Origin: an uncultured bacterium
GTDB taxonomy: Bacteria; UBP14; UBA6098
Length of the DNA: 64,000 bases
Assembly: GCA_964606695.1 (NCBI GenBank)
Contig: CAZSHG010000007.1
Span: 2,456-66,455 of the forward strand
Reading direction: 5' to 3'
Shown: positions 1 through 64,000 of the stretch, piece after piece
Layout of the letters: every line of letters begins with the position of its first letter
How positions within the stretch are numbered: the stretch's first letter is position 1
Translations under genes and position numbers: made by a program
The notes under the pieces: model-generated
The model's database searches: none
The model's input: the letters and a program-made list of their open reading frames with translations, nothing else
Told to the model about the DNA's origin: nothing

Positions 1-103
1 TCCGGTCCAGATTCGAAAAGATATCAGGAGAAAACGCGCGGCAGGAGGGTATCGATATTGCGATGGAACTGTTGGGGCAAATCCGCCAGGTCTCGGACGG
101 AGT

Positions 104-769
104 GTGTTTCATGCCGCCATTCGGGAAATACGAAATAGTCGAGAAATTATTGAAATGAACCAGGTTATCCAGAAAGACGTCTTTATTCCGATTCGTAAGG
201 AATTCGTCCTGCGCCGTCTCGGTTATGGCAAATATCGCCCGGTGCCGGACGAAATTGAGAAGAGAGTTAAGGAGTCTATAAAAGAGGCCCGCGCCCTAAT
301 CGAGCCGAAGATCGCTTATGTAGATACCGGAATAGTCGGGAAAAAACCGTCGGAAGTCATTCTGGAGGGCGGTTTTTCTATCGTGAGCGAAGACATATCC
401 AGACTTCTGGCGAATTGTATCGAGGCCTGTGTTTTCGCGGGAACGATCGGCGATTATATAGAAGTAGAACTGGCCAAATTATGGGAGACGGATGCGCAAA
501 AGGCCTTGATATTGGATTCCATAGGTTCGGAGGCGGCGGAAGAATTGGCTCGCACTATCCACAAATGGAGTTCCTTCCGGGCGCGGCGATATGATATGGC
601 TGTTACGGCGCGTTTTTCCCCGGGTTACGGCGATTTCGGTTTGGAATATCAACCTAAAATCCTCGAATATACCAGGGCCGGCGAAATAGAGATGGAATCG
701 ACGGGAAAATTTTTACTCATGCCGCGTAAGTCGATTACCGGGATTATCGGGTTGTATTTGAGAAAATAG
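104..769 (+). CDS. Methionine synthase activation (AdoMet-binding, Met_synt_B12-like) domain protein; reading frame is open to the window start, so the true start is uncertain
   Basis: Translation resembles the C-terminal reactivation domain of MetH. It sits immediately upstream of a MetH core that lacks this domain. GTG at 104 is the longest-ORF start, and there is no stop upstream within the window. Confidence 0.55.
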   Translation: MFHAAIREIRNSREIIEMNQVIQKDVFIPIRKEFVLRRLGYGKYRPVPDEIEKRVKESIKEARALIEPKIAYVDTGIVGKKPSEVILEGGFSIVSEDISRLLANCIEACVFAGTIGDYIEVELAKLWETDAQKALILDSIGSEAAEELARTIHKWSSFRARRYDMAVTARFSPGYGDFGLEYQPKILEYTRAGEIEMESTGKFLLMPRKSITGIIGLYLRK

Positions 770-865
770 ACTATCGTTGTCGTCACTAATCTCTTGCAAA
801 ATTCTCAAAAGGCGAAATTAACCGCGCAATTCGGGATTTTTTCATTCTTCACGAATGGGGGCGTC

Positions 866-1122
866 GTGCGCGCGAGGCTTTTTGAATTAAGGTTTTATCC
901 TATAGGAAAATCTCTTATTTAGATATGTTTTCCCACTTTTTTTACAGTTGCCTCGCGCGCCTGGGCAAATCGGCAACTGCAAAATAAATTCCCATTCGTA
1001 AACCAAAAAATCTATTATGCGAATAATCGCAATACCCGGTATCCTTCAGCCGATTTGCCCGGCCTTCCCGCCGATAACGACCTTTACTGGACAGGGGAAT
1101 TTTTGCCGGCGGGAAGGCTCGA
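866..1122 (+). promoter_or_regulatory. Structured 5' leader upstream of metH; three consecutive long-range hairpins with 11 bp perfect stems
   Basis: Inverted repeats gcgcgcgaggc/gcctcgcgcgc (about 872/951), ggcaaatcggc/gccgatttgcc (about 964/1049) and ccttcccgccg/cggcgggaagg (about 1062/1107). They lie in a 375 nt gap before metH. Confidence 0.3.
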
Positions 1123-1242
1123 CGCCCCCACAGCGTTGAATGGATGGAGTTTCTCGAATATTGGTTGATAATTTCAAAACAAAAGAGTATCGGGCGCTTA
1201 TTTCTTGACTCTACGGCGACTTTTGACTATTTTCGGAGGGCT

Positions 1243-3615
1243 ATGAGAGACGTTCGAGTTTACATATCGGAAAATGTGCTGGTTTTAGACGGCGGTATCG
1301 GGACGATGCTGTGGGCGGCGGGTATGCCACGCAGTGAATCGCCCGAGGCCTGGATGTTGAGAAATCCCTCTGCGGTGCGCGCCGTGCATGAGGATTACGC
1401 ACGTGCCGGAGCGGATATTTTAACCACGAATACCTTCGGCGCGTCGAGGATCAGATTGCGCGAATTCGGTATCGAAGATAGGGTCGGCGAGATATGCGAA
1501 TTGGCGGTCAAGCTGGCTAAAGACGTCGGGGGAGAGGCATTAGTAGCGGGTTCGATAGGGCCACTGGGGGAACTTCTGCCTCCCTTTGGAGAGATCGATC
1601 CGAAAGAGGCCTACGACGCTTTCCGCGAACAGGCTATTGCGCTGGAAAAATCCGGTGCGGATTTGATTATTATCGAAACTATGACCGACCTCCGCGAAGC
1701 GCAAATTACACTGCGAGCGGCGAAGAGCGCAGTTAGAATTCCTATATTAATAAACCTTGCGTTCGACGATGGATATCGAACTGTAACCGGAACTCCTCCC
1801 GATGTCGGCGCGGTTGCGTTGGGCAAGATGCGTCCAGATGCAGTAGGCACGAACTGTGGCGGAGCGCCGGAAGAGATGGTCGATAACGTTCGGAAGATTA
1901 AACGATACTGGCGTGGTGCTCTGGTAGCCGAACCCAACGCGGGGATACCTGTAACGAAAAATGGCGAAACGACATGGCCGGGCACGCCTGAGGAGTTGGC
2001 CGAAATCACCATGGAAATACACTCCGCGGGCGCGAATTTAATTGGTTCCTGTTGCGGAAGCACACCCGATTTCACTTCGGCGATTGCGAAGGCTTTGAAG
2101 GATTCGAAACCAGTTTATTTTGGTTTACCGGACACTCTGCAAATAGCCAGCAGGACTACTCTTATGGAGATCGGCGATGAATTGCCCATAAGACTCGTCG
2201 GTGAGCGTATAAATCCCGCGGGACGGGCGAAGTTGCGAGCGGAGATGGCCGCAGGTAAGATGTCGCGCGTGCGCAGAGAAGCGCTCTCGCAGGTGCAAGC
2301 GGGCGCGGATATCCTCGATGTCAACGCGTCTATACCCGACGCCGACGAGGGCGAGATATTATCGAATGCTATAAAAGCTATAGCCTCGGCTTGCGACGCG
2401 CCGATATTCATCGATACGTCCGATTTAAAGGCCCTGAAACAAGCTCTCGATAATTGCGTCGGAAGCCCGGTTATTAATTCAATAACTGCGAATGAAGCAG
2501 ACTTGAGCGATAAACTTCCCCTCGCAGGGCAATTCGGCACTGCAATAGTGGCGCTTCCACTGGACGAAAGCGGCATTCCCAAAAAACCTTCCGAAAGAGT
2601 GCGGCTGGTCGAAAAAATAGCCGGTAAAGCGCGTGAATACGGCTTCGGGAAGCGCGATATCCTCGCAGATCCGATAGTCCTATCTGCGGCTTCCGGTGAG
2701 AACGTAGCGGAGATAAGCATCGCAACGGCTACATTGCTGAAACAGCGTGGCTTTTTTAACGTGTGTGGCCTGTCGAATATTTCGCATGGCATGCCCAATC
2801 GGGGGGCTATCAACGCGGCATTCCTGGCGAAAATCGCGCCCTATCTGGACGCCGTTATCGTCGACCCGAAGGATAATCGCATAATCGAAACCCTCTATGC
2901 GATGCAATTCCTGTCGAACAGAGATTATAAAGGCAAAAGGTTCGTCGAGTTATTTTCAGCCAAAACCGAAGCGTCGGAAGAAATCGAGGGCGCTGTGTCA
3001 TTGCGCGAGGAAATAATCGCGGGTAACACCGAGGCCGCGCGAGAATTGGCCCTGAAAGCGCTTAATAATTCGGAACCGCTGGATATAATAAATAACGAAA
3101 TCGTGCCGGCGCTGACCGAAATCGGGGAACGATACGAACAAAAACAGGCGTTTCTGCCGCAAATAATCGGTTCAGGCGACTCCGCAAAGGCCGCTATCGC
3201 CGTCCTCAAGGACAAATTGCTCGAAACCGGCCAACGTGAGAGCGCGGGAAAAATCCTTCTGGCCACGGTCGAGGGAGACATTCACGATATCGGGAAAAAC
3301 CTGGTAGCCACACTGCTTTCCGCGCACGGATTCGAGATCATCGATTTGGGCAAATCGGTCAAAACGTATGCAATATTAAAGGCAATCGAAAGCGAAAAAC
3401 CCGACGCGATAGGCCTTTCCGCGCTGATGACAACTACACTCCTCGCGATGGAAAAGGCGGTCGTATCGATTAAAAAGAAATATCCTGAACTACGTGTAAT
3501 TATCGGTGGAGCCTCTGTCAGCACCGAATTTGCCGATAGAATCGGCGCGGACGGTTACGCGAACAACGCAATATCGGCGGTCAGGCAATTCAAAAAGGCA
3601 TTGAAAGTGAAGTAG
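1243..3615 (+). CDS. metH: Cobalamin-dependent methionine synthase core (Hcy S-methyltransferase + pterin-binding + B12-binding domains), lacking the activation domain
   Basis: VLDGGIGTML Hcy-binding motif, a pterin-binding DILDVNAS region, and the B12-binding DxHxxG motif (DIHDIGKN). A GGAGGG RBS precedes the ATG at 1243; the ORF-track start at 1144 is likely an N-terminal over-extension. Confidence 0.85.
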   Translation: MRDVRVYISENVLVLDGGIGTMLWAAGMPRSESPEAWMLRNPSAVRAVHEDYARAGADILTTNTFGASRIRLREFGIEDRVGEICELAVKLAKDVGGEALVAGSIGPLGELLPPFGEIDPKEAYDAFREQAIALEKSGADLIIIETMTDLREAQITLRAAKSAVRIPILINLAFDDGYRTVTGTPPDVGAVALGKMRPDAVGTNCGGAPEEMVDNVRKIKRYWRGALVAEPNAGIPVTKNGETTWPGTPEELAEITMEIHSAGANLIGSCCGSTPDFTSAIAKALKDSKPVYFGLPDTLQIASRTTLMEIGDELPIRLVGERINPAGRAKLRAEMAAGKMSRVRREALSQVQAGADILDVNASIPDADEGEILSNAIKAIASACDAPIFIDTSDLKALKQALDNCVGSPVINSITANEADLSDKLPLAGQFGTAIVALPLDESGIPKKPSERVRLVEKIAGKAREYGFGKRDILADPIVLSAASGENVAEISIATATLLKQRGFFNVCGLSNISHGMPNRGAINAAFLAKIAPYLDAVIVDPKDNRIIETLYAMQFLSNRDYKGKRFVELFSAKTEASEEIEGAVSLREEIIAGNTEAARELALKALNNSEPLDIINNEIVPALTEIGERYEQKQAFLPQIIGSGDSAKAAIAVLKDKLLETGQRESAGKILLATVEGDIHDIGKNLVATLLSAHGFEIIDLGKSVKTYAILKAIESEKPDAIGLSALMTTTLLAMEKAVVSIKKKYPELRVIIGGASVSTEFADRIGADGYANNAISAVRQFKKALKVK

Positions 3616-3620
3616 GCGAA

Positions 3621-4400
3621 ATGGCAAGAACATCTGACAAGGAACATTGGGAAAAGCTCTGGAAAAAACGCGACGTCAAGGCGATGTATGACAATTCCGG
3701 GCGGATATTGGCCGCGGTAAGGCGTTTCTGGGACGACGACCTGGAGGGCAAACGCGTGCTGGAAGTCGGCGCGGGAAGCGGGCGTGACAGTTTCGATCTG
3801 TCGGCGCTTGGCGCGGAGGTTTACACACTGGATTATGCGCCGTCGTCGCTGAAACTTATCCAGAATATCAACCAGGAATCGCGCGCAAAAACAATCCCGG
3901 TAGGGGGCGACGCCTTCGCTCTACCTTTCGACGACAACACCTTCGACCTGGTTTTCCATCAGGGACTAATCGAACATTTCCGCGAGGAGGAGGGGATTAT
4001 CGAGGAGAACGCGCGCGTGCTCAAACCGGGAGGTTACGTCATAATCGACGTCCCGCAAACGTTCCACATATACACGGTCATTAAAAAGTCCCTGATAGCC
4101 ATAAACAAATGGTTTGCAGGATGGGAGAAACAGTTCACACTCCGGCAATTAGAGGATAAAATCCGTAAATACGATCTCGAACCGGCGGATTTTTACGCCG
4201 AGTGGATGTATCCCAGCCTGTTTTACAGGATGGCGCGCGAGGCGCTCTGGCCAATTGGTATCCATCTGCCCCTGGTGCCATTTAAAATACCGGGATTTCA
4301 TCAATTACGACGCGTGCTGAAAAACTCATTCAAACACTTTCGTCCGCTGACATATACCGGAATTTCGGTCGGTCTGGTGGGAAGGAAACCTGAAATTTGA
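3621..4400 (+). CDS. Class I SAM-dependent methyltransferase
   Basis: VLEVGAGSGRD glycine-rich SAM motif and a Methyltransf_11-like fold. Its stop overlaps the next gene by 4 nt. Confidence 0.7.
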   Translation: MARTSDKEHWEKLWKKRDVKAMYDNSGRILAAVRRFWDDDLEGKRVLEVGAGSGRDSFDLSALGAEVYTLDYAPSSLKLIQNINQESRAKTIPVGGDAFALPFDDNTFDLVFHQGLIEHFREEEGIIEENARVLKPGGYVIIDVPQTFHIYTVIKKSLIAINKWFAGWEKQFTLRQLEDKIRKYDLEPADFYAEWMYPSLFYRMAREALWPIGIHLPLVPFKIPGFHQLRRVLKNSFKHFRPLTYTGISVGLVGRKPEI

Positions 4401-5467
4401 CAGAGGCGAATCGAATAAGGAAAGCTATCGAGACTGCGGTTGCGCGAGTGCCCAATGGCGAAAATTGGCAGATTATGGAGGTCTGCGGGACGCACACCAT
4501 GTCTATCGCCAGGATGGGTATCCGGGAACTACTGAGCGACAAAATCCGGTTGGTATCCGGGCCGGGATGTCCCGTTTGTGTTACATCGGACGGCGATTTG
4601 ATGAAAGCTATTGCACTCGCCGAAATCCCGGAAGTGATAGTAACCACATTCGGCGATATGGTGCGCGTGCCCGTCGGCGGAAAGAGCCTATTCGATTCCA
4701 AAGCCGACGGTGCGGACGTGCGAATAGTATATTCGCCCGATGACGCGCTGAAAATCGCACAGGATAATCCCGGCAACGAAGTCGTGTTCCTCGCTGTTGG
4801 ATTCGAGACAACAATCCCCGCAATAGGGGCGTCGATTATCGAAGCAAAGGATATGGGACTTAAGAATTATTCAATCCTGCCGATGATGAAATTAGTTCCC
4901 CCCGCATTGCGTATCCTCTGCGAACACCCGGAACTCGCTATAGACGGTTTCGTCCTGCCCGGCCACGTTTCCACGATAATTGGAACTTCGCCATATCGAT
5001 TCGTCGCCGATGAATTCAACATCCCCGGCGTGATAACCGGTTTCACTGTGAGAGATATCGCCGACGGCCTTCTGATACTCACAAAACTGATTTCAAAGGG
5101 CGAAGCGAAAATTATAAACTCGTATAATCGCGCCGTCTCCGATAGCGGTAACGAATCCGCGCGCAGGCTGATAAACATTGTTTTCGAGCTGGATAACGCT
5201 CAATGGCGCGGAATCGGGCAAATTCCCAATAGCGGATTGAAACTCCGCGAGAAATACAATAAATACGATACGCGCTATAGATTCGAGCTCCTGCAAACTG
5301 AACCGTGTTCAAATCCTCTCTGCCGATGCGGCGAGGTTATCCTGGGGAAAATCCTCCCCACCGAGTGCCCTCAATTCGCCGAAGTCTGTTCTCCCGAAAA
5401 CCCGCTCGGCCCCTGTATGGTATCCTCCGAGGGCGCGTGTGCGGCATATTATAAGTATCGGACCTAA
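4397..5467 (+). CDS. hypD: [NiFe]-hydrogenase maturation factor HypD
   Basis: Conserved MEVCGTHT and GPGCPVCV motifs plus the C-terminal CxxC...CxxC cluster typical of HypD. Confidence 0.8.
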   Translation: MTEANRIRKAIETAVARVPNGENWQIMEVCGTHTMSIARMGIRELLSDKIRLVSGPGCPVCVTSDGDLMKAIALAEIPEVIVTTFGDMVRVPVGGKSLFDSKADGADVRIVYSPDDALKIAQDNPGNEVVFLAVGFETTIPAIGASIIEAKDMGLKNYSILPMMKLVPPALRILCEHPELAIDGFVLPGHVSTIIGTSPYRFVADEFNIPGVITGFTVRDIADGLLILTKLISKGEAKIINSYNRAVSDSGNESARRLINIVFELDNAQWRGIGQIPNSGLKLREKYNKYDTRYRFELLQTEPCSNPLCRCGEVILGKILPTECPQFAEVCSPENPLGPCMVSSEGACAAYYKYRT

Positions 5468-5521
5468 AAAACAGATAGAACTTGACAAAACGCCCTCCCG
5501 CGTCTATTATATGCCGTCCAC

Positions 5522-5594
5522 GAGGGTGTAGCTCAGGTGGTAGAGCACCGGCCTTTTAAGCCGGGTGTCGTGGGTTCGAATCCCCCCACCCTCA
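5522..5594 (+). tRNA. tRNA-Lys (anticodon TTT)
   Basis: Manual cloverleaf: acceptor GAGGGTG/CACCCTC, anticodon stem CCGGC/GCCGG, loop CTTTTAA. Confidence 0.8.
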
Positions 5595-5692
5595 TTTTTA
5601 TCACATTTAACGGCGGGAATTTATCCCGATGTTTTAACTTTTGGGAAATAACGCCGAAATACCCTGAAAAAGAATGTTTATTGAGAGAGTAA

Positions 5693-5772
5693 TCGTTGGC
5701 GCGATATGCGCGTGCGAGAAAATGTGAGAGCTAAAACCTAATCGCACGTAGCGCATAGCGTGCCAACGGTGG
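5693..5772. repeat. Long imperfect hairpin (about 24 bp arms) in the spacer between tRNA-Lys and tRNA-Leu
   Basis: cgttggcgcgatatgcgcgtgcgag ... tcgcacgtagcgcatagcgtgccaacgg; the arms are near-perfect reverse complements with a loop of about 22 nt. Confidence 0.35.
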
Positions 5773-5864
5773 GATTTGCAGTGGTGACATTGATAGAAGT
5801 ATTTTGATTTTTGCGAAAAAAAGCTTGCCCTCGGCGGATTAAATTTACAAATTGTAACCGGTGT

Positions 5865-5951
5865 GCCGGAGTGGCGGAATAGGCAGACGCAAGGGACTTA
5901 AAATCCCTCGTCCCTCGGGACGTGCCGGTTCAAGTCCGGCCTCCGGCACCA
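5865..5951 (+). tRNA. tRNA-Leu (anticodon TAA), long variable arm, CCA encoded
   Basis: Acceptor GCCGGAG/CTCCGGC, anticodon stem AGGGA/TCCCT, loop CTTAAAA. It overlaps the spurious N-terminal extension of ORF 5861. Confidence 0.85.
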
Positions 5952-5983
5952 TTAAAAAGAGATTATTAAATAAGGGAGTGATT

Positions 5984-6904
5984 ATGAAACGCGATTTTCT
6001 AAGCATCGACGACCTCACTTCACAGGAAGTCAAAGATGTCCTGGCAGGCGCGAAGGTCTTAAAACATCTTAGCAAATGGGACGACGATCCACAACCGCTT
6101 GAAGGCAAAGCGGTGGCGACGATATTCCGTAAAAAAAGCCTGCGCACAAGGTTGAGTTTTGAAATAGGAATATACCAGCTCGGTGGTCATCCGGTTTATA
6201 TAACCGACGCCGAAATAGGTATAGGCAAGCGCGAGAGTGTCCATGATATCGCCAAAGTGATGTCGCGATACGTCGATATGATAGTAATTCGAACTTTCGA
6301 ACAATCCGAGGTCGAGGAAATCGCCGAACACGCAAGCGTCCCCGTGATTAACGCCCTCACAAACCTGACTCATCCCTGCCAGATTATGGGCGACGCGCTG
6401 ACAATCATGGAAAACAAAGGTTACATCGATGAAATCAGCATCGCTTACGTAGGGGACGGCAATAATATCGCCAATAGCTGGCTTAATCTCGCCAGGAAAG
6501 TAACAATCGATCTGAGAATAGGCACTGCAAGCGATTGCCAGCCGGACACCGAAATATTAAACAACGCGATTGCCGCGGACGTTAGCAAAATTACCCTGAC
6601 CGACGATCCAATAGAAGCGGTAACCGACGCGGACGTAATTTATACAGACGTTTGGGCAAGCATGGGCGAAAAGGATAAAGCTGACGAAAAAGCCGAAAAA
6701 CTCAAAGCTTTTCAGGTCAACGATAGACTTCTATCGCACGCTAAATCGGACGTTATCGTCGAACATTGCCTTCCCGCAGAACGGGGCAAAGAAATCACGG
6801 ACGATGTAATGGACGGCCCTCACAGCGTCGTGTTCGACGAAGCTGAAAACAGATTGCATATCCAGAAAGCGATAATGCTATTTCTCACCAAAGGGCTCCT
6901 GTAG
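5984..6904 (+). CDS. argF: Ornithine carbamoyltransferase
   Basis: SLRTRLSFE (STRTR carbamoyl-phosphate motif) and HPCQ motif. AAGGGAG RBS before the ATG at 5984. Confidence 0.85.
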   Translation: MKRDFLSIDDLTSQEVKDVLAGAKVLKHLSKWDDDPQPLEGKAVATIFRKKSLRTRLSFEIGIYQLGGHPVYITDAEIGIGKRESVHDIAKVMSRYVDMIVIRTFEQSEVEEIAEHASVPVINALTNLTHPCQIMGDALTIMENKGYIDEISIAYVGDGNNIANSWLNLARKVTIDLRIGTASDCQPDTEILNNAIAADVSKITLTDDPIEAVTDADVIYTDVWASMGEKDKADEKAEKLKAFQVNDRLLSHAKSDVIVEHCLPAERGKEITDDVMDGPHSVVFDEAENRLHIQKAIMLFLTKGLL

Positions 6905-6911
6905 AAAAAGC

Positions 6912-6946
6912 AACCCGCCTTCCATTGCGGAAGGCGGGCTTTTTTA
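6912..6946. terminator. Bidirectional rho-independent terminator between convergent argF and cooS
   Basis: cccgccttcc-attgc-ggaaggcggg hairpin followed by a tttttt run. Confidence 0.6.
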
Positions 6947-6965
6947 GGATTAGTTTGAGGAGCAA

Positions 6966-8867
6966 CTAAATCCCGAGTTTCTCTCTCTTAGATTCTATGT
7001 GCGCGAGGATATTATCCGCGGCTTTGCCTGCGTCCGTTTCGATGTCCAGTTTACCACCGGTTATACCTTCGATGTCCTCGGTTAGCAGTTTTACGAGATT
7101 CGGACCGCCCGTAACCGGCGGAACGGGATTGACATAAGTATATAATCCAAACGCCAGCGCGAAAATGGCATCGACGGTAGCTTTCTGTTCCATATACTCG
7201 GGGGCGGCGGCGGCCACGGGAAGATCCGGAATCGGGACTCCGCCCAGCGCAGAAGAGACCGCGAAAATCAAATCTGCTACTCGACCGGTGTCGGTGCATG
7301 TGCCGTAACTCAATACCGGCGGTGTTCCAAGTGCTTCGCAAACGGATTTCAAACCCGGTCCGGCGAGGTCTTTAGCCTTAGGATGGCATAACCCCGCGAC
7401 CTGAACCGCCGCGTTGCCGCATCCCATCGATAGGACGAGTATGTCGCGTTTGATAAGTGCAGTTACCACATCGACGGTGTGAATATCCTGGCCGGTGTCT
7501 CGAAGCGTCGTGCATGACACCATGCCAACGATACCGCGTATTTTACCGCCCTTGACCGCATCCAGCAAAGGATCGAGAGACCCACCGAGTGCGTCAACGA
7601 TACTCTCGGTCGAGAAACCCACTATCGCTTCTCCCATCGGGAAGCCGGTTATCGGTTCTATCTTCCCGTGTCTTTTCGGGAAATTATCGATTGCCATTTG
7701 CAGTAATTTTTCGGCCTGTTCGCGAGCTTCTTCGGGGATATAGTCCAATCTGTCTTCGATTCCCTCGAAAGCTACTACATCGCTCACCGGCATTAGTTTG
7801 AAATTATACTTTTCCGCATAAATCGGGTCGATTGGCATCGAGCAGTTCATGTCCGCGACGAACAAATCGACACAGCCGCTGGCCAGAATGGCCTCCTGCA
7901 TAATCCAGTTGCCCGTGTAGCCGAAGAAAACGTCGTCCATCTCCCATCGCTGGATCATCTCCTGGCCGGTCTCGATATTGGCGATAATTCGCAATCCCTT
8001 CGCTCCGGCGGATTTGGCTTTGTCCTGCCATTCCTTCTTGCGAGCTTCCTGAACCAGAGCGAAACCCAGGAAAGGTTCGTGGCCGTTAGGCAGAATATTG
8101 ATATAATCCGGATCGAGGACGCCCAGGTCGGTGCGCATCTCGTGCGGGCGTGGGATTCCGAAAAGTATATCCTGGCAGAACTCGTTTATTATCTGGCTCT
8201 GATAGGCCATGGCGATACCGAGACGCATAGCCTTCATCGCAAGGCTGGCGTAGTAGCCATCGACATTGGTGAGACAGGAACTGGTCGCTAACATCATCTC
8301 GCCGTGGACGCCACCGGGAAAGATACCAAGCTCGCGCCACTTCTCCTTGCGGTCGGGCGGGGCGAGTTTCTCGACTATTTCGCTCTCTATCTGATGGCTA
8401 AGATTGAAATCCTCCGTGACGAAATCGCACAGTTTCAACGCAACGTCTGCGTGATCTCCGGAGGAATCGAGCCCGAGCCTTTCCGAAAACGTCCGGAGTT
8501 TATCGACCTCGACAATTTCATACGGTGTTTTGCCCTTTGCCGTCGCACGGAGTGTTTTGATCGTCTGTTCGGTGTGATATTGATATGTGGATGCGCCCAT
8601 CACATTGCGCAGTAGCATCATTCGCATGGCCATGCCGTCGGCGGTGATTCCGCAAACGCCCCGTTTGTCTTTGGACGCGTCCGAGCGACAGGGACCGTTA
8701 GAACATAGGTCGCATCGTGTGCCAGCCATGCAGAAGGGGCACCGCTTGTCCGGGGCGCCGAAACCCTGAGCCTCGAACCTGTCCCAGATATTGGTCATGC
8801 CGTCGCGCTGAATGCGTTCGTAGGCTTTTAACACGCTTTCGTGTTGTGAAATCCTTTCCTTTTCCAT
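6966..8867 (-). CDS. cooS: Anaerobic Ni-dependent carbon monoxide dehydrogenase catalytic subunit
   Basis: 633 aa. N-terminal CPFCMAGTRCDLCSNGPCR cluster motif; N-terminus aligns to CODH-II (TVWDRYEA vs TNIWDRFEA). Strong GGGAGG RBS before the ATG at 8867. Confidence 0.85.
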   Translation of the reverse strand: MEKERISQHESVLKAYERIQRDGMTNIWDRFEAQGFGAPDKRCPFCMAGTRCDLCSNGPCRSDASKDKRGVCGITADGMAMRMMLLRNVMGASTYQYHTEQTIKTLRATAKGKTPYEIVEVDKLRTFSERLGLDSSGDHADVALKLCDFVTEDFNLSHQIESEIVEKLAPPDRKEKWRELGIFPGGVHGEMMLATSSCLTNVDGYYASLAMKAMRLGIAMAYQSQIINEFCQDILFGIPRPHEMRTDLGVLDPDYINILPNGHEPFLGFALVQEARKKEWQDKAKSAGAKGLRIIANIETGQEMIQRWEMDDVFFGYTGNWIMQEAILASGCVDLFVADMNCSMPIDPIYAEKYNFKLMPVSDVVAFEGIEDRLDYIPEEAREQAEKLLQMAIDNFPKRHGKIEPITGFPMGEAIVGFSTESIVDALGGSLDPLLDAVKGGKIRGIVGMVSCTTLRDTGQDIHTVDVVTALIKRDILVLSMGCGNAAVQVAGLCHPKAKDLAGPGLKSVCEALGTPPVLSYGTCTDTGRVADLIFAVSSALGGVPIPDLPVAAAAPEYMEQKATVDAIFALAFGLYTYVNPVPPVTGGPNLVKLLTEDIEGITGGKLDIETDAGKAADNILAHIESKREKLGI

Positions 8868-9600
8868 GTTCCTCCCTAATTGAGTTTGTTTTTCGATAGA
8901 AATCCCCGCGGATACCGATTACAACCTCTCTGACGGGGATTTCGATGTCCAATTCGGAAACCGCATATCTCGCAATTTGCGTCATCCCGCCGCAACAGGG
9001 CACCTCCATACGCACAACTGTAAGGCTTTTCGGCTGAGCCGTCTTTAACATCTCTGCAATCTTATCGCCGTAAAACTGTGCGTCATCCAGCTTCGGCCAT
9101 CCGATTATCACCGGGGCCTTTTCCAGAAATTTCCGGTGGAAATCGGCATAGGCGAACGGGACGCAATCCGCGACGAGGAGAATGTCGGTATTATGTAACC
9201 ACGGAGCATTCGGCGGCACAAGCTTGATTTGCACCGGCCAGTTGCGCAGTCTCGAACTTATCGATTCCGGTTCGCTTATAGAACTGGTTTCTCCGGGAGT
9301 GTCGTGGTGTAAATCCATTAATCTCGAACCGGGGCAGGCGCAGGTTTCAGCGACCTGCCCTTTCTTTTCTACGCTTTTCTTAACCACTGTTTCGTCGTAA
9401 GCTTCGGCCTCGCGTTCGATTATGGTAATCGCGCCTTGCGGGCATTCACCGATACAATCGCCAAGGCCGTCGCAATAAATATCGCTGACCAGCTTCGCTT
9501 TGCCATCGACCATCCGGATCGCTCCCTCGTGGCAAACGTCGGCGCAGATACCGCAACCGTCGCAGAGTTCCTCGTCAATTTCGATTATATTCCTTTTCAT
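8698..9600 (-). CDS. 2x[4Fe-4S] ferredoxin-domain protein with an uncharacterised Cys-containing C-terminal domain; the 3' 170 nt overlap cooS
   Basis: N-terminal CDGCGICADVC and CDGLGDCIGECP motifs; C-terminal CCGG motif. The last ~56 aa (Arg-rich, low complexity) lie over the cooS start. Confidence 0.55.
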   Translation of the reverse strand: MKRNIIEIDEELCDGCGICADVCHEGAIRMVDGKAKLVSDIYCDGLGDCIGECPQGAITIIEREAEAYDETVVKKSVEKKGQVAETCACPGSRLMDLHHDTPGETSSISEPESISSRLRNWPVQIKLVPPNAPWLHNTDILLVADCVPFAYADFHRKFLEKAPVIIGWPKLDDAQFYGDKIAEMLKTAQPKSLTVVRMEVPCCGGMTQIARYAVSELDIEIPVREVVIGIRGDFYRKTNSIREEHGKGKDFTTRKRVKSLRTHSARRHDQYLGQVRGSGFRRPGQAVPLLHGWHTMRPMF

Positions 9601-9614
9601 CTTTACCTTTTCAG

Positions 9615-9956
9615 TTAGAGTATCTGAGATTTCTCGGTAGGTCTCGGAGTCTTGATAACGAGGAAACGCAGGATATCTTCGCTCTCGTTCAACACCCGGT
9701 GTGGGATTTTAGCAGGGCTATCGACAAGAGTATTTTCCCCGACAACGATCCTCTCCACGCCGATTTCAACCGTTGCATTGCCCTCCAGAATAAAGAAAAC
9801 GGCATCCACAGGAGTAATATGTTTCCGCAAACCTTTACCCGGCGCGATCTCAACATGGATGACCTGGACGTGTTTGCTGTCGTGTAATCCTCTAACGGTA
9901 GCTTCGTGTGGAGTTTGCTTTTCGTTTACCTCATTGACCTTTACGTATTTGATCAA
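9615..9956 (-). CDS. Cupin-domain protein
   Basis: 113 aa; a small beta-barrel cupin-like sequence with His residues in G(X)5HXH-like positions. Confidence 0.55.
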   Translation of the reverse strand: MIKYVKVNEVNEKQTPHEATVRGLHDSKHVQVIHVEIAPGKGLRKHITPVDAVFFILEGNATVEIGVERIVVGENTLVDSPAKIPHRVLNESEDILRFLVIKTPRPTEKSQIL

Positions 9957-9958
9957 TT

Positions 9959-10375
9959 TTACGTCTTCTTTCTGTCCAGAAAATCCTGAACTGTAGTAGT
10001 GTTGAAGTAAGTTCTCAATTTGTTGAATAATTCGTCACGGATATCGTCGAATATGCAAACATCCCTTCTGCAACTGATTCGGCCGAGGAAACAATTTGAA
10101 TCCTTCAGTGGCCCTTCGATCGATTGAAAAATATCCATATAAGGTATTTCGGAAGGTGATTTGGCGAGTTTAGCGCCACCTTTGGGCCCGCTCATGGATT
10201 CCACGAGACCCGTTTGTGATAACCTGCCGATTACCTTCGCAAGATGATGTCGGGAACCGCCAATTTCTCTGGCTATCTCTTCGGTGGATATGTATCTGTC
10301 CCTATTCTCAGCAAGATAGATAACCGCATGTAACCCTAATGATGCCGCTTCGGAAAGTGATACAAGGTTTTTCAT
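9959..10375 (-). CDS. Rrf2-family transcriptional regulator (IscR/NsrR-like, three-Cys cluster ligands)
   Basis: N-terminal winged HTH (LSEAASLGLHAVIYLA, SRHHLAKVIGRL). C-terminal C-x8-C-x5-C (CFLGRISCRRDVC) pattern typical of Fe-S Rrf2 regulators. Confidence 0.8.
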   Translation of the reverse strand: MKNLVSLSEAASLGLHAVIYLAENRDRYISTEEIAREIGGSRHHLAKVIGRLSQTGLVESMSGPKGGAKLAKSPSEIPYMDIFQSIEGPLKDSNCFLGRISCRRDVCIFDDIRDELFNKLRTYFNTTTVQDFLDRKKT

Positions 10376-10817
10376 AATTACTTCTTCCTTAAAATAACGT
10401 TTTCAATTATGTATTAAGATACAAAGATACACAAATAAGTCAAGGAGAAAAAAATAATGTGATGTCATGCCAAAAAACAAATCCCTAAAAATTAATATTT
10501 CATAACGCAAAAAGTGAACCAATTAATACGCAAATTTTTACTTCGGATTTTCGCCACTATTCACAAGTTGCCATAAAGTAAATGCAAAAAAAATTAACCA
10601 AACATTGATAATACCAATCCTCTTTCCGGGGTATCAGGTATTGCCTGGTAAAGATATCCTGTTGTTGTGTTGGAAATATAAGCTATATAGGATTTGACGG
10701 AATAGCGTAATTTAAGGACGTGGCGCATAGAAGGCGAAATAGAAGCGCTATATATGCATCCCAATCGATAAGTTTGAAAGCAAAGAATTAATAATTACAA
10801 CTAATGTGAGGGAAAAA

Positions 10818-11501
10818 TCAACGTTTGCGATTTTCCCTGGCAACGACTTCGAGAGAGGTAATTCCCTCTTTAACGGCGTATTTGACAAGCTCCGCGATAC
10901 TGAAAAGGCCGAGTTTGTGCATGATGTTGTGCCTATGCGTATCCACGGTCTTGATACTTACGTCCAATTTCCCGGCGATTTCCTTCGTGCTGTAACCCTC
11001 CGAAATCAACTGCATGACTTCGCGTTCCCTGTCGGTTAAAGCCTCAAAAGCCGTCTGGCCTGCCGGGACGTCATTTACAATATATTCGTTAACCAGTTTG
11101 CTGGCGACGACCGGGCTTAAATATACGTCCCCGTTCATCACCGAATCTATGGACTCCTTTAGCTCGTCGAAGGAACAACCCTTGACCAGATACCCCGAAG
11201 CGCCGCATTTGAGGAGTTCCGTCACAGATTGCGTATCGGAATACATCGAAAGACCGATTATATTTATCCTGTCGTTTTCTTTCTTAATTTCCCGGGTAGC
11301 TTCGACACCGTTCTTTTCAGGCATAGCGATATCCATAAATATCACGTCCGGCGATAATTGTTTAGCCATATCTATAGCCTGAACGCCGTTATCCGCCTCG
11401 CCGACTACCTCGACCCACTCCAACGGCTGAAGCAATGAAATCAAGCCCTCGCGTAAAAGTTGATGATCATCTACGATCATTACCCGTATCGCCATAACCA
11501 A
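10818..11501 (-). CDS. NarL/FixJ-family response regulator (receiver + LuxR-type HTH)
   Basis: VMIVDDHQ...D receiver motifs and a C-terminal LTDREREVMQLISEGYSTKEIAGKL HTH. Confidence 0.8.
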   Translation of the reverse strand: MVMAIRVMIVDDHQLLREGLISLLQPLEWVEVVGEADNGVQAIDMAKQLSPDVIFMDIAMPEKNGVEATREIKKENDRINIIGLSMYSDTQSVTELLKCGASGYLVKGCSFDELKESIDSVMNGDVYLSPVVASKLVNEYIVNDVPAGQTAFEALTDREREVMQLISEGYSTKEIAGKLDVSIKTVDTHRHNIMHKLGLFSIAELVKYAVKEGITSLEVVARENRKR

Positions 11502-11879
11502 CCCCTATCTGTTTTCTCTTTCCAAATTTGAAGTTTATGAAATTACTCGAAAATGCTATCCTCGAATTAAATCGTCTAACGCTGGAACCTATTAGCGTCA
11601 AATCGATTACTTCTATATAATATAAAAAAATCCCCAAAATCAACATTTGTTTTATTAAACTGAATAATACTTGAATTGAAGAGATATTTATTCGAGTATC
11701 TTTTTCCAGAAAGATTATTCGACGCTTTTGATACTCTATATATCGACCGTTTAAGCGGTTTATTCTTATCTTGTTTTCCGTCGATGATAAACTATTGATT
11801 TTTCGACGAAATCGTGTATTATGATGACTGTCCCGAATGGGGCGTTTTGTATTTTAACAATCGCGAGGATGGCGATATT

Positions 11880-13598
11880 ATGAGTTACGACGACAATCTG
11901 CCTGAGATCGACGGCGTTATCGGGCGCAAGCCGGAGAATCTGGATTTTATCCGCAAGATAATCGAGGAGGACAACGAGTCCGGCAAACACGACGGGCGCG
12001 TGAATACCCGTTTCCCGCCGGAACCGAACGGCTATCTGCATATCGGGCACGCCAAGTCGATATGCCTCAACTACGGGATCGCGGTGGAATACAACGGCAA
12101 GTTCAATCTCCGTTTCGACGACACCAACCCGGCCAAAGAAGATCAGGAGTTCGTAGATTCGATAATCGAAGACGCCCGTTGGCTGGGCGCCGATTGGGAG
12201 GATCGCCTCTTTTTCGCCAGCGATTATTTCGACCGGATGTATGCGCTCGCCGAGGAATTGATTCTCAAGGATAAGGCCTTCGTGTGCGATTTGAACGCCG
12301 ACGAGATGCGCGAATATAGGGGGACGTTGACCGAGCCGGGGAAGAATAGCCCTTTCCGCGAACGGACTGTCGAGGAGAATCTCGATTTGTTCCGGAAAAT
12401 GCGCGCGGGGCAATTCGCGGATGGCTCGCGGACTCTGCGGGCGAAGATCGATATGGCATCGCCGAATATGAACATGCGCGACCCGGTTATCTATCGTATA
12501 GTGCACGCCAGCCACCATCGCACAGGCGACGAGTGGTGTATTTACCCCAGTTACGACTGGGCGCACGGCCTGGAGGATTCGATCGAGCGGATCACGCATT
12601 CGCTGTGCACGCTGGAGTTCGAGGATCATCGCCCCTTATACGACTGGTTTCTGGAACAATTGGAGGTCTATCGCCCCCGACAAATCGAGTTCGCGCCGTT
12701 GAATTTGAGTAATACGATCCTCAGCAAGCGCAAGCTGGGAGAGCTCCTGCGTGAGGGCTACCTCTCCGGCTGGGACGACCCGCGTATGCCTACGCTTTCG
12801 GGATTGCGCAGGCGCGGATATACGCCGGAAGCGATATGGAATTTCTGTCTGCATATAGGGGTTTCAAAGGCGGACAGTCTGGTGGATATCGCTCTGCTCG
12901 AACATTACATTCGCGACGATTTGAATTTACGCGCCAATCGGGTGATGGCGGTTCTCGAGCCGCTGAAGGTGGTTATCGAGAATTACCCCGAGGGCAAGAT
13001 CGAATGGCTCGACGCCGAGAACAACCCGGAGGACGAGTCCGCCGGAACGCGAAAAATACCATTCTCCCGGGAAATATATATCGAACGGCGGGATTTCATG
13101 GAGAATCCCCCTAAAAAATATTTCCGGTTCTTCCCCGGCAACGAGGTGCGGCTAAAACACGCATATTACATAACCTGCACGGACGTTATCAAGAACGACA
13201 CGGGCGAAGTAGTCGAGTTAAGGTGCGAATATGATCCTAACTCGCGCGGAGGCTGGAACCCCGACGGACATCGGGTCAAGGGAACACTGCATTTCGTAAG
13301 CGCAGAACACGCCGTGCCGGCGGAAATCCGGCTTTACGATCATCTGTTCAAAACCGAAAACCCCTCGGACGTCCCGGAAGGCGATTCCTGGATGAATAAT
13401 CTAAACCCGAATTCTATGCAAGTCCTCACCTGTTGTATGGTCGAACCTTCGCTAACCGAGGCCAGGCCGGGGCACAAATTCCAGTTTATGCGCAAGGGCT
13501 ATTTCTGCATGGATAAGGACTCGACGCCGGAGAAGCTGGTTTTCAACCGCACCGTGTCTTTGCGGGACACATGGAAAAAAATACAGAAGCGAAAATGA
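11880..13598 (+). CDS. glnS: Glutaminyl-tRNA synthetase
   Basis: [18 protein letters not shown] (HIGH), and near-colinear similarity with E. coli GlnRS across the whole length. The start is taken at the MSYDD Met. Confidence 0.9.
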
Positions 13599-13700
13599 CC
13601 CGAAATACGTAGTATCGTCCATCGGAAAAAACTATATATGAGGAAGGCGGCTGGCGCGATACATGCATCGGATGGTAGAGCAGTGGTTAGAGGAGGACCG

Positions 13701-13834
13701 TAGCATGTAGCGTGACAGCCGCCAGGTGCAGACCGCGTGGAGGTGGCGGAACCGTTGGCGCAGTTCTTGACGTTTAAAGAAATCTGAAAAATCGGATAAA
13801 GTAAATAGCAAGAACTGTGACAACGGTTTGGATA
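13701..13834. repeat. Structured intergenic repeat element, copy A (inverted copy at 46162..46272)
   Basis: Shares conserved blocks with the reverse complement of copy B: gtagcgtgacagc, tggcgcagttcttg, ctgaaaaa, atagcaagaactgtgaca and ggttggat. Internal inverted repeat cagttcttg/caagaactg and direct repeat gtgacagc. Confidence 0.5.
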
Positions 13835-13889
13835 GTCCTGGCCCTCAAATGAAAACGCCGGCCAAATCGACCGGCGCTTTCGCGATTTT

Positions 13890-13962
13890 TACCCCATGGA
13901 GGATTCGAACCTCCGACCCACTGATTAAGAGTCAGTTGCTCTGCCAGCTGAGCTAATGGGGT
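13890..13962 (-). tRNA. tRNA-Lys (anticodon CTT)
   Basis: Acceptor ACCCCAT/ATGGGGT, anticodon stem ACTGA/TCAGT, loop CTCTTAA. Confidence 0.75.
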
Positions 13963-14029
13963 AAATGAAAAATTTGCTATCGACAGCGGAAAAGTAGCGA
14001 GCCGCTAACACCCGCAGTTGAGCAATTAT

Positions 14030-14116
14030 CGGAGAGGGAGGGATTCGAACCCTCGATACGCTTGCACGTATAACTGCTTAGCAGGCAGTTGCCTTCAGCC
14101 GCTCGGCCACCTCTCC
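14030..14116 (-). tRNA. tRNA-Ser (anticodon GCT), long variable arm
   Basis: Acceptor GGAGAGG/CCTCTCC, anticodon loop CTGCTAA, extended variable arm. Confidence 0.85.
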
Positions 14117-14511
14117 ATGGAAAATTCAATCTTGGAATATTTTAGATTATCCCAATGAAAGGGCACATATTCGTAGAAATTCTCTTTTTACGATATTGAG
14201 AATACTTCCGGGTGCTCGCCACTTCTACAAGAGTTTTCGGTTTTTATGGATAATCAAGATTATCTCGATGACCGGCCACCTCTAAGGGAGATTTTCTCTT
14301 TTGTCATTCCCGACCTGATCGGGAATCCAGAAATTAAATTAGATGCTTACTAATAATAGAGGCGGCGTCCCGCCGACGATGTTTGAATTCCAAATGATCG
14401 AACGGGGACGCTCGGACTATTATTTATAATGATCGTAGGGGCGTATTGTATACGCCCGTTTAATTTCCGCGTGTCAATAACTTCAAAGAACGATTTCGAT
14501 ACGAGAAATAT

Positions 14512-14970
14512 CTATCTCGATCTGGCATTTTCGAAAAAACGTCTCAAAATATCGCTACATTTGTCAGCCATTACTCCCGATGTAACTCGAATGGAATGGC
14601 CGAATCTCGGGTCGTTTACTATATTGAACCCGGACACCGCCGCGCCGAGTTTCGGATCGGGTGCGCCGTAAACCAAACGCCCTACTCTGGCGATCATAAT
14701 CGCCGCCATGCACATCGGACACGGTTCCAGAGTAACATAGAGCGTGACGTCTTCCAGCACACGGCTTCCAATAGCCTCGCCGGCTTTTTTGAGCGCGATC
14801 ATCTCCGCGTGGCCGGTAGGATCGCCGGTTTCGCGGTCGTTTCCCGCGTTAGCGATAATTTCATCGCCCAGAACGGCGACACAACCCACGGGCACCTCGC
14901 CGCAGTCAAAGGCCGCTTCCGCCTCCGCGATAGCCTCCGCCATGTATATTTTGTCTTTATCGATATCCAT
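14512..14970 (-). CDS. tadA: tRNA-specific adenosine-34 deaminase
   Basis: HAEMIAL and PCPMC zinc-binding CDA motifs; 152 aa. Confidence 0.85.
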   Translation of the reverse strand: MDIDKDKIYMAEAIAEAEAAFDCGEVPVGCVAVLGDEIIANAGNDRETGDPTGHAEMIALKKAGEAIGSRVLEDVTLYVTLEPCPMCMAAIMIARVGRLVYGAPDPKLGAAVSGFNIVNDPRFGHSIRVTSGVMADKCSDILRRFFENARSR

Positions 14971-15002
14971 TCAAAGAACTTTAACTGGCGCGCCCGATGC
15001 TA

Positions 15003-15030
15003 CGGACGGCCTACGGATTCGTGGTCCGGT
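15003..15030 (-). other. Anticodon-stem-loop-like copy of tRNA-Arg(ACG) in the tadA 5' region (copy 1)
   Basis: Minus strand reads CCGGACCACGAATCCGTAGGCCG, compared with the tRNA GCCGGACTACGAATCCGTAGGCCG. The ACG anticodon is retained and U33 is changed to C. Confidence 0.4.
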
Positions 15031-15038
15031 TTTATCAA

Positions 15039-15112
15039 CGCGCCCGGCAGGATTCGAACCTGCGGCCTACGGATTCGTAGTCCGGCGCTCTATCCAGCTG
15101 AGCTACGGGCGC
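15039..15112 (-). tRNA. tRNA-Arg (anticodon ACG)
   Basis: Acceptor GCGCCCG/CGGGCGC, anticodon loop CTACGAA. Confidence 0.85.
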
Positions 15113-15157
15113 GAATCAATTCGCTTATTCATATTTTCAAATACGCGCGACTCTAAG

Positions 15158-15188
15158 GGTAGCTTACGGATTCGTAGTTCGGCGTTTT
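15158..15188 (-). other. Anticodon-arm-like copy of tRNA-Arg between the two tRNA-Arg genes (copy 2)
   Basis: Minus strand reads GCCGAACTACGAATCCGTAAGC; the loop is identical to tRNA-Arg(ACG). Confidence 0.35.
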
Positions 15189-15196
15189 GTCTTAAA

Positions 15197-15270
<74 letters not shown>

Positions 15271-15443
15271 GAACGTTCTCAATGACCGTTGCCTGGGTCG
15301 CAAAGCAATCCCTAATGTATATAACCAAGCCGCGAAATGCAAGCTTTTTTGTGATAACTTAACGATTCAACCAGAATCTTATTGCAAAAAGGTGAAAATT
15401 TAATAAGTTGCTCCGATAAAGTAAAATTAAAAAGGAGAGAGTA

Positions 15444-16322
15444 ATGCCTAAATCCTTCGTCTTCACGATATTAGTAATCGTTGTTGTAACTTATGCCTCC
15501 GAACCCGGTCATTGGGAGAAATCCATGGAACTGAACATTAATTTCAACATGAGTAACTACAGCGACAATTGGACCGGTGGCGACGTCGGCGGAATCAACT
15601 GGGTTGCGAATTCGAATATTCTCGCTCAGAAGCAGTTCAATAATTGGTTTCATTGGAAAAACACTCTAAAGATGTCCTTTGGGCAAACTCATTCCCAGGA
15701 CGCCGAAACCGGAAACTGGCTACTTCCTCAGAAATCCACCGATCTGATAGAATTCGAATCTATCGGCAGGTTTACGGTGACAAAATTCGTCGATCCATAC
15801 GCCGCAGTCAATCTGAAAAGTCAGTTTTACGACAAGTGCGACGTTGAGAATCCCAGATATTTCAATCCGATAAACCTCAAAGAGAGTGCGGGTTTTGCGC
15901 GAGTGTTTATCAAAACCGAGAAACGCGAACTCACAAGCCGCGTGGGTTTCGGTATTCGACAGCATATCAACCGCGACGTAATGATCGCCGAGGACGATTA
16001 CGAAACTCAGACAACCAACGACGGCGGTTTGGAGTGGGTGACCGAACTTCGCACGCCTCTGGCCAATGAAAGAATCAGTTATTACACAAAACTTACCGTC
16101 TTCAATGCGGTTTACTATTCAGAGGCAGAGGAGTTAGAAGGAACGCCGCAGGAGGACTACTGGAAAGCCCCGGATATCGATTGGGAGCACATTTTCACGG
16201 CGAACATCACCGAACATCTGATGGTCAACCTTTATTTCCAATTACTGTATGACAAAGAAATCGACCTGAAAGGCCGCCATAAGGAGACTTTGTCGGTTGG
16301 GTTCACTTATAATCTCTTTTAG
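15444..16322 (+). CDS. Predicted outer-membrane beta-barrel protein (signal peptide, C-terminal Phe)
   Basis: N-terminal hydrophobic signal sequence, alternating amphipathic strands, terminal ...YNLF; GGAGAG RBS. Confidence 0.55.
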   Translation: MPKSFVFTILVIVVVTYASEPGHWEKSMELNINFNMSNYSDNWTGGDVGGINWVANSNILAQKQFNNWFHWKNTLKMSFGQTHSQDAETGNWLLPQKSTDLIEFESIGRFTVTKFVDPYAAVNLKSQFYDKCDVENPRYFNPINLKESAGFARVFIKTEKRELTSRVGFGIRQHINRDVMIAEDDYETQTTNDGGLEWVTELRTPLANERISYYTKLTVFNAVYYSEAEELEGTPQEDYWKAPDIDWEHIFTANITEHLMVNLYFQLLYDKEIDLKGRHKETLSVGFTYNLF

Positions 16323-16589
16323 AAAGCAACAAGATCAAGGAGTTCGAGAAGTTCGTCGGCTTTCTTATAGGAATGACAGACGGCTAGTAATATTTACCAT
16401 TTATGACATTTTCCTTGACTAAGGATGTTATTTTACTAATTTATTACAATAGATAATGAACCACTCAAATATAAATACAATATCTACCAGGACGGGCAAA
16501 TACTCGCATTTTGAGTTTCCCCGCTTTTTGGCGAATGCCGAAATATATGCCGAGGATGTGCACTTACGGGTTCTAATCAAGGGGCGAGA

Positions 16590-16757
16590 ATGACATTCTG
16601 GATAATGGTCTTACTGGGCTTGGTGATTTTCAATGTCCTTGCGGTAAATTTCGTTTTCCCGGAGAAGTTCGTCGATTTTTCCCGAACCCTGTTGCTTATT
16701 GTCTCACTCATTTTATTATATAAGAGTTATAAAAATATAAAATCACGTTTCGGTTGA
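16590..16757 (+). CDS. Small single-TM protein, paralog of the N-terminus of the next gene
   Basis: MTFWIMVLLGLVIFNVLAVNFVFP compared with MIIWILLLIGMLILQNIAITFSYP of ORF 16776; RBS AAGGGG; about 55 aa. Confidence 0.3.
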   Translation: MTFWIMVLLGLVIFNVLAVNFVFPEKFVDFSRTLLLIVSLILLYKSYKNIKSRFG

Positions 16758-16775
16758 TATAAAAGGAGATAAACA

Positions 16776-17207
16776 ATGATAATCTGGATACTCTTACTCA
16801 TCGGAATGCTGATATTGCAGAATATTGCAATTACCTTCTCATATCCGCCGATTTACGTTCATATATCGACAGTGGGTATGCTTCTTTGTATCCTCGGAAT
16901 GGCTTATCAGGCCTACGCCAAACAGCAGGCTATTTTACGCCAGGAAGCCGAAAGAAAAAGACACCACGAATTGCTCGGGCAGATTCTGACAGGCGCCGGA
17001 TATTGTTCGCCCAAGGACATCCTGGAGGGACTTAATCGTCAGAATAAAGGCGACGCGAGGAAAATAGGGGAAATCCTGACCGATATGAAAGTAATCGACC
17101 AGACTCAACTCGATAGGGCTTTGAAAATCCAGCATGAAATTAAACGCGGTTCATCCGGTTTCGAAGAAAATAACGAACGGCCCGATGTCTCGGTAGAAAC
17201 CGCATGA
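16776..17207 (+). CDS. Membrane-anchored protein with a GspE/MshE N-terminal-like (T2SSE_N) domain
   Basis: N-terminal TM segments. The C-terminal DILEGLNRQNKGDARKIGEILTDMKVIDQTQLDRALKIQ resembles T2SSE_N / MshEN. Confidence 0.45.
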   Translation: MIIWILLLIGMLILQNIAITFSYPPIYVHISTVGMLLCILGMAYQAYAKQQAILRQEAERKRHHELLGQILTGAGYCSPKDILEGLNRQNKGDARKIGEILTDMKVIDQTQLDRALKIQHEIKRGSSGFEENNERPDVSVETA

Positions 17208-17336
17208 AATTAGCATTCAGCGGAGAATAGTTATAGCGGAAGGGGTGAAAAACGAAGGTAATTAGAGATGATTTTTTTTGAAGGACGTTTAATCACTATC
17301 AGATCGTTTATACAGTAACGACGGTATTTTAAGATT

Positions 17337-17366
17337 CTCCGGTTTGAATAGCCGGATTTTTTTCCG
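17337..17366 (+). terminator. Rho-independent terminator after ORF 16776
   Basis: tccgg-tttgaatag-ccgga hairpin followed by a ttttttt run. Confidence 0.4.
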
Positions 17367-17429
17367 ATAAAAAATAAGGGTAATCCAATTCGAGGCGAAA
17401 TTATCCTGAGAGGGATATTGGCGGATGGA

Positions 17430-17455
17430 TATAGAAAAACCGCTTCACGCGGTTA
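17430..17455 (-). terminator. Rho-independent terminator downstream of the tRNA-Gly/tRNA-Cys unit
   Basis: aaccgc-ttcac-gcggtt hairpin followed by a T-run on the minus strand. Confidence 0.4.
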
Positions 17456-17474
17456 TTATGGAATAATAAATAAT

Positions 17475-17549
<75 letters not shown>

Positions 17550-17611
17550 TCGATTTCAAATAAAAAACCGACGCCCGGTCGGTTTACGGGCAATATCGCC
17601 CCAGAAAAAAT

Positions 17612-17683
17612 AGCGGGAGACGGGACTTGAACCCGCGACAACGACCTTGGCAAGGTCGGGCTCTACCACTGAGCTACTCCCGC
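17612..17683 (-). tRNA. tRNA-Gly (anticodon GCC)
   Basis: Acceptor GCGGGAG/CTCCCGC, anticodon stem CGACC/GGTCG, loop TTGCCAA. Confidence 0.85.
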
Positions 17684-17722
17684 ATTCTCAAACAATAAAT
17701 ATATTTTACCATTCAATGAGTG

Positions 17723-18928
17723 TCAACCCTTTTTTTGAAATTCTCTACGCGAATAAATATCTCGTAATAATTGTTGTTCTTCGGGCAACATCGTAACGAG
17801 ACGGCGGGACATAACGGTTTGTGCCGTGGAAATAGCCTTTTCGATATCGTATTCGACGTAACCGTCCGCGCCGCCCCACGAGAAATCTGGCACATATTTG
17901 GGCGGAAGCCCCGTGCCGTAATGATTGACGCTCACGCCGATACACGTTCCTGAGTTCAACAGCGTTCCGATTCCAGTTTTGCTGTGGTCGCCGATGAAAC
18001 TTCCTGCCTTGATTCTGTTTGTCGATATCTGTCCATCCCCGAAATCGACACGAACCTCGCCGTAGTTATTCTTGAGGTCGCTGGTGGTGGTCAACGCGCC
18101 CAGGTTCACCCATTCGCCTATATATGAATGCCCGACGAAACCTTCGTGATACTTGTTGGAATACCCCTGAAATACACTCGATTCGACCTCGCCCCCGATT
18201 CGACATGAGGGACCGAAACTGCAACCCGAACGTATCCAACCGGAAACTATCTGCGTTTCCTTTCCGACATAGCAGGGGCCTTCGATAACTGAACCCGGTT
18301 TAATAATAGCACCCCTATCGATTATAACCGGCCCGCCGCGAACGTCGATAACAACTCCCGCACAAACCTCCGCGCCCTTCGCTATCGAGACAAGATCAGC
18401 CGAATAAATCGTAGCCGAAATATGGACGTTGCCTTCTACCGAAGGCCCGAAAAAGTGATGAAAGTCATGTCTGATCATCGTGTCATTGACGTTCACGATA
18501 TCCCAAATCGCGGGAATTTTTTCGACGGAAAGCTCAATCTTTTCCAGACCTTCATCTGAGATCGAATCCGGTGGTTCATCGAAGTCCCGTAAAATAGCGA
18601 TAGTTTCGCCGGCTGTAACGAATGCTGTTCCGTTTTCAGCGTCGTTGATTAAATCTCGAAAAGCCGGATCGTAGGCGAAATTCGGTTTAATTGCCAATAC
18701 TGGGCCCTCGCCATCGGGCAATTTATTGGCAGGGATATTGGTTCGCGCCGTATATGCGTTTGCTATAGTTTCGGGAGCTGTAATTGCGATTTTCGCTTCC
18801 GTAAAAAGACGGCGAAGCCTTTCCGCGAAGGTAAAAGCCCCCGTGCGTAATTCGGCAAGGGGGCGAGTGCGCGTGATAGGAGAAAAATTCGCCCTGTCTT
18901 CATCGAGTATGAAAATTCTTTCTATCAC
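17723..18928 (-). CDS. Nucleotidyltransferase-like protein with a C-terminal left-handed beta-helix (hexapeptide-repeat), GlgC/GlmU-like but with a non-canonical N-terminus
   Basis: C-terminal hexapeptide repeats (IGEWVNLGALTTTSDL..., IGDHSKTGIGTLLNSGTCIGVS). The start codon overlaps the korC stop. Confidence 0.5.
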   Translation of the reverse strand: MIERIFILDEDRANFSPITRTRPLAELRTGAFTFAERLRRLFTEAKIAITAPETIANAYTARTNIPANKLPDGEGPVLAIKPNFAYDPAFRDLINDAENGTAFVTAGETIAILRDFDEPPDSISDEGLEKIELSVEKIPAIWDIVNVNDTMIRHDFHHFFGPSVEGNVHISATIYSADLVSIAKGAEVCAGVVIDVRGGPVIIDRGAIIKPGSVIEGPCYVGKETQIVSGWIRSGCSFGPSCRIGGEVESSVFQGYSNKYHEGFVGHSYIGEWVNLGALTTTSDLKNNYGEVRVDFGDGQISTNRIKAGSFIGDHSKTGIGTLLNSGTCIGVSVNHYGTGLPPKYVPDFSWGGADGYVEYDIEKAISTAQTVMSRRLVTMLPEEQQLLRDIYSRREFQKKG

Positions 18929-19602
18929 GTTCTATCGATTTCGGTCTCGAAATCGTCTTCGCATAAAACTGAAGAACCTTCTCTCTTAACCTTACAGGCT
19001 AAAGAGTAACCGAGTTTTAACGCTTTTTGATTATTTTCCGCGAATCTCTGAGGAAATCCGTCGATAACGGAAGACTCCAGAGATTTTTTTGTAACTAATT
19101 CGGCGAACTCTGCAATAAATCCTAACGCTACGATATTTGCCGCGACGGCCGAACCGAGATTGTCAATAGCACCTTGAATGAACGGCGCTTCGATGAATTC
19201 CCGTTGCGGCTTTCGTTTGACCGCGCCAGAATCGATAATCATTAAACCGCAATCTTTCTTCAGTTTCTTCACATAGACGTCCGCGGCTTCCTGCGTCAGG
19301 GAAAGTAGTAGATCGAGTTCAATAGCCTCCGGGAAACTTATTTCTCCGTCTGAGACGATTATATCGCATCTTGTATGACCGCCTCGTGCTTCGGGGCCGT
19401 AAGATTGAGTTTGTGCCGCGTTCTTGCTGTCACCGACAGCAATAGCCTCCGCGAGTATCATGCCCGCAGTCATCAACCCCTGCCCGCCAGAACCGGAGAG
19501 CCTTATTTCGTAACGGTCTTCTTTATAGACTTCCTGTTGTTTCCCCGCGGTTTTTTTCTTTGAAACCTTCTTTTTGGATTTACTCGATTTAGCTTTGGCC
19601 AT
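18925..19602 (-). CDS. korC: 2-oxoacid:ferredoxin oxidoreductase gamma subunit
   Basis: POR/KOR gamma-domain similarity, with a Lys-rich N-terminal tail (MAKAKSSKSKKKVSKKK). Confidence 0.75.
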   Translation of the reverse strand: MAKAKSSKSKKKVSKKKTAGKQQEVYKEDRYEIRLSGSGGQGLMTAGMILAEAIAVGDSKNAAQTQSYGPEARGGHTRCDIIVSDGEISFPEAIELDLLLSLTQEAADVYVKKLKKDCGLMIIDSGAVKRKPQREFIEAPFIQGAIDNLGSAVAANIVALGFIAEFAELVTKKSLESSVIDGFPQRFAENNQKALKLGYSLACKVKREGSSVLCEDDFETEIDRT

Positions 19603-20455
19603 TCTGGGCCTCCTCGCGCGCTTTATGCTTCATCTGTTCGTAAAGGTCGGTATATTCAGGGCGACTCATATCCGTAACGAATTCTCCGATTGGGAATCTG
19701 CCCTGCGTTTTCGCCTCGATTCTCTCGTCCCTGGACATCTTTTCCCAGGCTTTTAAAGATATCGCGGCCTCTTTCTGCCATTTCAACTGTTCCACCGGAT
19801 CCCTCATACGGTTGAGTCTTCCATACAATGTCGGGCAATTGCTAATTACCTCGATCATCGACAAACCATTATGATCGAGGCCTTTTTTGATGAATTTTGC
19901 CGCCTGGACTATATGGTAGTTCGAGGCTCTCGCAACATAGCTCGCACCCGCGCCCGAAGCCAATTCCACTGCGTCGAAAGGTGGGTCTATACTGCCGTAG
20001 GGCGCGGTATGAGCGTAACTTCCCAACGGGGTAGTGGGGGAAACCTGGCCGCCGGTCATGCCGTAGATGTAGTTATTGATAATAACTATTGTTAAGTCGA
20101 TATTCCTTCGGCATGCGTGAATGAAATGGTTCCCGCCGATTGCCAGTCCGTCGCCGTCGCCGGAGACGGCTATTACTTTCATGTCCGGGCGAACCATCTT
20201 GATGCCCGTCGCGAAAGCTATCGCGCGGCCATGTGTTGTATGCAATGTATTGAAATCGACGTAGATAGGCATCCTCGAACTGCATCCAATGCCGCTGACC
20301 AGTGCTATGTTATTCTTGTTAATATCTAGTTCGTCCACCGCCCGAATAATAGCGCCCATTATCGAGCCTATACCGCACCCCGAACACCAAACGGTGGGGA
20401 ACTTCTTCTTAATACGCAAGTATTTGTGTTCCCTGCTAATAGTTTCCAATTCCAT
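19589..20455 (-). CDS. korB: 2-oxoacid:ferredoxin oxidoreductase beta subunit (TPP-binding)
   Basis: CSGCG...GIGCS Cys motif and GDGDG TPP-binding motif. Confidence 0.85.
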   Translation of the reverse strand: MELETISREHKYLRIKKKFPTVWCSGCGIGSIMGAIIRAVDELDINKNNIALVSGIGCSSRMPIYVDFNTLHTTHGRAIAFATGIKMVRPDMKVIAVSGDGDGLAIGGNHFIHACRRNIDLTIVIINNYIYGMTGGQVSPTTPLGSYAHTAPYGSIDPPFDAVELASGAGASYVARASNYHIVQAAKFIKKGLDHNGLSMIEVISNCPTLYGRLNRMRDPVEQLKWQKEAAISLKAWEKMSRDERIEAKTQGRFPIGEFVTDMSRPEYTDLYEQMKHKAREEAQNGQS

Positions 20456-20456
20456 G

Positions 20457-21623
20457 TTATTTCCCCCTTTTGTTTGACCGGAGGTGGGTTAGTTTGTCAT
20501 ATACTTCCTCAGGCTCGATAGCTCTGCCGTCGTAACGGAGGACGCCGTTAACTTTACATTTGCCCATCACGTATCGATCGACTTCACGTATCATCTGACC
20601 CATATTCAATTCGGCGACGACCATTCCTCTAACCTGACCCGCCAACTGATTTATAACGTAACCCGGGAAAGGCCACAGCGTTTTAAGTTTGATTAATCCC
20701 GCTCGAATACCCTCGCTTCTTGCGCGGCGAACCGCACTCGCGGCGGCCCTGGCCGCAGTTCCGTAGGATATCACGAGATACTGGGCGTCATCGACGTATT
20801 CTTCGTCCCAGCGCATTATTTCTTTCCGATGTAGGTGAATCTTTTTGCGTAATTTACGAAGTTTAGCCGCTATCTCTTCGCTCTTGCTGGTGGGGAATCC
20901 TTCTTCGTCATGCGTGAGTCCGGTAATGTTATATCTGTATCCCTCGCCAAACGGAACGAACTCGCTGACCATATTAGGCGTCATCGCGAAAGGTTTGAAA
21001 AATTCCGGCGGAACCTCCGGATAGCTTCTCGGTTGGATATGAATATCCTCGGCGTCGGATAAATATACCTTCTCACGCATGTGGCCGAGCATTTCGTCCA
21101 ATAATAATATAACCGGTGTATGGTAGTTCTCGGCGCAGTTGAATGCGTGTATTGTAAGGTCGTATATTTCCTGGACACTGCTCGGCGAGATAACGATAGC
21201 CGTATAATCCCCATGGGTTCCGAATCTCGCCTGCATGACGTCGGACTGCGAAAGCCGTGTTGGAAGACCCGTGCTTGGGCCTCCGCGCATTACGTTGACT
21301 ATAACTATCGGCACCTCGGTCATATACGCGAAACCCAGGTTTTCCTGCATTAGACTGAAACCCGGTCCCGAGGTTGCGGTCATGGATTTCGCGCCCGCGA
21401 GCGAGCCGCCGATAATAGCGGCGATCGAACCGATCTCGTCCTCCATCTGAATGAAAGTGCCGCCAACCAAAGGTAGTTTTTCGGCGCATCCCTCGGCTAT
21501 TTCGGTGGAAGGCGTAATCGGATAACCCGCGAAAAACCTGCATCCCGCCGTTATTGCGGCATCGACGCAGGCCTCGTTCCCCTGCATAAAGGCCGGAGTG
21601 CCTTTTGGTTTATTTTCTGGCAT
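20457..21623 (-). CDS. korA: 2-oxoacid:ferredoxin oxidoreductase alpha subunit
   Basis: N-terminal GNEA...AGYPITPSTEI motif typical of POR/KOR alpha. Confidence 0.85.
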   Translation of the reverse strand: MPENKPKGTPAFMQGNEACVDAAITAGCRFFAGYPITPSTEIAEGCAEKLPLVGGTFIQMEDEIGSIAAIIGGSLAGAKSMTATSGPGFSLMQENLGFAYMTEVPIVIVNVMRGGPSTGLPTRLSQSDVMQARFGTHGDYTAIVISPSSVQEIYDLTIHAFNCAENYHTPVILLLDEMLGHMREKVYLSDAEDIHIQPRSYPEVPPEFFKPFAMTPNMVSEFVPFGEGYRYNITGLTHDEEGFPTSKSEEIAAKLRKLRKKIHLHRKEIMRWDEEYVDDAQYLVISYGTAARAAASAVRRARSEGIRAGLIKLKTLWPFPGYVINQLAGQVRGMVVAELNMGQMIREVDRYVMGKCKVNGVLRYDGRAIEPEEVYDKLTHLRSNKRGK

Positions 21624-22063
21624 CAGGATTCCCCTTTGTCTTTAGAGCTTTCGTTTGTTTGCTCCTGGTTTTGCTCACCCTCTTGTTCCCCTTCGATTTT
21701 GCAGGATTCTTCGTCCCCTGCCTCGCACAGCATAGCCCTGGTGCGATCGGCTTCTTCTTCCGTAGGTTTATTTTCCAGAATTTCCGGACCTCGGATTATC
21801 GCCAACTCAGGACAACGCATCCAACAAAGGCCGCAAAGCGTGCATTTGTCGGGATGAGTAAGATAAGGTAATCCGTCCTCGTCTTCCTCGAGAGCGCCAG
21901 TGGGGCAAAATACGGTGCAGATTCCGCATTTCTTGCACCACTGTTCGAAGATCACAACCTTCCCCTCTGGATGAATTTTCTCGCGCCAATGTGTGGGGGC
22001 GACGGTAGTTACGCCCGACATTATGCGCCCTTCCATAGGGATCATCTTTTTTTTCTTAGCCAT
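21623..22063 (-). CDS. korD: 2-oxoacid:ferredoxin oxidoreductase delta subunit (2x[4Fe-4S] ferredoxin) with an acidic C-terminal tail
   Basis: CKKCGICTVFCP and CTLCGLCWMRCP motifs; E/Q-rich C-terminal tail. Confidence 0.75.
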   Translation of the reverse strand: MAKKKKMIPMEGRIMSGVTTVAPTHWREKIHPEGKVVIFEQWCKKCGICTVFCPTGALEEDEDGLPYLTHPDKCTLCGLCWMRCPELAIIRGPEILENKPTEEEADRTRAMLCEAGDEESCKIEGEQEGEQNQEQTNESSKDKGES

Positions 22064-22178
22064 CGCTCCTCCAAACGATTTGCTGTCTGTGTTCTAACAG
22101 AACATAAACCGGCAAGCATAGCCTTACCGGATTTATTATTTTGAGTTTAAGGATAAAGATTTCTCATGTCAACAGTAA

Positions 22179-23576
22179 TTATAATATGAGTCGCTTATTT
22201 TCTTTTTTTTCGATATCATATTCATCGAGCAATTTCAAAAGCGATTCCCGGTCGTTCAGCTCAGGGTTCTCATCGACCTTTTCCAGCAGGAAATTGAGAA
22301 CACATCCGACTTCTACGCCCTCCGAAATTCCAAGCTCGGCCATGACATCTTCGCCGTTCACCGCGAGGTCGGTTACGTTCAGCGCAGGTTCTTCGGATAA
22401 AATCGCTTTTATTCTATCTAAATATTCTCTATCTTTCGAATTATCTCTGCCCGTTCCCTGAGCTTCAATGTCCGCGAAACGAAGAAGAAAAAGATCTTCG
22501 ATAAGATACTCACCGACCTTGCGAATGAATCTTCTCACGCCCTTGTCGGTCTCGCATCGCGTGAACATGTGATATTTCACCATTTTTGTAACTCGTTCCA
22601 CGGTTTCGTTCGAGAATTTCAAACGTTTTAATATATGTCTGGCCATTTTCGCGCCGATGTTCTGATGGCCGTAAAAGGTCGCCTTGTCGCGTTCGCTGTC
22701 GAAACGTTTTTTTAGCGGTTTTCCTATGTCGTGGAATAAAGCGGCCAGGCGGACGTCGAGTATAGGCGGTGCGGCATCGACGGTATGTAGTCCGTGCTCA
22801 AAGACGTTGTGCGCGTGCCATCCGCCCTCCTGGACTATCCCCACGCCCTCCGCCAGTTCGGGAAGCAGGTCGTCGAGGATACCCCATTTCTCCCATAGAC
22901 GTAGAGCTTCCGACGGTTTATCCAGATATAATAACAGCTTTTTCAGTTCCTCTCCGATTCGTTCAGGAGAAATTTCATTCAATTTTGGAACCGTGTCTTT
23001 AATCTTATAGATAGTGAACTCGTCCGGTTCGAGCCTGCAACGAACGCAGATATATGCAGCACGGATACACCTTATGGGATCGGCTGGCAGAGAATTTTCT
23101 CTCACTGTCCTCAGAACGCCCTTTTTCAGATCGTTTTCTCCTAGATAGGGATCGATAAATTCGCCCGAATTCAGGTCTAATGCCATGGCGTTGACGGTGA
23201 AATCGCGTTGGGCGAGATCGTCTTCGAGGGGATAATCCGGGTCGATTTTACATCCATCGAGGTAAGATAGATTGCGTTTAGCGGGTAGCGAAACATCTAC
23301 CGTATCGTAGCCTGTGGGGTTCCATTTGATGACGGAAAAACTCCGGCCAACGAGTCTGGCCATGCCGTATCTGTTGAGGATTTGGAGGAGGTCGTCCGGT
23401 TTTATGTGAGTAACGAGTAGATCCAATTCGCGGGGGATTAATCCGGGTATGAAAACGTCCCGAACGGAACCTCCCACCGCGTATAATCCCACATTATCCG
23501 GTAAATCGTCGATAAATTCGCCGGGCAGGCATTTATGGAAATCTTCTTTGAGGATATCTTTAATATCCATCCTCAT
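22179..23576 (-). CDS. cca: CCA-adding tRNA nucleotidyltransferase (PolyA_pol head + HD domain)
   Basis: GGSVRD...DLD nucleotidyltransferase motif and HD motif LFHDIGKP. Confidence 0.8.
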   Translation of the reverse strand: MRMDIKDILKEDFHKCLPGEFIDDLPDNVGLYAVGGSVRDVFIPGLIPRELDLLVTHIKPDDLLQILNRYGMARLVGRSFSVIKWNPTGYDTVDVSLPAKRNLSYLDGCKIDPDYPLEDDLAQRDFTVNAMALDLNSGEFIDPYLGENDLKKGVLRTVRENSLPADPIRCIRAAYICVRCRLEPDEFTIYKIKDTVPKLNEISPERIGEELKKLLLYLDKPSEALRLWEKWGILDDLLPELAEGVGIVQEGGWHAHNVFEHGLHTVDAAPPILDVRLAALFHDIGKPLKKRFDSERDKATFYGHQNIGAKMARHILKRLKFSNETVERVTKMVKYHMFTRCETDKGVRRFIRKVGEYLIEDLFLLRFADIEAQGTGRDNSKDREYLDRIKAILSEEPALNVTDLAVNGEDVMAELGISEGVEVGCVLNFLLEKVDENPELNDRESLLKLLDEYDIEKKENKRLIL

Positions 23577-24526
23577 TAAGGCAGGATACAGGTCCCCGCG
23601 TCGTGTTCGAGAGCTTCTTTTACTCTGTCTATACTGGTTATTATAACCTGTTTCCCCCCGTTTTTTATGAAATAAATCGCACTCTCGATTTTTGGTCCCA
23701 TACTCCCCGACGGGAATTGGCCGGTTTCGAGGAAATCTTTCGCCGCTCCGACACTCATAACATCCCAGTCTCGCTGGTAGATCGTGTTGAAATTGGTCGA
23801 GATCTTCTCCACGCCGGTGAGAATAACAAGGATTTCGGCTCCCAATTCGAGCGCCAGGACAGCGCTGGCCCTATCCTTATCGATAACTGCATCCACGCCG
23901 TTGAGTCTCCCACGTTCATCCTGAGTAACGGGGATTCCGCCTCCGCCGACCGCGACTACCATTATGCCGGAATTCAGAAGCTCACGAATGGTATCGATTT
24001 CCACAATCTCCTGCGGCCAGGGGGAGGGGACTACACGGCGCCATCCACGCCCGGAATCTTCTTTAACAGTCCAACCTGCTGTATCGGCCAGATGTCGAGC
24101 CTCTTCTTCATTGTAAAATCTACCTATATATTTCGTGGGATTTTGGAAAGCCGGGTCTTTTCTATCGACAATGACCTGAGTGACAACCGCCGCTACCGTC
24201 CTGTCTATTTTGTTTTCGTGGAGGAGATTATCTAACGTATTTACTATGATATAACCGATTTCGCCCTGAGTCATCGAACCGCACAGGAAAAGCGGCACAG
24301 GGGTTACTTCCTGGTGAGATAATTCCACGCGAAGCAACTGATTGCCCACCTGAGGGCCGTTGCCGTGTGTTATCGCGATTTTGTAACCAGCGGTAGCCAA
24401 TTCCACCAGTGGCGTCAGGCTCATCCTGGCTCTGGTGAATTGTTCCGAAATCGTCTCGTTGGAACCTTTAGAAATAGCGTTGCCGCCAAGCGCGATTACA
24501 ACCGGTCTGGAAATATCTGAATCCAT
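23576..24526 (-). CDS. arcC: Carbamate kinase
   Basis: VIALGGNA N-terminal motif, GNGPQVG and GGGGIPV motifs of the carbamate kinase / amino-acid kinase family. Confidence 0.85.
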   Translation of the reverse strand: MDSDISRPVVIALGGNAISKGSNETISEQFTRARMSLTPLVELATAGYKIAITHGNGPQVGNQLLRVELSHQEVTPVPLFLCGSMTQGEIGYIIVNTLDNLLHENKIDRTVAAVVTQVIVDRKDPAFQNPTKYIGRFYNEEEARHLADTAGWTVKEDSGRGWRRVVPSPWPQEIVEIDTIRELLNSGIMVVAVGGGGIPVTQDERGRLNGVDAVIDKDRASAVLALELGAEILVILTGVEKISTNFNTIYQRDWDVMSVGAAKDFLETGQFPSGSMGPKIESAIYFIKNGGKQVIITSIDRVKEALEHDAGTCILP

Positions 24527-24591
24527 AGTATTTAAGCGAGAATCCTAACCCCATTCCGGGAAGAATGGCGACGGTTTCTCGCCGATAAAGT

Positions 24592-25917
24592 TTAACCCTC
24601 CAATTCCCTTGCGATGATATCCTCCAGGTTGGGATGCCCCAACACCTGAAGTTCGTATCCGACACGGGTCGAAGGTTTATTAATCTTGATAATTCTTCTC
24701 AGATCGATTGGAGTTCCTATAACGACTGCGTCGGCTTCTGTGTCGTTGATAGTCTGTTCAAGGTCTTTTACCTGTTGCGGACTGTAACCCATTGCCGGTA
24801 GAAGCGTTCCAATTTCCGGGTATTTTTCAAAGGTCTCTCCGATTGATCCGACCGCCCAGGGTCTCGGATCGATAAGGTCTATAGCGCCCTGGGCTAAAGC
24901 GCCCATAATTCCAGCGCCGTATTGCATACCGCCGTGTGTCAGAGTCGGGCCGTCCTCGACAACCAGAACAGCTTTTCCGCGGACGATTTCAGGGTTCTCC
25001 ATTGTTATTGGGCTGGCGGCTTCCATCACAATCGCGCCGGGATTAACCGCGCGAATGTTATCGCGGACTTCCAGGACACCCTCCAGCGAAGCCGAATCGA
25101 CCTTGTTGATGATAATTATATCCGCCATCCGTAAATTAATCTCACCGGGATAATAAGCCAGCTCGTCTCCAGGCCTGTGAGGATCGGCTACGGTTATCAT
25201 CAAATTCGGCAGGTAGAAGGGCGTATCGTTATTGCCGCCATCCCAGAGGATAATATCCGCTTCCTTTTCGGCGCGTTTCAGTATTTCGTGATAATCCACG
25301 CCCGCGTAAACGATATTTCCGCGGTTTATGTGCGGTTCGTATTCCTCCATTTCCTCTATTGTGCAATTATGCTTTTTTAGGTCCTGAATTGTCTCGAAAC
25401 GTTGCCAGGTTTGTTTAACGAGGTCTCCGTATGGCATCGGATGTCGGATTATAACTACTTTTTTCCCCGCTTCGGTCAGGATTTCGGCTACCCTTCTGGT
25501 TGTCTGGGACTTCCCGCAACCGGTTCTTGTAGCGCAAATAGCTATAACGGGGACATCGGCCGGAAGCATCGATGATTCCGGGCCGATTAGGACGAAGTTT
25601 TTGGCCCCGCCAGCTAAAGCCCATGCCGCCCTATTCATTACATATTGATATGAGACATCGGAATACGAAAAAACGACGTCGTCGATGGGGCCGTTTTCCT
25701 GTATTATTTCTTCCAGATCATCTTCGTCGAGGATAGGAATGCCCTTAGGATAGAGTTTCCCCGCCAATTTTGCTGGATACGCCCTGTCGTCGATATCGGG
25801 GATTTGCGTTGCAGTGAATGCGATCACCTCATATTCCGGATTGTCTCTGTAGATACAGTTGAAATTGTGGAAATCGCGGCCGGCGGCCCCCATGATGATA
25901 ACTTTACGTTTCGCCAT
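24592..25917 (-). CDS. Two-domain P-loop protein resembling cyclic 2,3-diphosphoglycerate synthetase (DUF1611-related); function uncertain
   Basis: N-terminal Rossmann-like domain (VIIMGAAGRDFHNFN) and a central Walker A (ATRTGCGKS). The start is taken at MAKRKV with an AGGGAG RBS. Confidence 0.4.
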   Translation of the reverse strand: MAKRKVIIMGAAGRDFHNFNCIYRDNPEYEVIAFTATQIPDIDDRAYPAKLAGKLYPKGIPILDEDDLEEIIQENGPIDDVVFSYSDVSYQYVMNRAAWALAGGAKNFVLIGPESSMLPADVPVIAICATRTGCGKSQTTRRVAEILTEAGKKVVIIRHPMPYGDLVKQTWQRFETIQDLKKHNCTIEEMEEYEPHINRGNIVYAGVDYHEILKRAEKEADIILWDGGNNDTPFYLPNLMITVADPHRPGDELAYYPGEINLRMADIIIINKVDSASLEGVLEVRDNIRAVNPGAIVMEAASPITMENPEIVRGKAVLVVEDGPTLTHGGMQYGAGIMGALAQGAIDLIDPRPWAVGSIGETFEKYPEIGTLLPAMGYSPQQVKDLEQTINDTEADAVVIGTPIDLRRIIKINKPSTRVGYELQVLGHPNLEDIIARELEG

Positions 25918-26003
25918 AATACACTCCCTGGTTTCGGCGGTAACGCCCGTCGGAACCTGCCTACTCCGCCGGAACGGGCCACGGTCGGAGAGCAAATCTT
26001 TGT

Positions 26004-26032
26004 ATAATAGGCATTAAATAAACGCTGTCAAG
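26004..26032 (-). promoter_or_regulatory. Sigma-70-like promoter upstream of the 25917 gene
   Basis: Minus strand reads TTGACA, a 17 nt spacer, then TATTAT; about 80 nt upstream of the ATG. Confidence 0.4.
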
Positions 26033-26084
26033 CCAATAACCGAAATTTTGCCGAAAAAATTCGCCTTCAATACACTCGTAAAGA

Positions 26085-26122
26085 AGAATAGTCTATCCCT
26101 GTCCATACAGAGATAGACTACT
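26085..26122 (-). terminator. Candidate terminator after rpsL
   Basis: agtctatc ... gatagact 8 bp stem followed by a T-rich tract on the minus strand. Confidence 0.3.
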
Positions 26123-26144
26123 CATATCGTCCGATAAACCCCAA

Positions 26145-26516
26145 TTATTTAGGTTTCTTCGTTCCGTATTTGGAGCGGCCTCGATTGCGGCCATCGACGC
26201 CGGTAGCATCCAATGCGCCGCGCACGATATGATAACGAACGCCGGGCAGGTCTTTCACCCTTCCGCCGCGAACCAGGACTATGCTGTGTTCCTGAAGGCT
26301 GTGTCCTTCGCCGGGTATATATGCGGTTACCTCGATACCGTTGGTCAAACGAACACGCGCGATCTTCCTCAATGCGGAATTCGGTTTCTTAGGCGTCATG
26401 GTATAGACTCTGATGCAAACGCCGCGTCTTTGCGGGCAATTTTTCAGAGCCGGCGATTTCGTTTTTGTAGATTTGTCCTTCCGCCCCTTACGGACTAATT
26501 GATTGATTGTGGGCAT
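26145..26516 (-). CDS. rpsL: 30S ribosomal protein S12
   Basis: [11 protein letters not shown] ... KKPNSALRK ... hallmark S12 sequence. Confidence 0.95.
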
Positions 26517-26542
26517 ACTATTAACTCCTTGTTATCTCCAGA

Positions 26543-29500
26543 TTAAAAACCATAATAGTCATCCGGTTGAGTTTCTATGAATAATTCATGCATGATTTCC
26601 ATTTCGTTTTCTTCGGATTCTTCCTTTTTTGGCCTTATTTTGCGGTATTTGGAGAAACCCGTTCCAGCCGGGATTAACCTGCCTATGATGACGTTCTCCT
26701 TAAGGCCGCGAAGTTCGTCGGATTTACCGCTGATAGTCGCTTCGGTGAGGACTCTCGTAGTCTGCTGGAAACTGGCCGCGCTCAGGAAACTATCCGGGGT
26801 GAGGCTTGCTCGAGTGATACCCAGGAGAAGCGGTTCGAATGTAGCCGGTGTTCCGCCCCGCGCGATTATACGCCTGTTTTCCTCGAAAAATTCGCCGCGA
26901 TCGACTTCTTCATCCTCGAGAAATCTGGTGTCTCCCGGAGTTTCCACGCGGACTTTTCTGAGCATCTGTCGGATAATGACTTCGATATGCTTGTCGTTTA
27001 TCGAAACGCCTTGCAGACGATAAACTTCCTGGGTTTCGTTCAAGAGATATTCCTGCACCGCACGGTCTCCGAGAACGCGGAGGATATCGTGCGGAATGAC
27101 CGGGCCGTCGCATAATTTCTGCCCCGCCTGCACTTTATCGTTTTCCTGAACAAGGATATGCCTTCCGCGGGGGATAACGTAATCGTAAACTTCGCGCCCC
27201 ACGTGAGGAGCGGCTTCGAGGAACGCCGAACCGTCGGGCAACTGTCGCACTAACCTGCTGGAAGTTAGCTCGTAAACCACACTTCCATCCGGCTCGATAC
27301 GCGGATCCACGCTTACCTTCGAATATCGACTTCGTTTCTTGCGTTCTATCTTTAATTTGTCGTCTTTCATCGATACCCGGAATCTGCGGCCTATCTTAAC
27401 CGGCTCGTCTCCGGTTATCTCCTCGATAATCTCGCCACGTAGCTTTTCCGGAGATTCGACGCCTATGACTTCTACTTTCGTTCCCGTTTTACGTGAAACC
27501 TCTTTTGGGAACCTCACCACTCCCTCGATCTCTGAGATGATAGCGGGATCCTTGGGTTTTCTGGCTTCGAAAAGTTCGGCCACACGAGGCAGGCCGCCCG
27601 TGATGTCACGGGTTTTGGATATGGAACGCATCAATTTGGCTATTGGCTGGCCTGCTTTGATCTCTTCACCGTCTTCTACCAGCAGATGTGCGTCCGTCGG
27701 CATAGAATATGAACCGAGGAGTTTGCCTTTTTTATTCTTGATGAGAATCTTCGGGTGATAGGCTCTATCGCGGAAGTCCATTACTACAAGCTGTTTGGTT
27801 AATGTAGTCTCGTCAACTTCCATTTTTGCAGTTCTATCTTCCACAATATCGACGTATTCGACGATTCCGAAGACATCGCTAAGAATCGGGTTGATATAAG
27901 GTTCCCATTCGTAAAGCATAGTCCGCGGATCGATTTTTGTGCGATGCTTCACCCTGAGCTTAGCGCCATAAGGAACTTTGAACACGTGTTCGATTCCGTC
28001 GTCGTCGGTGATAATAATCTCACCGGTTCTGTTTAGAACGATTCCTTCGCTCTCGCCGTCCGGGTCTTTGATAGCTCTAATATGTTTAAATTCTACGCGT
28101 CCACCGTAACGACTGCTTACCTGAGATTGCTCCGTAATCCTGCTTGCCGTTCCACCGATATGGAAAGTCCGTAGTGTCAACTGCGTGCCCGGTTCTCCGA
28201 TAGATTCGCCGGCGATAATCCCCACCGCTTCGCCAACCTGAACGGGGTTATTAACCGCGAGGTCGCGGCCATAGCATTTCGCGCAAACGCCATATCTGGA
28301 TTCGCAGGTCAGAACAGAACGGATATTGACAGTTTCGATACCGCGGTCTTCTATCTCCAGAGCCATGTCGTCAGAAATTTCCTCGCCGCCCTCGACCATG
28401 ATTCTATCGGTAACGGGATTGAAAATATCTTCAACCGCGACTCGTCCGCGGATTCTCTCTCTAAGAGGTATAACGATATCTTCTCCCTCTTTCAGCGCGG
28501 TTCTTTCAACCCCTCTGATTGTGCCGCAGTCCCTCTCTGTAATAATAACATCCTGCGCCACGTCCACGAGTCGGCGGGTTAGATATCCTGCGTCAGCGGT
28601 CTTAAGGGCTGTATCGGCGAGTCCCTTACGCTGTCCGTGAGTCGAGATGAAATATTCGAGAACGCTAAGCCCTTCTTTGAAGTTTGATAAGATAGGCGTC
28701 TCGATAATCTCCTGTCCGGTAAGTCTCTTCTGGGGTTTCGACATAAGGCCTCGCATGCCCGCAAGCTGTCTTATCTGGTCTTTACTACCTCGCGCGCCTG
28801 AATCGACCATCATGGCCAGCGGATTGAAGCCGTAATTCGTCCGGAGTAGAACGCGGAACAGCGCGTCCGTTACCTCATCCTGCATCCTGTTCCAGATATC
28901 GATAACCTTATTATATCGTTCGCCCTCCGTAACAAGACCCTTCTGCCGTGCGACGTTTACCTTATCGACCTCTTTTCGAGCATCTGTAATCAGGCCGGGC
29001 TTTTCTTCCGGGACGATTAGATCGTCCACGCCGATCGATATGGCGGCCTGAGTAGCGAATTCGAACCCAAAGGTTTTAAGTTCGTCCAGGAATAGCGCGG
29101 TGGCTTTGAGTCCCTTTCTCTTATAACTCAAAGCGACGAGGTCGTTCAACGTCCGTTTCTTCATAACTTCATTATAGAAAGGCATGCCATCGGGAATCGC
29201 CTCGTTGAATATCACTCTTCCGACGGTCGTCCAGGTCATCACCCCGGGGACTTCTATATATGCCAGGATTGTTTCCCCGGTAGAAGACAACAACTGAACG
29301 TTCAATACGCAACGTTCTTTGTCGTAGATATCGTAATGGATATTCCCGGCCCTTCCAGCGGTTATGGTAATCGGTTCTCTTTCGGACAGTTTATCCGGGT
29401 CCGGTGAAAAGCGCGGGATAACGGCAATCGTCTCGCCGCCCTTGACGGATGCGGCTTCACGGAATTTGAGGTGCTCTTCCTGTGGTGGGATTCTGCAAGC

Positions 29501-31144
29501 TATCTGAGCGTGAAGTCCCACTTTGCCGTGGTCGTAGGCGATCATAACCTCCCAGGGATTCGAGAATATCATTCCCTCGCCCTTTTCGCCCGGTCGTAAT
29601 TTAGTCAGGTAGTTGCACCCGAGAACCATATCCTGAGATGGACTTGCGACAGGCTCTCCATTGGAAGGCTTGAGGATATTATTCGGTGCGAGCATAAGAT
29701 TATGCGCTTCCATTTGCGCTTCGAAAGATAATGGAACATGCACCGGCATCTGGTCGCCGTCGAAGTCGGCATTGAACGCAGAACAAACGAGGGGGTGAAT
29801 CTGAATCGCCTTGCCCTCGACAAGCTTCGGATAGAAAGCCTGAATACCCAGTCTATGAAGAGTCGGCGCACGGTTTAATAGAACCGGATGGTCACGGATA
29901 ATTTCCTCAAGAAGATCCCAGATTTCCGGTTTTTCCTTTTCCACGAATTTCTTCGCGCTCTTGACAGTTTGCGTGAATCCCTTTTCCTCCAGTTTTCGGA
30001 GTATAAAAGGTTTGAATAATTCCAAAGCCATGGATTTCGGCAGGCCGCATTCGTGCAATTTCAATTCCGGGCCGACGACGATAACGCTACGACCAGAATA
30101 ATCCACTCTCTTACCGAGTAAATTCTGTCGGAATCGCCCCTGTTTTCCTTTAAGCATGTCGGACAGCGATTTAAGTGGTCGCCGGGATTTCCCCCTGACC
30201 GCGCTTCCCTGCCGACCGTTGTCTATAAGCGCATCCACCGCTTCCTGAAGCATACGCTTCTCATTACGGAGTATAACTTCCGGTGCCTGTATATCGATAA
30301 GTTTTTTCAGTCGGTTATTTCTGTTAATAAGCCTGCGGTAGAGGTCGTTTAAGTCGCTTGTGGCGAACCTTCCGCCCTCAAGAGGAACGAGTGGTCTGAG
30401 GTCCGGAGGAATTATCGGGACTATATTTAATACCATCCATTCCGGTTTATTACCGGATTGACGGAAACTCTCGGCGACGTCGAGGCGTTTGAGGAGTTTC
30501 TTCCTGCGCTGGGCGCTTGTTTCCGTTTTAATTCTCTCACGAAGCTCATTGACCAATTCGTTGATGTTCAATTCGGTTAACAGTTTCAGGAGCGCGGGAG
30601 CGCCCATCTCGGCGCGGAATTCAACCTCGTTTGACTTCAGTTCGAAATACTCCTCGTCGGTGATGATCTGGCCTTTGCGTAAGCCGGTTACATCTTCATC
30701 TCCGGGTTCGAGGACGATAAAGGACTCGTAGTAGATTATTTCCTCGATGTTCGAAATGGACAAATCGAGTAACCGTCCTATCCTGGAAGGATGGGACCGA
30801 ACATACCAGATGTGCGTAACCGGGACCGCGAGGTCGATATGCCCCATTCTATCGCGACGCACTCTGGCGCGAGTAATCTCCACGCCGCATCTATCACAGA
30901 CCACGCCCTTAAACCGGATGCCTTTATATTTTCCACACGAGCATTCCCAATCCTTAACCGGGCCGAAAATCCTCTCGCAGAAAAGGCCTCCCTTTTCCGG
31001 TTTGAAAGTCCTGTAGTTAATAGTTTCCGGTTTGGTTACTTCACCGAAACTCCACGAACGGATTATTTCCGGACTTGCAAGCATCACCTTGACGCCCACG
31101 AAATCCATTCCGCTTTTTTGACGGATATCGCTACCTTTGGGCAC
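26543..31144 (-). CDS. rpoC: DNA-directed RNA polymerase subunit beta' (1533 aa)
   Basis: NADFDGDQM catalytic motif, [15 protein letters not shown]-terminus, zinc-binding CxxC motifs. Confidence 0.95.
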
Positions 31145-31194
31145 TTTTCTCTCCCTCTTTAACGCGATATGTATTTGAAAAGAGTTTCATCGCT

Positions 31195-34100
31195 CTAATC
31201 CTCTATTTCTTCGATTAATTGAACATCCATGCAAAGTCCCTGCATCTCTTTCATCAGGACGTTGAATGACTCCGGAACACCCGGTTCTGGCGGGTTTTCA
31301 CCCTTTACTATCGATTCATACATTCTGGCCCTACCGCGGACGTCGTCGGATTTATATGTAAGTATCTCCTGGAGTGTATGGGCCGCGCCGTAAGCTTCGA
31401 GAGCCCATACCTCCATCTCTCCGAAACGTTGGCCTCCAAACTGCGCTTTTCCACCGAGTGGTTGTTGTGTAACAAGCGAATACGGCCCGATGGAGCGGGC
31501 ATGGATTTTGTCGTCGGCGAGGTGGGCGAGTTTCATCATGTATATTTCGCCGACCGTAACTTCATTCTCGAATGGTTCGCCCGTTCTGCCGTCGAATAGC
31601 GTAACTTTGCCTGTTTCCGGGATGCCGGCTTCATCCATCAGCTCTTTTATTTCGCCAATCCTCGCGCCATTGAAAACCGGGGTAAAAGCCTGTTCGTATC
31701 CGAGGATCTTTAGTGCCCAGCCAAGATGCGTTTCTAAAATCTGTCCGATATTCATTCGTGAAGGCACGCCGAGAGGATTCAATATGATATCTACCGGAGT
31801 GCCGTCCGCAAGATAGGGCATATCTTCACGTGGGACAATTCTGGATATAACGCCTTTGTTGCCGTGTCGTCCGGCCATTTTGTCGCCTACTGTGATCTTC
31901 CTTTTCATAGCTACGTGAACCTTGACCATCTTGAGAACACCGGGGTCGAGCTCGTCGCCCCGAATTATCTTGTCCTTGAGGATCTTCAGCTCGATTAGTT
32001 TGTTCTCGATAATATCGGCGGACTTCTTCAGGATATTCTGGACTTCCCTGTTTGCCTTCTTATCGTCCGTCCAGTCGTATCTATCGGAAACCTCCTCGAT
32101 AACGAGCCTGTTCGCCGCGGCTTTTGAAATCTTTTTACCCACGCCGATTAGCGGTTCGCCGCTGGAATCGGAGATAATCTTGTTCGCGCGTTTGCCGATG
32201 ATAGTTTCCCTGATTGCGTTGTCTCGCCTTTTGCGGATTTCCGCCAGGATGTTGTCGTATGAATCGACAAGCTCGGTGATCTCTTCTTTTTCCTTCTTGC
32301 GAGCCGCCTTTGAATACTTCTTGCGTTCGAGCAATTCGGTATTTATAACGATCCCCTTCATTCCCGGAGGGGCTTTAAGGGAAGCGTCTTTGACGTCGCC
32401 GGCTTTATCGCCGAAAATCGCCCTGAGCAGTCTCTCTTCGGGAGTGGCTTCAGTTTCCCCTTTGGGCGTTACTCTTCCCACGAGTATATCTCCGCTTTCG
32501 ACTTCAGCGCCGATACGGACTATTCCGTTCTCATCGAGGTCTTTTACGGCTTCGTCTGATACGTTCGGAAGTTCTCGAGTTAGTTCTTCGGGCCCCCGCT
32601 TCGTATCTCGAACCTGAAGCTCGAATTCCTCGACGTGCAAACTCGTGAAGGTATCGTCGCAAACCAGTCTTTCGGAGATAATTATAGCGTCCTCGAAATT
32701 ATAACCGTGCCAGGGCATAAAGGCGCAGAGGATATTCTTGCCGAGAGCGAGTTGGCCATAGGCGGTCGCAGAACCGTCTGCGATGGCCTGTCCGCCCCGA
32801 ACTGTATCGCCTTCCTTTACGATGGGGCGTTGGTTTATGCACATATCCTGGTTGCTACGTTCGAACTTTTTTATCGTATAGAAGTCGGTTTCCGTAAATT
32901 CGAAGATACCTCGTTCGCTTTCATTGGGTTTGATATGAACACTGTCGGCATCCACTTTTACAACCTTCCCGGCGCGATTTGAGATAACTACAGCCCCGGA
33001 ATCCCTTGCGGTTTTTTCTTCGAGTCCGGTTGCTACCAGGGGTCTCTCGGTAACCATTAATGGAACCGCCTGACGTTGCATGTTCGATCCCATAAGGGCG
33101 CGGTTGGCGTCATCGTGTTCGAGGAAAGGTATAAGCGCCGCCGCGACACTCACGAGCTGTGTTGGCGAAACATCCATATAGTCGATATCCGCTCTGCCCG
33201 CCATGAGAATTTCAGCCCGAAAACGGGCGAGAACACGCTCGTTCTTAATCTTCCCGCCTTCGGTAAGTTCCGTGTTCGCCTGTGCAATCGTATATCTATC
33301 CTCTTCGTCCGCAGTGAGATAGACGACTTCTTCCGTTACCTTATTATTAACGACTTTGCGATAGGGTGTTTCGATGAAACCGTAGTCGTTTATCCGTGCA
33401 AAAACGGAAAGGCTTGTGATGAGTCCGATGTTCTGGCCTTCAGGCGTCTCGATTGGGCACATGCGACCGTAATGCGTATAATGGACATCGCGCACCTCGA
33501 AACCCGCACGTTCGCGGGATAAACCGCCGGGACCCAGAGCGGAAAGCCTTCTTTTATGCGTTAGTTCCGCCAGAGGATTATGTTGATCCATGAACTGCGA
33601 CAACTGGCTCGATCCAAAAAAACTGTTGATAACAGCGCTGACGGTTCGCGCATTAATCAAATCAGATGGAGTCAGTGTTTCCACGTCCCTTAATCTCATT
33701 CTCTCGCGAACCGTGCGAGCCATTCTCGCCAATCCGATACGTATTTGATTTTCGACCAATTCGCCAACACTTCTGCTCCTGCGCACACCGAGATGGTCGA
33801 TGTCGTCCAACTGACCTTTGCCGTGGCGGAGTTTTATGAGGTATTTCGTAATCTCAAGAAAATCCTCGCGCGACAGATAATGATGTTCGATGGGAATATC
33901 GAGCCCGAGGCGTTGATTAATTTTATATCGTCCGACTTCGCCGAGATCATACCTTTTCTCGTTGAAAAGGTATCTCTCGAGCATCGTCGAAATTCCTTCT
34001 TCATCTAAAACTTCTCCCGGGCGAAGGACTCCGAACACTTCCCTGACGGCTTCTTCGTAATTGGTTGTGCTATCGGCTTTGAGGGAAGCTATCATAACCG

Positions 34101-34965
34101 GAACTTCTTTGGGTTCGAGTTCGAAGAAGGAAATCGAATCGACGTCCGCTTCGATGAGAGCGTTGAAATTCTCTTCCGTTATTTCCTCGCCCGCTTCGAG
34201 ATGGACTACGCCCGTATCGAATTCAGCGATGGTGTTGGCGGCGAATTTGCCCAGGACGGATTTGCGGTTTTGAGGATGGACTTTATAGCTCTTGACTTCG
34301 TGGAAAAGCTCGTAAATCGAAGCGTCGGTGTCGTAGCCGAGAGTTCGCAGTAAGGTCGCTATCGAGACCTTCCTTCTCGCGTCGAAATATACCCAGATAG
34401 CCTCGCGGATATCGAATTTCAACTCGATCCAGCTACCCCGATAGGGGATAATCCTCGCGGAAAAAAGCCGTTTGCCGTTGGGATGGATACTCTCGTCGAA
34501 AAATACCCCGGGGCTTCTATGAAGCTGACTGACAACGACTCTTTCGGCCCCATTTACCAGGAAAGTTCCGTATTCTGTAACCAACGGGATTTCGCCAAGA
34601 TAGACCTCGCTTTCGCGGGCTTCTTTCATCCTTCGAGCTTCGCCTTCGCCCTCCCATTCAATCAATTTTAGCTTGACTTTAAGACTGCCGGAGTATGTCA
34701 TATTCCGCACGCGGCATTCCTCGATACCGAAACGCGGTTTCCCAACGCTGTAATTTATATATTCGAGGGTGTATTTGCCGTATAAATCCTCGATAGGGAA
34801 GATACTCTTGAAGACTTCTTCCAGGCCGCGGTTACGCCTTTCCGCGGGGGGAATATCCTTTTGCAGGAATCCTTCGTAAGATTTCACCTGCACATCGAGG
34901 AGATAGGGGATTTCGGCAACAGATTTATTCTTAGTGAAGTCGATATTCTTATTATCCTGGGTCAC
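31195..34965 (-). CDS. rpoB: DNA-directed RNA polymerase subunit beta
   Basis: Full-length beta with the conserved [13 protein letters not shown] and [20 protein letters not shown] regions. Confidence 0.95.
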
Positions 34966-35185
34966 GGTTACCTCGCCGTTTTCTGGTTAACGGTATATTC
35001 GGACCTGAGACGCGCCTTGCTTCCGCGCCATATCTTATTGTATATCAATGACTTATCAATATCGAGCAGGCCATATTTTCAAAAAAACCGAATTCTGCCG
35101 CGACTTAATCCCGTATAGAGAATCGGGCAGAAAGGTTATTCCGGATCGTCCCGTTTGTTTGACGGGACGATCCTATTGCCGTATG

Positions 35186-35605
35186 CTATTTGATTTCTAC
35201 TTTGGCTCCGACCGCTTCCAGTTTTTCCTTGATTGCTTTGGCTTCATCCTCAGGAATATTTTCCTTGATAGCCGCAGGCAAACTGCCTTCGACGAAATCT
35301 TTGGCTTCTTTCAAGCCGAGGTCTGTAACTCCGCGGACTTCCTTGATGACCTTGATTTTCTGGTCACCGACTTCGGCCAGCATTGGAGTGAATTCGGTTT
35401 TTTCTTCTTCCACTGCCGCTGTAGCCGCTCCGCCGGCCGGTCCGGCAGAAACTGCCACCGGGGCCGCCGCGGAAACGCCGAATTTTTCCTCGAGAGCTTT
35501 AACCAGGTCGGCAAGCTCCATTACGGTCAATTTCTCGATGCCGTCGAGTATAGCCTGTGCATTATCGCTCAGGTTGATTTCGGGTGCAACGTCTTCTGGA
35601 CACAT
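35186..35605 (-). CDS. rplL: 50S ribosomal protein L7/L12
   Basis: Ala-rich hinge and a C-terminal domain ([22 protein letters not shown]). Confidence 0.9.
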
Positions 35606-35642
35606 ATCGATCTCCTTTATTGTTTGTTTTAATTTACAAAAT

Positions 35643-36167
35643 CTAAGCTTGCTGTTTCTGTTCGGCTACGGCATTCAATGCCACCGCGAATCCTCGAAGC
35701 AAGCCCGATAGGGTGAACACCAATCCGGTTATTGGAGCGGCGATACCGCCCACTACCATGGCTCTTAACTCGTCCACGCTGGGCAGAGACGCCAATTCAT
35801 CGAATTTGGACAGATCCCAGATAACATCGTCGATTATGAGTCCCTTGATAGCGGGTTTGTCGATATCCTCGATGAACTCCTTAAGCGTTTTAGCCGGCGA
35901 TACAGGATCCTGTGAAGATAAAACAAGGCTGGAAGGGCCCTCCAGGATATCCTCGAGTGAAACGAGCCCCGCCTGTTCTCTTGCAATATTGATAAGGCGG
36001 TTTTTAGCAACGCGCATTTTCGCGCCGCATTCGTTCAATTTGATCCTTAAGTCGCTTACTTCCTTTACGCTTAAACCGGTATGGTCGGTTACTATTTGCA
36101 CATTATTAGAGGAAAGTAGCTCCTTAAGAGCTTCGACCTCACGTTCTTTCTGTGGATTAGGCACCAT
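35643..36167 (-). CDS. rplJ: 50S ribosomal protein L10
   Basis: L10 fold; conserved position between rplA and rplL. Confidence 0.9.
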
Positions 36168-36179
36168 TTCCTCCTAATT

Positions 36180-36878
36180 CTATTTACTGATAATTCCGGT
36201 TAAATCGACCTTCACGCCCGGTCCCATCGTAGAAGACAGGACACATGAACGAAAATAAGCTCCCTTTACAGATGGGGGCCGTGCCTTGCTCAGTGCGTTG
36301 ATCAGCGCCTCGCAGTTATCGTTCAGCGCTTCGGCCTCGAAAGATACCTTGCCGACAATGGCGTGAATAACTCCGCCTTTATCGACGCGATATTCGATTT
36401 TACCGGCTTTAGCTTCGTTGACAGCCTGCTTAATATTAGGGGTGACGGTTCCGGCTTTCGGATTGGGCATGAGACCTCTCGGCCCCAGCACTTTTCCTAA
36501 CCTCCCGACCTTGCTCATCATTTGCGGATGGGCTATAGCGACGTCGAAATCGACTTCTCCGCCCTGGATTTTTTCTACAAGGTCGTCGCCACCGACGATA
36601 TCCGCGCCCGCTTCCTTAGCTGAATCGGCGTCCTCGCCCTCGGCAAAGACAGCGATGCGAAGGCTCTTGCCCGTTCCGGCGGGCAGAACTACCGTTCCGC
36701 GAACCATCTGGTCGGCGTGCCGGGGATCGACACCGAGTTTTATCGCCATATCCACGGATTCATCGAATTTAGCGAAAGAATTCTCTTTCACCAGATCGAT
36801 AGCTTCCTTAAGCGGATATTGCTTTTCTCGGTCGATTTTCTCGCGCGCGTTACTATAATTTTTTCCGTGTTTCGGCAT
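36180..36878 (-). CDS. rplA: 50S ribosomal protein L1
   Basis: MPKHGKNY start with an AGGGGG RBS; the ORF-track start at 36935 is an upstream over-extension. Confidence 0.9.
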
Positions 36879-36888
36879 ATCGCACCCC

Positions 36889-37314
36889 CTAATCCATAAC
36901 CTCGATACCCATGCTTCGAGCGGTTCCCTCGACAATACGCATGGCGCCTTCGATATCTATTGCGTTGAGGTCGGGCATCTTGGTTTCGGCTATTTCTTTG
37001 ACCTGTTTTCGGGTTACCGTTCCGACTTTCTCGGTGTTTGGAACGCCCGAACCCTTTTCGATGCCCGCGGCCTTGCGCAACAGATCGCTCGCCGGCGGAG
37101 TTTTGGTTATGAAATCGAACTTATTATTCTGGTAAACCGTGATGACTACCGGAATAATGACGTCCCCCATCTTCTGGGTTTGGGCGTTGAAGGCCTTGCA
37201 GAAATCCATGATATTGATTCCGGCCTGGCCTAACGCCGGCCCCACAGGTGGGGCGGGTGTCGCTTTGCCAGCAGGTATCTGTAGCTTAACGATTGTTTTT
37301 ACTTCTTTTGCCAT
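36889..37314 (-). CDS. rplK: 50S ribosomal protein L11
   Basis: [43 protein letters not shown]. Confidence 0.95.
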
Positions 37315-37406
37315 ATTTTTCCTTTCATCCTCCCACGGTTAAGGCATTCCGTGGTAAATGGACTCCCAAAGCGGGAATGAATTAACTCGAAAGAGTGCGT
37401 CAAAAT

Positions 37407-37946
37407 TTATTCCGTATCCTCTTTTATCTGGAGAAAATCGACCTCGACCGGGGTCAATCTTCCGAAAATACTCACCATGACCTTTATTTTACCCCTTTCA
37501 GGGTTGATTTCCGATATGGTTCCGGAGAAATCGCGGAAGGGTCCGTCAACAACCTTCACGGCGTCGCCGACAACAAACGGAATCTCGATCTTATGTTCGG
37601 CGGCTTCGATTCCACCGGTGCGAGCTTTTATCCTGTCGATTTCCTCTTCGCTGACCGGGACAGGTTTACCGCCGCTCGATGTCAGAAAACCGGTAACTCC
37701 GGGAGTTCCGTTTACGAGTGCGATTGTCTCTTTGCTCGCTTCCATATTGACCAGAATATAGCTGGGAAAGAACTTCCGCTGGACGGTTCGTCTTTTGCCC
37801 TGACGCATTTCGATAATATCCTCGGTAGGAATAAGGATTTCAAAAATACGATCCTCATATCCCTTTTCGCGAATAGCGGCATCGAGGTAGCGTTTGGCCT
37901 TTTGCTCGTGACCGGAAAGCGTATGAACTACATACCAATTCGCCAT
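37407..37946 (-). CDS. nusG: Transcription termination/antitermination factor NusG
   Basis: NGN domain (WYVVHTLSGHE) and a KOW motif (FVVGDAVKVVDGPFRDFSGTI). Confidence 0.9.
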   Translation of the reverse strand: MANWYVVHTLSGHEQKAKRYLDAAIREKGYEDRIFEILIPTEDIIEMRQGKRRTVQRKFFPSYILVNMEASKETIALVNGTPGVTGFLTSSGGKPVPVSEEEIDRIKARTGGIEAAEHKIEIPFVVGDAVKVVDGPFRDFSGTISEINPERGKIKVMVSIFGRLTPVEVDFLQIKEDTE

Positions 37947-38132
37947 TTAACCTAACACCAACCGCACGAGTTTCAAGAATAATTGGTCGATAACGCCGAC
38001 GAACACAAGAAGCAAAACGCTACTGATAACGACGGCAATAGTCAGACCGGTCAACTCTTCACGAGTCGGCCACCTGACCTTTTTCGCCTCCTGATAGGAC
38101 TCTTTAATAAAAGTTTTGATTTTCTCGAACAT
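37947..38132 (-). CDS. secE: Preprotein translocase subunit SecE
   Basis: MFEKIKTFIKESYQEAKKVRWPTREEL followed by a single TM; the longer ORF-track start would run through tRNA-Trp. Confidence 0.75.
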   Translation of the reverse strand: MFEKIKTFIKESYQEAKKVRWPTREELTGLTIAVVISSVLLLVFVGVIDQLFLKLVRLVLG

Positions 38133-38195
38133 ATTGCCAGTCCGTAATTTAGTTTTGCCGGAAGGCGGAGCGTTTAACTCCGCCATCCATAATCT

Positions 38196-38269
38196 CAGGC
38201 CCGGAGGGAATCGAACCCCCAACCCCCGGTTTTGGAGACCGGTGCTCTGCCAGATTGAGCTACAGGCCT
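38196..38269 (-). tRNA. tRNA-Trp (anticodon CCA)
   Basis: Anticodon stem CCGGT/ACCGG, loop CTCCAAA; conserved position between rpmG and secE. Confidence 0.85.
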
Positions 38270-38290
38270 ATATCGATGGCAGGCACAAAC

Positions 38291-38443
38291 CTACCTTGTT
38301 TCCTTATGCATTGTATGCTTGCCGCATTTGGAGCAGAATTTCTTATACTCGACACGTTCGGGATGTTTCCGCTTGTTCTTCGTGTAAGTATAATTCTTCG
38401 CCTTGCAAACGGTGCAAGCAAGTATAATGACGTCTCTCGGCAT
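38291..38443 (-). CDS. rpmG: 50S ribosomal protein L33 (50 aa, Cys4 zinc ribbon)
   Basis: Hand-translated [50 protein letters not shown]. It is not in the ORF track because it is shorter than 60 aa; it lies 2 nt downstream of tuf. Confidence 0.85.
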
Positions 38444-38445
38444 AA

Positions 38446-39654
38446 TTACTCGATGATCGTATGAACGACACCGGCGCCGATTGTCTTTCCGCCTTCACGG
38501 ATGGCGAACCGAAGTCCCTCTTCCATCGCGATAGGCGAAATCAACTTGCAGTCCATTGTGACGTTGTCGCCGGGCATAACCATCTCGCGGCCTTCAGGTA
38601 GTTGGATTTCACCGGTAACGTCGGTAGTCCTGAAATAGAACTGCGGTCTGTAACCGGTGAAGAACGGCTTATGACGCCCGCCTTCTTCCTTTTTGAGAAC
38701 GTAAACCTCGGCCTTAAATTTGGTATGAGGGGTAATCGATCCCGGTTTTGCCAGAACCATACCGCGCTCTACCTCATCCTTGCCGATACCGCGTAGAAGC
38801 ACGCCGACATTGTCTCCGGCTTCCGCGTAATCGAGAAGTTTCCTGAACATCTCGAGGTCTGTGGCGACTGTTTCGCGGGTTTCGCTGATTCCCACGATCT
38901 CGACTTTGTCGTTCTTGTTGATTTTACCGCGCTCGACACGACCGGTGGCAACCGTTCCACGTCCGGTAATCGAGAAGATGTCCTCGACCGGCATAAGGAA
39001 AGGTTTATCGACGTCTCTCTCCGGAGTCGGGATGTAATCATCGACCGCATCCATAAGTTCGAGGATCGGCTTGAATTCCGGCGATTCCACCATTTTTGTG
39101 TCGTCGAGACCCGCGTTCATGGCTTCCAGCGCGCTTCCCCGGATAATGGGGATATCGTCGCCGGGGAATTCATGCTTGGTCAGAAGTTCTCTGACTTCGA
39201 GTTCGACGAGGTCGAGCAGTTCCTCGTCATCGACCTGATCCGTCTTGTTCATAAACACCACCATAGCGGGCACGTTCACCTGTTTGGCGAGTAGCACGTG
39301 CTCGGTGGTTTGCGGCATCGGACCGTCGGCGGCGCTCACCACAAGGATAGCGCCGTCCATCTGCGCCGCGCCGGTAATCATATTCTTGATGTAGTCGGCG
39401 TGCCCGGGACAGTCGATGTGCGCATAATGGCGTTTCGCGGTCTCATACTCGACATGAGCGGTGTTAATAGTGATTCCGCGTTCCTTCTCCTCAGGGGCGT
39501 TGTCGATGTCGTCAAATTTCTCGACTTTCGAGAACCCCTGGCGGCTGAGCACCATCGTGATCGCCGCGGTGAGAGTCGTTTTACCGTGGTCGATGTGACC
39601 GATCGTTCCCACGTTCACGTGGGGCTTTTTGCGCTCAAAATGTTCTTTGGCCAT
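38446..39654 (-). CDS. tuf: Elongation factor Tu
   Basis: [16 protein letters not shown]1 motif, [12 protein letters not shown] motif. Confidence 0.95.
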
Positions 39655-39704
39655 TTCAATCCTCCTTAATTAGCCTATTTAGCGCATGTTACTTATTTTC
39701 AAAT

Positions 39705-40220
39705 TTAAACTCTATCGAGGAAATCGAGCAAAAAATCTGCCAGACGGCCTAACACGCCATGTCTGGTCTGTTTCGACTCGTCTTCCTCCGATTCGGTTTC
39801 TTCAAATATCTTTCCGAGACCTTTTTCTCGAAATATCTTCCGGGCTTCTTTGTCCCAGATTTCGTCAAAAGCCTGTAGAGCGACCAACTCGCTTTTATCC
39901 AACCATAGACCGCAACCGTTAGAACAGCGGTCAATAACCACGCCCGTGTCGTATCCGTAAACGGCACGGCTGAGCCTGGAACCGCAGGACGGGCAAACGA
40001 TTTCATCCTGTAGTTCCTCTTTAGGTATCGCCCTGATGCGCCATTCGCGAGCTTCTTCGAGCGCTTCCGATGGCATTCTTTCCTTTCGGGTTTCGATAAT
40101 CTCCCGAAGAATTTTGCCGTCAACCCAAAAACCGCCGCAATCGATGCACTGACGGATAGGGTAATCCTCGTATTTAGTCTCCGTCAATTTCCTGCCGCAA
40201 TGAGGGCATTTCATTATCAA
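39705..40220 (-). CDS. Protein with two zf-TFIIB-type zinc ribbons and an acidic C-terminus
   Basis: CPHCGRKL...CIDCGGFWVDGKILREI and CPSCGSRL...CSNGCGLWLDKSELVAL. Confidence 0.55.
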   Translation of the reverse strand: MIMKCPHCGRKLTETKYEDYPIRQCIDCGGFWVDGKILREIIETRKERMPSEALEEAREWRIRAIPKEELQDEIVCPSCGSRLSRAVYGYDTGVVIDRCSNGCGLWLDKSELVALQAFDEIWDKEARKIFREKGLGKIFEETESEEDESKQTRHGVLGRLADFLLDFLDRV

Positions 40221-40232
40221 ACTCCGTCCAAA

Positions 40233-40306
<74 letters not shown>

Positions 40307-40333
40307 GAACCAAAGATTATCAAACAACTCAAA

Positions 40334-40407
40334 AGCGGGAAACGGGATTCGAACCCGCGACATTCAGCTTGGAAGGCTGACGCTCTAGCCAGCTGAGCTA
40401 TTCCCGC
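40334..40407 (-). tRNA. tRNA-Gly (anticodon TCC)
   Basis: Acceptor GCGGGAA/TTCCCGC, anticodon stem TCAGC/GCTGA, loop CTTCCAA. Confidence 0.85.
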
Positions 40408-40420
40408 AATTCAAAATATG

Positions 40421-40502
40421 TGGTGGGGGGAGGATTCGAACCTCCGAAGGCGTTGCCGACAGATTTACAGTCTGTTCCCTTTGGCCGCTCGGGAACCCCA
40501 CC
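40421..40502 (-). tRNA. tRNA-Tyr (anticodon GTA), long variable arm, CCA encoded
   Basis: Acceptor GGTGGGG/CCCCACC, loop CTGTAAA. Confidence 0.85.
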
Positions 40503-40518
40503 AAAACCGGTATCAAAC

Positions 40519-40590
40519 AGCCGACGGAGGGAATCGAACCCTCAACCTGCGGTTTACAAAACCGCTGCTCTACCCTTGAGCTACATCGGC
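40519..40590 (-). tRNA. tRNA-Thr (anticodon TGT)
   Basis: Acceptor GCCGATG/CGTCGGC, anticodon stem GCGGT/ACCGC, loop TTTGTAA. Confidence 0.85.
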
Positions 40591-40781
40591 AAAAGCCATA
40601 CCGATTGCCGGTATAGACTTGCCAAATAAATACATTAGAAGCCCGGATGTCAAGCTATTTTTCAGAAAAATATCACTTTTTTTGAAAAAAACTGATATAT
40701 TTGTTGACAATGCCAATTCCAAATTATATTTTCATTTAGTTTGCGTGTTGAAAATTACGTAAGAATCACGGAGGTTTAAAT

Positions 40782-40985
40782 ATGGGCAAGAAGAAAAGGA
40801 CATTTGCGGATAAGGTGGCAAAGGGCACCGGGCCGCGTGGAGAGGTTTGCCCCGAATGCGATACGGTTAAAAGGATAATAAAAATCGTCCGGGCAGAGCG
40901 AGACGAGGAAAAAGGCTCGTGGCGATTTTCGGAAAACATCGAGAAAGTTTGCAAATGCAACGAGAAGGAATTGCTGGCTTCCTGA
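40782..40985 (+). CDS. Small basic zinc-binding protein (CPEC...CKC), function unknown
   Basis: 67 aa; strong GGAGG RBS; four Cys in a CxxC...CxC arrangement; Lys-rich N-terminus. Confidence 0.45.
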   Translation: MGKKKRTFADKVAKGTGPRGEVCPECDTVKRIIKIVRAERDEEKGSWRFSENIEKVCKCNEKELLAS

Positions 40986-41178
40986 TAAATTCCCGTTTAT
41001 AACTCTTTAGCTAACCGTCGGTTAGAGCCGGCGGTTTCCTTTTATTTTCGTAAATTCCACGTTTGCCCGAATAAAAAAAATAAAAAAAATTAATTTTTTC
41101 CTTGCGCAACCTAACCTAAACTTCTATTATATAGGCAAATAAAACCTGTTATTTCGAGTGTATTGTCAGGGAGGATAA

Positions 41179-41457
41179 ATGAACTTAGAGCATTTTCAAG
41201 CTCTTGAAGACAAGATAAATCAGCTCCTTAACCACATAATCAAACTAAAAGAAGAGAAGCGCGAACTCATCGAGGCGAACCAGCGTATGGAATCCAGAAT
41301 TAAAGAAATTCAGAAAGAAAAAGACGAGATTACCGCCGAGAAAGAGAAACTCGAGAAGGAAACGCAGTCGGTCGAAAGCGCTACCGAACACGAAAGTGAA
41401 ATAAAAAATCGCGTCGAGGCTCTTCTTAATAAAGTGGACGAAGTCGTCGGATCTTAA
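41179..41457 (+). CDS. Coiled-coil protein (ZapB-like) upstream of zapA
   Basis: 92 aa, predicted continuous heptad coiled coil; RBS GGGAGG. Confidence 0.4.
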   Translation: MNLEHFQALEDKINQLLNHIIKLKEEKRELIEANQRMESRIKEIQKEKDEITAEKEKLEKETQSVESATEHESEIKNRVEALLNKVDEVVGS

Positions 41458-41487
41458 GGTAAAGGCTGATAGAAACGCGGATATCGG

Positions 41488-41793
41488 ATGATAGACGAAC
41501 CGAAAAACAATAAGATTACAATCAAAGTCCGAATATATGGCAAGGAATATTCCATTCGGAGTTCTAAAGATACGGAATATGTCGAGGAAGTCGCCCGCTA
41601 CGTCGATAACAAGATGACCGAAGTCGATAAGAGCGGCGTATCCTCGAGCCCTGTTCAGGTGGCTGTTCTCGCGGCCATGAATATTACGGACGAGTTTTTT
41701 AGTGTTAAGACTCAGGATTCGACTGCGGTTAAGGAACTCGAAGAGAAGGCAAAGGACCTTACCGAGAAAATAAACTCGGCACTAGAAGAATAG
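41488..41793 (+). CDS. zapA: Cell division protein ZapA
   Basis: About 100 aa. The IKVRIYGKEYSIRS...VARYVDNKMTEV pattern matches ZapA (compare B. subtilis TVDIYGQQFTIVG...VASIVDDKMREI). Confidence 0.65.
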   Translation: MIDEPKNNKITIKVRIYGKEYSIRSSKDTEYVEEVARYVDNKMTEVDKSGVSSSPVQVAVLAAMNITDEFFSVKTQDSTAVKELEEKAKDLTEKINSALEE

Positions 41794-41935
41794 AATTTTT
41801 CGACGTAGGGTCGTCTATCTGCCCACCGGTCCGCGATGTGGCCCCGGTGGGTTTGTTATTTGCACGATTTTCTTTTGAATACCACGTCCTTCCCCGGTGA
41901 AGGCAGGTTTAATTATAAATTGAAGGGAGTTTAGA

Positions 41936-43501
41936 ATGAACTGGCTCATTGGAATAATAGCTGGATTAGTCGTCGGAATAGCCGGCGGATATTTTATTGG
42001 TTTGGCTTTCGTCCGAAGAACGGGACGTAACCGAATCAGCGACGCCGAAGCCAAAGCAAAAAAGATAATAGAGGAGGCACAGCACAAATCCGAAATCAAG
42101 TTGAAGGAAGCGGAACTCGCATCTAAAGATAAACTGATTCAGATGAAACAGGATTTCGAGCGGGAGACGCAATCCAAACACAACGAGATTCGGCGGGAGG
42201 AGAGAAAATTATCGGAGAAACAGGCCTCTATCGAGCGCAAGATGGATCTTCTGAGGAAAAAGGACAGAGATTCTCAATCGCGCGAGAGACTATTGGCACA
42301 ACAGGAGAAACAGATTCGTCAGAAACAGAACGAGCTCGAAGAATTATTCGAGCGCCAGAACCGGCAACTTGAAAGAATAGCCGGAATGAGCGCCGAGGAG
42401 GCCAAACAACTTCTTATTCAGAACCTCGAGCAGGAAGCCCGAGCCGATGCCGCGAAAATAATCCGCAATATTCGTGAAAAAGCGGAAGCCAATGCGGAAC
42501 GCGAGGCGCGGCAGATTATTATCGATTCTATACAACGCTGTGCCGCCGATACGACCGTGGAATCGACCGTTAGCGTCGTAAGTTTACCCTCCGACGAGTT
42601 AAAAGGCCGAATCATCGGGCGGGAAGGGAGGAACATTCGCGCTTTTGAGATAGCTACCGGAGTCGATGTTATCGTTGACGATACGCCGGAAGCTGTCATT
42701 CTGTCTGGATTCGATCCCATACGAAGAGAGATAGCAAGGATATCTCTGGAGAAATTAATTCTGGACGGTAGAATCCACCCGGCGAGGATCGAGGAAAGCG
42801 TCAAGAAAGCCGAAAAGGAGATGGAAGTCATCATCCGTGAGGCCGGCGAACAGGCGTGTTTCGAGGTCGGTATCCACGATCTCGATCCCGAGCTCGTAAA
42901 TCTGATGGGACGGCTTAAATACAGGACTTCATACGGCCAGAACGTCCTGCAACATTCTATAGAAGTCGCTCATCTATCCGCACATATAGCAGATTTGCTG
43001 GAACTCGATCCTCAAACGGCACGTCGTTGCGGATTACTGCACGATATAGGCAAATCGATCGATCGCGGCCAGGAAGGCACACATACAGAACTTGGCCATG
43101 AGGTAGCTCGCAGGCATGGCGAAAGCCCGATCGTTCTTAATGCAATACTCGCTCACCATGCGGACGTGGAAGCTGAAACGCCCTACACTATAATTACGAT
43201 GGCTTCCGACGCTATTTCCGGGGCGCGTCCGGGCGCCCGACGCGAGACTTTGGAGAATTACGTCAAGCGACTCGAAAGGCTCGAAAAGGTAGCCGACGGG
43301 TTCTCTGGTGTCGAGAAATCATACGCGATTCAAGCGGGACGTGAGGTTCGGGTAATGGTCGTTCCTGACGAGGTTACTGATCAGGATTCCTCGTTCATGG
43401 CTTCCGAAATCGCGCAGAAAATCCAGGATGAACTGGAATATCCGGGACAGATAAAAGTAACCGTTATCCGCGAAACACGGGCGGTCGATTACGCGAAATA
43501 A
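41936..43501 (+). CDS. rny: Ribonuclease Y
   Basis: N-terminal TM, coiled coil, KH domain (RIIGREGRNIRAFE) and HD domain (LLHDIGKS); near-colinear with B. subtilis Rny. Confidence 0.9.
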   Translation: MNWLIGIIAGLVVGIAGGYFIGLAFVRRTGRNRISDAEAKAKKIIEEAQHKSEIKLKEAELASKDKLIQMKQDFERETQSKHNEIRREERKLSEKQASIERKMDLLRKKDRDSQSRERLLAQQEKQIRQKQNELEELFERQNRQLERIAGMSAEEAKQLLIQNLEQEARADAAKIIRNIREKAEANAEREARQIIIDSIQRCAADTTVESTVSVVSLPSDELKGRIIGREGRNIRAFEIATGVDVIVDDTPEAVILSGFDPIRREIARISLEKLILDGRIHPARIEESVKKAEKEMEVIIREAGEQACFEVGIHDLDPELVNLMGRLKYRTSYGQNVLQHSIEVAHLSAHIADLLELDPQTARRCGLLHDIGKSIDRGQEGTHTELGHEVARRHGESPIVLNAILAHHADVEAETPYTIITMASDAISGARPGARRETLENYVKRLERLEKVADGFSGVEKSYAIQAGREVRVMVVPDEVTDQDSSFMASEIAQKIQDELEYPGQIKVTVIRETRAVDYAK

Positions 43502-43522
43502 GCGTATCTCTTCCGATTACAG

Positions 43523-43552
43523 GGCGGCGTTTCAACGCGCCGCCTTTTTTAT
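43523..43552 (+). terminator. Rho-independent terminator after rny
   Basis: ggcggcg-tttcaac-gcgccgcc hairpin followed by ttttttatt. Confidence 0.5.
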
Positions 43553-43622
43553 TGAGTAAAAATCGTTTGCTAATTCGATTTTACACGATTATCTTCATTT
43601 CCCGCGAGAAGGCGCGGTTATT

Positions 43623-44438
43623 ATGCGAGTTTTATTCATTGGCGACATATTTGGGCAACCCGGCAAACGTGCGGTTCACGATTTACTACCGTTAATTGTC
43701 GAAGAACAATCTCCCGATATCATTATTGCCAACGGCGAGAATATAGCCGGCGGTTTCGGGATTACGATGAATCTGGCGAAAAAGCTTTTCCGATATGGCG
43801 TGGACGTTATTACCATGGGAAATCACATCTGGGACAGGTCGGACGCCGACGAGATAATGAATTCCGACATGAATATTCTCCGTCCGCTTAATTTTCCGCC
43901 GGGCAACCCGGGCAGGGGTAGCCTCGTTTTCGAGACTGAATTCGCGGGCAAGATAGGTGTAATTAATACTCAGGGACGCGTTTTCATGCGCTGTATCGAC
44001 GACCCGTTCCGTGCGACTTTGCGAGAAATCGAGAAACTTCAGGCAATCACGCCGATCATTCTTATCGACTTTCATGCGGAAGCGACTTCGGAGAAAAAGG
44101 CTTTTGGATTCTTCGTCGATGGGCAGGTCAGCGCGGTGATTGGCACCCATACTCATATCCAGACGACCGATAATCAAATTTTGCCCAAAGGAACGGCTTT
44201 TATAACCGACGTGGGAATGACCGGGGCGCACGAGTCGGTTATCGGAGTGAAACCGGAACTTGGGCTCCAATTTCTTCTTTCGGGACGAAACGTGCGTTTT
44301 TCGCCCGCAACGAATGATGTTCGTCTGCAAGGCGCGATTATCGATATTAACGAATACGGAGCGGCAGAATCTATAGAACGGCTCGATATACCTTATGAGG
44401 AGGATAATGGAGAAATACAACGAAATTCTGGAGATTAA
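43623..44438 (+). CDS. ymdB: YmdB-family metallophosphoesterase (2',3'-cyclic-nucleotide phosphodiesterase)
   Basis: MRVLFIGDIFGQPGKRAV N-terminus compared with B. subtilis YmdB MRILFIGDVVGSPGR; it follows rny as in Firmicutes. Confidence 0.8.
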   Translation: MRVLFIGDIFGQPGKRAVHDLLPLIVEEQSPDIIIANGENIAGGFGITMNLAKKLFRYGVDVITMGNHIWDRSDADEIMNSDMNILRPLNFPPGNPGRGSLVFETEFAGKIGVINTQGRVFMRCIDDPFRATLREIEKLQAITPIILIDFHAEATSEKKAFGFFVDGQVSAVIGTHTHIQTTDNQILPKGTAFITDVGMTGAHESVIGVKPELGLQFLLSGRNVRFSPATNDVRLQGAIIDINEYGAAESIERLDIPYEEDNGEIQRNSGD

Positions 44439-45291
44439 TATTGGCAGAGAACCTGATTTTCGCGGCAAAGTGCGCGATGTCTATGACCTGGGGAACAGAT
44501 TACTAATAGTTGCCACTGATCGTCTGAGCGCTTACGATGCTATTTTGCCGAATGGAATCCCCGGACGAGGCGTCGTGCTTACACAGATGTCCGATTTTTG
44601 GTTTAACCGGACTTCGGAATCGGTTCCCAACCATCTGATTACGACCGATTTCGATACTTTTCCCGAAGAACTCCGAAAGTTTCGTGATCAACTCGAAGGC
44701 CGCACTATGTTATGCAATAAGGCGGAGAGGATAGACATCGAATGCGTTGCGAGAGGCTATCTTGCGGGAAGCGGTTGGCGCGAATATGAAAAACACGGCA
44801 CCGTATGCGATATTGCTTTACCTGAGGGTCTGCTCGAGTCCGACCGCTTGCCGGAACCGATTTTCACTCCGGCTACAAAGGCCGAACAGGGCGACCACGA
44901 TGAGAATATCTCATTTAACCGAATGGTCGAGTTGGTGGGCAAAGACCTTGCTGAACGGCTACGTATGCTTACATTAAAACTTTACGACGACGCGGCAACA
45001 TACGCCCTTTCGCGAGGTATTATTATCGCCGATACGAAGTTTGAATTCGGATTCATCGAAGGCGAACTTTGCGTGATAGACGAGATGCTCTCGCCGGATT
45101 CCAGCCGTTTTTGGGACGCCCAGGAGTGGACGCCAGGACGGCCTCAGGACAGTTACGACAAACAATATGTCCGCGACTGGCTGGCTAATTCCGGGTTCAC
45201 GGGCGAAGGCGAACCTCCGAGGTTACCGGGTGAAGTTGTTACCGGGACTATTAGGCGATATGAAGAAGTCCGGAACAGGCTTATTGGTTAA
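44407..45291 (+). CDS. purC: Phosphoribosylaminoimidazole-succinocarboxamide (SAICAR) synthase
   Basis: GKVRDVYD...LLIVATDRLSAYD motif; GAGGAGG RBS before the ATG at 44407; it overlaps the ymdB 3' end by 32 nt. Confidence 0.85.
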   Translation: MEKYNEILEINIGREPDFRGKVRDVYDLGNRLLIVATDRLSAYDAILPNGIPGRGVVLTQMSDFWFNRTSESVPNHLITTDFDTFPEELRKFRDQLEGRTMLCNKAERIDIECVARGYLAGSGWREYEKHGTVCDIALPEGLLESDRLPEPIFTPATKAEQGDHDENISFNRMVELVGKDLAERLRMLTLKLYDDAATYALSRGIIIADTKFEFGFIEGELCVIDEMLSPDSSRFWDAQEWTPGRPQDSYDKQYVRDWLANSGFTGEGEPPRLPGEVVTGTIRRYEEVRNRLIG

Positions 45292-45412
45292 ATTTAATTA
45301 GCTTTTTGGTAACTGAAATCGGTTCAAAAAAAATTCTTTACCGAAAACATAACTTGAATTCGAGTAAATCATCTACATATTATTATTAGCGTGAAAGAAA
45401 AATGGAGGAAAG

Positions 45413-46087
45413 ATGAAAAAAAGAATAACCTATTTAGTTTTATTTCTATTGAGCTTTTCGGTTGCTTTCGCGGTCGTAATAGACATCGTTCGAATTAGCG
45501 ATGTGCCGCTTATACTCGATATCAACGTCTATAATGACGGGGAACCGCCTGTCGAAATAACCGATTTCCATTTCAGCGTATCACCTCCTTGCGAGGTAGT
45601 GGCCGCGGAAGGCCCTCCAGGATGGACTCTACGATACGCATTGCCAAACAGTTTCGTCGAAATGGACGCTGGCGACGGCGCGGAGATTCCGCCGGGAGGT
45701 TCCGGGTCGTTCAGGGTTACGCTCGAAGGGCCCTGCGAAGACGCCAGTTATACCTTGTATTTAACCAGTCCCGAAGGTGTGATCCCTGGAAGCGAGCAGG
45801 AAGGTCCTCTGGGGCCTTTGGACGTTGGGACGGGAGTTAGACCGGAAAATATCGAGATCGAAATCTCGCCCAATCCATTCAACTCGTCGTGTGCTATTTC
45901 GGTTCCTGCGCGTGCCCGGATTGTTATTTACGACCTAACCGGACAGATTATAGATAAATTCGACTGCGGCTGTTCGAGAACTACATGGACATGGCGTCCA
46001 GATGAGAACCGGCCATCGGGAATATACCTTGTAAAGGCAACTCTGGGCGATTTAACTCTGACTAAACGCCTCGTTTATATGAAATAG
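45413..46087 (+). CDS. Secreted protein with a C-terminal FlgD-Ig-like / T9SS-type sorting domain
   Basis: Signal peptide. C-terminus SPNPFNSSCAISVP...IVIYDLTGQIIDKF...WTWRPDENRPSGIYLVKATLGDLTLTKRLVYMK. Confidence 0.6.
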   Translation: MKKRITYLVLFLLSFSVAFAVVIDIVRISDVPLILDINVYNDGEPPVEITDFHFSVSPPCEVVAAEGPPGWTLRYALPNSFVEMDAGDGAEIPPGGSGSFRVTLEGPCEDASYTLYLTSPEGVIPGSEQEGPLGPLDVGTGVRPENIEIEISPNPFNSSCAISVPARARIVIYDLTGQIIDKFDCGCSRTTWTWRPDENRPSGIYLVKATLGDLTLTKRLVYMK

Positions 46088-46161
46088 GCTAATCGGGAAT
46101 CGATATTAGTGTGGGAGAATCCCGCCATTTTCGGGTTTTTTCTGAAGTATCGTTCTTCCCG

Positions 46162-46272
46162 ATCCAACCGGCTGTCACAGTTCTTGCTATTCTCAAACCA
46201 GTTTTTCACCTAATCTCAGAAGGCAAGAACTGCGCCAGCCTGCGCTATGACCGCTGTCACGCTACGTGCCAC
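46162..46272. repeat. Structured intergenic repeat element, copy B (reverse-complement copy of 13701..13834)
   Basis: Blocks gctgtcacagttcttgctat and gcaagaactgcgccag (inverted repeat), then a second gctgtcacgctac (direct repeat); about 70% identity to rc(A), with long identical blocks. Confidence 0.5.
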
Positions 46273-46439
46273 ATTTTCTTTTAATTTAGGAATTTTCTCG
46301 TTGGATGCACGTATCGCGCCAGCGGCCTTTTATGTTGGAGTTTCAACCTACGGGCTTATCCTTTTTAATAGACGGCACCCAATTTTCGAAAGGGATTCGG
46401 CGATTTTTCAATGAATACAGTTTGTTTTTCAACGGTATG

Positions 46440-46625
46440 ATATAGCTTTTAATAAACTACATATCGATTTTAATGAACAACACATCGTTTTTCCCAAACC
46501 ACATATCGTTTCTAATAACATACATTTAGGATTTCCAAACATATACTTAGTTTTGCAAAAACATCTCATCGTTTTTAAAAAAGTCCATTTAGTATTTACG
46601 AAACTATTTAGCCGTTTTTGAGGAC
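46440..46625. repeat. Tandem array of about 9 imperfect ~21 bp AT-rich repeats (consensus roughly ATCGTTTTt-AAaaACAcAT), immediately 3' of the HTH gene
   Basis: Successive units read atatcgattttaatgaacaacac / atcgtttttcccaaaccac / atatcgtttctaataacatac / atttaggatttccaaacatatac / ttagttttgcaaaaacatctc / atcgtttttaaaaaagtcc / atttagtatttacgaaacta / tttagccgtttttgagg. Confidence 0.5.
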
Positions 46626-46631
46626 TTTTTT

Positions 46632-46964
46632 TCAAGGCGGAAGCTTCACACGACGTTTTTCGTAAAGCATGTCATCCTCGGGAGGGATTCTTTCTAAAAC
46701 GACGCGAAAGCCGCAAGCGCCTGCAACCGCGACAAAGGTCGAAAATCGAAGCGACTTAGTTCTCCGATTCATGAAATTGCTGATCGAAGATTGAGCCATT
46801 CCGGTTACACGCGCGATTGTCGCCTGATTGACACCCGCTGTGCCGTCCTTTATTATCTCGATAAGCTCCTCGTGAACCCGGTTTATCTCTGGTTCCCAGA
46901 ACACACGCATTTTGGCCCTGGTTTCTCTTGCCATGCGCCTTCTCTCCTTCCTGCGCGCCACCAT
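46632..46964 (-). CDS. Helix-turn-helix (XRE/Cro-like) DNA-binding protein
   Basis: VNQATIARVTGMAQSSISNFMN HTH core; basic N-terminus. Confidence 0.55.
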   Translation of the reverse strand: MVARRKERRRMARETRAKMRVFWEPEINRVHEELIEIIKDGTAGVNQATIARVTGMAQSSISNFMNRRTKSLRFSTFVAVAGACGFRVVLERIPPEDDMLYEKRRVKLPP

Positions 46965-47103
46965 GGCTTCATATTCTTCTCGAATACCCCTCTCATCTCC
47001 CTTCGATTAATTTCAAATTGAATATATGGGATTGCGGAAGGCAAATCAAGAGATTCCCCTCGATAATAGCTTCGGCGTCTCGACGCGGGGTATTTCGATT
47101 TCA

Positions 47104-47143
47104 TCACAAAAAAGCACCGCCTTCCGAGGGGAGAAGGCGGCGC
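47104..47143 (-). terminator. Rho-independent terminator closing the gdh operon
   Basis: Minus strand: gcgccgccttctcccctcggaaggcggtgc followed by ttttttgtg. Confidence 0.5.
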
Positions 47144-47197
47144 AGTGTGTGAACGCAACCCAAAGGAGCCATTTCTGAAGCATGCGTTCACTTTATA

Positions 47198-48466
47198 TTA
47201 AGGGAAAACACCTTTGCTTTTGTAAATCTTTTCCAAAATTGACAATGCCTTTATATAAGCGGCGTTTCTGTGCGTTGTCTCGTATTCTTCGGAGGCATCT
47301 TCGACGATTTTATATGCCGCCAGCATCTTCTTTTTTAGCATTGATTCCAGGTCGTCGGCCTCGAATTTCTCGCATCGTTTATTTTGAAGCCACTCGAAAT
47401 AGCTGAGGACAAGGGAACCTGAATTTGAAATGATATCTGGCATGATGTCGATGCCACGGTCTTCCAGGATGATGTCCGCCTCGGTATCGACCGGCGCGCT
47501 TGTGGCCTCCACGATGAGTTTCGTGTTGAGCGATTTTGCGTTCGACCCGCCAACCTGATGTTCCAACGCGGCGAAGATCATCATATCGACGCCTGTTTGC
47601 AGAAAATCGTCGTGCGAAATACGCTCCCCGCGAGGGTATCCGCTGATTCGCCCGAATTTCTTCTTGTAAAACAATAGTTCCGGGACGTCGATGCCGTCCT
47701 TGTCGCGGAAAGCTCCGCCGCTGTCCTCGATAGCGACTAACGAGCATCCGTTATCACTCAATATATTGGCTATATTCGATCCGATCTTGCCGAACCCCTG
47801 AAGTGAATATGTCATTCCCTTTAGTTCGAGGCCTTTGTTTTCGCACCATGCTTTGATTAAAAACATGTTGCTTTTCGCCTGCAATTCGTTGTAATTAGGC
47901 AGGCCTCCAAGCGTTTCGGGTTTGCCGGTAACTACGTGACGATAACAGTTAAGCTGGTCGGGAGAAACCTCGGTCAGGTAGGAATCGAGTATCCATGACA
48001 TGATTCGCGGATTGGAATTTATATCCGGTGTGATGACGTCGTATTCCGGGTCGATATTCGACCTGACGGCGTATGTGTATCTCCGAATGGTTCTTTCCAG
48101 ATCGACACCGGAGAATTCACCCGGCGATGCCGCAATACCGCCCATCGAACCGCCGAATGGTAAATCGAGCAAGGTGGCTTTCCACGTGTTCCATGACGCC
48201 AGGGCTTTCATCTGTGTGAGATTTACGCTGGGGTGAATCCGGAGGCCGCCTATAAACGGCCCCCGGATGTTATTATGTTGGACACGATAACCACTCAGAA
48301 TCTCCACGTCGCCACTTTCCATCTGCACCGGGAAATTAAATGTTATCTCATTCATAGACTTCCCAAGGATGCGAAGTATGTTAATATCCAGGCCGATATG
48401 GTCGGCGGCGCTGTGGAATTGCTCCACCATTGTTCCGTGGATATTCGATATGGTCAGCATGTCCAA
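47198..48466 (-). CDS. Glutamate dehydrogenase-family paralog lacking both conserved active-site lysines (GPFIGGLR and PFGGSMGG); likely non-catalytic or altered function
   Basis: Full-length Glu/Leu/Phe/Val-DH fold with an intact Rossmann GFGKIG motif and the C-terminal SYFEWLQN. The Lys89-equivalent is Ile and the Lys125-equivalent is Met. Confidence 0.8.
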   Translation of the reverse strand: MDMLTISNIHGTMVEQFHSAADHIGLDINILRILGKSMNEITFNFPVQMESGDVEILSGYRVQHNNIRGPFIGGLRIHPSVNLTQMKALASWNTWKATLLDLPFGGSMGGIAASPGEFSGVDLERTIRRYTYAVRSNIDPEYDVITPDINSNPRIMSWILDSYLTEVSPDQLNCYRHVVTGKPETLGGLPNYNELQAKSNMFLIKAWCENKGLELKGMTYSLQGFGKIGSNIANILSDNGCSLVAIEDSGGAFRDKDGIDVPELLFYKKKFGRISGYPRGERISHDDFLQTGVDMMIFAALEHQVGGSNAKSLNTKLIVEATSAPVDTEADIILEDRGIDIMPDIISNSGSLVLSYFEWLQNKRCEKFEADDLESMLKKKMLAAYKIVEDASEEYETTHRNAAYIKALSILEKIYKSKGVFP

Positions 48467-48508
48467 TCCTTTTTGTTCATCTTCGATAAAATTCGATATT
48501 GCGACTCA

Positions 48509-49801
48509 TCAGGGGAAAATTCCACGTTCGCGATATACCTTTTCGAGGCTCTTGATAGCTACAACGTAAGCCGCGGTTCGCCAATCGGTTTCGTGCTGAT
48601 CCGCGATTTCCTTCACGCGATGGTATCCGCCGATGATCTTCTTGTGGAGTTTCGTATCGACCTCGTTGAGATCCCAGTGCTCGCTTCGTTTGTTCTGTAG
48701 CCACTCGAAGTAACTCACGACGACTCCGCCTGCGTTGCAGAGGATATCGGGGATGACGTCGATTCCGCGTTCGAATAGAATCTGATCGCCCTCGGGATCG
48801 GTTGGGCCGTTAGCGCCTTCAGCAATCATTCTGACGTTCAGATCTTTCGCGGTTTCGCCGTTTATCTGGTTTTCCAGAGCCGCCGGAATGAAGATGTCGG
48901 CTTTGGTCTTCAAGAATGTGTCGTGGTCGATCTCTTTCGTTCCGGGGAAACCGGCAACTCCGCCTGTTTTTGCGACGTGGTATGTGAGAGCGTCGGCGTC
49001 GATGCCGTCCGCGCTGTAAATTGCGCCGGTAACGTCTTCGGCGGCGAGGAGTTTCGCGCCGTGTTCTTTCATCAGGCGAGCCGCCCACGAACCTACGTTA
49101 CCGAAACCCTGCACGAAGTATGTCGAACCGTTCAGGTCGAAGTTCTTATCCGAAGCCCACTGTTCGATTGTGAACATGACGCCCTGGCCGGTGGCCTTGT
49201 CGCGTCCCAGGCTTCCGCCACTCTCGATGGGCTTGCCGGTAACGACATGCGTGCACCTGTTGCGGTCCATCGGCGGCATCATCGACAGGTAGGTGTCGAG
49301 TATCCAGGCCATGATCTGCGGTGTGGTGTTGACGTCGGGAGCCGGAATGTCATATTCCGGGCCGATGTTATTGCCCAGCGCATAGGTGAACCTTCGCGTG
49401 ATTCGTTCCAGCTCTTTCTTACTATACTTGGCAGGATCCATCTGAATTCCGCCCTTGCCGCCGCCGAAGGGAATCCCCACGATTGCGGATTTCCAGGTCA
49501 TCCATGTGGCCAACGCGCGGACCTCGTTCAGATCGACGTCCGGGTGGAAACGCAGTCCGCCTTTGTAGGGGCCGAGGATATTATTGTGCTGAACTCGATA
49601 GCCGGTGAACATCTCGATTTTCCCGTTATCCATGCGGACGGGGAAATTGACGACGATCTCGTTAGTCGTGTTAGAGAGTATTCGCCGGATGTTCTCGTCC
49701 AGGCCGATTAAATCGGCGGCTTTGCTGAACTGCCGTTCGACGTTCTCGTAAACGTTCGATTTACGAACCTTTTTCTCGACAGCTTCTTTTACTGCTTTCA
49801 T
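48509..49801 (-). CDS. gdhA: Glutamate dehydrogenase (canonical)
   Basis: GPYKGGLRFHP, PFGGGKGG, GFGNVG and VVSYFEWLQN motifs; 430 aa. Confidence 0.85.
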   Translation of the reverse strand: MKAVKEAVEKKVRKSNVYENVERQFSKAADLIGLDENIRRILSNTTNEIVVNFPVRMDNGKIEMFTGYRVQHNNILGPYKGGLRFHPDVDLNEVRALATWMTWKSAIVGIPFGGGKGGIQMDPAKYSKKELERITRRFTYALGNNIGPEYDIPAPDVNTTPQIMAWILDTYLSMMPPMDRNRCTHVVTGKPIESGGSLGRDKATGQGVMFTIEQWASDKNFDLNGSTYFVQGFGNVGSWAARLMKEHGAKLLAAEDVTGAIYSADGIDADALTYHVAKTGGVAGFPGTKEIDHDTFLKTKADIFIPAALENQINGETAKDLNVRMIAEGANGPTDPEGDQILFERGIDVIPDILCNAGGVVVSYFEWLQNKRSEHWDLNEVDTKLHKKIIGGYHRVKEIADQHETDWRTAAYVVAIKSLEKVYRERGIFP

Positions 49802-49813
49802 TGTAGATTCCTC

Positions 49814-50164
49814 CTATCTGTATTCTTCACAATGCCATACGCCGCTTTCCGGTTTCGGGAAAGTGCATGTGTGGCGGTTTTCGCAATTTACGCATAGACC
49901 TTTGAATTTCTGATCCTCCACAGGTTCGGTGGCTTCGGCCTTCTCCGCCGGTTTGTGTGCCGAGACGGGTGTTAACCCGCAATCGAACTCCTCGCAGTAG
50001 AGGATGGGTTCTTCGGCGCTTTGAAGGAATATGCAGTCATCCGCGTGTATGCAGGTTGCGCATAATCCTTTCGCCTTGATTTCCTCGCGCGAACAAGACG
50101 GCTTTTCGGCGGTCTCGACGCGAGGTCTTTTCAGCGTCCTTTCTTTTGTTTCTACAGCACTCAT
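49814..50164 (-). CDS. Cys-rich small protein with two tandem KGLCxxC-x5-C-x11-14-CEE(F/Y) modules; unknown function
   Basis: KAKGLCATCIHADDCIF...YCEEFD and KFKGLCVNCENRHTCTF...HCEEYR. Strong TAGGAGGT RBS before the ATG at 50164; the ORF-track start at 50209 would leave no leader. Confidence 0.5.
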   Translation of the reverse strand: MSAVETKERTLKRPRVETAEKPSCSREEIKAKGLCATCIHADDCIFLQSAEEPILYCEEFDCGLTPVSAHKPAEKAEATEPVEDQKFKGLCVNCENRHTCTFPKPESGVWHCEEYR

Positions 50165-50221
50165 TTCAATACCTCCTAATTGGAATTGATTTTGTCGAAT
50201 TTCAAACAACCAATCCCTATT

Positions 50222-50241
50222 AAGGCTTGAAGCGTGCCAAT
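50222..50241 (-). promoter_or_regulatory. Candidate sigma-54 (-24/-12) promoter for the Cys-rich/gdh operon
   Basis: Minus strand reads TTGGCACGCTTCAAGCC (TGGCAC-N5-AAGC, obeying the GG-N10-GC rule); about 60 nt upstream of the 50164 ATG. Confidence 0.4.
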
Positions 50242-50457
50242 TGTGAAAAAGACGTTAAGACTTCATCTAATTATTCGAGGGAGATATCCTGCATCCTTTT
50301 GTATAATAAGGTGTTATAGGTGAAAGAAATATTTTTTTAGACAGTCGTTTTTTTCTGTTTTTCGATGCGAAAAACAGGTTGGTTTTTGGGGGGAATTTCC
50401 CCGCCGGGGAGTATTTCCCCGGCTCGGTATGGTTATATTAATGGGGTTTGGTGATAA

Positions 50458-51792
50458 TTATTGATTATCTTCTTCGACTTTATTACGAAGCGTCTTGCGG
50501 TCAATATCCAGAATCTTCGCGGCATGTGTTTTATTGCCGTCCACGCTGTCCAGAACCTGCCGTATATATTCCTTCTCCACTTCGATAAGAGGGCGCGTGA
50601 GATCACGGGCGGTATGCGCGGAATAACGCATCGGCGAGGGCAAATCCGGGACGTCGATAACCTTATCCTCGGTCATTACAACCAGTCTCTGCACAAGGTT
50701 TTCCAACTCGCGGACGTTGCCCGGCCAGTCGTAATCTTTTATAGCTTGCAATGCTCGATCTGTGAAACTTGGGACTGCGGTGCCCATTTCTTCGGCGTAA
50801 AGGTGCACGAAATAATCTTTCAACATAATGATGTCGTCACCGCGATCTCTCAGGGGAGGGACGTTAATCTCGATCACGTTTAACCTATAGTAAAGGTCTT
50901 CGCGAAATATTCCTTTGTTCACAAGCGAAAGTAAGTCCTTATTAGTTGCGGCAATCACTCGGACGTTTACCTTTGTCGGTTTACGCGACCCGACCATGGT
51001 TACTTCCTTTTCCTGCAGAACTCGAAGCAGTTTGACCTGCATGGATAAACTTGTTTCGCTTATTTCGTCGAGGAAAATCGAACCACCGTCTGCGGTCTGG
51101 AAAAAGCCCGCGCGAGTATCGCTTGCGCCCGTAAACGAGCCTTTCACATGCCCGAATAGCTCGCTTTCCAGAAGCTCCTGTGGAATTCCTCCGCAGTTGA
51201 CCGGCACGAAGGTCGCAGAAGCCCTGGGGCTGGAATAATGTATTGCTCTTGCAACGAGTTCCTTGCCCGTGCCGCTTTCACCGGTAATCAGGACGGTAGC
51301 GAGTGTTTTAGAAGCTTTGTTAATCGCCCGGTATATAGACTGCATAGCATCGGAGTTTCCGATGAATCCTTCCGGTGCTTCGACCGGTTCCATCATTGAA
51401 TCGCCGTTGCGCAATTTAATTCTGGAAAGTGCTTTTGTTACCGATTCCAGCAACTCTTCCCTGGTAAAGGGTTTGGAAATAAAATCCGTCGCGCCGGTTT
51501 GCATAGCTTCGACCGCGCCGTCAACCGTAGCAAATCCGGTAATCATAATCACCTCGAGGTCACGGTAGTTCTCGCGGATATGGCGAATCATATCCATCCC
51601 GTTTCCGCCCGGCATTTTTAAATCTGTAATCACCAAATCGAAGTGTTCTTTTTCGAGAAGGTTTACGGCATCATGAAGCATTGTTGTAGTAAATATTCTG
51701 TAGCCTTCGCCTTCAAGATTTCTGCGAATCATTTCCAGCGTATCTTCTGAATCGTCGAGGATTAGTATTGTTGACTGCTTATGTTTATCCAT
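50458..51792 (-). CDS. Sigma-54-dependent response regulator (receiver + AAA+ + Fis HTH; NtrC family)
   Basis: ILILDDSED receiver domain, GESGTGKELVARAIH Walker A, GAFTGA-like sigma-54 contact region, ESELFGH motif, C-terminal HTH. Confidence 0.85.
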   Translation of the reverse strand: MDKHKQSTILILDDSEDTLEMIRRNLEGEGYRIFTTTMLHDAVNLLEKEHFDLVITDLKMPGGNGMDMIRHIRENYRDLEVIMITGFATVDGAVEAMQTGATDFISKPFTREELLESVTKALSRIKLRNGDSMMEPVEAPEGFIGNSDAMQSIYRAINKASKTLATVLITGESGTGKELVARAIHYSSPRASATFVPVNCGGIPQELLESELFGHVKGSFTGASDTRAGFFQTADGGSIFLDEISETSLSMQVKLLRVLQEKEVTMVGSRKPTKVNVRVIAATNKDLLSLVNKGIFREDLYYRLNVIEINVPPLRDRGDDIIMLKDYFVHLYAEEMGTAVPSFTDRALQAIKDYDWPGNVRELENLVQRLVVMTEDKVIDVPDLPSPMRYSAHTARDLTRPLIEVEKEYIRQVLDSVDGNKTHAAKILDIDRKTLRNKVEEDNQ

Positions 51793-53548
51793 ATCCAACT
51801 TCTTTCTGATTAATTGGAAGCGAGACAACAAATTTCGATCCGACACCGGTCTTGCTTTCCACTTCGATCGTTCCATTCTGAGAAGACACAATCCCATGAA
51901 CTACAGAAAGACCCAAACCTGTGCCGTCGCCAACTTCCTTCGTTGTGAAGAAAGGTAAAAAGATCTTTTTACGAATGTCTTCAGGAATACCCTCGCCAGT
52001 ATCTTCGATCTCTATAATTACGGATTCGTCGCAAAGAATAGTCCGTATTGTTAATTTCCCTCCGTTTGGCATAGCCTGAATTGCGTTTACTATAAGATTG
52101 ACTATTACCTGATGTATCTGCGCCTGATCAGCATAAATTAGGGGTAAATCGGGCGCTAATTTTCTTACAAGTTCGATTCCTTCTTTCGAGCACCGCGATT
52201 CCAGGAAATACAAGCCGTCCGCGACGATTTTATTAATATCGATACTCGTTTTTTTTGTGGGCATCTGCCGTCCGAAAAAGAGCAGTTTGCGAATAACTTC
52301 TCGTGAATGAAGCGAGGCTTTTTCGATTTTTTGCAGGTCATCTGAAATTTCACCGGGGATTTCCTGATTGTTTAGCATTAACTGGACGAATCCAAGTATG
52401 TTCGCCAGCGGTTCGTTTAGTTCGTGTGCGACGCCAGAAGCTAATTGGCCAAGAGTAGCCAACCTGTCCGCGTGTCGAAGTTGTTCCTCCAGTTTCTTCC
52501 TTTCCTCGCGGGCTTCGCGGCGTTCAACTATATTCCCTATCTCGGCGACGATCATATCGAGTAAACGCCGTTCCTCGTCCAGGAAAGGCGATTCCTCGGT
52601 CTCGATCTTATCTTCGGAATAGAAAACTTCCACGCGCCCGCGTTTTTCTCCAAGGACCATAATATCGGCACGCAAAGACAGGTTGCTGGTGGTGAAATTA
52701 TCCGTAGTGAAATCCTTCCCGTCGAGTTCGATAATCGCCGACGTTATGTCGGGATATTGCCAGCCGGGAGGTATCAGTTCGACTATCCCATTCAAGATGT
52801 TATCGATTCCCAGGGATGGATCCTCCACGGTCTGGGATATTCCGTATAGGCATGTCAGTTCCTTGATTCGCTCTTTGCGTTCCGCCTGAGCTCGCTGGAT
52901 AATCAGGGCGATTCCCAGCGTCTCACCGGCTTCCTCAAACAGTGCTATTTCCTGTTCGGTGAAAAAGAATTTCGCCCGGCTCTTCATTATCAGCAGACCG
53001 ACATTTTCTTCGCCGATACGGATCGGCACAAGCGCTATCGACTCGAAATCCTTCTCGGAATCCAGATTATATCGAAAACCCTTATTTCGTTTTAGGTTGG
53101 GATTTGATATCTCCGGTGTCCAAAAACTCCCGCGATCGGTGAAATAGTTGAGTTCCGGGTTATATCTGCCGCTCATGACGTCGCCGCATAGCTTCTCGAA
53201 ATCGGATTCTCCCATTACAAAAGCCGATCCATTTTGTTCGTGGATTTTGACTATTGGTTTCGCCCGAAAACAATACGACGCCCCCTGTGCCCCCTCGATA
53301 GCGCATCTGCGGAGTTTTTCCCTGCTAATTACGCGTAACTCGATATAATCGCAAGCCGAGAACTCGGCGATGTTCTTCAGAAAAACTTTGAGGAATTCAA
53401 CACGAGGAGCTTCCCGAATAGCGAGCATAAGAATACGCCGCGACAACTCCCGGTAACCTTCCCCGAGCCGCCTTTCAATATCGTGTGTATCCAATGGCGC
53501 ATTTCCATTCATAGATATGGATTCTATCGATTTTATAACCAAATTCAA
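51785..53548 (-). CDS. Cytoplasmic sensor histidine kinase (GAF/PAS-like sensor domains + HisKA + HATPase_c)
   Basis: H-box [23 protein letters not shown] and G-boxes DTGEGIPE...GTGLGLSV; no TM segments; 4 nt from the regulator start. Confidence 0.8.
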
Positions 53549-53742
53549 GAAAAGATTTTTTATGTTTGAAACCGTATTGCAATAAAACTATAACGACGTC
53601 TTGCCGGTTATCCTTTTACCACTGATTGGGTTCTGAGTTTCAGGAGTTCATTGAATTACGCCCGCAACGGGTGAAATCCGAACGATTTCGGTTGCTATAT
53701 AATAATAGGTGAATATATTTTTGTCGAGGAGGATGAGTAACG

Positions 53743-56043
53743 ATGGGAACAAGAAAAAGGCATCTATTCATATTTTTATTGATTCTGACTGCGGTTTTCG
53801 CGGAGTTCGACACACTGCAGATAATCGGGCATATCCCCGGCGCGGCTTGCATGTCGGTCGAATATTCCAACGGTAGATTATACGCTGGCGCGGGAAGTTC
53901 GCTCTTCATTTACGATTGCCTCGCCCCAGCGGATATGGAACTGGCGGGTTACGTCAATTTCATTTCGCTGGTGACGAATATAGTCGTCCGGGACGATTCG
54001 ATGGTCTTCGTCGGCGCGAACCATGACGGCCTCTACGCGGTGGATGCCTCCGAACCGGATTTCCCTATAGTCGCGCAATATAAAATGATCGATCACAGCC
54101 ACTGGATAGGCGATCTGGAACTTTCCCCTCCCGACACGTTGTGGATGTCGGATTTTAACGGCCTTAAACAGATGCTATTCACCGGTGATACCTTCATCGT
54201 TTATGAGGAATATTTTGACGGGGATAAGATAGCTGGCGTGGGTTTCAAGGACACTTTGCTCGCGGTTTGCCGTCGCCACGATTGGGGCATTTTGGGCTAT
54301 GTCGATTTCTATAAAAGAATGGGGACCGAACTGACTTTCATCGCCAGTTTCGATTCGTCGCGTCTCTGGTATATTATGGACGCTGAATTCGCGGATAATC
54401 GCAATGATATTATATACGTCCTCGGCGGAAGCCCTAATCTCGGTGCTGATGGTGATTTTTACGCGCTCCATTACGACGGCGATTCTCTCTACGTTGCAGA
54501 CGGTCATAAGTTCAGCGGCATTCCCATGTTCGCGCAAACATATATAATGAACATGGACTCAAAGAACGATACGGTTTTCCTCGCCACTATGGCGGCATTA
54601 TACTGGTCGTCTCTTGATTCCACCTGGTCGGACTGCCCGGCCCTCGACGGTAATTTTCTTCCGGATTCCATGCCTATAATCGGGCATTTCGTGCCGGGGC
54701 TGTGGTTCTTTGACGTCGCCCTGCACGACGATTACCCCGCACTCGCCACTGGCTCGGAGTGGTTGGGCGTCTGGTGGACGAGCATAGCAGATTTCGACGA
54801 GAGACTCGACACAATCAGAACTTACCCCACCGGCGGATGGGGACAGCATTCGTATCTCTACGGCGGCGACACGTTATTCATCGCTATGGAGGGCTACGGT
54901 GTGGCTGTATTCGATGTCGGAGAGCCGTCGGTGCCGGAACGGGTGGGGAGAATACCGGGTTCCTTTGCCCACGATATGGCTTTCCTGGATTCGATAATAT
55001 GTGTTGCGAGAAGCGCTAAGTTCATATTCTTCAATCTTGCACCCTTCTGGCGTGGAGGCGAAATCGAAGTGTTAGACACCTTCGAGGTGCCGCTTGTTTT
55101 CGGGGAAACGCATATCTGTCATTCGCTGGCGTTGATGGAGACCAACGACGACACGTTCTTCGTCCTCGCCACCAGCGACGAGGGGATAAATCTCATAGAT
55201 CCGCGAGATATCCCGGGTGTCTATACCCACGCGCATTTCTTCGATAACACTGATCCTCTGGACGTTCGATGTTGTTACGATACATTATTTGTGATGATGA
55301 CGGATAGTTTCCACGTGGCCTGGTTCGACGGCGACACTATCGAATCTATTTACGATTGCGCGACGCCCGGCGAGGCACTCGGTTTTTATAAAGGCGGGGA
55401 TTTCGTCGCTATCGCATGTAAAGGCCCGGGTGTTTTCTGGTATAGATGGGAAGCGGATTCACTCGCTCTAATCGGCAATTGGAATCCATGGGGTTTATGC
55501 GCGGATGTGGAATATTTCGACAGCCTATTATATATCGCCTGCGCGGGCGAGGGGCTTTATATCCTCGATATCGAGGATTTCCCGGCGATAGATACTCTGG
55601 CATGGTTCCCCGGTTCGGGCGGCTGGGAATTCCTTCAATACGGCAGTCAGCATGTCTATTTCGGCCCGGACAGCACGATATTCCTATCCGATTATCACGC
55701 GGCGTGTTATATTCTTGAAAAATACGTGCGCGATCCTTACTACATCCGTGAAAATGGAGTGGATATACCCAAATCGCACACAATTTGGTCCTCCCCAAAT
55801 CCGTTTAATTCCAGCGTTCAGATCGAAGTGAAGAAAAAGGGAGTGAATTCCGCCCCCCGCGAAATTTCCATCTACGATGTTAAAGGCAGGTTGATCGATA
55901 AGATCGAACCCGATCCCATCGAGCGGGAAACAGTAGCTTCTTACACCTGGCGACCGGACGAAATTACCCCGTCGGGCCTTTACCTGGTTAAGGCCGAAGT
56001 ATCCGGCGAAATACTAACCGCCGGAATCGTATTCCTTAAATAG
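53743..56043 (+). CDS. Secreted LVIVD-repeat beta-propeller protein with a C-terminal FlgD-Ig-like / T9SS-type sorting domain
   Basis: Signal peptide; recurring DGLYAVDASEPDFP / GYGVAVFDVGEPSVP / EGINLIDPRDIPG / GEGLYILDIEDFP motifs; C-terminal SPNPFNSSVQIEV...ISIYDVKGRLID...YTWRPDEITPSGLYLVKAEV. Confidence 0.65.
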   Translation: MGTRKRHLFIFLLILTAVFAEFDTLQIIGHIPGAACMSVEYSNGRLYAGAGSSLFIYDCLAPADMELAGYVNFISLVTNIVVRDDSMVFVGANHDGLYAVDASEPDFPIVAQYKMIDHSHWIGDLELSPPDTLWMSDFNGLKQMLFTGDTFIVYEEYFDGDKIAGVGFKDTLLAVCRRHDWGILGYVDFYKRMGTELTFIASFDSSRLWYIMDAEFADNRNDIIYVLGGSPNLGADGDFYALHYDGDSLYVADGHKFSGIPMFAQTYIMNMDSKNDTVFLATMAALYWSSLDSTWSDCPALDGNFLPDSMPIIGHFVPGLWFFDVALHDDYPALATGSEWLGVWWTSIADFDERLDTIRTYPTGGWGQHSYLYGGDTLFIAMEGYGVAVFDVGEPSVPERVGRIPGSFAHDMAFLDSIICVARSAKFIFFNLAPFWRGGEIEVLDTFEVPLVFGETHICHSLALMETNDDTFFVLATSDEGINLIDPRDIPGVYTHAHFFDNTDPLDVRCCYDTLFVMMTDSFHVAWFDGDTIESIYDCATPGEALGFYKGGDFVAIACKGPGVFWYRWEADSLALIGNWNPWGLCADVEYFDSLLYIACAGEGLYILDIEDFPAIDTLAWFPGSGGWEFLQYGSQHVYFGPDSTIFLSDYHAACYILEKYVRDPYYIRENGVDIPKSHTIWSSPNPFNSSVQIEVKKKGVNSAPREISIYDVKGRLIDKIEPDPIERETVASYTWRPDEITPSGLYLVKAEVSGEILTAGIVFLK

Positions 56044-56048
56044 CCTCC

Positions 56049-56462
56049 TTAAGACGGCTGAGCCGGCGGCGGCGGAGGGGGAGATTCCGGTGCCGAAGTG
56101 CTCATCCCGGAAAACCAGGCCTTGCTTTCCTCGTCGGTGAATCCTATAAGCAGGATGATCCCCAACACCGTCCCGATCGGGATATTGAAGAGCATCAATA
56201 TTGCCAGGATAAATCCCACCGTCTTCGCCCAGTTCTTCTTTTCGTGGATTCCCTTGGCAATGGCGAAATATAGCCAGCCAATCAGGACTCCGATAACAAT
56301 ATAAACTATTCCCATTATTACCAGGCCGATAGTGCTTTCCTTTTCGCCGGAAACAAATCCCATAATGGTAATAATTATGCCGGCGAGTATTCCGCCGATG
56401 AGGATAATCCATGCGAGGACCTTGAAGATCGTCGCGTTCGTTTTGAGTTTTTGTGGAATCAT
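56049..56462 (-). CDS. Polytopic membrane protein with a Pro-rich C-terminal tail
   Basis: Four predicted TM helices; C-terminal PPPPPPAQPS. Confidence 0.5.
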   Translation of the reverse strand: MIPQKLKTNATIFKVLAWIILIGGILAGIIITIMGFVSGEKESTIGLVIMGIVYIVIGVLIGWLYFAIAKGIHEKKNWAKTVGFILAILMLFNIPIGTVLGIILLIGFTDEESKAWFSGMSTSAPESPPPPPPAQPS

Positions 56463-56472
56463 TTTACTCCCT

Positions 56473-56760
56473 TTACTTTTTTTCCTCGTTTTCGATTACT
56501 TCGCCTTCAGATTTAGGCCTGTCAATCGAAGCTTCGATAGCCTCTCTTAATGATTTAAGTTCTTCTTCCATTTCCTCGATCTTGCCGGATTTTTCTTTAC
56601 GGTAAACTCTGTAGGAAATTCCCAACGCCAGTAGTAACATCAGCACTGAAAATACGTAAACATAGGTTTGTGGGAAACCCAACAGAAGATACGATATCTG
56701 AAACAAACCAAGAAGAATAACAAGCACTATCCATGCGATCATATCTAACCTCCTCGCCAA
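56473..56760 (-). CDS. Small membrane protein with a charged coiled C-terminus
   Basis: Two TM helices, then EEMEEELKSLREAIEAS. Confidence 0.4.
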   Translation of the reverse strand: MARRLDMIAWIVLVILLGLFQISYLLLGFPQTYVYVFSVLMLLLALGISYRVYRKEKSGKIEEMEEELKSLREAIEASIDRPKSEGEVIENEEKK

Positions 56761-58286
56761 TATTTTCTATCGAGGCTTCGGTATTGAACGGCTTCGGAAA
56801 CATGGTGCGGCGCTATTTCGTTGGCACCCTCGAGGTCCGCTATCGTCCTCGACAGTTTTAATATACGATCGTAGGCTCTCGCTGACAAGCCCATCTTTGT
56901 TATAGCCATTTTCAAAAGCGATTCGCCGGCGTCGTCCAGTTTGCAGAATTTGCGGATCATCTTCGTTCGCATGTCCGCATTGGAGAAAACACCCTTTATC
57001 GATTTGAACCTATTGTTCTGATGCCTTCTCGCCCTGGATACTCTTTCGCGAATCGTATCGGAAGTTTCGCCGGTGCTCGGGCCGGACAATTCGGTGTATT
57101 TCACCGACGGCACCTCGATATGTATATCTATCCTGTCCAACAAAGGCCCGGATATTTTCCCGACATAATTCTGGATTTGCGCCGGCGTGCAGGTGCATTC
57201 GTGGAAAGGATCGCCGAAATATCCGCAAGGGCATGGATTCAACGCGCCGACCAGGGTGAAATTTGCCGGATATTCCAATGTTATAGCCGCGCGGGCGATT
57301 ACCACGTGTCCGTCCTCCAGCGGTTGACGCATGACCTCCAGCACGTTCTTTTTGAATTCGGGAAGTTCATCGAGGAACAGGACGCCGTGATGCGCGAGTG
57401 AAACCTCGCCCGGCTTAGGATATGTCCCCCCGCCTATCAAGCCCGCGTCCGATATCGTGTGATGCGGAGATCTGAAAGGCCGCGAGCCGACAAGGGCGGT
57501 ATTTCTCGGCAAGACCCCAGCCACCGAATGAATCTTGGTCGTTTCCAGCGCCTCTTCGAGAGTTAACGGAGGCAGTATCGAGGGGAATCTGCGCGCGAGC
57601 ATGGTTTTACCCGAACCGGGAGGGCCTATCATAAGGACGTTGTGTCCTCCGGCGGCGGCTACTTCCAGCGCACGTTTGACATGCTCCTGCCCTCGAACGT
57701 CCGAGAAATCGGCGATATATCGCCCGGAGGACTCGAAAACATCGCGCAAACTGACCTTGAACTCATCGATAACAAGTTCGCCTACCAGAAAATCGACTAC
57801 CTCGGCCAGATTTTCCGCGGGATAAACCGGTGCGCCCTGGGCAATCGCCGCCTCCTTGGCGTTTTCTTTTGGGAGGATAATTCCATCCGCGCCGATTTTT
57901 TTTGCCAGAAGCGCGATTGGTAAAACCCCGCGAACCGGCGCGAGTGCCCCGTCGAGACCGAGTTCGCCGATTATCACGTAATTCTCGAGATCGTGATTCT
58001 CTATTATGTCGAGGGCTTTTATCAAACCCACAGCCATGGGCAAATCGAAGGCACTGCCCTCTTTTTTGACGTCGGCGGGCGCGAGATTAATCGTGATCCT
58101 GCCCTGAGGAAAGGGAAATCCCGAGTTCTTAATCGCGCTGGCCACACGTTCACGGCTCTCCTTGACCGCATTATCCGGCAAACCCACGACGGTGAACGCC
58201 GGCAATTTCGCGGTGATATCTACCTCTACTTCGACCTTGTAAGCGTCGATTCCTAAAACAGCCGCTGATGTAACTCTTGCGAACAT
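56745..58286 (-). CDS. comM: YifB/ComM-family Mg-chelatase-like AAA+ ATPase
   Basis: N-terminal ChlI-N domain (AAVLGIDAYKVEVEVDI), Walker A GPPGSGKT and a C-terminal Mg_chelatase_C domain. Confidence 0.85.
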   Translation of the reverse strand: MFARVTSAAVLGIDAYKVEVEVDITAKLPAFTVVGLPDNAVKESRERVASAIKNSGFPFPQGRITINLAPADVKKEGSAFDLPMAVGLIKALDIIENHDLENYVIIGELGLDGALAPVRGVLPIALLAKKIGADGIILPKENAKEAAIAQGAPVYPAENLAEVVDFLVGELVIDEFKVSLRDVFESSGRYIADFSDVRGQEHVKRALEVAAAGGHNVLMIGPPGSGKTMLARRFPSILPPLTLEEALETTKIHSVAGVLPRNTALVGSRPFRSPHHTISDAGLIGGGTYPKPGEVSLAHHGVLFLDELPEFKKNVLEVMRQPLEDGHVVIARAAITLEYPANFTLVGALNPCPCGYFGDPFHECTCTPAQIQNYVGKISGPLLDRIDIHIEVPSVKYTELSGPSTGETSDTIRERVSRARRHQNNRFKSIKGVFSNADMRTKMIRKFCKLDDAGESLLKMAITKMGLSARAYDRILKLSRTIADLEGANEIAPHHVSEAVQYRSLDRKYWRGG

Positions 58287-58416
58287 ATCTTCTGAACCTC
58301 AGTCTAATTAACTCCTCCTAACATACAACACCCATCGCGGGATGTAAAGCTAATTTTATTAGAATTTAACCTTGACAAAAGAGGCGACGCGAAATATAAT
58401 TAGCGTGGTTTGACAA

Positions 58417-58489
58417 TCCGGAGTAGCTCAGTTGGTAGAGCAGGTGGCTGTTAACCACCGGGCCGTGGGTTCGAGTCCCTCCTCCGGAG
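58417..58489 (+). tRNA. tRNA-Asn (anticodon GTT)
   Basis: Acceptor TCCGGAG/CTCCGGA, anticodon stem GGTGG/CCACC, loop CTGTTAA; one T-stem mismatch. Confidence 0.8.
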
Positions 58490-58495
58490 AAAATT

Positions 58496-58545
58496 AAATC
58501 GCCGTCTTCGATAATGAGGGCGGCGATTTTTGTTTCCATGCGAAA
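58496..58545 (+). terminator. Rho-independent terminator after tRNA-Asn
   Basis: aaatcgccg ... cggcgattt 9 bp stem followed by tttgtttcc. Confidence 0.5.
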
Positions 58546-58562
58546 TCGGCTGGCATGGATCA

Positions 58563-59117
58563 TCACTTCGGCGAATTCTTCATCCTCGACGACACCGCAA
58601 AAGCGAAAATTCCTCTCTGAGAAATGACTACTCCTTTCTCGGATGCCGAAAAACTTTTCGCAGAAATACTCAACCATAGGGATTGCAGGCCGATTTCGCG
58701 ATTCACGCCCCCTGAGCCTTGCTTATAGTCCATCTGGGCAGAAGGGGGATTACAGTGTGCACCACCGCGCACTTCGACCCGTGGGGTCATGAAGTCAGGC
58801 TCAGTGAGCGGCTGGACTAAGCCACCATTCACGTCGAACACCTCGATTCGTTGGGGCGCGTCGAAGGAGATATTAATCGCGAAATTGAAGGGGTTTGGCC
58901 AGGCGGAAATCTCGAATGCCACCGGTTTCGCGGAGGGCGAATTCTCCTCGATGCCGGTATAGCCGAGCGAGTCGGTTTTAATGAGATAGATGTCGCCACG
59001 GTTTTTTGCTATAATCATTATCAAACACACCGGCGATAATGTGCCCGCCGTCGGACCTCTGGATTACGATATAACCTATGTCGTCCCCACTACCTTCGTA
59101 AGTTCTAACGACCAATC
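58563..59117 (-). pseudogene. Remnant of the 3' end of a secreted beta-propeller-repeat (SBBP-like) protein with a degraded T9SS/FlgD-Ig-type C-terminal domain
   Basis: The frame is open from a stop at about 59118. It reads ...TYEGSGDDIGYIVIQRSDGGHIIAGV...GDIYLIKTDSLGYTG...WPNPFNFAINISF...IEVFDVNGGLV, then loses recognisable domain sequence. There is no N-terminal part and no signal peptide. Confidence 0.35.
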
Positions 59118-59406
59118 AGATCGAGATACTCTTCAGGTCTTTTCGCGCAAGAACCCGTAAACTAAGGGGTTGATATACATATGAATCACAAAAAGGAATG
59201 TTAATCTTAACCGCTGACTCAAAAGGAATCCTAAATAAATACACATAATTAATGACAAACTCCGAAAGACTGTAAAGCGTTCATAATAGCGTTTTCCGCT
59301 GGTTTCGTATATTTATTTTCTTTTCTCTTTACAAATACGGCGCGCTAGATTATTTTGAAATGAAATAAAAAATTTTCAAGATATTCGAATATGAAAGGCA
59401 GGATTT

Positions 59407-61095
59407 ATGAGTGATATGAGAATACTGGTTGTCATCATCTCACTTTGCGCTCTGGCTTTTTGCGCCGAGACTCATCTTCTGGACGCAATGCAGACGGAAC
59501 TCGACCGTTCGACTGGCACGCTTGCGGATTCGGGAGCGGCTCCGCTTTATTTTCTCGGATACGAAATCATGGAGAAATCCGGGCAGAATATGTCCGCGCA
59601 GTTCGGGAGCATAAGCGATTACGGCGTCGATTATCCCCGGAGGATTCTGGACGTCGATCTGCGCGTGGGCGATTACAAACTCGACAATACCCATCCGCTT
59701 TCCGAACGCGATTGGTTCGCATACCTGCGCGATTTCGGGATGTCCTCGGCAATCCCAATCGACGGCTCGCCGGAGACGATTCGACATTACATCTGGCTGG
59801 TTACGGACAGGAAATTCCAGCACGCTCAGGAGGATTATATCAAGGTGCAGGGCGATGTTGCGGTGAAGGTCGAAAAGGAGGATACCTCGGCGGACTTCTC
59901 CCGCGCAGAACCGGAGGTTTATATCGGCGAAATCGAGCATATCGCGATCGACTCGGCGGAATGGGCGTCTAAGTTGAAGGCATATTCCGCGCGCTTTTCC
60001 GGCAACGATTTCTTGCTGGATTCGCGCGTGAGCCTGAACGTCGATAATCTCGATAAGTTCATCGTCAACAGCGAGGGCACGAGGCTTCAGTTCAGCGAGC
60101 CGAGGATTTATCTGTCCATTTATGCGTCGGTCAAAGCCGATGACGGTATGCAACTTTACCTTTACGATAGCTATATGGGCGACAGTTTCGACGATTTGCC
60201 CTCAGACGACGAGATTTACGCAGACATCGACCTGATGTTAGAAGATTTACGCACACTCAAGGACGCGCCCACGGTCGAGCCATACACCTGCCCGGCGATC
60301 TTGCGCAACCGCGCGGCTGGAGTCTTTTTCCATGAGATATTCGGGCATCGGTTGGAAGGACATCGCCAGGAGATAGAGGACGAGGGGCAGACTTTCGTAA
60401 AGAAAGTCGGGCAGTCCGTGCTTCCGGATTTCCTCTCGGTTTACGACGATCCTTCATTGTCCGAGTTCGAGGGCAATTTTCTCAACGGACATTATATGTT
60501 CGACGACGAGGGAGTCAGGGCACAACGGGCGGACGTCGTCAGGGATGGCATACTCAGCGATTTCCTGATGTCGCGCAATCCAATCGAGGGATTCGATAAA
60601 TCCAACGGCCACGGCAGGCGGTCTTCCGGCAACGACGTCGTCGCGCGGCAGGGGAATCTTATTGTCGAATCGAGCAAAACGGTGCCTTTCGACGAACTGC
60701 GCACGACGCTAATCGATAAATGCAAAGAACAGGGCAAGGACTGGGGGCTTATATTCGACGATATCTCCGGCGGATTCACCATGACGATGCGATATCTGCC
60801 CCAATCTTATAAGGTAATCCCGCTGAAGGTCTGGCGCGTTTATACCGACGGCAGGCCGGACGAACTCGTCCGGGGAGTCGATATAGTCGGCACGCCGCTG
60901 ACGAGTTTCAGCATGATAAGCGCGACCGGCGACGATCCTTACATATTCAACGGAATGTGCGGCGCGGAATCCGGCAGAGTGCCTGTTTCCGCGGTGTCTC
61001 CGTCCGTTCTCGTGGATCAGATCGAGGTCGAGAAAAAATACAAGGGCACGGACAAACCGCCGATTCTACCCGCCCCGAAATCCGTCGTGAAGTAA
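59407..61095 (+). CDS. Secreted TldD-like metallopeptidase (TldD/PmbA family, HExxxH present)
   Basis: Signal peptide; HEIFGH zinc motif; C-terminal G-x-C...NGMCG region typical of TldD/PmbA. Confidence 0.75.
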   Translation: MSDMRILVVIISLCALAFCAETHLLDAMQTELDRSTGTLADSGAAPLYFLGYEIMEKSGQNMSAQFGSISDYGVDYPRRILDVDLRVGDYKLDNTHPLSERDWFAYLRDFGMSSAIPIDGSPETIRHYIWLVTDRKFQHAQEDYIKVQGDVAVKVEKEDTSADFSRAEPEVYIGEIEHIAIDSAEWASKLKAYSARFSGNDFLLDSRVSLNVDNLDKFIVNSEGTRLQFSEPRIYLSIYASVKADDGMQLYLYDSYMGDSFDDLPSDDEIYADIDLMLEDLRTLKDAPTVEPYTCPAILRNRAAGVFFHEIFGHRLEGHRQEIEDEGQTFVKKVGQSVLPDFLSVYDDPSLSEFEGNFLNGHYMFDDEGVRAQRADVVRDGILSDFLMSRNPIEGFDKSNGHGRRSSGNDVVARQGNLIVESSKTVPFDELRTTLIDKCKEQGKDWGLIFDDISGGFTMTMRYLPQSYKVIPLKVWRVYTDGRPDELVRGVDIVGTPLTSFSMISATGDDPYIFNGMCGAESGRVPVSAVSPSVLVDQIEVEKKYKGTDKPPILPAPKSVVK

Positions 61096-61107
61096 GAGGA
61101 GGAAATA

Positions 61108-62859
61108 ATGAGACCGAGATATATATACATAATTCTGTTGGGTTTGATATTAGCGTTGACCACGTCGGCTATTAAACTCTATTCGGAGGCTGATAATGCG
61201 ATTTTCCCCGCGTTGAAGGACGAACTCGATCGGTCGATGAAGCAATTGAAAACCGATGAACTCCCCGGACCGTATTACATCCTGTATAAGGCTAATGAAT
61301 CGAGGTCGCTCGGTATTGGTGCGGGTTTCGGCGCGATAACGGCGTTCAATGAAGACCATCGAAGGAGGATAAATATCGATCTGCGCGTAGGGGATTATCA
61401 ATTCGATAACTCTAATTTCGCTAATAATATGCGTTCGTTCGAGTTCTCGATGGGCGGAGATATGTCCTTCGGCACATCTTCCGGATTGCCGCTGGAAAAC
61501 GATTACAATCTCATGCGCCGGGAAATCTGGCTGGCCACCGACCGGGCGTTTAAAGATGCCCACGAGGATTTTTCCAAGAAACGGGCGGCTATGGAAAACG
61601 CCGCAGAAGAACGCGAGAACGCCGACATGACGGAGGAAAAACCGGAAAAATTCTCCGAACCGGAACTGGAATGGAATCCGGACGCCGAATATTGGAAAGG
61701 AATCTGCCGGGACGTTTCCGCCGTATTCGCGGAATACCCTATGATCAAAGAATCCGAAGTTGCGTTATCGACGTCTATGAACAGGGAATATTTCGTCAAT
61801 TCCGAGGGATCCGAAATTATCCAGAATTTCCACAATGCCAGGCTCACGATTTCCGCGAGCGCTCAGAACGAGGAGGGCGAGAATTTCTCGGACAATCGAT
61901 ATTTCGTAGCGGACGACGTGGCAGGATTACCGAAACGCGAGGAACTCATCGCAACTGCGAAAGAGCTGGCTCAGGCCCTCGAAACGCAATCCGAAGCGGA
62001 TTCGATCTCATATTACATCGGGCCGGTGTTGTTCGAAGGACAGGCCGCGGCTGAGTTATGGACGAAAATGGTCGGCCAGAAACTACGCGTGATAAATGAG
62101 CCGGTTTTTGCGGATAAAATGTCGAGTATGGCCTTCGATATAATGAGAACTTCAGACCTGACCGGAAAACTCGATAAGCGCATCATGCCGGAATTCATCG
62201 ACGCCTGGGACGACCCGTCAGCTACCGAGTTCGACGGTGTTCCGCTACATGGAGGCTACAATTACGACGATGAAGGCGTCCGTGGTAGGAAGGTCGAATT
62301 GCTGGAGGACGGCACGGTTGTGGGAGTTATGACGAATCGCGTTCCGTTCAAGGAAATCGAAAATTCAAACGGCCATGCGGGCGGACTAAGCAATTTTTTC
62401 GTGGAAAGTGATAAAGGATTATCGCTTAAGAAACTAAGACAATCGTTTATCGAGGCGTGCGAAGAACAGGGGCTGAAACAGGGCTACATCGTCAGGCGGG
62501 TTAACAGACCGCTTTCCGAGAAGGATATGATGCAGTCGATGATGTCGCGAATGTCCCCAATGATGAGCGGGGGAAACAAGCAGGATGTCGAGATTACGCC
62601 GGTCGAGGTATATCGAGTTGATATCGATTCGGGCGACGAAACGCGGGTATCCGGCGTGATGTTGGAAGGCTTCGGTGTTCGCGCCCTGCGCGACATTATC
62701 GCGGTGGGGGAAGATCCCGAGGTTTTCGATGTGCCGGACTTTTCGGGGAATATTGTAACGGCGATAACTCCAGCGGTGCTGTTCGAGGAGATCGAGATCA
62801 AACCCTCGCCGACCGACCAGGACAAACCGCCAATGTTGCCCGATCCGTTGCACGAGTAG
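61108..62859 (+). CDS. Secreted PmbA/TldE-like partner (TldD/PmbA family, no HExxxH)
   Basis: Signal peptide. N-terminal block paralogous to the upstream gene (IDLRVGDYQFDN vs LDVDLRVGDYKLDN), shared DDEGV and NGHAGG/NGHGRR blocks, and no HExxxH motif. Confidence 0.7.
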   Translation: MRPRYIYIILLGLILALTTSAIKLYSEADNAIFPALKDELDRSMKQLKTDELPGPYYILYKANESRSLGIGAGFGAITAFNEDHRRRINIDLRVGDYQFDNSNFANNMRSFEFSMGGDMSFGTSSGLPLENDYNLMRREIWLATDRAFKDAHEDFSKKRAAMENAAEERENADMTEEKPEKFSEPELEWNPDAEYWKGICRDVSAVFAEYPMIKESEVALSTSMNREYFVNSEGSEIIQNFHNARLTISASAQNEEGENFSDNRYFVADDVAGLPKREELIATAKELAQALETQSEADSISYYIGPVLFEGQAAAELWTKMVGQKLRVINEPVFADKMSSMAFDIMRTSDLTGKLDKRIMPEFIDAWDDPSATEFDGVPLHGGYNYDDEGVRGRKVELLEDGTVVGVMTNRVPFKEIENSNGHAGGLSNFFVESDKGLSLKKLRQSFIEACEEQGLKQGYIVRRVNRPLSEKDMMQSMMSRMSPMMSGGNKQDVEITPVEVYRVDIDSGDETRVSGVMLEGFGVRALRDIIAVGEDPEVFDVPDFSGNIVTAITPAVLFEEIEIKPSPTDQDKPPMLPDPLHE

Positions 62860-63051
62860 GAAATTGTTCTCGTGTAGTTCCGCTTCACGACGCTATTGCT
62901 ACAGGAGCTTTGCAACCCGGTATTCAATCGAAGCAAAGCTCCCTCCGCAATGGAGTTATAAAGCGAGGCCGATGTAGTGATATAAATCGCCCTTTGTCAA
63001 AGGGGGGTAGACGCTTGAGGCCGTAGGCAAGGATTAGGCGGTTCCCCGCGA

Positions 63052-63378
63052 TCAATCACACTCCTGCCCTTCGAAACCGCCGATCATCAACCACCCTTTT
63101 TCATCGCGGAGATATATTTGCCCCTTGCCCCATCCGATTTTAGCGCCTAAATAATAGAAACAGCGGTAGCAAATATCGCCCCACATGAAGGGGTTGTTCG
63201 ATATCTGAACGTCGAAAAGCAGATTCTCATTCTCGAACGGAATCCCGCATTTGTTGCATTTCTCCGAGGGATTGACGTAATACCTTTTCTCCTTTTGAGC
63301 GCGCTCCATATCGGCGTATTTATCGACCAACCCCCGCTCAGTCTTGTCCATTTTGCCTTTTGTTTTATCCTCTTTCAT
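63052..63378 (-). CDS. Hypothetical small protein with a CxxC...CxxC motif
   Basis: 108 aa, CNKCG...CYRC; no recognisable family. Confidence 0.35.
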   Translation of the reverse strand: MKEDKTKGKMDKTERGLVDKYADMERAQKEKRYYVNPSEKCNKCGIPFENENLLFDVQISNNPFMWGDICYRCFYYLGAKIGWGKGQIYLRDEKGWLMIGGFEGQECD

Positions 63379-63574
63379 TTTCTCTCCAATATCATCTCCC
63401 GGAAATCGGGTTGATTGCGGTCATTAAGCGGTCGGTGTTTATCAGGGCGCTGAGGATGTGGGCGTATTCCCCTCGTTCCAACTGTCCTCCGTAGGAACGT
63501 TTTTCCCAACGCTCCGCGTCGAATGCGTTTTTGCTGTCCATATTTCATCTCTATTTAACATGCCTCCTCGATTG

Positions 63575-64000
63575 TTATCTTGCCAGCGTTACCGTTCCTT
63601 CGCATTTGATTCTGCCTTCGGCGCGGATGGTATAGATATAGATTCCCGGGCGCATAGGGGCGCTGGAATCGTCTCTGCCGTCCCATTTGGCGGCCTCTTT
63701 GGCACCACTGCCCGTGGGCACCTCGATATTTCGCACTCGAAGATTGCCGAGGGTGAATATCTTGATTGTGCCGGGCACCTCGCCGAGGCCGGGGAACGTA
63801 AACTCCGCCTCGTCGTTAATCCCGTCGCCGTTCGGGGTGAAGGGGTTGGGGGTGGCGGAACAGAGGTGATAATCCGGCATATCGCATGGGATGGTGATTG
63901 ACCCCGCGTAGAAAGTAATCGCTTTGTGGCCGAGTTCGATGTTGTATTCGCCATTTGGCAAAGACGGGCAGACGAACTTTAGCCATGTGTTATAGAGCGA
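63575..64000 (-). CDS. 3' end of a large secreted protein with a C-terminal FlgD-Ig-like domain (5'-partial; continues beyond the window)
   Basis: NPFTPNGDGINDEAEFTF...IKIFTLGNLRVRNI...WDGRDDSSAPMRPGIYIYTIRAEG; the frame is open to the window edge. Confidence 0.55.
   Translation of the reverse strand, partial: SLYNTWLKFVCPSLPNGEYNIELGHKAITFYAGSITIPCDMPDYHLCSATPNPFTPNGDGINDEAEFTFPGLGEVPGTIKIFTLGNLRVRNIEVPTGSGAKEAAKWDGRDDSSAPMRPGIYIYTIRAEGRIKCEGTVTLAR

Follow-up and report, generated by a model that had tools for sequence, protein, structure and literature searches.

A strand-asymmetric family of intergenic hairpin repeats in an uncultured, probably Zixibacteria-like bacterium

The window, that is, the whole 64-kb stretch of DNA that was analysed, carries metH, hypD, an aspartate/ornithine carbamoyltransferase gene, CO dehydrogenase, glnS, tadA, PFOR and rpoBC, together with genes for ribosomal proteins, tuf, RNase Y, purC, gdh, two-component systems and 14 tRNAs. 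Because a T9SS sorting domain is found in the window and the nearest named purC homologues belong to Zixibacteria MAGs (71% and 61%), the host lineage is probably a T9SS-bearing, Zixibacteria-like member of the FCB group. Five long hairpins lie at three loci of this window. Two of these loci, one next to glnS (copy A) and the other next to a secreted-protein gene (copy B), were described in the first-pass annotation as an element of ~110–135 nt present in opposite orientations. All of the shared blocks quoted there are found in the sequence, and the reverse complement of 46162–46329 aligns with 13644–13833 (blastn E = 2.3e-12; MAFFT alignment). However, each copy is actually ~185 nt long, and the similarity begins ~60 nt earlier than was claimed. 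The block overlooked at that time, AAGGC-GCTGGCGCGATAC-TGCATC with A or G preceding TGCATC (13644–13669 and 46330–46305), is the 5' arm of a first hairpin, and the block 'gtagcgtgacagc' of the earlier reader is its 3' arm.

Each copy shows reverse-complement self-matches by blastn, and folding gives two tandem long imperfect hairpins per copy. The single-stem layout drawn in the first reading was incomplete and has to be replaced by two tandem hairpins, and the 'direct repeat gtgacagc' said to flank the stem is actually the 3' foot common to both of them. An insertion of ~24 nt reported for copy A is real; it measures ~22 nt and appears as a gap of the MAFFT alignment in the spacer between the hairpins. 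The folds are far more stable than those of shuffled sequences, with z values of −7.45 for the copy A region and −6.05 for the copy B region and 0 of 200 shuffles as good. A weaker blastn match led to the solitary fifth hairpin, H3. The foot pattern TGGCGCR-N40-70-GTGMCARC has five matches in the 64-kb window against 0.00 expected, and a relaxed foot-plus-fold scan of the same 64 kb gave no further convincing copy, with matches in coding regions at the shuffle level. The features are as follows (CM R1, covariance model R1).

5694–5768, + strand: H3, solitary full type-1 hairpin between tRNA-Lys(ttt) and tRNA-Leu(taa), CGTTGG-CGCG-A-TATGCGC-GTGC ... GCAC-GTA-GCGCATA-G-CGTG-C-CAACG; found by blastn, foot pattern and CM R1 (88.5 bits, E = 4.2e-25).
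13646–13723, + strand: H1A, first hairpin of copy A, short type-1, foot GGCGGCTGG-CGCG-A-TACATGC ... GCATGTA-G-CGTG-A-CAGCCGCC with non-canonical positions G.A, G.T and A.G; found by fold, foot pattern and CM R1 (44.1 bits, E = 4.8e-11), with stems identical in the orthologue L046.
13724–13749, + strand: spacer between H1A and H2A, holding the ~22-nt segment that is missing in copy B; its CCGCCA...TGGCGG could form a small alternative hairpin.
13750–13828, + strand: H2A, second hairpin of copy A, type-2, AACCGTTGG-CGC-AGTTCTTG ... CAAGAACT-GTG-A-CAACGGTT; found by fold, foot pattern, inverted repeat I1 and CM R1 (31.5 bits), with a stem sequence that recurs in L009 241–309 and in L046.
46168–46241, − strand: H2B, second hairpin of copy B, type-2, GGCTGG-CGC-AGTTCTTGC ... 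GCAAGAACT-GTG-A-CAGCC; found by fold, foot pattern and relaxed scan, with the orthologous doublet 3' of the same secreted-protein gene in L044 5700–5878.
46251–46325, − strand: H1B, first hairpin of copy B, short type-1, CCGCTGG-CGCG-A-TACGTGC ... GCACGTA-G-CGTG-A-CAGCGG; found by fold, foot pattern and CM R1 (49.4 bits, E = 1e-12), with one compensated change from an A-T to a G-C pair relative to H1A.

The H1A loop (13672–13700), GGATGGTAGAGCAGTGGTTAGAGGAGG, resembles a tRNA D-arm; this likeness is probably fortuitous, since it is kept neither in L046 nor in H1B. Between copy A and tRNA-Lys(ctt) there is also a G+C-rich hairpin (13851–13886, CGCCGGCC...GACCGGCG) with T-runs on both strands, which is kept in L046, L168 and L169. 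A simple terminator scan does not call it; it is probably the tRNA-Lys terminator and possibly bidirectional. On the other side, an array of ~21-nt units occupies 46440–46540, reaching ~46600, between copy B and a small HTH-like ORF (46632–46964, − strand). Its TRF consensus is ATATCGTTTTTAATAAACTAC (4.1 copies, 70% matches), up to seven units are seen by eye, and it could be iteron- or operator-like. Similar 'gatatcgttt' words also occur upstream of the doublet in L009 (1–60).

Each unit of the family is an imperfect palindrome of 70–80 nt, the top strand of which folds into one long hairpin. All five window hairpins share the foot 5'-GYTGG-CGC(G)...(C)GTG-M-CARC-3'. The Y/R pair of this foot covaries (C-G, T-A and, in L044, A-T), the fifth position is G.A or G-C, and the C-G / G.T / C-G block is invariant, with a G.T wobble that is never 'repaired' to G-C. 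In type-1 units the foot block is followed by an A.G mismatch and then by T-A and A-T pairs. The full type-1 form (H3 and the metagenomic copies) has a 7-bp helix, a 3-nt bulge in the 3' arm (mostly GTA), a helix of 4–6 bp and an A/T-rich loop of ~25 nt, and the short form (H1A and H1B) is without the distal helix. The bulge does not make the structure a K-turn, which was rejected by inspection: Watson–Crick pairs follow it, not tandem G.A pairs. The type-2 stem (H2A and H2B) is GCGC-AGTTCTTG(C) / (G)CAAGAACT-GTGAC. Upper stems and loops differ between copies, while the pairing is kept.

This conservation of pairing was quantified on a 24-sequence alignment with 24 pairs, 500 shuffles and five measures; CM R1 was built from the same alignment. 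Paired cells amount to 96.9%, compared with 88.0% in the shuffles and 34–43% when the partner column is slid. Changes on both sides of the pair occur in 11 of the 24 pairs, and none of the 500 shuffles matches the observed value on any of the five measures. The covariation check proposed with the first annotation thus gives the hairpin strong support. The two strands are not equivalent. The G13.U74 wobble is present in 24/24 aligned sequences. In 32/32 copies, folding favours the sense hairpin over the antisense one by ~5 kcal/mol, whether RNA or DNA parameters are used. The functional form would therefore be one particular single strand. The isolated arms (n = 6) fold no better than shuffles, five with z values of 0.04 to 0.90 and one of −1.82.

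We scanned one genome per GTDB species and the JGI/ENA metagenomes with the foot pattern. The GTDB genomes gave eight pattern matches, two of which are genuine hairpins (L001 and L005), both in unclassified MAGs. The metagenomes gave 33 loci by pattern with ~25 genuine type-1 copies, most of them from three related samples. These copies have near-identical interiors and unrelated flanks and lie on separate contigs; the unrelated flanks imply many insertion sites. The reading as a repeat, which the first-pass annotation had staked on further copies being found, survives. Divergent members that keep only the foot, found with CM R1, are L032 (twice in tandem), L027 and L005. In L009, next to folE2, a type-1 hairpin is followed after a 14-nt gap by a type-2 hairpin with the stem of the window. 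Units occur either singly or as this fixed doublet, type-1 then type-2 in the same orientation, and the order is kept twice in the window and in L046, L044 and L009. The doublet is a recurring unit, because L009 also has type-1 followed by type-2.

The viral contigs gave no match to the type-1 pattern, and a bare 14-mer gave chance matches only. The suggested comparison with Rfam (release 15) returned no family for the window, all three loci or one metagenomic copy, at either the gathering or the E-value threshold; the matches in the window at the gathering score are tRNAs only, and the E-value mode lists generic miRNA-hairpin models far below threshold. There are three loci in the 64-kb window, and the large contigs with matches carry ~1 strict type-1 copy in every 60 kb; 111 kb of relatives' loci, selected via glnS or purC and not via a hairpin match, hold one hairpin. 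The copy number therefore looks modest, tens rather than hundreds. Four type-1 hairpins lie 18–217 nt downstream of, and sense to, paralogues of a family of 330–380-aa proteins (L020 3853–4374, L023 3027–4175, L030 2642–3655 and L038 764–1774) that share the motif GFVPKSxIWTP and have no Pfam match. This may reflect a multi-copy gene family in one genome or a preferred insertion context.

The first-pass description of an intergenic element holds for all copies examined: the ~30 copies are always intergenic, often 13–40 nt past a stop codon, and their neighbours are functionally unrelated housekeeping genes. About 11 lie between convergent genes, seven are sense and six antisense to co-directional neighbours, and two lie between divergent genes; a hairpin between convergent genes is often closer to the one that it opposes in strand. 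No target-site duplication is present: the best direct repeat averages 1.33 nt, and 1.40 nt in the control. The immediate flanks are weakly complementary and extend the stem by 2.36 bp, compared with 0.88 in the control. The 5' flanks of 28 copies are heterogeneous, and GTAG occurs only as the type-1 bulge within the 3' arm. A promoter scan found nothing above chance (no site for copy A, and two against 1.5 expected for copy B), and a terminator scan called none at the hairpins, which have no U-tract or T-run after the foot.

Pfam domain scans of most window ORFs of at least 120 aa and of 20 neighbours of hairpins found no transposase, recombinase or Y1_Tnp domain, and no Ro/TROVE or RtcB gene is among the window ORFs scanned. 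A regular-expression search of the window and loci, 292 kb in total, for an HUH...Y motif was also negative. These are weak negatives, because RAYTs are single-copy. A parent insertion sequence with hairpin-foot termini was not seen in the loci examined.

Relatives of the host allow the two doublets of the window to be compared with orthologous junctions. The closest relative, L046 (glnS 93% amino-acid identity, 89% DNA identity), has the layout of the window, with a response regulator, glnS, the doublet and tRNA-Lys(ctt); both doublet stems are identical to those of the window and the loops have diverged. In L044 (glnS 87%), RNase Y, YmdB, purC and the secreted-protein gene are followed by a doublet on the minus strand, as in copy B, and then by glnS. 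The first hairpin of L044 shows several stem differences from H1B, all compensated, and keeps the G.A, G.T and A.G positions. A T-box or leader for glnS was rejected: in the window the element comes after glnS, and in L044 it lies upstream of this gene but on the opposite strand. In the more distant relatives L168, L169 and L170 (purC 81–82%) the element is absent 3' of the secreted-protein gene. In L168/L169, ~240 nt that lack the element follow this gene, and then come a terminator, tRNA-Lys(ctt), tRNA-Ser, tadA and DUF3078; in L170 another gene follows. The hairpins are thus present or absent at an orthologous junction, and they are located at synteny breakpoints.

In the window, the secreted-protein gene (ending at 46087) and tRNA-Lys (13889) are 32 kb apart, each adjoined by a doublet. 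By blastn, 1–11612 of L168/L169 maps to window 34426–46007 and 12331–14015 maps to window 14524–16360, in the same orientation. By this mapping, the ancestral convergent junction between the secreted gene and tRNA-Lys is split in the window into two, with one inverted-orientation doublet at each. The two doublets are paralogues flanking a 32-kb segment whose ends are direct neighbours in related genomes. Block M (13.85–17.3 kb; tRNA-Lys, tRNA-Ser, tadA, two tRNA-Arg, DUF3078 and a 143-aa ORF) and block P (17.4–46.1 kb; from tRNA-Cys/Gly through rpoBC, tuf and RNase Y to the secreted gene) are in the order M-P in the window and P-M in L168/L169. No element remnant is found at the internal M/P junction (17.2–17.5 kb). 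With D for the doublet, a single-event rearrangement fails for the layouts glnS-D-M-P-D in the window, P-M in L168/L169 and P-D-glnS in L044; at least two events are needed.

The right-hand neighbour of the secreted gene or doublet is glnS in L044, tRNA-Lys in L168/L169 and the HTH-like ORF in the window, and in L017 a type-1 hairpin lies between orthologues of genes that are 50 kb apart in the window. No transposition event was seen, nor an empty/filled pair with otherwise identical flanks, the latter because the junction without the element is itself rearranged. Compared with the window, glnS is oriented differently in the L043 genome, and its neighbour differs in window/L046, L044 and L043. 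A second, unrelated family of long palindromes, with the foot GTCATTTCGAG...CTCGAAATGAC, occurs in relatives (L169 11707–11847 and 20399–20479, L168 17947–18027) and is absent from the window. Single GTCATTTCGAG/CTCGAAATGAC foot words are found at L043 6981, L045 11844, L170 6705 and L024 8470, and one copy of this family occupies the secreted gene/tRNA-Lys junction where the window lineage has its doublet.

To place the family among known repeats, we compared it with REPINs. These are REP doublets that form hairpins and are mobilised by RAYT tyrosine transposases in Pseudomonas and Enterobacteria; the cognate RAYT, a Y1 HUH transposase, is single-copy and usually flanked by the repeats. Published work on REPINs describes conserved inverted arms, a spacer that is never identical and always hairpin-forming, several groups per genome and long vertical persistence (PMC3337134; 10.1101/2022.05.22.493013). 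A conserved GTAG tetranucleotide 5' of the hairpin foot is a hallmark of REPs, and HUH/Y1 enzymes read REPs and the ends of IS200/IS605 as folded single-stranded DNA (PMC3479197). The window family resembles REPINs in its size (~70–110 nt), in its inverted arms with a differing spacer that keeps the hairpin, and in its extragenic position, often at gene 3' ends. Like REPINs, it falls into several groups of sequences in its lineage, shows no target duplication and persists for long periods at orthologous sites. However, its arms are not short palindromes, and GTAG is missing at the 5' foot. In addition, there is no RAYT motif in the 292 kb, the copies seem to number tens and not hundreds, and the uncultured lineage is probably Zixibacteria-like. 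Lastly, the fixed heterotypic doublet, with type-1 and then type-2 in the same orientation, is not a described REPIN arrangement.

Other systems are less close. ERIC/IRU (~127 bp) are enterobacterial and Correia elements belong to Neisseria; both are, like the window family, long imperfect palindromes that are intergenic, passively transcribed, capable of RNA or DNA hairpins, lineage-specific and tied to genome plasticity, but they are unrelated to it in sequence. In Correia elements the target duplication is TA and the terminal repeats are bound as duplex DNA, whereas the window family is without target duplication and has a strand-specific invariant asymmetry. Integron attC sites share a conserved folded-strand foot with unpaired or mismatched bases, a variable distal paired part and one functional strand. 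Nevertheless, an attC identity was rejected for mismatch in core-site sequence and context: the foot GYTGGCGC ... GTGMCARC differs from R''/R' (RYYYAAC / GTTRRRY), there is no intI/integrase or cassette array, and the copies are scattered among housekeeping genes. The GGCUGG start prompted a comparison with Y RNAs, which have the Ro-binding stem GGCUGGUCCGA / UUGACUAGCC. The two share this start, a stem made from the 5' and 3' ends, a conserved lower helix, a variable upper part and tandem copies, but the pairing register and the bulged-C motif differ and the gene orientation is random for the window family. This identity was also rejected, as no Y_RNA/Yrl model matches even at E ≤ 10, the register differs and the ORFs scanned contain no Ro/RtcB.

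The rival explanations divide according to whether the hairpin acts as RNA or as DNA. The hairpins may be cis-acting elements of 3' UTR or inter-cistronic RNA, kept by the host, as is known for some REPs, for protection of the upstream mRNA against 3'-exonucleases, or for processing, termination or protein binding. The position of many copies 13–40 nt past a stop codon, the high stability of the hairpins and the co-orientation of copy A with glnS, followed by a terminator-like hairpin, would suit such a role, and a conserved G.U wobble with purine–purine mismatches is typical of RNA helices recognised by proteins. Against this, the orientation to the adjacent gene is essentially random (seven sense, six antisense), and convergent pairs often have the hairpin nearer the gene to which it is antisense. 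The antisense hairpin is ~5 kcal/mol weaker and has lost the wobble. Moreover, no U-tract follows the hairpins and two copies lie between divergent genes, and we regard this explanation as unlikely for the family. An independently transcribed small RNA gene, with the ~185-nt doublet in two paralogous copies and single hairpins as related RNAs, is considerably less probable. Its appeal lies in the conserved order of the doublet in the window (twice), L046, L044 and L009, in the type-2 stem sequence that is conserved across genomes and in an A/T-rich box read 3–12 nt upstream of each doublet. Yet the promoter scan is at chance level, Rfam has no family, no terminator follows copy B in its own direction, the flanks of single type-1 copies are unrelated and G+C-rich as far as the foot itself, and the element is missing at the orthologous site in L168, L169 and L170. 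The small RNA family, one of three options in the first-pass annotation, is accordingly disfavoured, with no Rfam match or conserved promoter and with single copies in either orientation.

At the DNA level, the element could be a classical MITE, derived by deletion from a DDE-type insertion sequence, that uses the foot as terminal inverted repeats and moves by cut-and-paste. The inverted termini GGCTGGCGCG / CGTGMCAGCC and the small, multi-copy, intergenic nature agree with this. However, such a transposase would bind both ends as duplex, and the two 'repeats' differ at invariant positions (G.T in 24/24); the interior is paired over its full length with compensatory changes, which terminal repeats need not have, target-site duplications are missing and no parent insertion sequence was seen in the loci examined. 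We consider a classical MITE improbable, and only marginally less so than the small RNA gene. The least probable of these explanations is that the doublets are dedicated sites at which an invertase or recombinase flips or reshuffles the 32-kb segment between them. The inverted copies do bound the 13.85–46.1 kb segment, and the right-hand neighbour of the secreted gene/doublet does differ in three lineages. Against this, no recombinase is near among the window ORFs scanned, rpoBC and genes for ribosomal proteins lie in the segment, relatives differ from the window by a block interchange and not by a simple inversion, and most family members are solitary and unpaired. In L046, the closest relative, the isomer is also that of the window at the one junction covered, that of copy A. 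From the recombination-site option of the first annotation, the breakpoint location is thus retained and the dedicated site is not. The REP/MITE-like option fits best of the three, given that the element is multi-copy, intergenic and without an ORF and that further copies were found.

We therefore describe the hairpins as a real, non-coding, structured and previously uncatalogued repeat family, best described as a variant of the bacterial interspersed hairpin repeats. On balance, by a small measure, we favour the reading that the family is a non-autonomous, strand-asymmetric, REPIN-like hairpin repeat. Recognition as folded single-stranded DNA is favoured because the orientation is random with respect to transcription while the strand asymmetry is invariant, and we infer from this that the hairpin acts at the level of DNA rather than RNA. 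The top strand would be recognised in its folded single-stranded form, for example behind the replication fork. The structure-specific enzyme that does so would have its gene elsewhere in the genome and would be an HUH/Y1 enzyme of the 'RAYT' type or one with a similar function. The element would be mobile in that it is copied into new intergenic sites without target-site duplication. Resident copies would then persist over the long term under selection for the hairpin, in which the distal stem and loop can vary provided that pairing is kept, and as dispersed repeats they would end up at rearrangement breakpoints. Some copies may also have a role at the RNA level. Membership in the REP/REPIN family proper is not established, because there is no 5' GTAG, the arms are non-palindromic, no RAYT is found in ~0.3 Mb and the copy number seems modest.

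Alternatively, the family may represent a distinct, non-RAYT class. An invariant helix with an obligatory G.U(T) wobble, 'GYUGG-CGC / GUG-M-CARC', and a free distal stem would be read by a protein of this lineage. Block rearrangements around the rpoBC / ribosomal-protein / tRNA region would be driven by the fixed doublet as the active unit, by a mechanism based on single-stranded DNA or guided by RNA. We think this unlikely, slightly more so than a cis-acting RNA role; if true, it would be a new mobile or recombinogenic system.

To our knowledge, REP/REPIN-type repeats have been studied almost exclusively in Proteobacteria. A structurally similar family that departs from two of their sequence hallmarks, in an uncultured, probably Zixibacteria-like FCB lineage, suggests either several origins of long-hairpin repeats or broader rules of recognition. 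The family is a marker of places where synteny breaks and could plausibly explain broken contigs in MAGs of this group, and its compact covariance model can be used to annotate genomes of the lineage. Finally, the invariant G.T wobble provides an experimental handle for finding the protein that reads the hairpin.

Follow-up and report, generated by a model that had tools for sequence, protein, structure and literature searches.

[quoted passage not shown] The window analysed here, a stretch of 64 kb from an uncultured bacterium, carries two GDH-family genes in tandem, the downstream of which encodes a protein without either of the active-site lysines. The question raised by this locus is what such a protein might do when encoded directly beside an apparently competent GDH.

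Organisation and promoter of the five-gene unit

A first-pass annotation had reported two full-length GDH-family genes in tandem on the minus strand; both ORFs were found where it had placed them and both encode proteins matching PF02812 and PF00208. No third GDH gene was found elsewhere within the 64-kb window. The annotation had also described an operon of a Cys-rich ORF followed by the two GDH genes. These three genes were recovered as described, but the genes for a histidine kinase and a response regulator, which also belong to the unit, had been missed, as had the conserved family of the Cys-rich protein and its place in the module. The unit comprises five genes on the minus strand, encoding a GAF histidine kinase, a sigma-54 response regulator, a 116-amino-acid Cys-rich protein, GDH and a GDH paralog predicted to be dead. 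Its features are as follows.

51785..53548, minus strand: sensor histidine kinase with GAF, HisKA and HATPase_c domains (Pfam); TTG start uncertain; first gene of the conserved cassette
50458..51792, minus strand: sigma-54-dependent response regulator with Response_reg, Sigma54_activat and HTH_8 domains (Pfam, NCBIfam), 444 amino acids from ATG 51792
50224..50239, minus strand: sigma-54-type -24/-12 element TGGCACGCTTCAAGCC, approximately 60 nt upstream of the start of the Cys-rich ORF
49814..50164, minus strand: Cys-rich protein of 116 amino acids, unannotated family
48509..49801, minus strand: canonical GDH of 430 amino acids (motifs, Pfam, PDB match)
47198..48460, minus strand: Lys-less GDH paralog (putative pseudo-GDH) of 420 amino acids from ATG 48460 (Pfam, alignment, AF2 model)
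47104..47143, minus strand: intrinsic terminator with the tail TTTTTTGTGA, closing the operon

The response regulator gene overlaps the stop of the kinase gene by 8 nt, and its product is identical in length to the homolog in L001, an independent Logan metagenome assembly. The translation reads GSFTGA at the position of the GAFTGA loop. The related loci L001-L004, L085-L087 and L089 likewise carry this kinase-regulator pair ahead of the small ORF and gdh. The Cys-rich ORF stops 12 nt before the ATG of gdh and overlaps the gdh ribosome binding site. For the paralog, the stop at 47198 was correctly assigned, whereas the start is more likely to be ATG 48460 than 48466, in agreement with the deposited gene call and with an AGGA located 6 nt upstream. 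The gap between the two GDH genes is therefore 48 nt rather than the 42 nt reported initially. Short gaps, a single promoter element and a single terminator are the signs of an operon.

The presence of a sigma-54-type promoter ahead of the Cys-rich, gdh and paralog genes, as had been proposed, is supported by the sequence and its conservation. The element contains GG-N10-GC at 50238..50225 (GG at 50238-50237, GC at 50226-50225) and matches the consensus at 9/12 positions, with a -24 half that is perfect against TGGCAC and a -12 half of AAGC, not TTGC as it had first been read. In homologous loci the element mostly scores 10-12/12. Among the 29 small-ORF entries scanned (window included), 19 had a TGGCAC-N5-TTGC-like element of at least 10/12 ahead of the ORF, a far richer occurrence than the background of 127 such elements per 2.35 Mb. 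Alignment with L001 and L085 revealed that the promoter block is kept amid an otherwise diverged spacer, and the adjoining gene encodes the Sigma54_activat regulator with its GSFTGA loop. A scan for sigma-70 promoters yielded nothing above the shuffled expectation. Dyads of the form GGGGAA...TCCCC are located at 50390..50423 and are candidate binding sites of the regulator. The clean terminator noted at the end of the operon consists of a 12-bp stem (47143..47114) with 8 G-C pairs and a loop of 6 nt, followed by a T-run. The cytoplasmic GAF-domain kinase and its response regulator would thus be expected to activate the -24/-12 promoter, which would drive the three genes for the Cys-rich protein, the competent GDH and its dead paralog.

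Residues, fold and selection in the two GDH copies

The upstream copy possesses all the canonical motifs attributed to it (GPYKGGLRFHP, PFGGGKGG, GFGNVG and SYFEWLQN) and keeps every catalytic or binding residue checked, namely K80, K104, K116, D156, S197, R200, T204, N331 and S363. It scored 194.2 bits against PF02812 and 236.2 bits against PF00208 (cut-offs of approximately 25 bits), its best PDB match was the T. maritima GDH at 415 bits, and its dN/dS was 0.042.

The downstream copy shares 47% identity with its partner over 416 residues with no gaps. Scores of 140.3 and 152.9 bits against the same two families, which represent the N-terminal dimerisation domain and the C-terminal NAD(P) domain (gathering cut-offs of approximately 25 bits), identify it as a member of the ELFV dehydrogenase superfamily. 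Its motifs read GPFIGGLRIHP and PFGGSMGG, as had been claimed, together with GFGKIG and SYFEWLQN. Alignment to C. symbiosum GDH (1bgv_A) placed query residues 40-395 on chain residues 57-420 with an offset of +17, which presumes that there is no gap before residue 148; I72, K96, M108 and D148 of the paralog (422-amino-acid numbering) then equate to K89, K113, K125 and D165. Alignment with the T. maritima enzyme likewise shows Lys opposite I72 and M108, confirming the proposed equivalence. The gamma-carboxylate-binding Lys of GPxKGG (K89) is replaced by Ile72 in GPFIGGLR, and the catalytic Lys of GGxKGG (K125), which is Lys116 in the canonical copy, by Met108. K96, D148 and S355 are kept (the equivalents of K113, D165 and S380). 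The GxGxxG motif is also retained, and so is the acidic residue that follows beta-2; nucleotide binding by the paralog may therefore survive. Further invariants of canonical GDHs have been lost (S197L, G199N, R200Y, T204Q, G205A, G207S and N331S in canonical numbering), such that the GGSxGRxxATGxG loop reads GGLPNYNELQAKS and the Asn of EGANGP is Ser. Of this set of further active-site residues (the loop, the Asn and the equivalents of K113, D165 and S380), other Lys-less relatives keep most.

The Ile codon is ATA (48253..48251) and the Met codon ATG (48145..48143), each a single substitution from a Lys codon (AAA and AAG, respectively), as might be expected had they arisen from sequencing or assembly errors, or were the gene a decaying pseudogene. 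The likelihood of either is negligible, since identical ATA and ATG codons are present in the independent assembly L001, the I/M pair is found in P0002, L085 (76% identical) and P0003 (53% identical), and the reading frame is intact with a dN/dS of 0.077, indicative of strong purifying selection. The substitutions are real.

The AF2 model of the paralog (pLDDT 83) matched solved GDHs in Foldseek with TM scores of 0.85-0.90. Identity to the partner was 0.52 in domain I versus 0.42 in the NAD domain, which gives a ratio of 1.24; for canonical pairs the value is 1.07 ± 0.08. Judged by these identities, oligomerisation domain I is better preserved than the NAD domain in the lineage of the window paralog.

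Recurrence in related genomes and the Cys-rich family

At the K89 and K125 equivalents, all 120 canonical relatives have Lys. In the 26 Lys-less relatives each position is still Lys in only two and is occupied by eight different residues; of all columns with a conservation of 95% or more among canonical GDHs, these two are the most completely lost. The pairs observed at the former Lys positions are IM, IK, IR, ES, QN, EY, SY, TS, SA, YA, LQ, KM and KS. Because the replacing residues vary, these positions appear to be under relaxed constraint rather than to represent a new catalytic solution. These counts, together with the dN/dS of the paralog, uphold the suggestion of a non-catalytic protein, and the conclusion that the paralog would no longer be able to catalyse glutamate oxidation is supported. 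A dehydrogenase of different chemistry, which the first-pass annotation had offered as an alternative, is disfavoured by the same lack of conservation. An enzyme acting on another substrate, or by other chemistry, through residues besides the two lysines could draw on the K113, D165 and S380 equivalents and the Rossmann motif, which are kept across the Lys-less group, and the ELFV fold does host several amino-acid dehydrogenase specificities. Such an enzyme is nevertheless quite improbable, since replacements ranging from acidic to hydrophobic to aromatic are unexpected for a new catalytic apparatus and the window lineage has lost further nicotinamide and substrate contacts (R200Y, T204Q, N331S and the GGSxGR loop).

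In other MAGs, including those labelled Zixibacteria, WOR-3, Stahlbacteria and Planctomycetota, a Lys-less paralog is again encoded immediately after canonical gdh, with gaps mostly of -4 to 57 nt. The paralog adjoins canonical gdh in 15 distinct loci, namely the window, L001, L002, L003, L004, L085 and nine GTDB loci. The Lys-less proteins formed one clade in an outgroup-rooted NJ tree. This single clean clade was lost when the two Lys columns were taken out and the tree was rooted at its midpoint, which gave at least five groups, and in the tree without the two columns several Lys-less proteins were closest to their own canonical partner.

The Cys-rich protein contains two repeats of GLC-x2-C-x5-C-x12-13-CEE[FY] and belongs to a family with invariant Cys. 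It matched no Pfam or NCBIfam family, its 121 homologous clusters are all unnamed or 'hypothetical', and its AF2 model (pLDDT 66) gave no Foldseek match; faint, sub-threshold matches to WhiB and RseC were observed for a few family members. Its dN/dS was 0.128. Among 76 scorable related genome loci, 35 have a gene of this family ahead of gdh, and every Lys-less paralog is accompanied by one. Members are also found before gdh genes lacking a dead paralog and, in a single locus (L088), before a Glu_synthase-containing (glutamate-synthase-like) operon. As the protein occurs without the paralog, its role is not tied to it. It is probably metal- or Fe-S-binding.

In the reading preferred here, with a probability of roughly 55%, the dead paralog would join the catalytic GDH in a mixed hexamer and tune it, as part of a five-gene, sigma-54-controlled glutamate module. 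With both active-site lysines and several contacts to substrate and nicotinamide gone, and with its fold and oligomerisation domain kept under purifying selection, the paralog would be suited to assembling with the catalytic subunit and adjusting its activity or its allosteric response to an effector, as GdhA does for GdhB in Thermus.

Alternatively, the paralog might act separately from the catalytic GDH, as an oligomer of its own and a ligand-sensing regulator of another protein such as glutamate synthase or a transcription factor. GDH-fold proteins are able to regulate through protein-protein contact, and the GDHs of B. subtilis bind GltAB or GltC. The GudB-glutamate synthase 'counter-enzyme complex' (7mfm) was among the solved structures matched, and both the retained nucleotide-binding motif and the family member in L088 would fit such a role. 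A separate regulator is nonetheless unlikely given the position of the paralog beside canonical gdh in 15 distinct loci and the tight spacing of the tandem genes, and given that Thermus GdhA, the one inactive GDH paralog so far characterised, acts inside a mixed hexamer (PMC9570180).

The mixed hexamer might be extended, in a tentative reading that is itself rather doubtful, to a single undescribed holoenzyme of all three operon products, in which a live/dead GDH hexamer would be decorated or controlled by the Cys-rich protein, linking the breakdown of glutamate to redox or metal status. The ligands of the C-x2-C-x5-C ... C motifs would be Fe-S clusters or zinc, and the part of the dead subunit would be that of a docking or effector-sensing platform. 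If true, the occurrence of the family before gdh in 35/76 loci across many uncultured phyla, and before one glutamate-synthase-like operon, would mean that a regulator of the glutamate node is widespread and has gone unrecognised.

The locus brings to light a conserved, unannotated Cys-rich family whose genes are linked to gdh and to a dedicated two-component system of the sigma-54 type, and the three-protein system offers a testable case of pseudoenzymes evolving into regulators. For metabolic reconstructions of these phyla, a 'Glu/Leu/Phe/Val dehydrogenase' gene that lacks K89 or K125 and adjoins canonical gdh should be left out of the count of active GDHs.

Comparison with known systems

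In T. thermophilus, GDH is a heterohexamer in which four GdhA subunits are inactive and regulatory and two GdhB subunits are catalytic (PMC9570180; bioRxiv 10.1101/2025.10.31.685773); the hetero-oligomeric enzyme is represented by PDB 3AOE (Tomita et al. 2010, 2011 and 2019, as cited in PMC9570180). The first-pass annotation had suggested a regulatory subunit without this precedent, by analogy with which the role proposed here may be understood. No other bacterial GDH with a dead paralog as regulatory subunit was found in the literature searched.

Residues of GdhA were deduced by score probing, using single-residue mutants of the query against PDB chain 3aoe_E. Changing M108 to Lys raised the score by 2.6-2.7 bits against K-bearing PDB chains and left that against GdhA unchanged (-0.1 bit), showing that GdhA lacks the K125 equivalent, whereas changing I72 to Lys added 3.5-3.6 bits against all chains, GdhA included. 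Both systems therefore possess a full-length GDH-fold paralog, without the expected catalysis and without the K125-equivalent Lys, beside a catalytic gdh. The K89 equivalent is kept in Thermus GdhA, whereas neither lysine is left in the window paralog, which also lacks the GGSxGR loop and other contacts. A third, non-GDH protein is common to both systems, being an APRT homolog in Thermus and here the 116-amino-acid Cys-rich protein, known from gene linkage. The dedicated sigma-54 two-component system of the window operon also differs from Thermus. The gene order, with the catalytic gene first, is opposite to that of Thermus, where gdhA precedes gdhB.

The window paralog scored 213 bits against 3aoe_E and 256 bits against GdhB; for other Lys-less members and the canonical copy, 3aoe_E fell below the cut-off and GdhB scored 356-384 bits. 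On these PDB scores the Lys-less paralogs have no specific affinity to GdhA, as GdhB-type chains always scored higher. The Thermus analogy is therefore functional and not orthologous, and the window paralog probably originated independently of GdhA. The dead-paralog solution would thus have arisen again, with both lysines gone here, and it recurs in uncultured Zixibacteria, WOR-3, Stahlbacteria and others. The Leu-site residues of the Thermus enzyme, taken from PMC9570180, were mapped tentatively to R129, D161 and the C-terminal F-P, residues that ordinary GDHs also conserve.

Several candidates for Thermus-type systems were rejected. Tandem pairs in Thermotogae, Bipolaricaulota and Chloroflexota (L022, L037, L056, L066, L068 and L070) are not of this type because both copies keep both lysines. 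The upstream GDH of the L070 tandem, considered as a GdhA, is a Pyrococcus-type canonical GDH, and P0123, a 419-amino-acid 'K/A' protein, is not GdhA.

Pseudoenzyme regulators that derive from amino-acid dehydrogenases or paralogous enzymes are known elsewhere (bioRxiv 10.1101/2025.10.31.685773; PMC5201418). The T. thermophilus alanine-dehydrogenase-like protein ADLP, which has no catalytic Lys, regulates a CoA transferase, and the trypanosome AdoMetDC prozyme is a further example. The course presumed here is similar, in that an enzyme was duplicated, its catalytic Lys lost, the fold and possibly ligand binding kept, and the product put to regulatory use. The folds and targets differ; that of ADLP is an unrelated enzyme, whereas the presumed target here is the paralogous GDH encoded directly upstream.

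Expression of the gdh gene rocG of B. subtilis is sigma-54-dependent and proceeds via RocR/SigL. Sigma-54 control of gdh has been described for Geobacter sulfurreducens GSU1305 (PMC2725144), and the window operon resembles the Geobacter gene in its -24/-12 promoter and enhancer-binding protein. In contrast to both, the activator here belongs to the response regulators and has a GAF histidine kinase as its partner, and the transcript would begin with a Cys-rich ORF and end with a dead paralog.

The GDH pair and its active-site residues

The minus strand of the window carries a tandem pair of full-length ORFs of the ELFV dehydrogenase family, and both matched PF02812 and PF00208 far above threshold in a profile search. 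The upstream copy (48509..49801, 430 aa) carries the complete set of canonical motifs ascribed to it in the first-pass annotation. The downstream copy, the paralog, aligns to it without gaps over 416 residues at 47% identity and is altered at both lysine motifs, as had been reported (GPFIGGLR and PFGGSMGG). Its start is probably the ATG at 48460, yielding a protein of 420 aa; the deposited gene call uses the same ATG, ahead of which an AGGA is well placed.

Ile72 and Met108 of the paralog face Lys in the alignment with T. maritima GDH. Residues 40-395 align with residues 57-420 of C. symbiosum GDH (1bgv_A), an offset of +17 that, presuming no gap before residue 148, equates I72, K96, M108 and D148 with K89, K113, K125 and D165 and upholds the proposed equivalence to Lys89 and Lys125. 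The numbering of these C. symbiosum active-site residues is that established in the GDH literature. Sequencing error had been raised as a possible source of the substitutions; each codon (ATA and ATG) is a single step from a Lys codon. Both codons are identical in an independent Logan assembly (L001) and the Ile/Met pair also occurs in relatives with 76% and 53% identity to the paralog, so sequencing error can be excluded.

Residues were compared in an alignment of 120 canonical relatives with 26 distinct ones that are without one or both of these lysines (Lys-less). The K89 and K125 equivalents are Lys in all 120 canonical proteins and, among columns at least 95% conserved in that set, are the most completely lost, with Lys in 2 of the 26 Lys-less proteins at each. 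The first is occupied by E, I, S, Q, T, Y, L or K and the second by S, M, Y, A, N, R, Q or K, a variety expected of relaxed constraint and not of a new catalytic residue. Further pocket positions (A154, N158, T204, N331 and V360) are lost in part across the Lys-less set. Erosion has gone furthest in the window lineage, where GGSLGRDKATGQG is replaced by GGLPNYNELQAKS, EGANGP by EATSAP and P306 by Phe. The K113, D165 and S380 equivalents and GxGxxG are retained in this lineage.

Against L001, dN/dS was 0.077 for the paralog, 0.042 for canonical gdh and 0.128 for the small ORF upstream. Identity of the paralog to its partner is 0.52 in domain I, the oligomerisation core, versus 0.42 in the NAD domain, a ratio of 1.24 compared with 1.07 ± 0.08 for canonical pairs. 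The AF2 model shows a normal GDH fold (pLDDT 83, pTM 0.85). The loss of both lysines and other pocket residues from a gene kept under such constraint favours the suggestion that the paralog is non-catalytic, to which we assign a probability of roughly 0.85.

Recurrence of Lys-less copies

Only three clusters near the paralog were found in the database search (92, 82 and 53% identity), the remaining matches being at 48% or below. One or both lysines were absent from 15 of the best 120 database matches, and from the same number among the 150 top representatives at 50% identity. Genomic look-ups located the whole cassette (GAF-kinase, sigma-54 response regulator, ~115-aa ORF, canonical GDH, Lys-less GDH) in the Logan contig L001, two NCBI MAG contigs (L002, labelled Zixibacteria, and L004) and the JGI and ENA metagenome contigs L003, L085 and L086. 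A scan of GTDB species representatives placed a Lys-less copy directly 3' of canonical gdh at 11 of 80 loci, in MAGs labelled Zixibacteria, WOR-3, Stahlbacteria, Planctomycetota, Ignavibacteria and Terriglobales. The pairing thus recurs in related genomes, as the first-pass annotation had proposed to check.

Nearly all Lys-less proteins fall in one clade of an outgroup-rooted NJ tree, and in at least five groups when the two Lys columns are removed and the tree is midpoint-rooted. Several match their own partner as closely as they match any of the other Lys-less proteins; that of locus L069 shares 71% identity with its partner and 64% with the nearest Lys-less protein. Since the topology shifts with rooting and Lys columns, and given this closeness to partners, these copies may have arisen once, repeatedly or with tandem gene conversion.

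A third class-I GDH (~450 aa, 33-34% identical, both lysines kept) adjoins the kinase gene in Zixibacteria-type loci, including L014 and L027; none lies within the 64-kb window. Its positions in three contigs are:
L002:3294-4646, third class-I GDH
L003:2729-4078, third class-I GDH
L004:2904-4256, third class-I GDH

In Thermotogae, Bipolaricaulota and Chloroflexota MAGs (L022, L037, L043, L056, L066, L068 and L070), GDH genes of two different types occur in tandem or close to each other, each copy with both lysines; one of them encodes a Pyrococcus-type enzyme (571 bits to 1bvu). Tandem gdh alone is therefore no sign of a dead subunit.

Operon structure and the Cys-rich protein

50239..50224, minus: -24/-12 element TGGCACGCTTCAAGCC, GG and GC at the right spacing
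50164, minus: start of the small ORF, AGGAGG just before
47143..47114, minus: strong intrinsic terminator 3' of the paralog

The small ORF stops 12 nt before the gdh ATG. The close tandem arrangement of gdh and paralog stands, but the gap is 48 nt from ATG 48460 and not the 42 nt first given; the clean terminator reported at the operon end was located. The -12 half of the -24/-12 element departs from consensus (AAGC). The block is kept in L001 and in L085, the nearest relative on a long contig (91% identity between the canonical GDHs), while the spacer around it has diverged. Most homologous loci have a 10-12/12 sigma-54 match 5' of the small ORF, against a background of 127 such matches per 2.35 Mb. 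The adjoining response regulator (50458..51792) has Sigma54_activat, AAA_lid and HTH_8 domains and a GSFTGA loop. Spacing, conservation and the adjoining regulator agree with the sigma-54-type promoter originally put forward, and gdh is under sigma-54 control in Geobacter (PMC2725144).

Between the regulator stop codon and the -24/-12 element are two neighbouring dyads (GCCGGGG-AAATACT-CCCCGGC and GGGG-AAATT-CCCC; 50390..50423, minus), partially conserved in L001 and L085, which might serve the response regulator as enhancer sites or form a terminator-like hairpin of its gene.

The small ORF product contains two repeats of GLC-x2-C-x5-C-x12-13-CEE[FY], the Cys of which are invariant or almost so among 111 homologs. 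Pfam and NCBIfam searches returned no family, and all 121 homologous clusters are unnamed or 'hypothetical'. The C-x2-C-x5-C spacing is reminiscent of the way WhiB-like and EndoIII-type proteins ligate [4Fe-4S] clusters, which is no more than a lead; a few members gave faint sub-threshold WhiB or RseC matches. Structure prediction was poor (pLDDT 66) and a structure search with the model gave zero matches. The ORF lies immediately 5' of canonical gdh at 35 of 76 scorable genome loci, being present at 10/10 with a Lys-less paralog versus 25/66 without (Fisher p = 1.9e-4).

A distant member precedes gdh alone in L089. In L088 (6001-12417) a second one precedes NuoE-like, NuoF/GltD-like, ferredoxin and Glu_synthase genes and not gdh, so the family may be linked to the glutamate node in general. 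Another, in an AT-rich MAG (L087:6001-8743), is 5' of a pair of extremely degenerate GDH-like ORFs (415 and 399 aa, ~23-29% identity to GDH, nearly all active-site residues absent), with a weak ELFV_dehydrog_N match in one and none in the other; two class-I GDH genes adjoin. The degenerate pair may encode pseudoenzymes derived from GDH that have eroded much further.

The kinase gene is preceded in L085 (728-4398), and also in L086, by two divergently oriented amino-acid permease genes whose products have PTS_EIIA_2 domains, which hints that the cassette has a role in amino-acid (glutamate) catabolism. In the window a gene for a 766-aa protein ending in a T9SS sorting tail (53743..56043, plus) stands there instead. 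Secreted-protein genes with C-terminal Por/T9SS sorting-domain-like tails flank the cassette on both sides: the product of 45413..46087 (plus) has a sub-threshold Por_Secre_tail match, and that of 53743..56043 a similar end by eye (FNSS...GLYLVKA...K). Such tails, taken with the labels of the related MAGs, hint tentatively at an uncultured bacterium of the FCB group. A 110-aa ORF (46632..46964, minus) that follows closely on the operon terminator in the same orientation has a weak sub-threshold HTH_31 match and no counterpart in the related loci inspected.

Comparison with Thermus GDH

The evidence best supports a sigma-54-controlled operon encoding a catalytic GDH subunit and a catalytically dead, selectively maintained paralog. 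The paralog would join the catalytic GDH in a mixed hexamer as regulatory subunit, a hetero-oligomeric role that we hold at slightly better than even odds, and the conserved Cys-rich protein, encoded together with both GDHs, would be an accessory.

The GDH of T. thermophilus forms a heterohexamer in which four GdhA subunits are inactive and regulatory and two GdhB subunits are catalytic; leucine activates it, as does AMP with an inactive APRT homolog (PMC9570180; bioRxiv 10.1101/2025.10.31.685773). The GdhA Lys sites were probed indirectly, by the change in alignment score of single-residue mutants of the query against 3aoe_E. Changing I72 to K added 3.5-3.6 bits alike for T. maritima GDH, GdhB and GdhA; changing M108 to K added 2.6-2.7 bits for T. 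maritima GDH and GdhB and cost 0.1 bit for GdhA. These changes indicate that GdhA has the K89 equivalent and lacks that of K125, where substitution scores point to probable Ala or Thr. GdhB outscored GdhA for the window paralog, for two other Lys-less proteins and for the canonical copy; the Lys-less paralogs here are not orthologs of GdhA. The Thermus and window systems differ in probable origin, extent of active-site loss, third partner and transcriptional control.

What the first reader, a model, noticed from the sequence alone, without database searches (positions are those of the whole stretch)
59407..62859. Tandem secreted TldD-like / PmbA-like metallopeptidase pair
Two adjacent paralogous TldD/PmbA-family genes, 12 nt apart, both carry N-terminal signal peptides. 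The first retains the HExxxH zinc site (HEIFGH); the second lacks it. This mirrors the cytoplasmic TldD/TldE heterodimer that processes microcin B17 / CcdA, but here the pair appears to be exported. An exported TldD/E-type chamber protease could process extracellular or periplasmic peptides; both genes carry signal peptides, and several other secreted proteins are encoded in this window.
Basis: partly seen in the sequence, partly recalled or inferred. Interest (0 to 1): 0.6.

Follow-up and report, generated by a model that had tools for sequence, protein, structure and literature searches.

The report
Exported two-subunit TldD/E-like peptidase
Two adjacent genes encode an active and an inactive copy of a TldD-type zinc peptidase, both with export signals; together they probably form a hollow peptide-shredding enzyme outside the cytoplasm, and they belong to a large uncharacterised family found in many uncultured bacteria.

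Summary
Genes at 59407-61095 (562 aa) and 61108-62859 (583 aa) are 12 nt apart, in the same frame, with a GAGGAGG ribosome site before the second. Both are TldD/PmbA-family proteins by Pfam and by predicted fold.

- **Gene 1** keeps the catalytic HEIFGH motif and the Cys ligand (MCGAESG). Both are invariant in 111 homologs.
- **Gene 2** has lost both.
- **Export:** both start with Sec-type signal peptides. The feature is conserved in about 95% of full-length homologs while its sequence is not. E. coli TldD and TldE lack it.
- **Pairing:** the tandem pair recurs in 6 of 7 comparison loci from several phyla, with unrelated neighbours and no RiPP genes. In 38 cluster representatives the two are fused in one chain, always active half first, with a single N-terminal signal peptide.
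- **Origin:** gene 2 is far closer to gene 1 than to E. coli TldE. A distance tree never groups it with TldE, so the dead partner probably arose independently.

Most likely this is a Sec-exported periplasmic TldD/E-type chamber peptidase that digests unfolded peptides. It is one member of a large, already annotated but unstudied subfamily of about 1000 clusters at 50% identity. Bacteroidota export canonical TldD through Tat. Interest is moderate.

The parts
59328..59356 (+). Weak sigma-70-like promoter match (TTTACA-17-TATTTT) about 50 nt upstream of gene 1. Tentative only.
   Evidence: 9 of 12 matches. The region's promoter-like count (7) is not above the shuffle expectation (5.1 +/- 2.2).
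59407..61095 (+). Gene 1: catalytic subunit (family A), a long-form TldD-like metallopeptidase precursor of 562 aa.
   Evidence: ORF. Pfam PF19289 at 107.5 bits and PF19290 at 23.5 bits. Aligns to E. coli TldD 5nj5_A, E 7.6e-11. AF2 pLDDT 87.4, pTM 0.86. Best PDB fold match is E. coli TldD 5njf_A, E 5e-29, TM 0.75.
59407..59466 (+). Gene 1 Sec-type signal peptide (MSDMRILVVIISLCALAFCA). Cleavage is predicted after A17 or C19. There is no twin-arginine motif and no canonical lipobox.
   Evidence: The model has a lone N-terminal helix at 3-17 with low confidence at 16-18.
60331..60363 (+). Catalytic metal-binding motif HEIFGHRLEGH (aa 309-319).
   Evidence: H309, E310, G313, H314, R315 and E317 are invariant in 111 homologs. 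The motif aligns with H262/E263/H267 of E. coli TldD (PMC5810440).
60955..60975 (+). MCGAESG (aa 517-523). Cys518 is the predicted third metal ligand, in the 'clamp' strand.
   Evidence: C518, A520, E521, S522 and G523 are invariant. The motif aligns with Cys454 of E. coli TldD (PMC5810440).
61051..61077 (+). Conserved Pro-rich C-terminal tail DKPPILPAP, absent from E. coli TldD and TldE. Role unknown.
   Evidence: P552, L554 and P557 are invariant. Low model confidence in this region. Alignment.
61096..61102 (+). Shine-Dalgarno GAGGAGG for gene 2, inside the 12-nt spacer. This indicates an operon with coupled translation.
61108..62859 (+). Gene 2: catalytically inactive partner subunit (family B), 583 aa. 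It is a paralog of gene 1.
   Evidence: ORF. Pfam PF19289 at 53.4 bits. 28% identical to gene 1 over the full length, E 9e-72. AF2 pLDDT 91.1, pTM 0.89. Best PDB matches are TldE 5njb_B (E 2e-25) and PmbA 3qtd.
61108..61170 (+). Gene 2 Sec-type signal peptide (MRPRYIYIILLGLILALTTSA). Cleavage is predicted after TSA.
   Evidence: Natural fusions replace this segment with a non-hydrophobic linker.
62053..62085 (+). Degenerate active-site helix ELWTKMVGQKL. His, Glu and His are replaced by Trp, Thr and Gln.
   Evidence: There is no HExxxH in family B.
62821..62847 (+). Conserved Pro-rich C-terminal tail DKPPMLPDP, the counterpart of the gene 1 tail.
   Evidence: P580 is invariant and P575 nearly so. 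Alignment.

Best explanation
The two genes form an operon encoding a Sec-exported, two-subunit metallopeptidase of the TldD/E type (MEROPS M103).

Proposed steps:
1. Each precursor crosses the inner membrane unfolded through Sec, and signal peptidase I removes its signal peptide.
2. In the periplasm of this diderm, T9SS-bearing bacterium, the active subunit (gene 1: HExxGH plus Cys metal site) and its dead paralog (gene 2) fold and pair 1:1 into a closed shell.
3. [quoted passage not shown] They are bound as a beta-strand regardless of sequence and cut into short pieces.
4. The most likely role is digestion of oligopeptides for amino-acid nutrition, and/or removal of unfolded envelope polypeptides.

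Shown here: family, fold, intact versus lost catalytic residues, conserved signal-peptide features, conserved tandem arrangement, natural A-B fusions.

Inferred: cleavage of the signal peptides, periplasmic (rather than surface or extracellular) location, heterodimer formation, the threading mechanism, and the physiological substrate.
For: Family and fold.

Catalytic residues are invariant in family A and absent in family B.

Export signals are conserved as a feature but not as a sequence: 97 of 98 and 87 of 91 homologs. E. coli TldD and TldE lack them.

Operon structure.

The same A-then-B tandem, with both signal peptides, occurs in L001 (Aminicenantes), L003/L004 (Phycisphaerae), L010, L011 (Zixibacteria), L012 (WOR-3) and L014.

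Fusions: 38 representatives of 1000-1194 aa are all ordered A-B. Each has one HExxGH, in the first half, and 34 of 38 begin with a signal-peptide-like hydrophobic N-terminus; the other four start inside the mature protein. In the six fusions read in full, the second half starts exactly at the mature N-terminus (DDV..AM.DEL.RS). One fusion was verified as a single ORF. This argues for a 1:1 complex and for a dispensable, cleaved second signal peptide.

No T9SS C-terminal domain, Tat motif or lipobox is present in either protein, so the periplasm is the default destination.

The mechanism is taken from the E. coli TldD/E crystal structures (PMC5810440; PMC10885120).

Lifestyle context: two Glu/Leu/Phe/Val dehydrogenases and a 2-oxoacid:ferredoxin oxidoreductase lie in the window. 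M103 is among the most abundant peptidase families in Acidobacteriota MAGs (bioRxiv 10.1101/2023.10.09.561551). A 'Peptidase U62' was detected in Myxococcus outer-membrane vesicles (PMC4158809).
Against: - No dedicated signal-peptide predictor was available. Cleavage versus an uncleaved signal anchor is not resolved; the hydrophobic run of gene 2 is 15-17 residues.
The heterodimer therefore rests on analogy, synteny and fusions.
- Even for E. coli TldD/E the physiological role is unsettled.
- Some TldD/PmbA-family enzymes are said to be N-deacetylases rather than peptidases. This rests only on the title of Vobruba et al. 2022 as cited in PMC10885120; the paper could not be read.
- One close relative (L009) has no partner downstream, and its upstream side is cut by the contig end.
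- An archaeal-MAG member (L005) stands alone, so a homodimeric mode exists in the family.
- The nutritional role is suggested only by context.
Confidence: 0.6

Rival explanations
1. An extracytoplasmic maturation protease for a specific secreted RiPP, bacteriocin or toxin. It would remove a leader peptide after export, as TldD/E does for microcin B17 in the cytoplasm.
For: Canonical TldD/E matures microcin B17, klebsazolicin and a microcin C analogue, and is usually encoded away from the gene clusters (PMC10885120). Lack of linkage is therefore not decisive.
Against: No precursor, cyclodehydratase, PCAT transporter or immunity gene lies next to the pair in the window or in 7 comparison loci, and the neighbours are all different. 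The family is very widespread (1031 clusters at E<=1e-30) and highly conserved (50-60% identity across phyla). That pattern fits a general rather than a dedicated role.
Confidence: 0.1
2. An exported hydrolase acting on a non-peptide amide, for example an N-deacetylase or amidase working on envelope glycans or peptidoglycan. It would use the TldD fold for different chemistry.
For: A review title cited in PMC10885120 (Vobruba et al. [quoted passage not shown] The long form carries extra segments and a Pro-rich tail of unknown role.
Against: The full thermolysin-like HExxGHxxEG signature and the Cys-bearing clamp strand that binds the peptide backbone in E. coli TldD are strictly conserved. No glycan- or murein-related genes are linked. 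The review itself could not be read.
Confidence: 0.12
3. Membrane-tethered rather than soluble. The N-terminal hydrophobic segments would be uncleaved signal anchors, or lipid anchors in some relatives, holding the complex on the outer face of the inner membrane.
For: The hydrophobic runs are fairly long (median 16-17 uncharged residues). A loose lipobox pattern matches 21 of 120 family-A homologs. The L005 member has a clear lipobox, LFGANGC.
Against: Small residues at -3/-1 are present in 98 of 98 and 90 of 91 homologs. Fusions delete the second hydrophobic segment without replacing it. Gene 1 and gene 2 have no canonical lipobox.
Confidence: 0.12
4. An ordinary cytoplasmic housekeeping TldD/TldE pair. 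The apparent signal peptides would be artefacts of start-codon choice.
For: TldD/E homologs occur in about 60% of bacterial genomes (PMC5810440). No other copy lies in the window.
Against: The ATGs used are the first start codons after the upstream in-frame stops, at 4 codons each. Gene 2's start follows a strong SD. The hydrophobic N-termini recur in about 95% of homologs from independent assemblies and lie upstream of a conserved mature helix. NCBIfam equivalog scores are far below cutoff: 39 against 513 for TldD, 33 against 438 for PmbA.
Confidence: 0.04

Closest known systems
E. coli TldD/TldE (PmbA) heterodimeric metalloprotease, MEROPS M103 (PDB 5NJ5 and related entries)
   Same: Same fold for both subunits (Foldseek E 5e-29 and 2e-25, target-normalised TM about 0.73-0.75). 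One subunit carries HExxGH plus a Cys ligand and the other has lost them. The two work as a pair, judged from tandem genes and fusions. The threading 'pencil sharpener' mechanism is likely shared (PMC5810440).
   Different: - The E. coli proteins are cytoplasmic, have no signal peptides, and are encoded at unlinked loci.
- The window proteins are 80-130 residues longer. The extra residues sit at the same positions in both subunits, and both carry a conserved Pro-rich C-terminal tail.
- Sequence identity is only about 20-25%.
- The dead subunit is not a TldE ortholog.
- NCBIfam equivalog cutoffs are not met.
- The Pfam N-terminal domain PF01523 is not detected.
Tat-exported canonical TldD with a signal-less PmbA partner in Bacteroidota (e.g. 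Marinifilum locus L006; Ancylomarina, Sunxiuqinia, Carboxylicivirga). Known from annotation only.
   Same: An extracytoplasmic TldD/E-type pair encoded by adjacent genes, active subunit first. It is widespread in its phylum.
   Different: - It has canonical length and all three Pfam domains, including PF01523.
- The TldD carries a twin-arginine signal in 117 of 120 homologs.
- The partner has no signal peptide. This suggests export of a folded, metal-loaded dimer by Tat 'hitch-hiking', which is my inference.
- The window pair uses two separate Sec signals and must assemble after export.
Single-chain A-B fusions of the same long family (e.g. P0377, 1123 aa; P0005, Candidatus Eisenbacteria)
   Same: Same two modules in the same order, one active site, and an N-terminal signal-peptide-like start in 34 of 38 representatives.
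   Different: The partner's signal peptide is replaced by a non-hydrophobic linker, about 13-60 residues in the six fusions read in full. The window keeps two genes and two signal peptides.
Archaeal TldD/TldE (Sulfolobus Sso0660; Thermococcus TldE, PDB 6J6A)
   Same: Same fold (6j6a_A, E about 2e-24 to 4e-24) and a zinc-dependent protease activity (PMC3497727 abstract).
   Different: Canonical length. A study of archaeal M103-rich Calditenuis found no classical signal peptides on its peptidases (PMC12979851).

Membership tests
TldD/PmbA superfamily (Pfam PF19289/PF19290/PF01523; MEROPS M103, formerly U62) | C-terminal PmbA_TldD_3rd domain above Pfam's gathering score | tested here: met
   Gene 1 scores 107.5 bits and gene 2 scores 53.4 bits, against a cutoff of 22.
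TldD/PmbA superfamily (Pfam PF19289/PF19290/PF01523; MEROPS M103, formerly U62) | Central (PF19290) and N-terminal (PF01523) domains detectable by sequence | tested here: inconclusive
   PF19290: gene 1 scores 23.5 (above the 20.9 cutoff) and gene 2 scores 18.3 (below it). PF01523 is not detected in either, although the Bacteroidota TldDs have it. The structural alignments nonetheless span about 530-560 columns, including the N-terminal domain.
TldD/PmbA superfamily (Pfam PF19289/PF19290/PF01523; MEROPS M103, formerly U62) | TldD/E fold | tested here: met
   The only significant PDB matches (16 chains with E<=1e-3) are TldD, TldE and PmbA structures. Target-normalised TM is 0.68-0.77. The models are confident, with pLDDT 87 and 91.
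TldD (catalytic subunit) | HExxxH metal-binding and catalytic motif plus a Cys third ligand | tested here: met
   Gene 1 has H309, E310, H314 and C518, aligned to H262/E263/H267/C454 and invariant in 111 homologs. Gene 2 has none of them.
TldD (catalytic subunit) | Equivalog of E. coli or archaeal TldD (NCBIfam NF008006 / NF040952 cutoffs) | tested here: not met
   Gene 1 scores 39.1 against 513, and 69.3 against 635. It belongs to a separate clade in the tree.
TldE/PmbA (inactive partner subunit) | Orthology to TldE/PmbA (NCBIfam NF008268 cutoff; grouping with TldE/PmbA in a tree) | tested here: not met
   Gene 2 scores 32.7 against 438. The grouping 'family B + canonical TldE/PmbA' has 0 of 200 bootstraps, while the split of the four canonical proteins from A+B has 200 of 200. 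Gene 2 scores 228 bits to gene 1 and 47 bits to TldE. It works like TldE but is not a member of that orthologous group.
TldD/E-type heterodimer | Stable 1:1 complex of active and inactive subunits enclosing the active site | not testable with these tools
   Indirect support only: conserved tandem genes and 38 natural A-B fusions. No complex prediction was possible (structure jobs exhausted).
Sec (SPase I) signal peptide | Basic n-region, hydrophobic h-region of about 10-15 residues, small residues at -3/-1 | tested here: met
   A heuristic found these features in both proteins, and in 97 of 98 and 87 of 91 homologs. E. coli controls were negative. No SignalP run was possible.
Tat signal peptide | Twin-arginine motif (S/T-R-R-x-F-L-K) | tested here: not met
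   Gene 1 starts MSDMR and gene 2 starts MRPRY. Only 2 of 120 and 7 of 118 homologs match a loose RR pattern, against 117 of 120 in Bacteroidota TldD.
Bacterial lipoprotein | Lipobox [LVI][ASTVI][GAS]C at the end of the h-region | tested here: not met
   Gene 1 has ISLC and LAFC, with Leu or Phe at -1, which is not canonical. Gene 2 has no Cys in its signal region.
T9SS cargo | C-terminal sorting domain (Por_Secre_tail / CHU_C) | tested here: not met
   Neither protein has such a Pfam hit, and both end in a short Pro-rich tail. Neighbouring genes in the window do carry these domains.
RiPP-cluster protease | Conserved linkage to precursor or modification genes | tested here: not met
   Neighbours are unrelated across the window and 7 loci.

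The most novel reading that the evidence does not exclude
The long Sec-exported family is an independent re-invention of the TldD/E design. An exported TldD-like ancestor would have duplicated on its own, and one copy lost its active site in parallel with TldE. The resulting pair, or in one clade a single fused chain, would serve as a general periplasmic 'pencil sharpener' feeding peptide-fermenting bacteria across many uncultured phyla. This would give an extracytoplasmic and genetically separable handle on what TldD/E-type chambers do in cells.
Probability: 0.4. Interest if true: 0.55.

Novelty: new variant of a known kind. Interest (0 to 1): 0.4.

Why it matters
TldD/E is one of the most widespread prokaryotic proteases, yet its normal cellular job is still unclear (PMC5810440). 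All characterised examples act in the cytoplasm.

A large, strongly conserved family exported by Sec extends this chamber protease to the cell envelope. It has its own dead partner subunit and natural single-chain fusions. It points to roles in peptide nutrition or envelope clean-up in lineages that dominate sediments, soils and digesters, namely Aminicenantes and other Acidobacteriota, Phycisphaerae, Zixibacteria and WOR-3.

It would also be a clean case of an active/inactive enzyme pair evolving twice. The fusions offer a convenient single-polypeptide form for biochemistry.

This window's copy is an ordinary member of that family, not a singular find.

Tried and rejected
- **Own protein look-up.** Looking up the window's own protein on contigs found nothing on record.
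- **Genome-contig scan.** A genus-level census, and a check for co-existing cytoplasmic TldD/E in the same genomes, were therefore impossible.
- **AFDB50 fold library.** It was not available.
- **Tree attempts.** The first timed out. The second gave meaningless values, because Kimura-corrected distances were undefined at this divergence. A Scoredist-like distance then worked.
- **Cluster-member look-up.** It gave no organism names, so the window's phylum remains unassigned.
- **Literature.** Searches for exported, secreted, periplasmic or Tat-dependent TldD/PmbA/U62 found no dedicated study. The Vobruba 2022 family review is not held.
- **Readings considered and rejected.** Tat export, lipoprotein anchoring, T9SS cargo, a RiPP-cluster protease, and start-codon artefacts; see the membership tests and rival explanations.
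- **Promoter and terminator scan.** It gave nothing above the shuffle expectation.


Full report
**1. What is in the sequence**

Two ORFs lie on the + strand at 59407-61095 (562 aa) and 61108-62859 (583 aa). They are 12 nt apart and in the same reading frame. A GAGGAGG Shine-Dalgarno sits at 61096-61102, just before the second ATG. In each case the chosen ATG is the first start codon after the upstream stop. The two genes therefore look like one operon. A promoter-like match at 59328-59356 is no better than chance.

**2. Family and fold**

Both proteins hit the Pfam PmbA/TldD C-terminal domain well above threshold, at 107.5 and 53.4 bits against a cutoff of 22. The central domain is at or near threshold, and the N-terminal Pfam domain is not detected.

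NCBIfam equivalog models for TldD and PmbA match only weakly: 39-69 bits against cutoffs of 513-635, and 33 against 438. These are family members, not equivalogs of the E. coli enzymes.

Gene 1 aligns to E. coli TldD (5nj5_A, E 7.6e-11). HEIFGH lies opposite HEAVGH, and MCGAESG lies opposite the GVCGKEG segment that carries the Cys454 ligand. Gene 2 has no sequence-level PDB match.

AlphaFold2 models built on 111-sequence alignments are confident: pLDDT 87.4 with pTM 0.86, and pLDDT 91.1 with pTM 0.89. Their only significant PDB neighbours are TldD, TldE and PmbA structures. Gene 1 is closest to TldD (5njf_A, E 5e-29, TM 0.75). Gene 2 is marginally closest to TldE/PmbA (5njb_B and 3qtd, E about 2e-25).

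**3. One active and one dead subunit**

In 111 homologs of gene 1 the residues H309, E310, G313, H314, R315, E317, C518, A520, E521, S522 and G523 are invariant. In 111 homologs of gene 2 none of these positions is conserved as a ligand. The window protein reads ELWTKMVGQKL and VPDFSGNI there. Five comparison loci show the same split.

**4. Export signals**

Both N-termini have a short basic start, a hydrophobic core of about 15 residues, and small residues at -3/-1. No dedicated predictor was available, so I used a heuristic together with comparison across homologs.

| Measure | Family A (gene 1) | Family B (gene 2) | Source |
|---|---|---|---|
| Full-length homologs with signal-peptide features | 97 of 98 | 87 of 91 | |
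| Loose twin-arginine pattern | 2 of 120 | 7 of 118 | |
| Maximum 10-residue KD hydropathy, window protein | 3.3 | 3.4 | |
| Same measure in the E. coli subunits | TldD 1.49 | TldE 1.40 | |

Column identity in the signal region is 15-40% and jumps above 90% in the helix that follows (LL.AM..EL.RS). That is the pattern expected of a real signal peptide. Neither window protein has a canonical lipobox or a T9SS C-terminal domain. Neighbouring genes do carry T9SS-type sorting domains, so the organism is a diderm and the default destination is the periplasm.

**5. The pair is a conserved unit**

The A-then-B tandem occurs in all of these loci:
- an Aminicenantes genome (L001),
- Phycisphaerae contigs (L003/L004),
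- L010,
- a Zixibacteria contig (L011),
- a WOR-3 contig (L012),
- L014.

Spacing runs from a 4-nt overlap to about 150 nt, and both proteins carry signal peptides wherever they were checked (L001, L003, L010, L011, L012). Only L009 lacks a downstream partner, and its upstream side is cut by the contig end. Flanking genes differ everywhere, and no RiPP, bacteriocin or transporter genes recur.

A search of 1.84 billion cluster representatives with gene 2 found 3549 relatives, of which 1031 had E<=1e-30. Of the 142 newly listed representatives, 38 are proteins of 1000-1194 aa. All 38 are ordered A-B. Each has a single HExxGH near residue 310, in the first half only. Thirty-four of the 38 begin with a hydrophobic signal-peptide-like N-terminus; the other four start inside the mature protein.

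In the six fusions read in full, the second module begins exactly at the mature N-terminus of family B, after a non-hydrophobic linker. One fusion was confirmed as a single ORF on its contig. These fusions argue for a physical 1:1 complex and for the second signal peptide being dispensable.

**6. Origin of the dead subunit**

| Pair compared | BLASTP score |
|---|---|
| Gene 1 vs gene 2 | 228 bits (28% identity, full length, E 9e-72) |
| Gene 1 vs E. coli TldD | 67 bits |
| Gene 1 vs E. coli TldE | 53 bits |
| Gene 2 vs E. coli TldD | 27 bits |
| Gene 2 vs E. coli TldE | 47 bits |
| E. coli TldD vs TldE | 70 bits |

Both window proteins share extra segments at the same positions, and a (D/E)(K/R)PP.LP.P C-terminal tail. 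Both E. coli subunits lack these.

I built a neighbour-joining tree from 35 sequences, 550 columns and Scoredist-like distances, with 200 bootstraps. It separates the four canonical proteins (E. coli and Marinifilum TldD and TldE/PmbA) from families A+B in 200 of 200 replicates. It never groups B with TldE/PmbA, or A with TldD (0 of 200 each).

With the caveats of a distance method and only four canonical sequences, the partner is best read as an independently derived pseudo-enzyme. It works like TldE but is not TldE.

**7. Likely mechanism**

By analogy with the E. coli crystal structures, the two subunits should enclose one metal site that is reached only through a narrow channel. Unfolded peptides enter N-terminus first, bind as a beta-strand independent of sequence, and are cut into short pieces (PMC5810440; PMC10885120).

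Here each subunit would cross the membrane unfolded via Sec and assemble in the periplasm. The substrate is inferred, not shown. I favour general oligopeptide digestion or clean-up of unfolded envelope polypeptides, for four reasons:
- The family is widespread, strongly conserved and unlinked to any cluster.
- The window encodes two amino-acid dehydrogenases and a 2-oxoacid:ferredoxin oxidoreductase.
- M103 is among the most abundant peptidase families in Acidobacteriota MAGs.
- A U62 peptidase has been found in Myxococcus outer-membrane vesicles. I could not check whether that protein belongs to this subfamily.

**8. Comparison with what is known**

The closest characterised system is cytoplasmic E. 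coli TldD/E.

At the annotation level, exported TldD is not new. In a Marinifilum locus a canonical-length TldD carries a twin-arginine signal, and the adjacent PmbA has no signal. Of 120 homologs of that TldD, 117 carry the Tat motif, and some are named 'twin-arginine translocation signal domain-containing protein'. That design suggests export of a folded dimer, which is my inference. The window's design, with two Sec signals or one in the fusions, is different.

I found no paper describing either exported form.

**9. Verdict**

Two corrections apply: 'PmbA-like' describes a role, not orthology, and a RiPP connection is unsupported.

The pair is a typical member of a large, annotated but unstudied subfamily. 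Relative to characterised systems it is a new variant of a known kind. Interest is moderate (0.4).

Still open: proof of export and cleavage, proof of the heterodimer, the substrate, the role of the conserved Pro-rich tails, and whether carriers also keep a cytoplasmic TldD/E.

Noticed in passing
L006 5419-8387 (uncultured Marinifilum sp., CANMCX010000001.1): A canonical-length TldD with a twin-arginine signal (SRREFIRTGS...) sits next to a PmbA-like gene that has no signal peptide. This looks like Tat 'hitch-hiker' export of a folded dimer. A signal-bearing 691-aa protein that looks like an S9 prolyl oligopeptidase (my reading of the sequence, not scanned) lies upstream, and a large protein that looks like a SusC-type TonB-dependent receptor lies downstream. 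117 of 120 homologs carry the Tat motif.
   Followed up: partly
P0377-P0496; L013 4001-6937 (P0005): A sizeable clade has the two subunits fused into one chain of 1000-1194 aa. The order is always active-then-inactive, with one HExxGH; 34 of 38 start with a signal-peptide-like N-terminus. A full-length fusion would be a convenient target for structure prediction or biochemistry.
   Followed up: partly
L005 559-2313 ('Nanoarchaeota archaeon' MAG JAHIMK010000006.1): A lone long-family member: 584 aa, 33% identical to gene 1, with HEVIGH and CGAESG intact. It has a lipobox (LFGANGC) and no adjacent partner. It suggests either a homodimeric, lipid-anchored form or a mis-binned bacterial contig.
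   Followed up: no
window 61051-61077 and 62821-62847: Both subunits end in a conserved Pro-rich tail, DKPP(I/M)LP.P. Several of its residues are invariant across the families, yet model confidence there is low. The tail is absent from E. coli TldD and TldE. Its role is unknown; it may pack onto the partner subunit.
   Followed up: partly
window 58563-59030 (-): A 155-aa ORF with a GTG start contains a T9SS-sorting-domain-like stretch (SAWPNPFNFAINISF...VFDVNGG) but has no Pfam hit. It lies between tRNA-Asn (58417-58489) and an AT-rich spacer upstream of gene 1. It is possibly the remnant of a truncated secreted-protein gene.
   Followed up: partly
window 47198-48466 (-) and 48509-49801 (-): Two tandem Glu/Leu/Phe/Val dehydrogenase paralogs. 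Together with a 2-oxoacid:ferredoxin oxidoreductase (19589-21623), they hint at an amino-acid-fermenting lifestyle.
   Followed up: partly
window 53743-56043 (+), 45413-46087 (+), 63575-63961 (-): Proteins with T9SS-type C-terminal sorting domains. Por_Secre_tail scores just below Pfam's cutoff, and CHU_C is at the cutoff. They point to an FCB-type diderm with type IX secretion. The phylum could not be assigned.
   Followed up: partly
window 63052-63378 (-): A 108-aa Cys-rich ORF (CNKCG...CYRCF, zinc-ribbon-like) with no Pfam match lies convergent to gene 2.
   Followed up: no
window 26543-40600 (-): Long ORFs of rpoC/rpoB and EF-Tu size (26543-34965, 38446-39654) lie beside a tRNA cluster (tRNA-Trp, Thr, Gly, Tyr, Thr). 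I read this as a core-chromosome transcription/translation block; the ORFs were not annotated. The window would then be core chromosome, not a mobile element.
   Followed up: no
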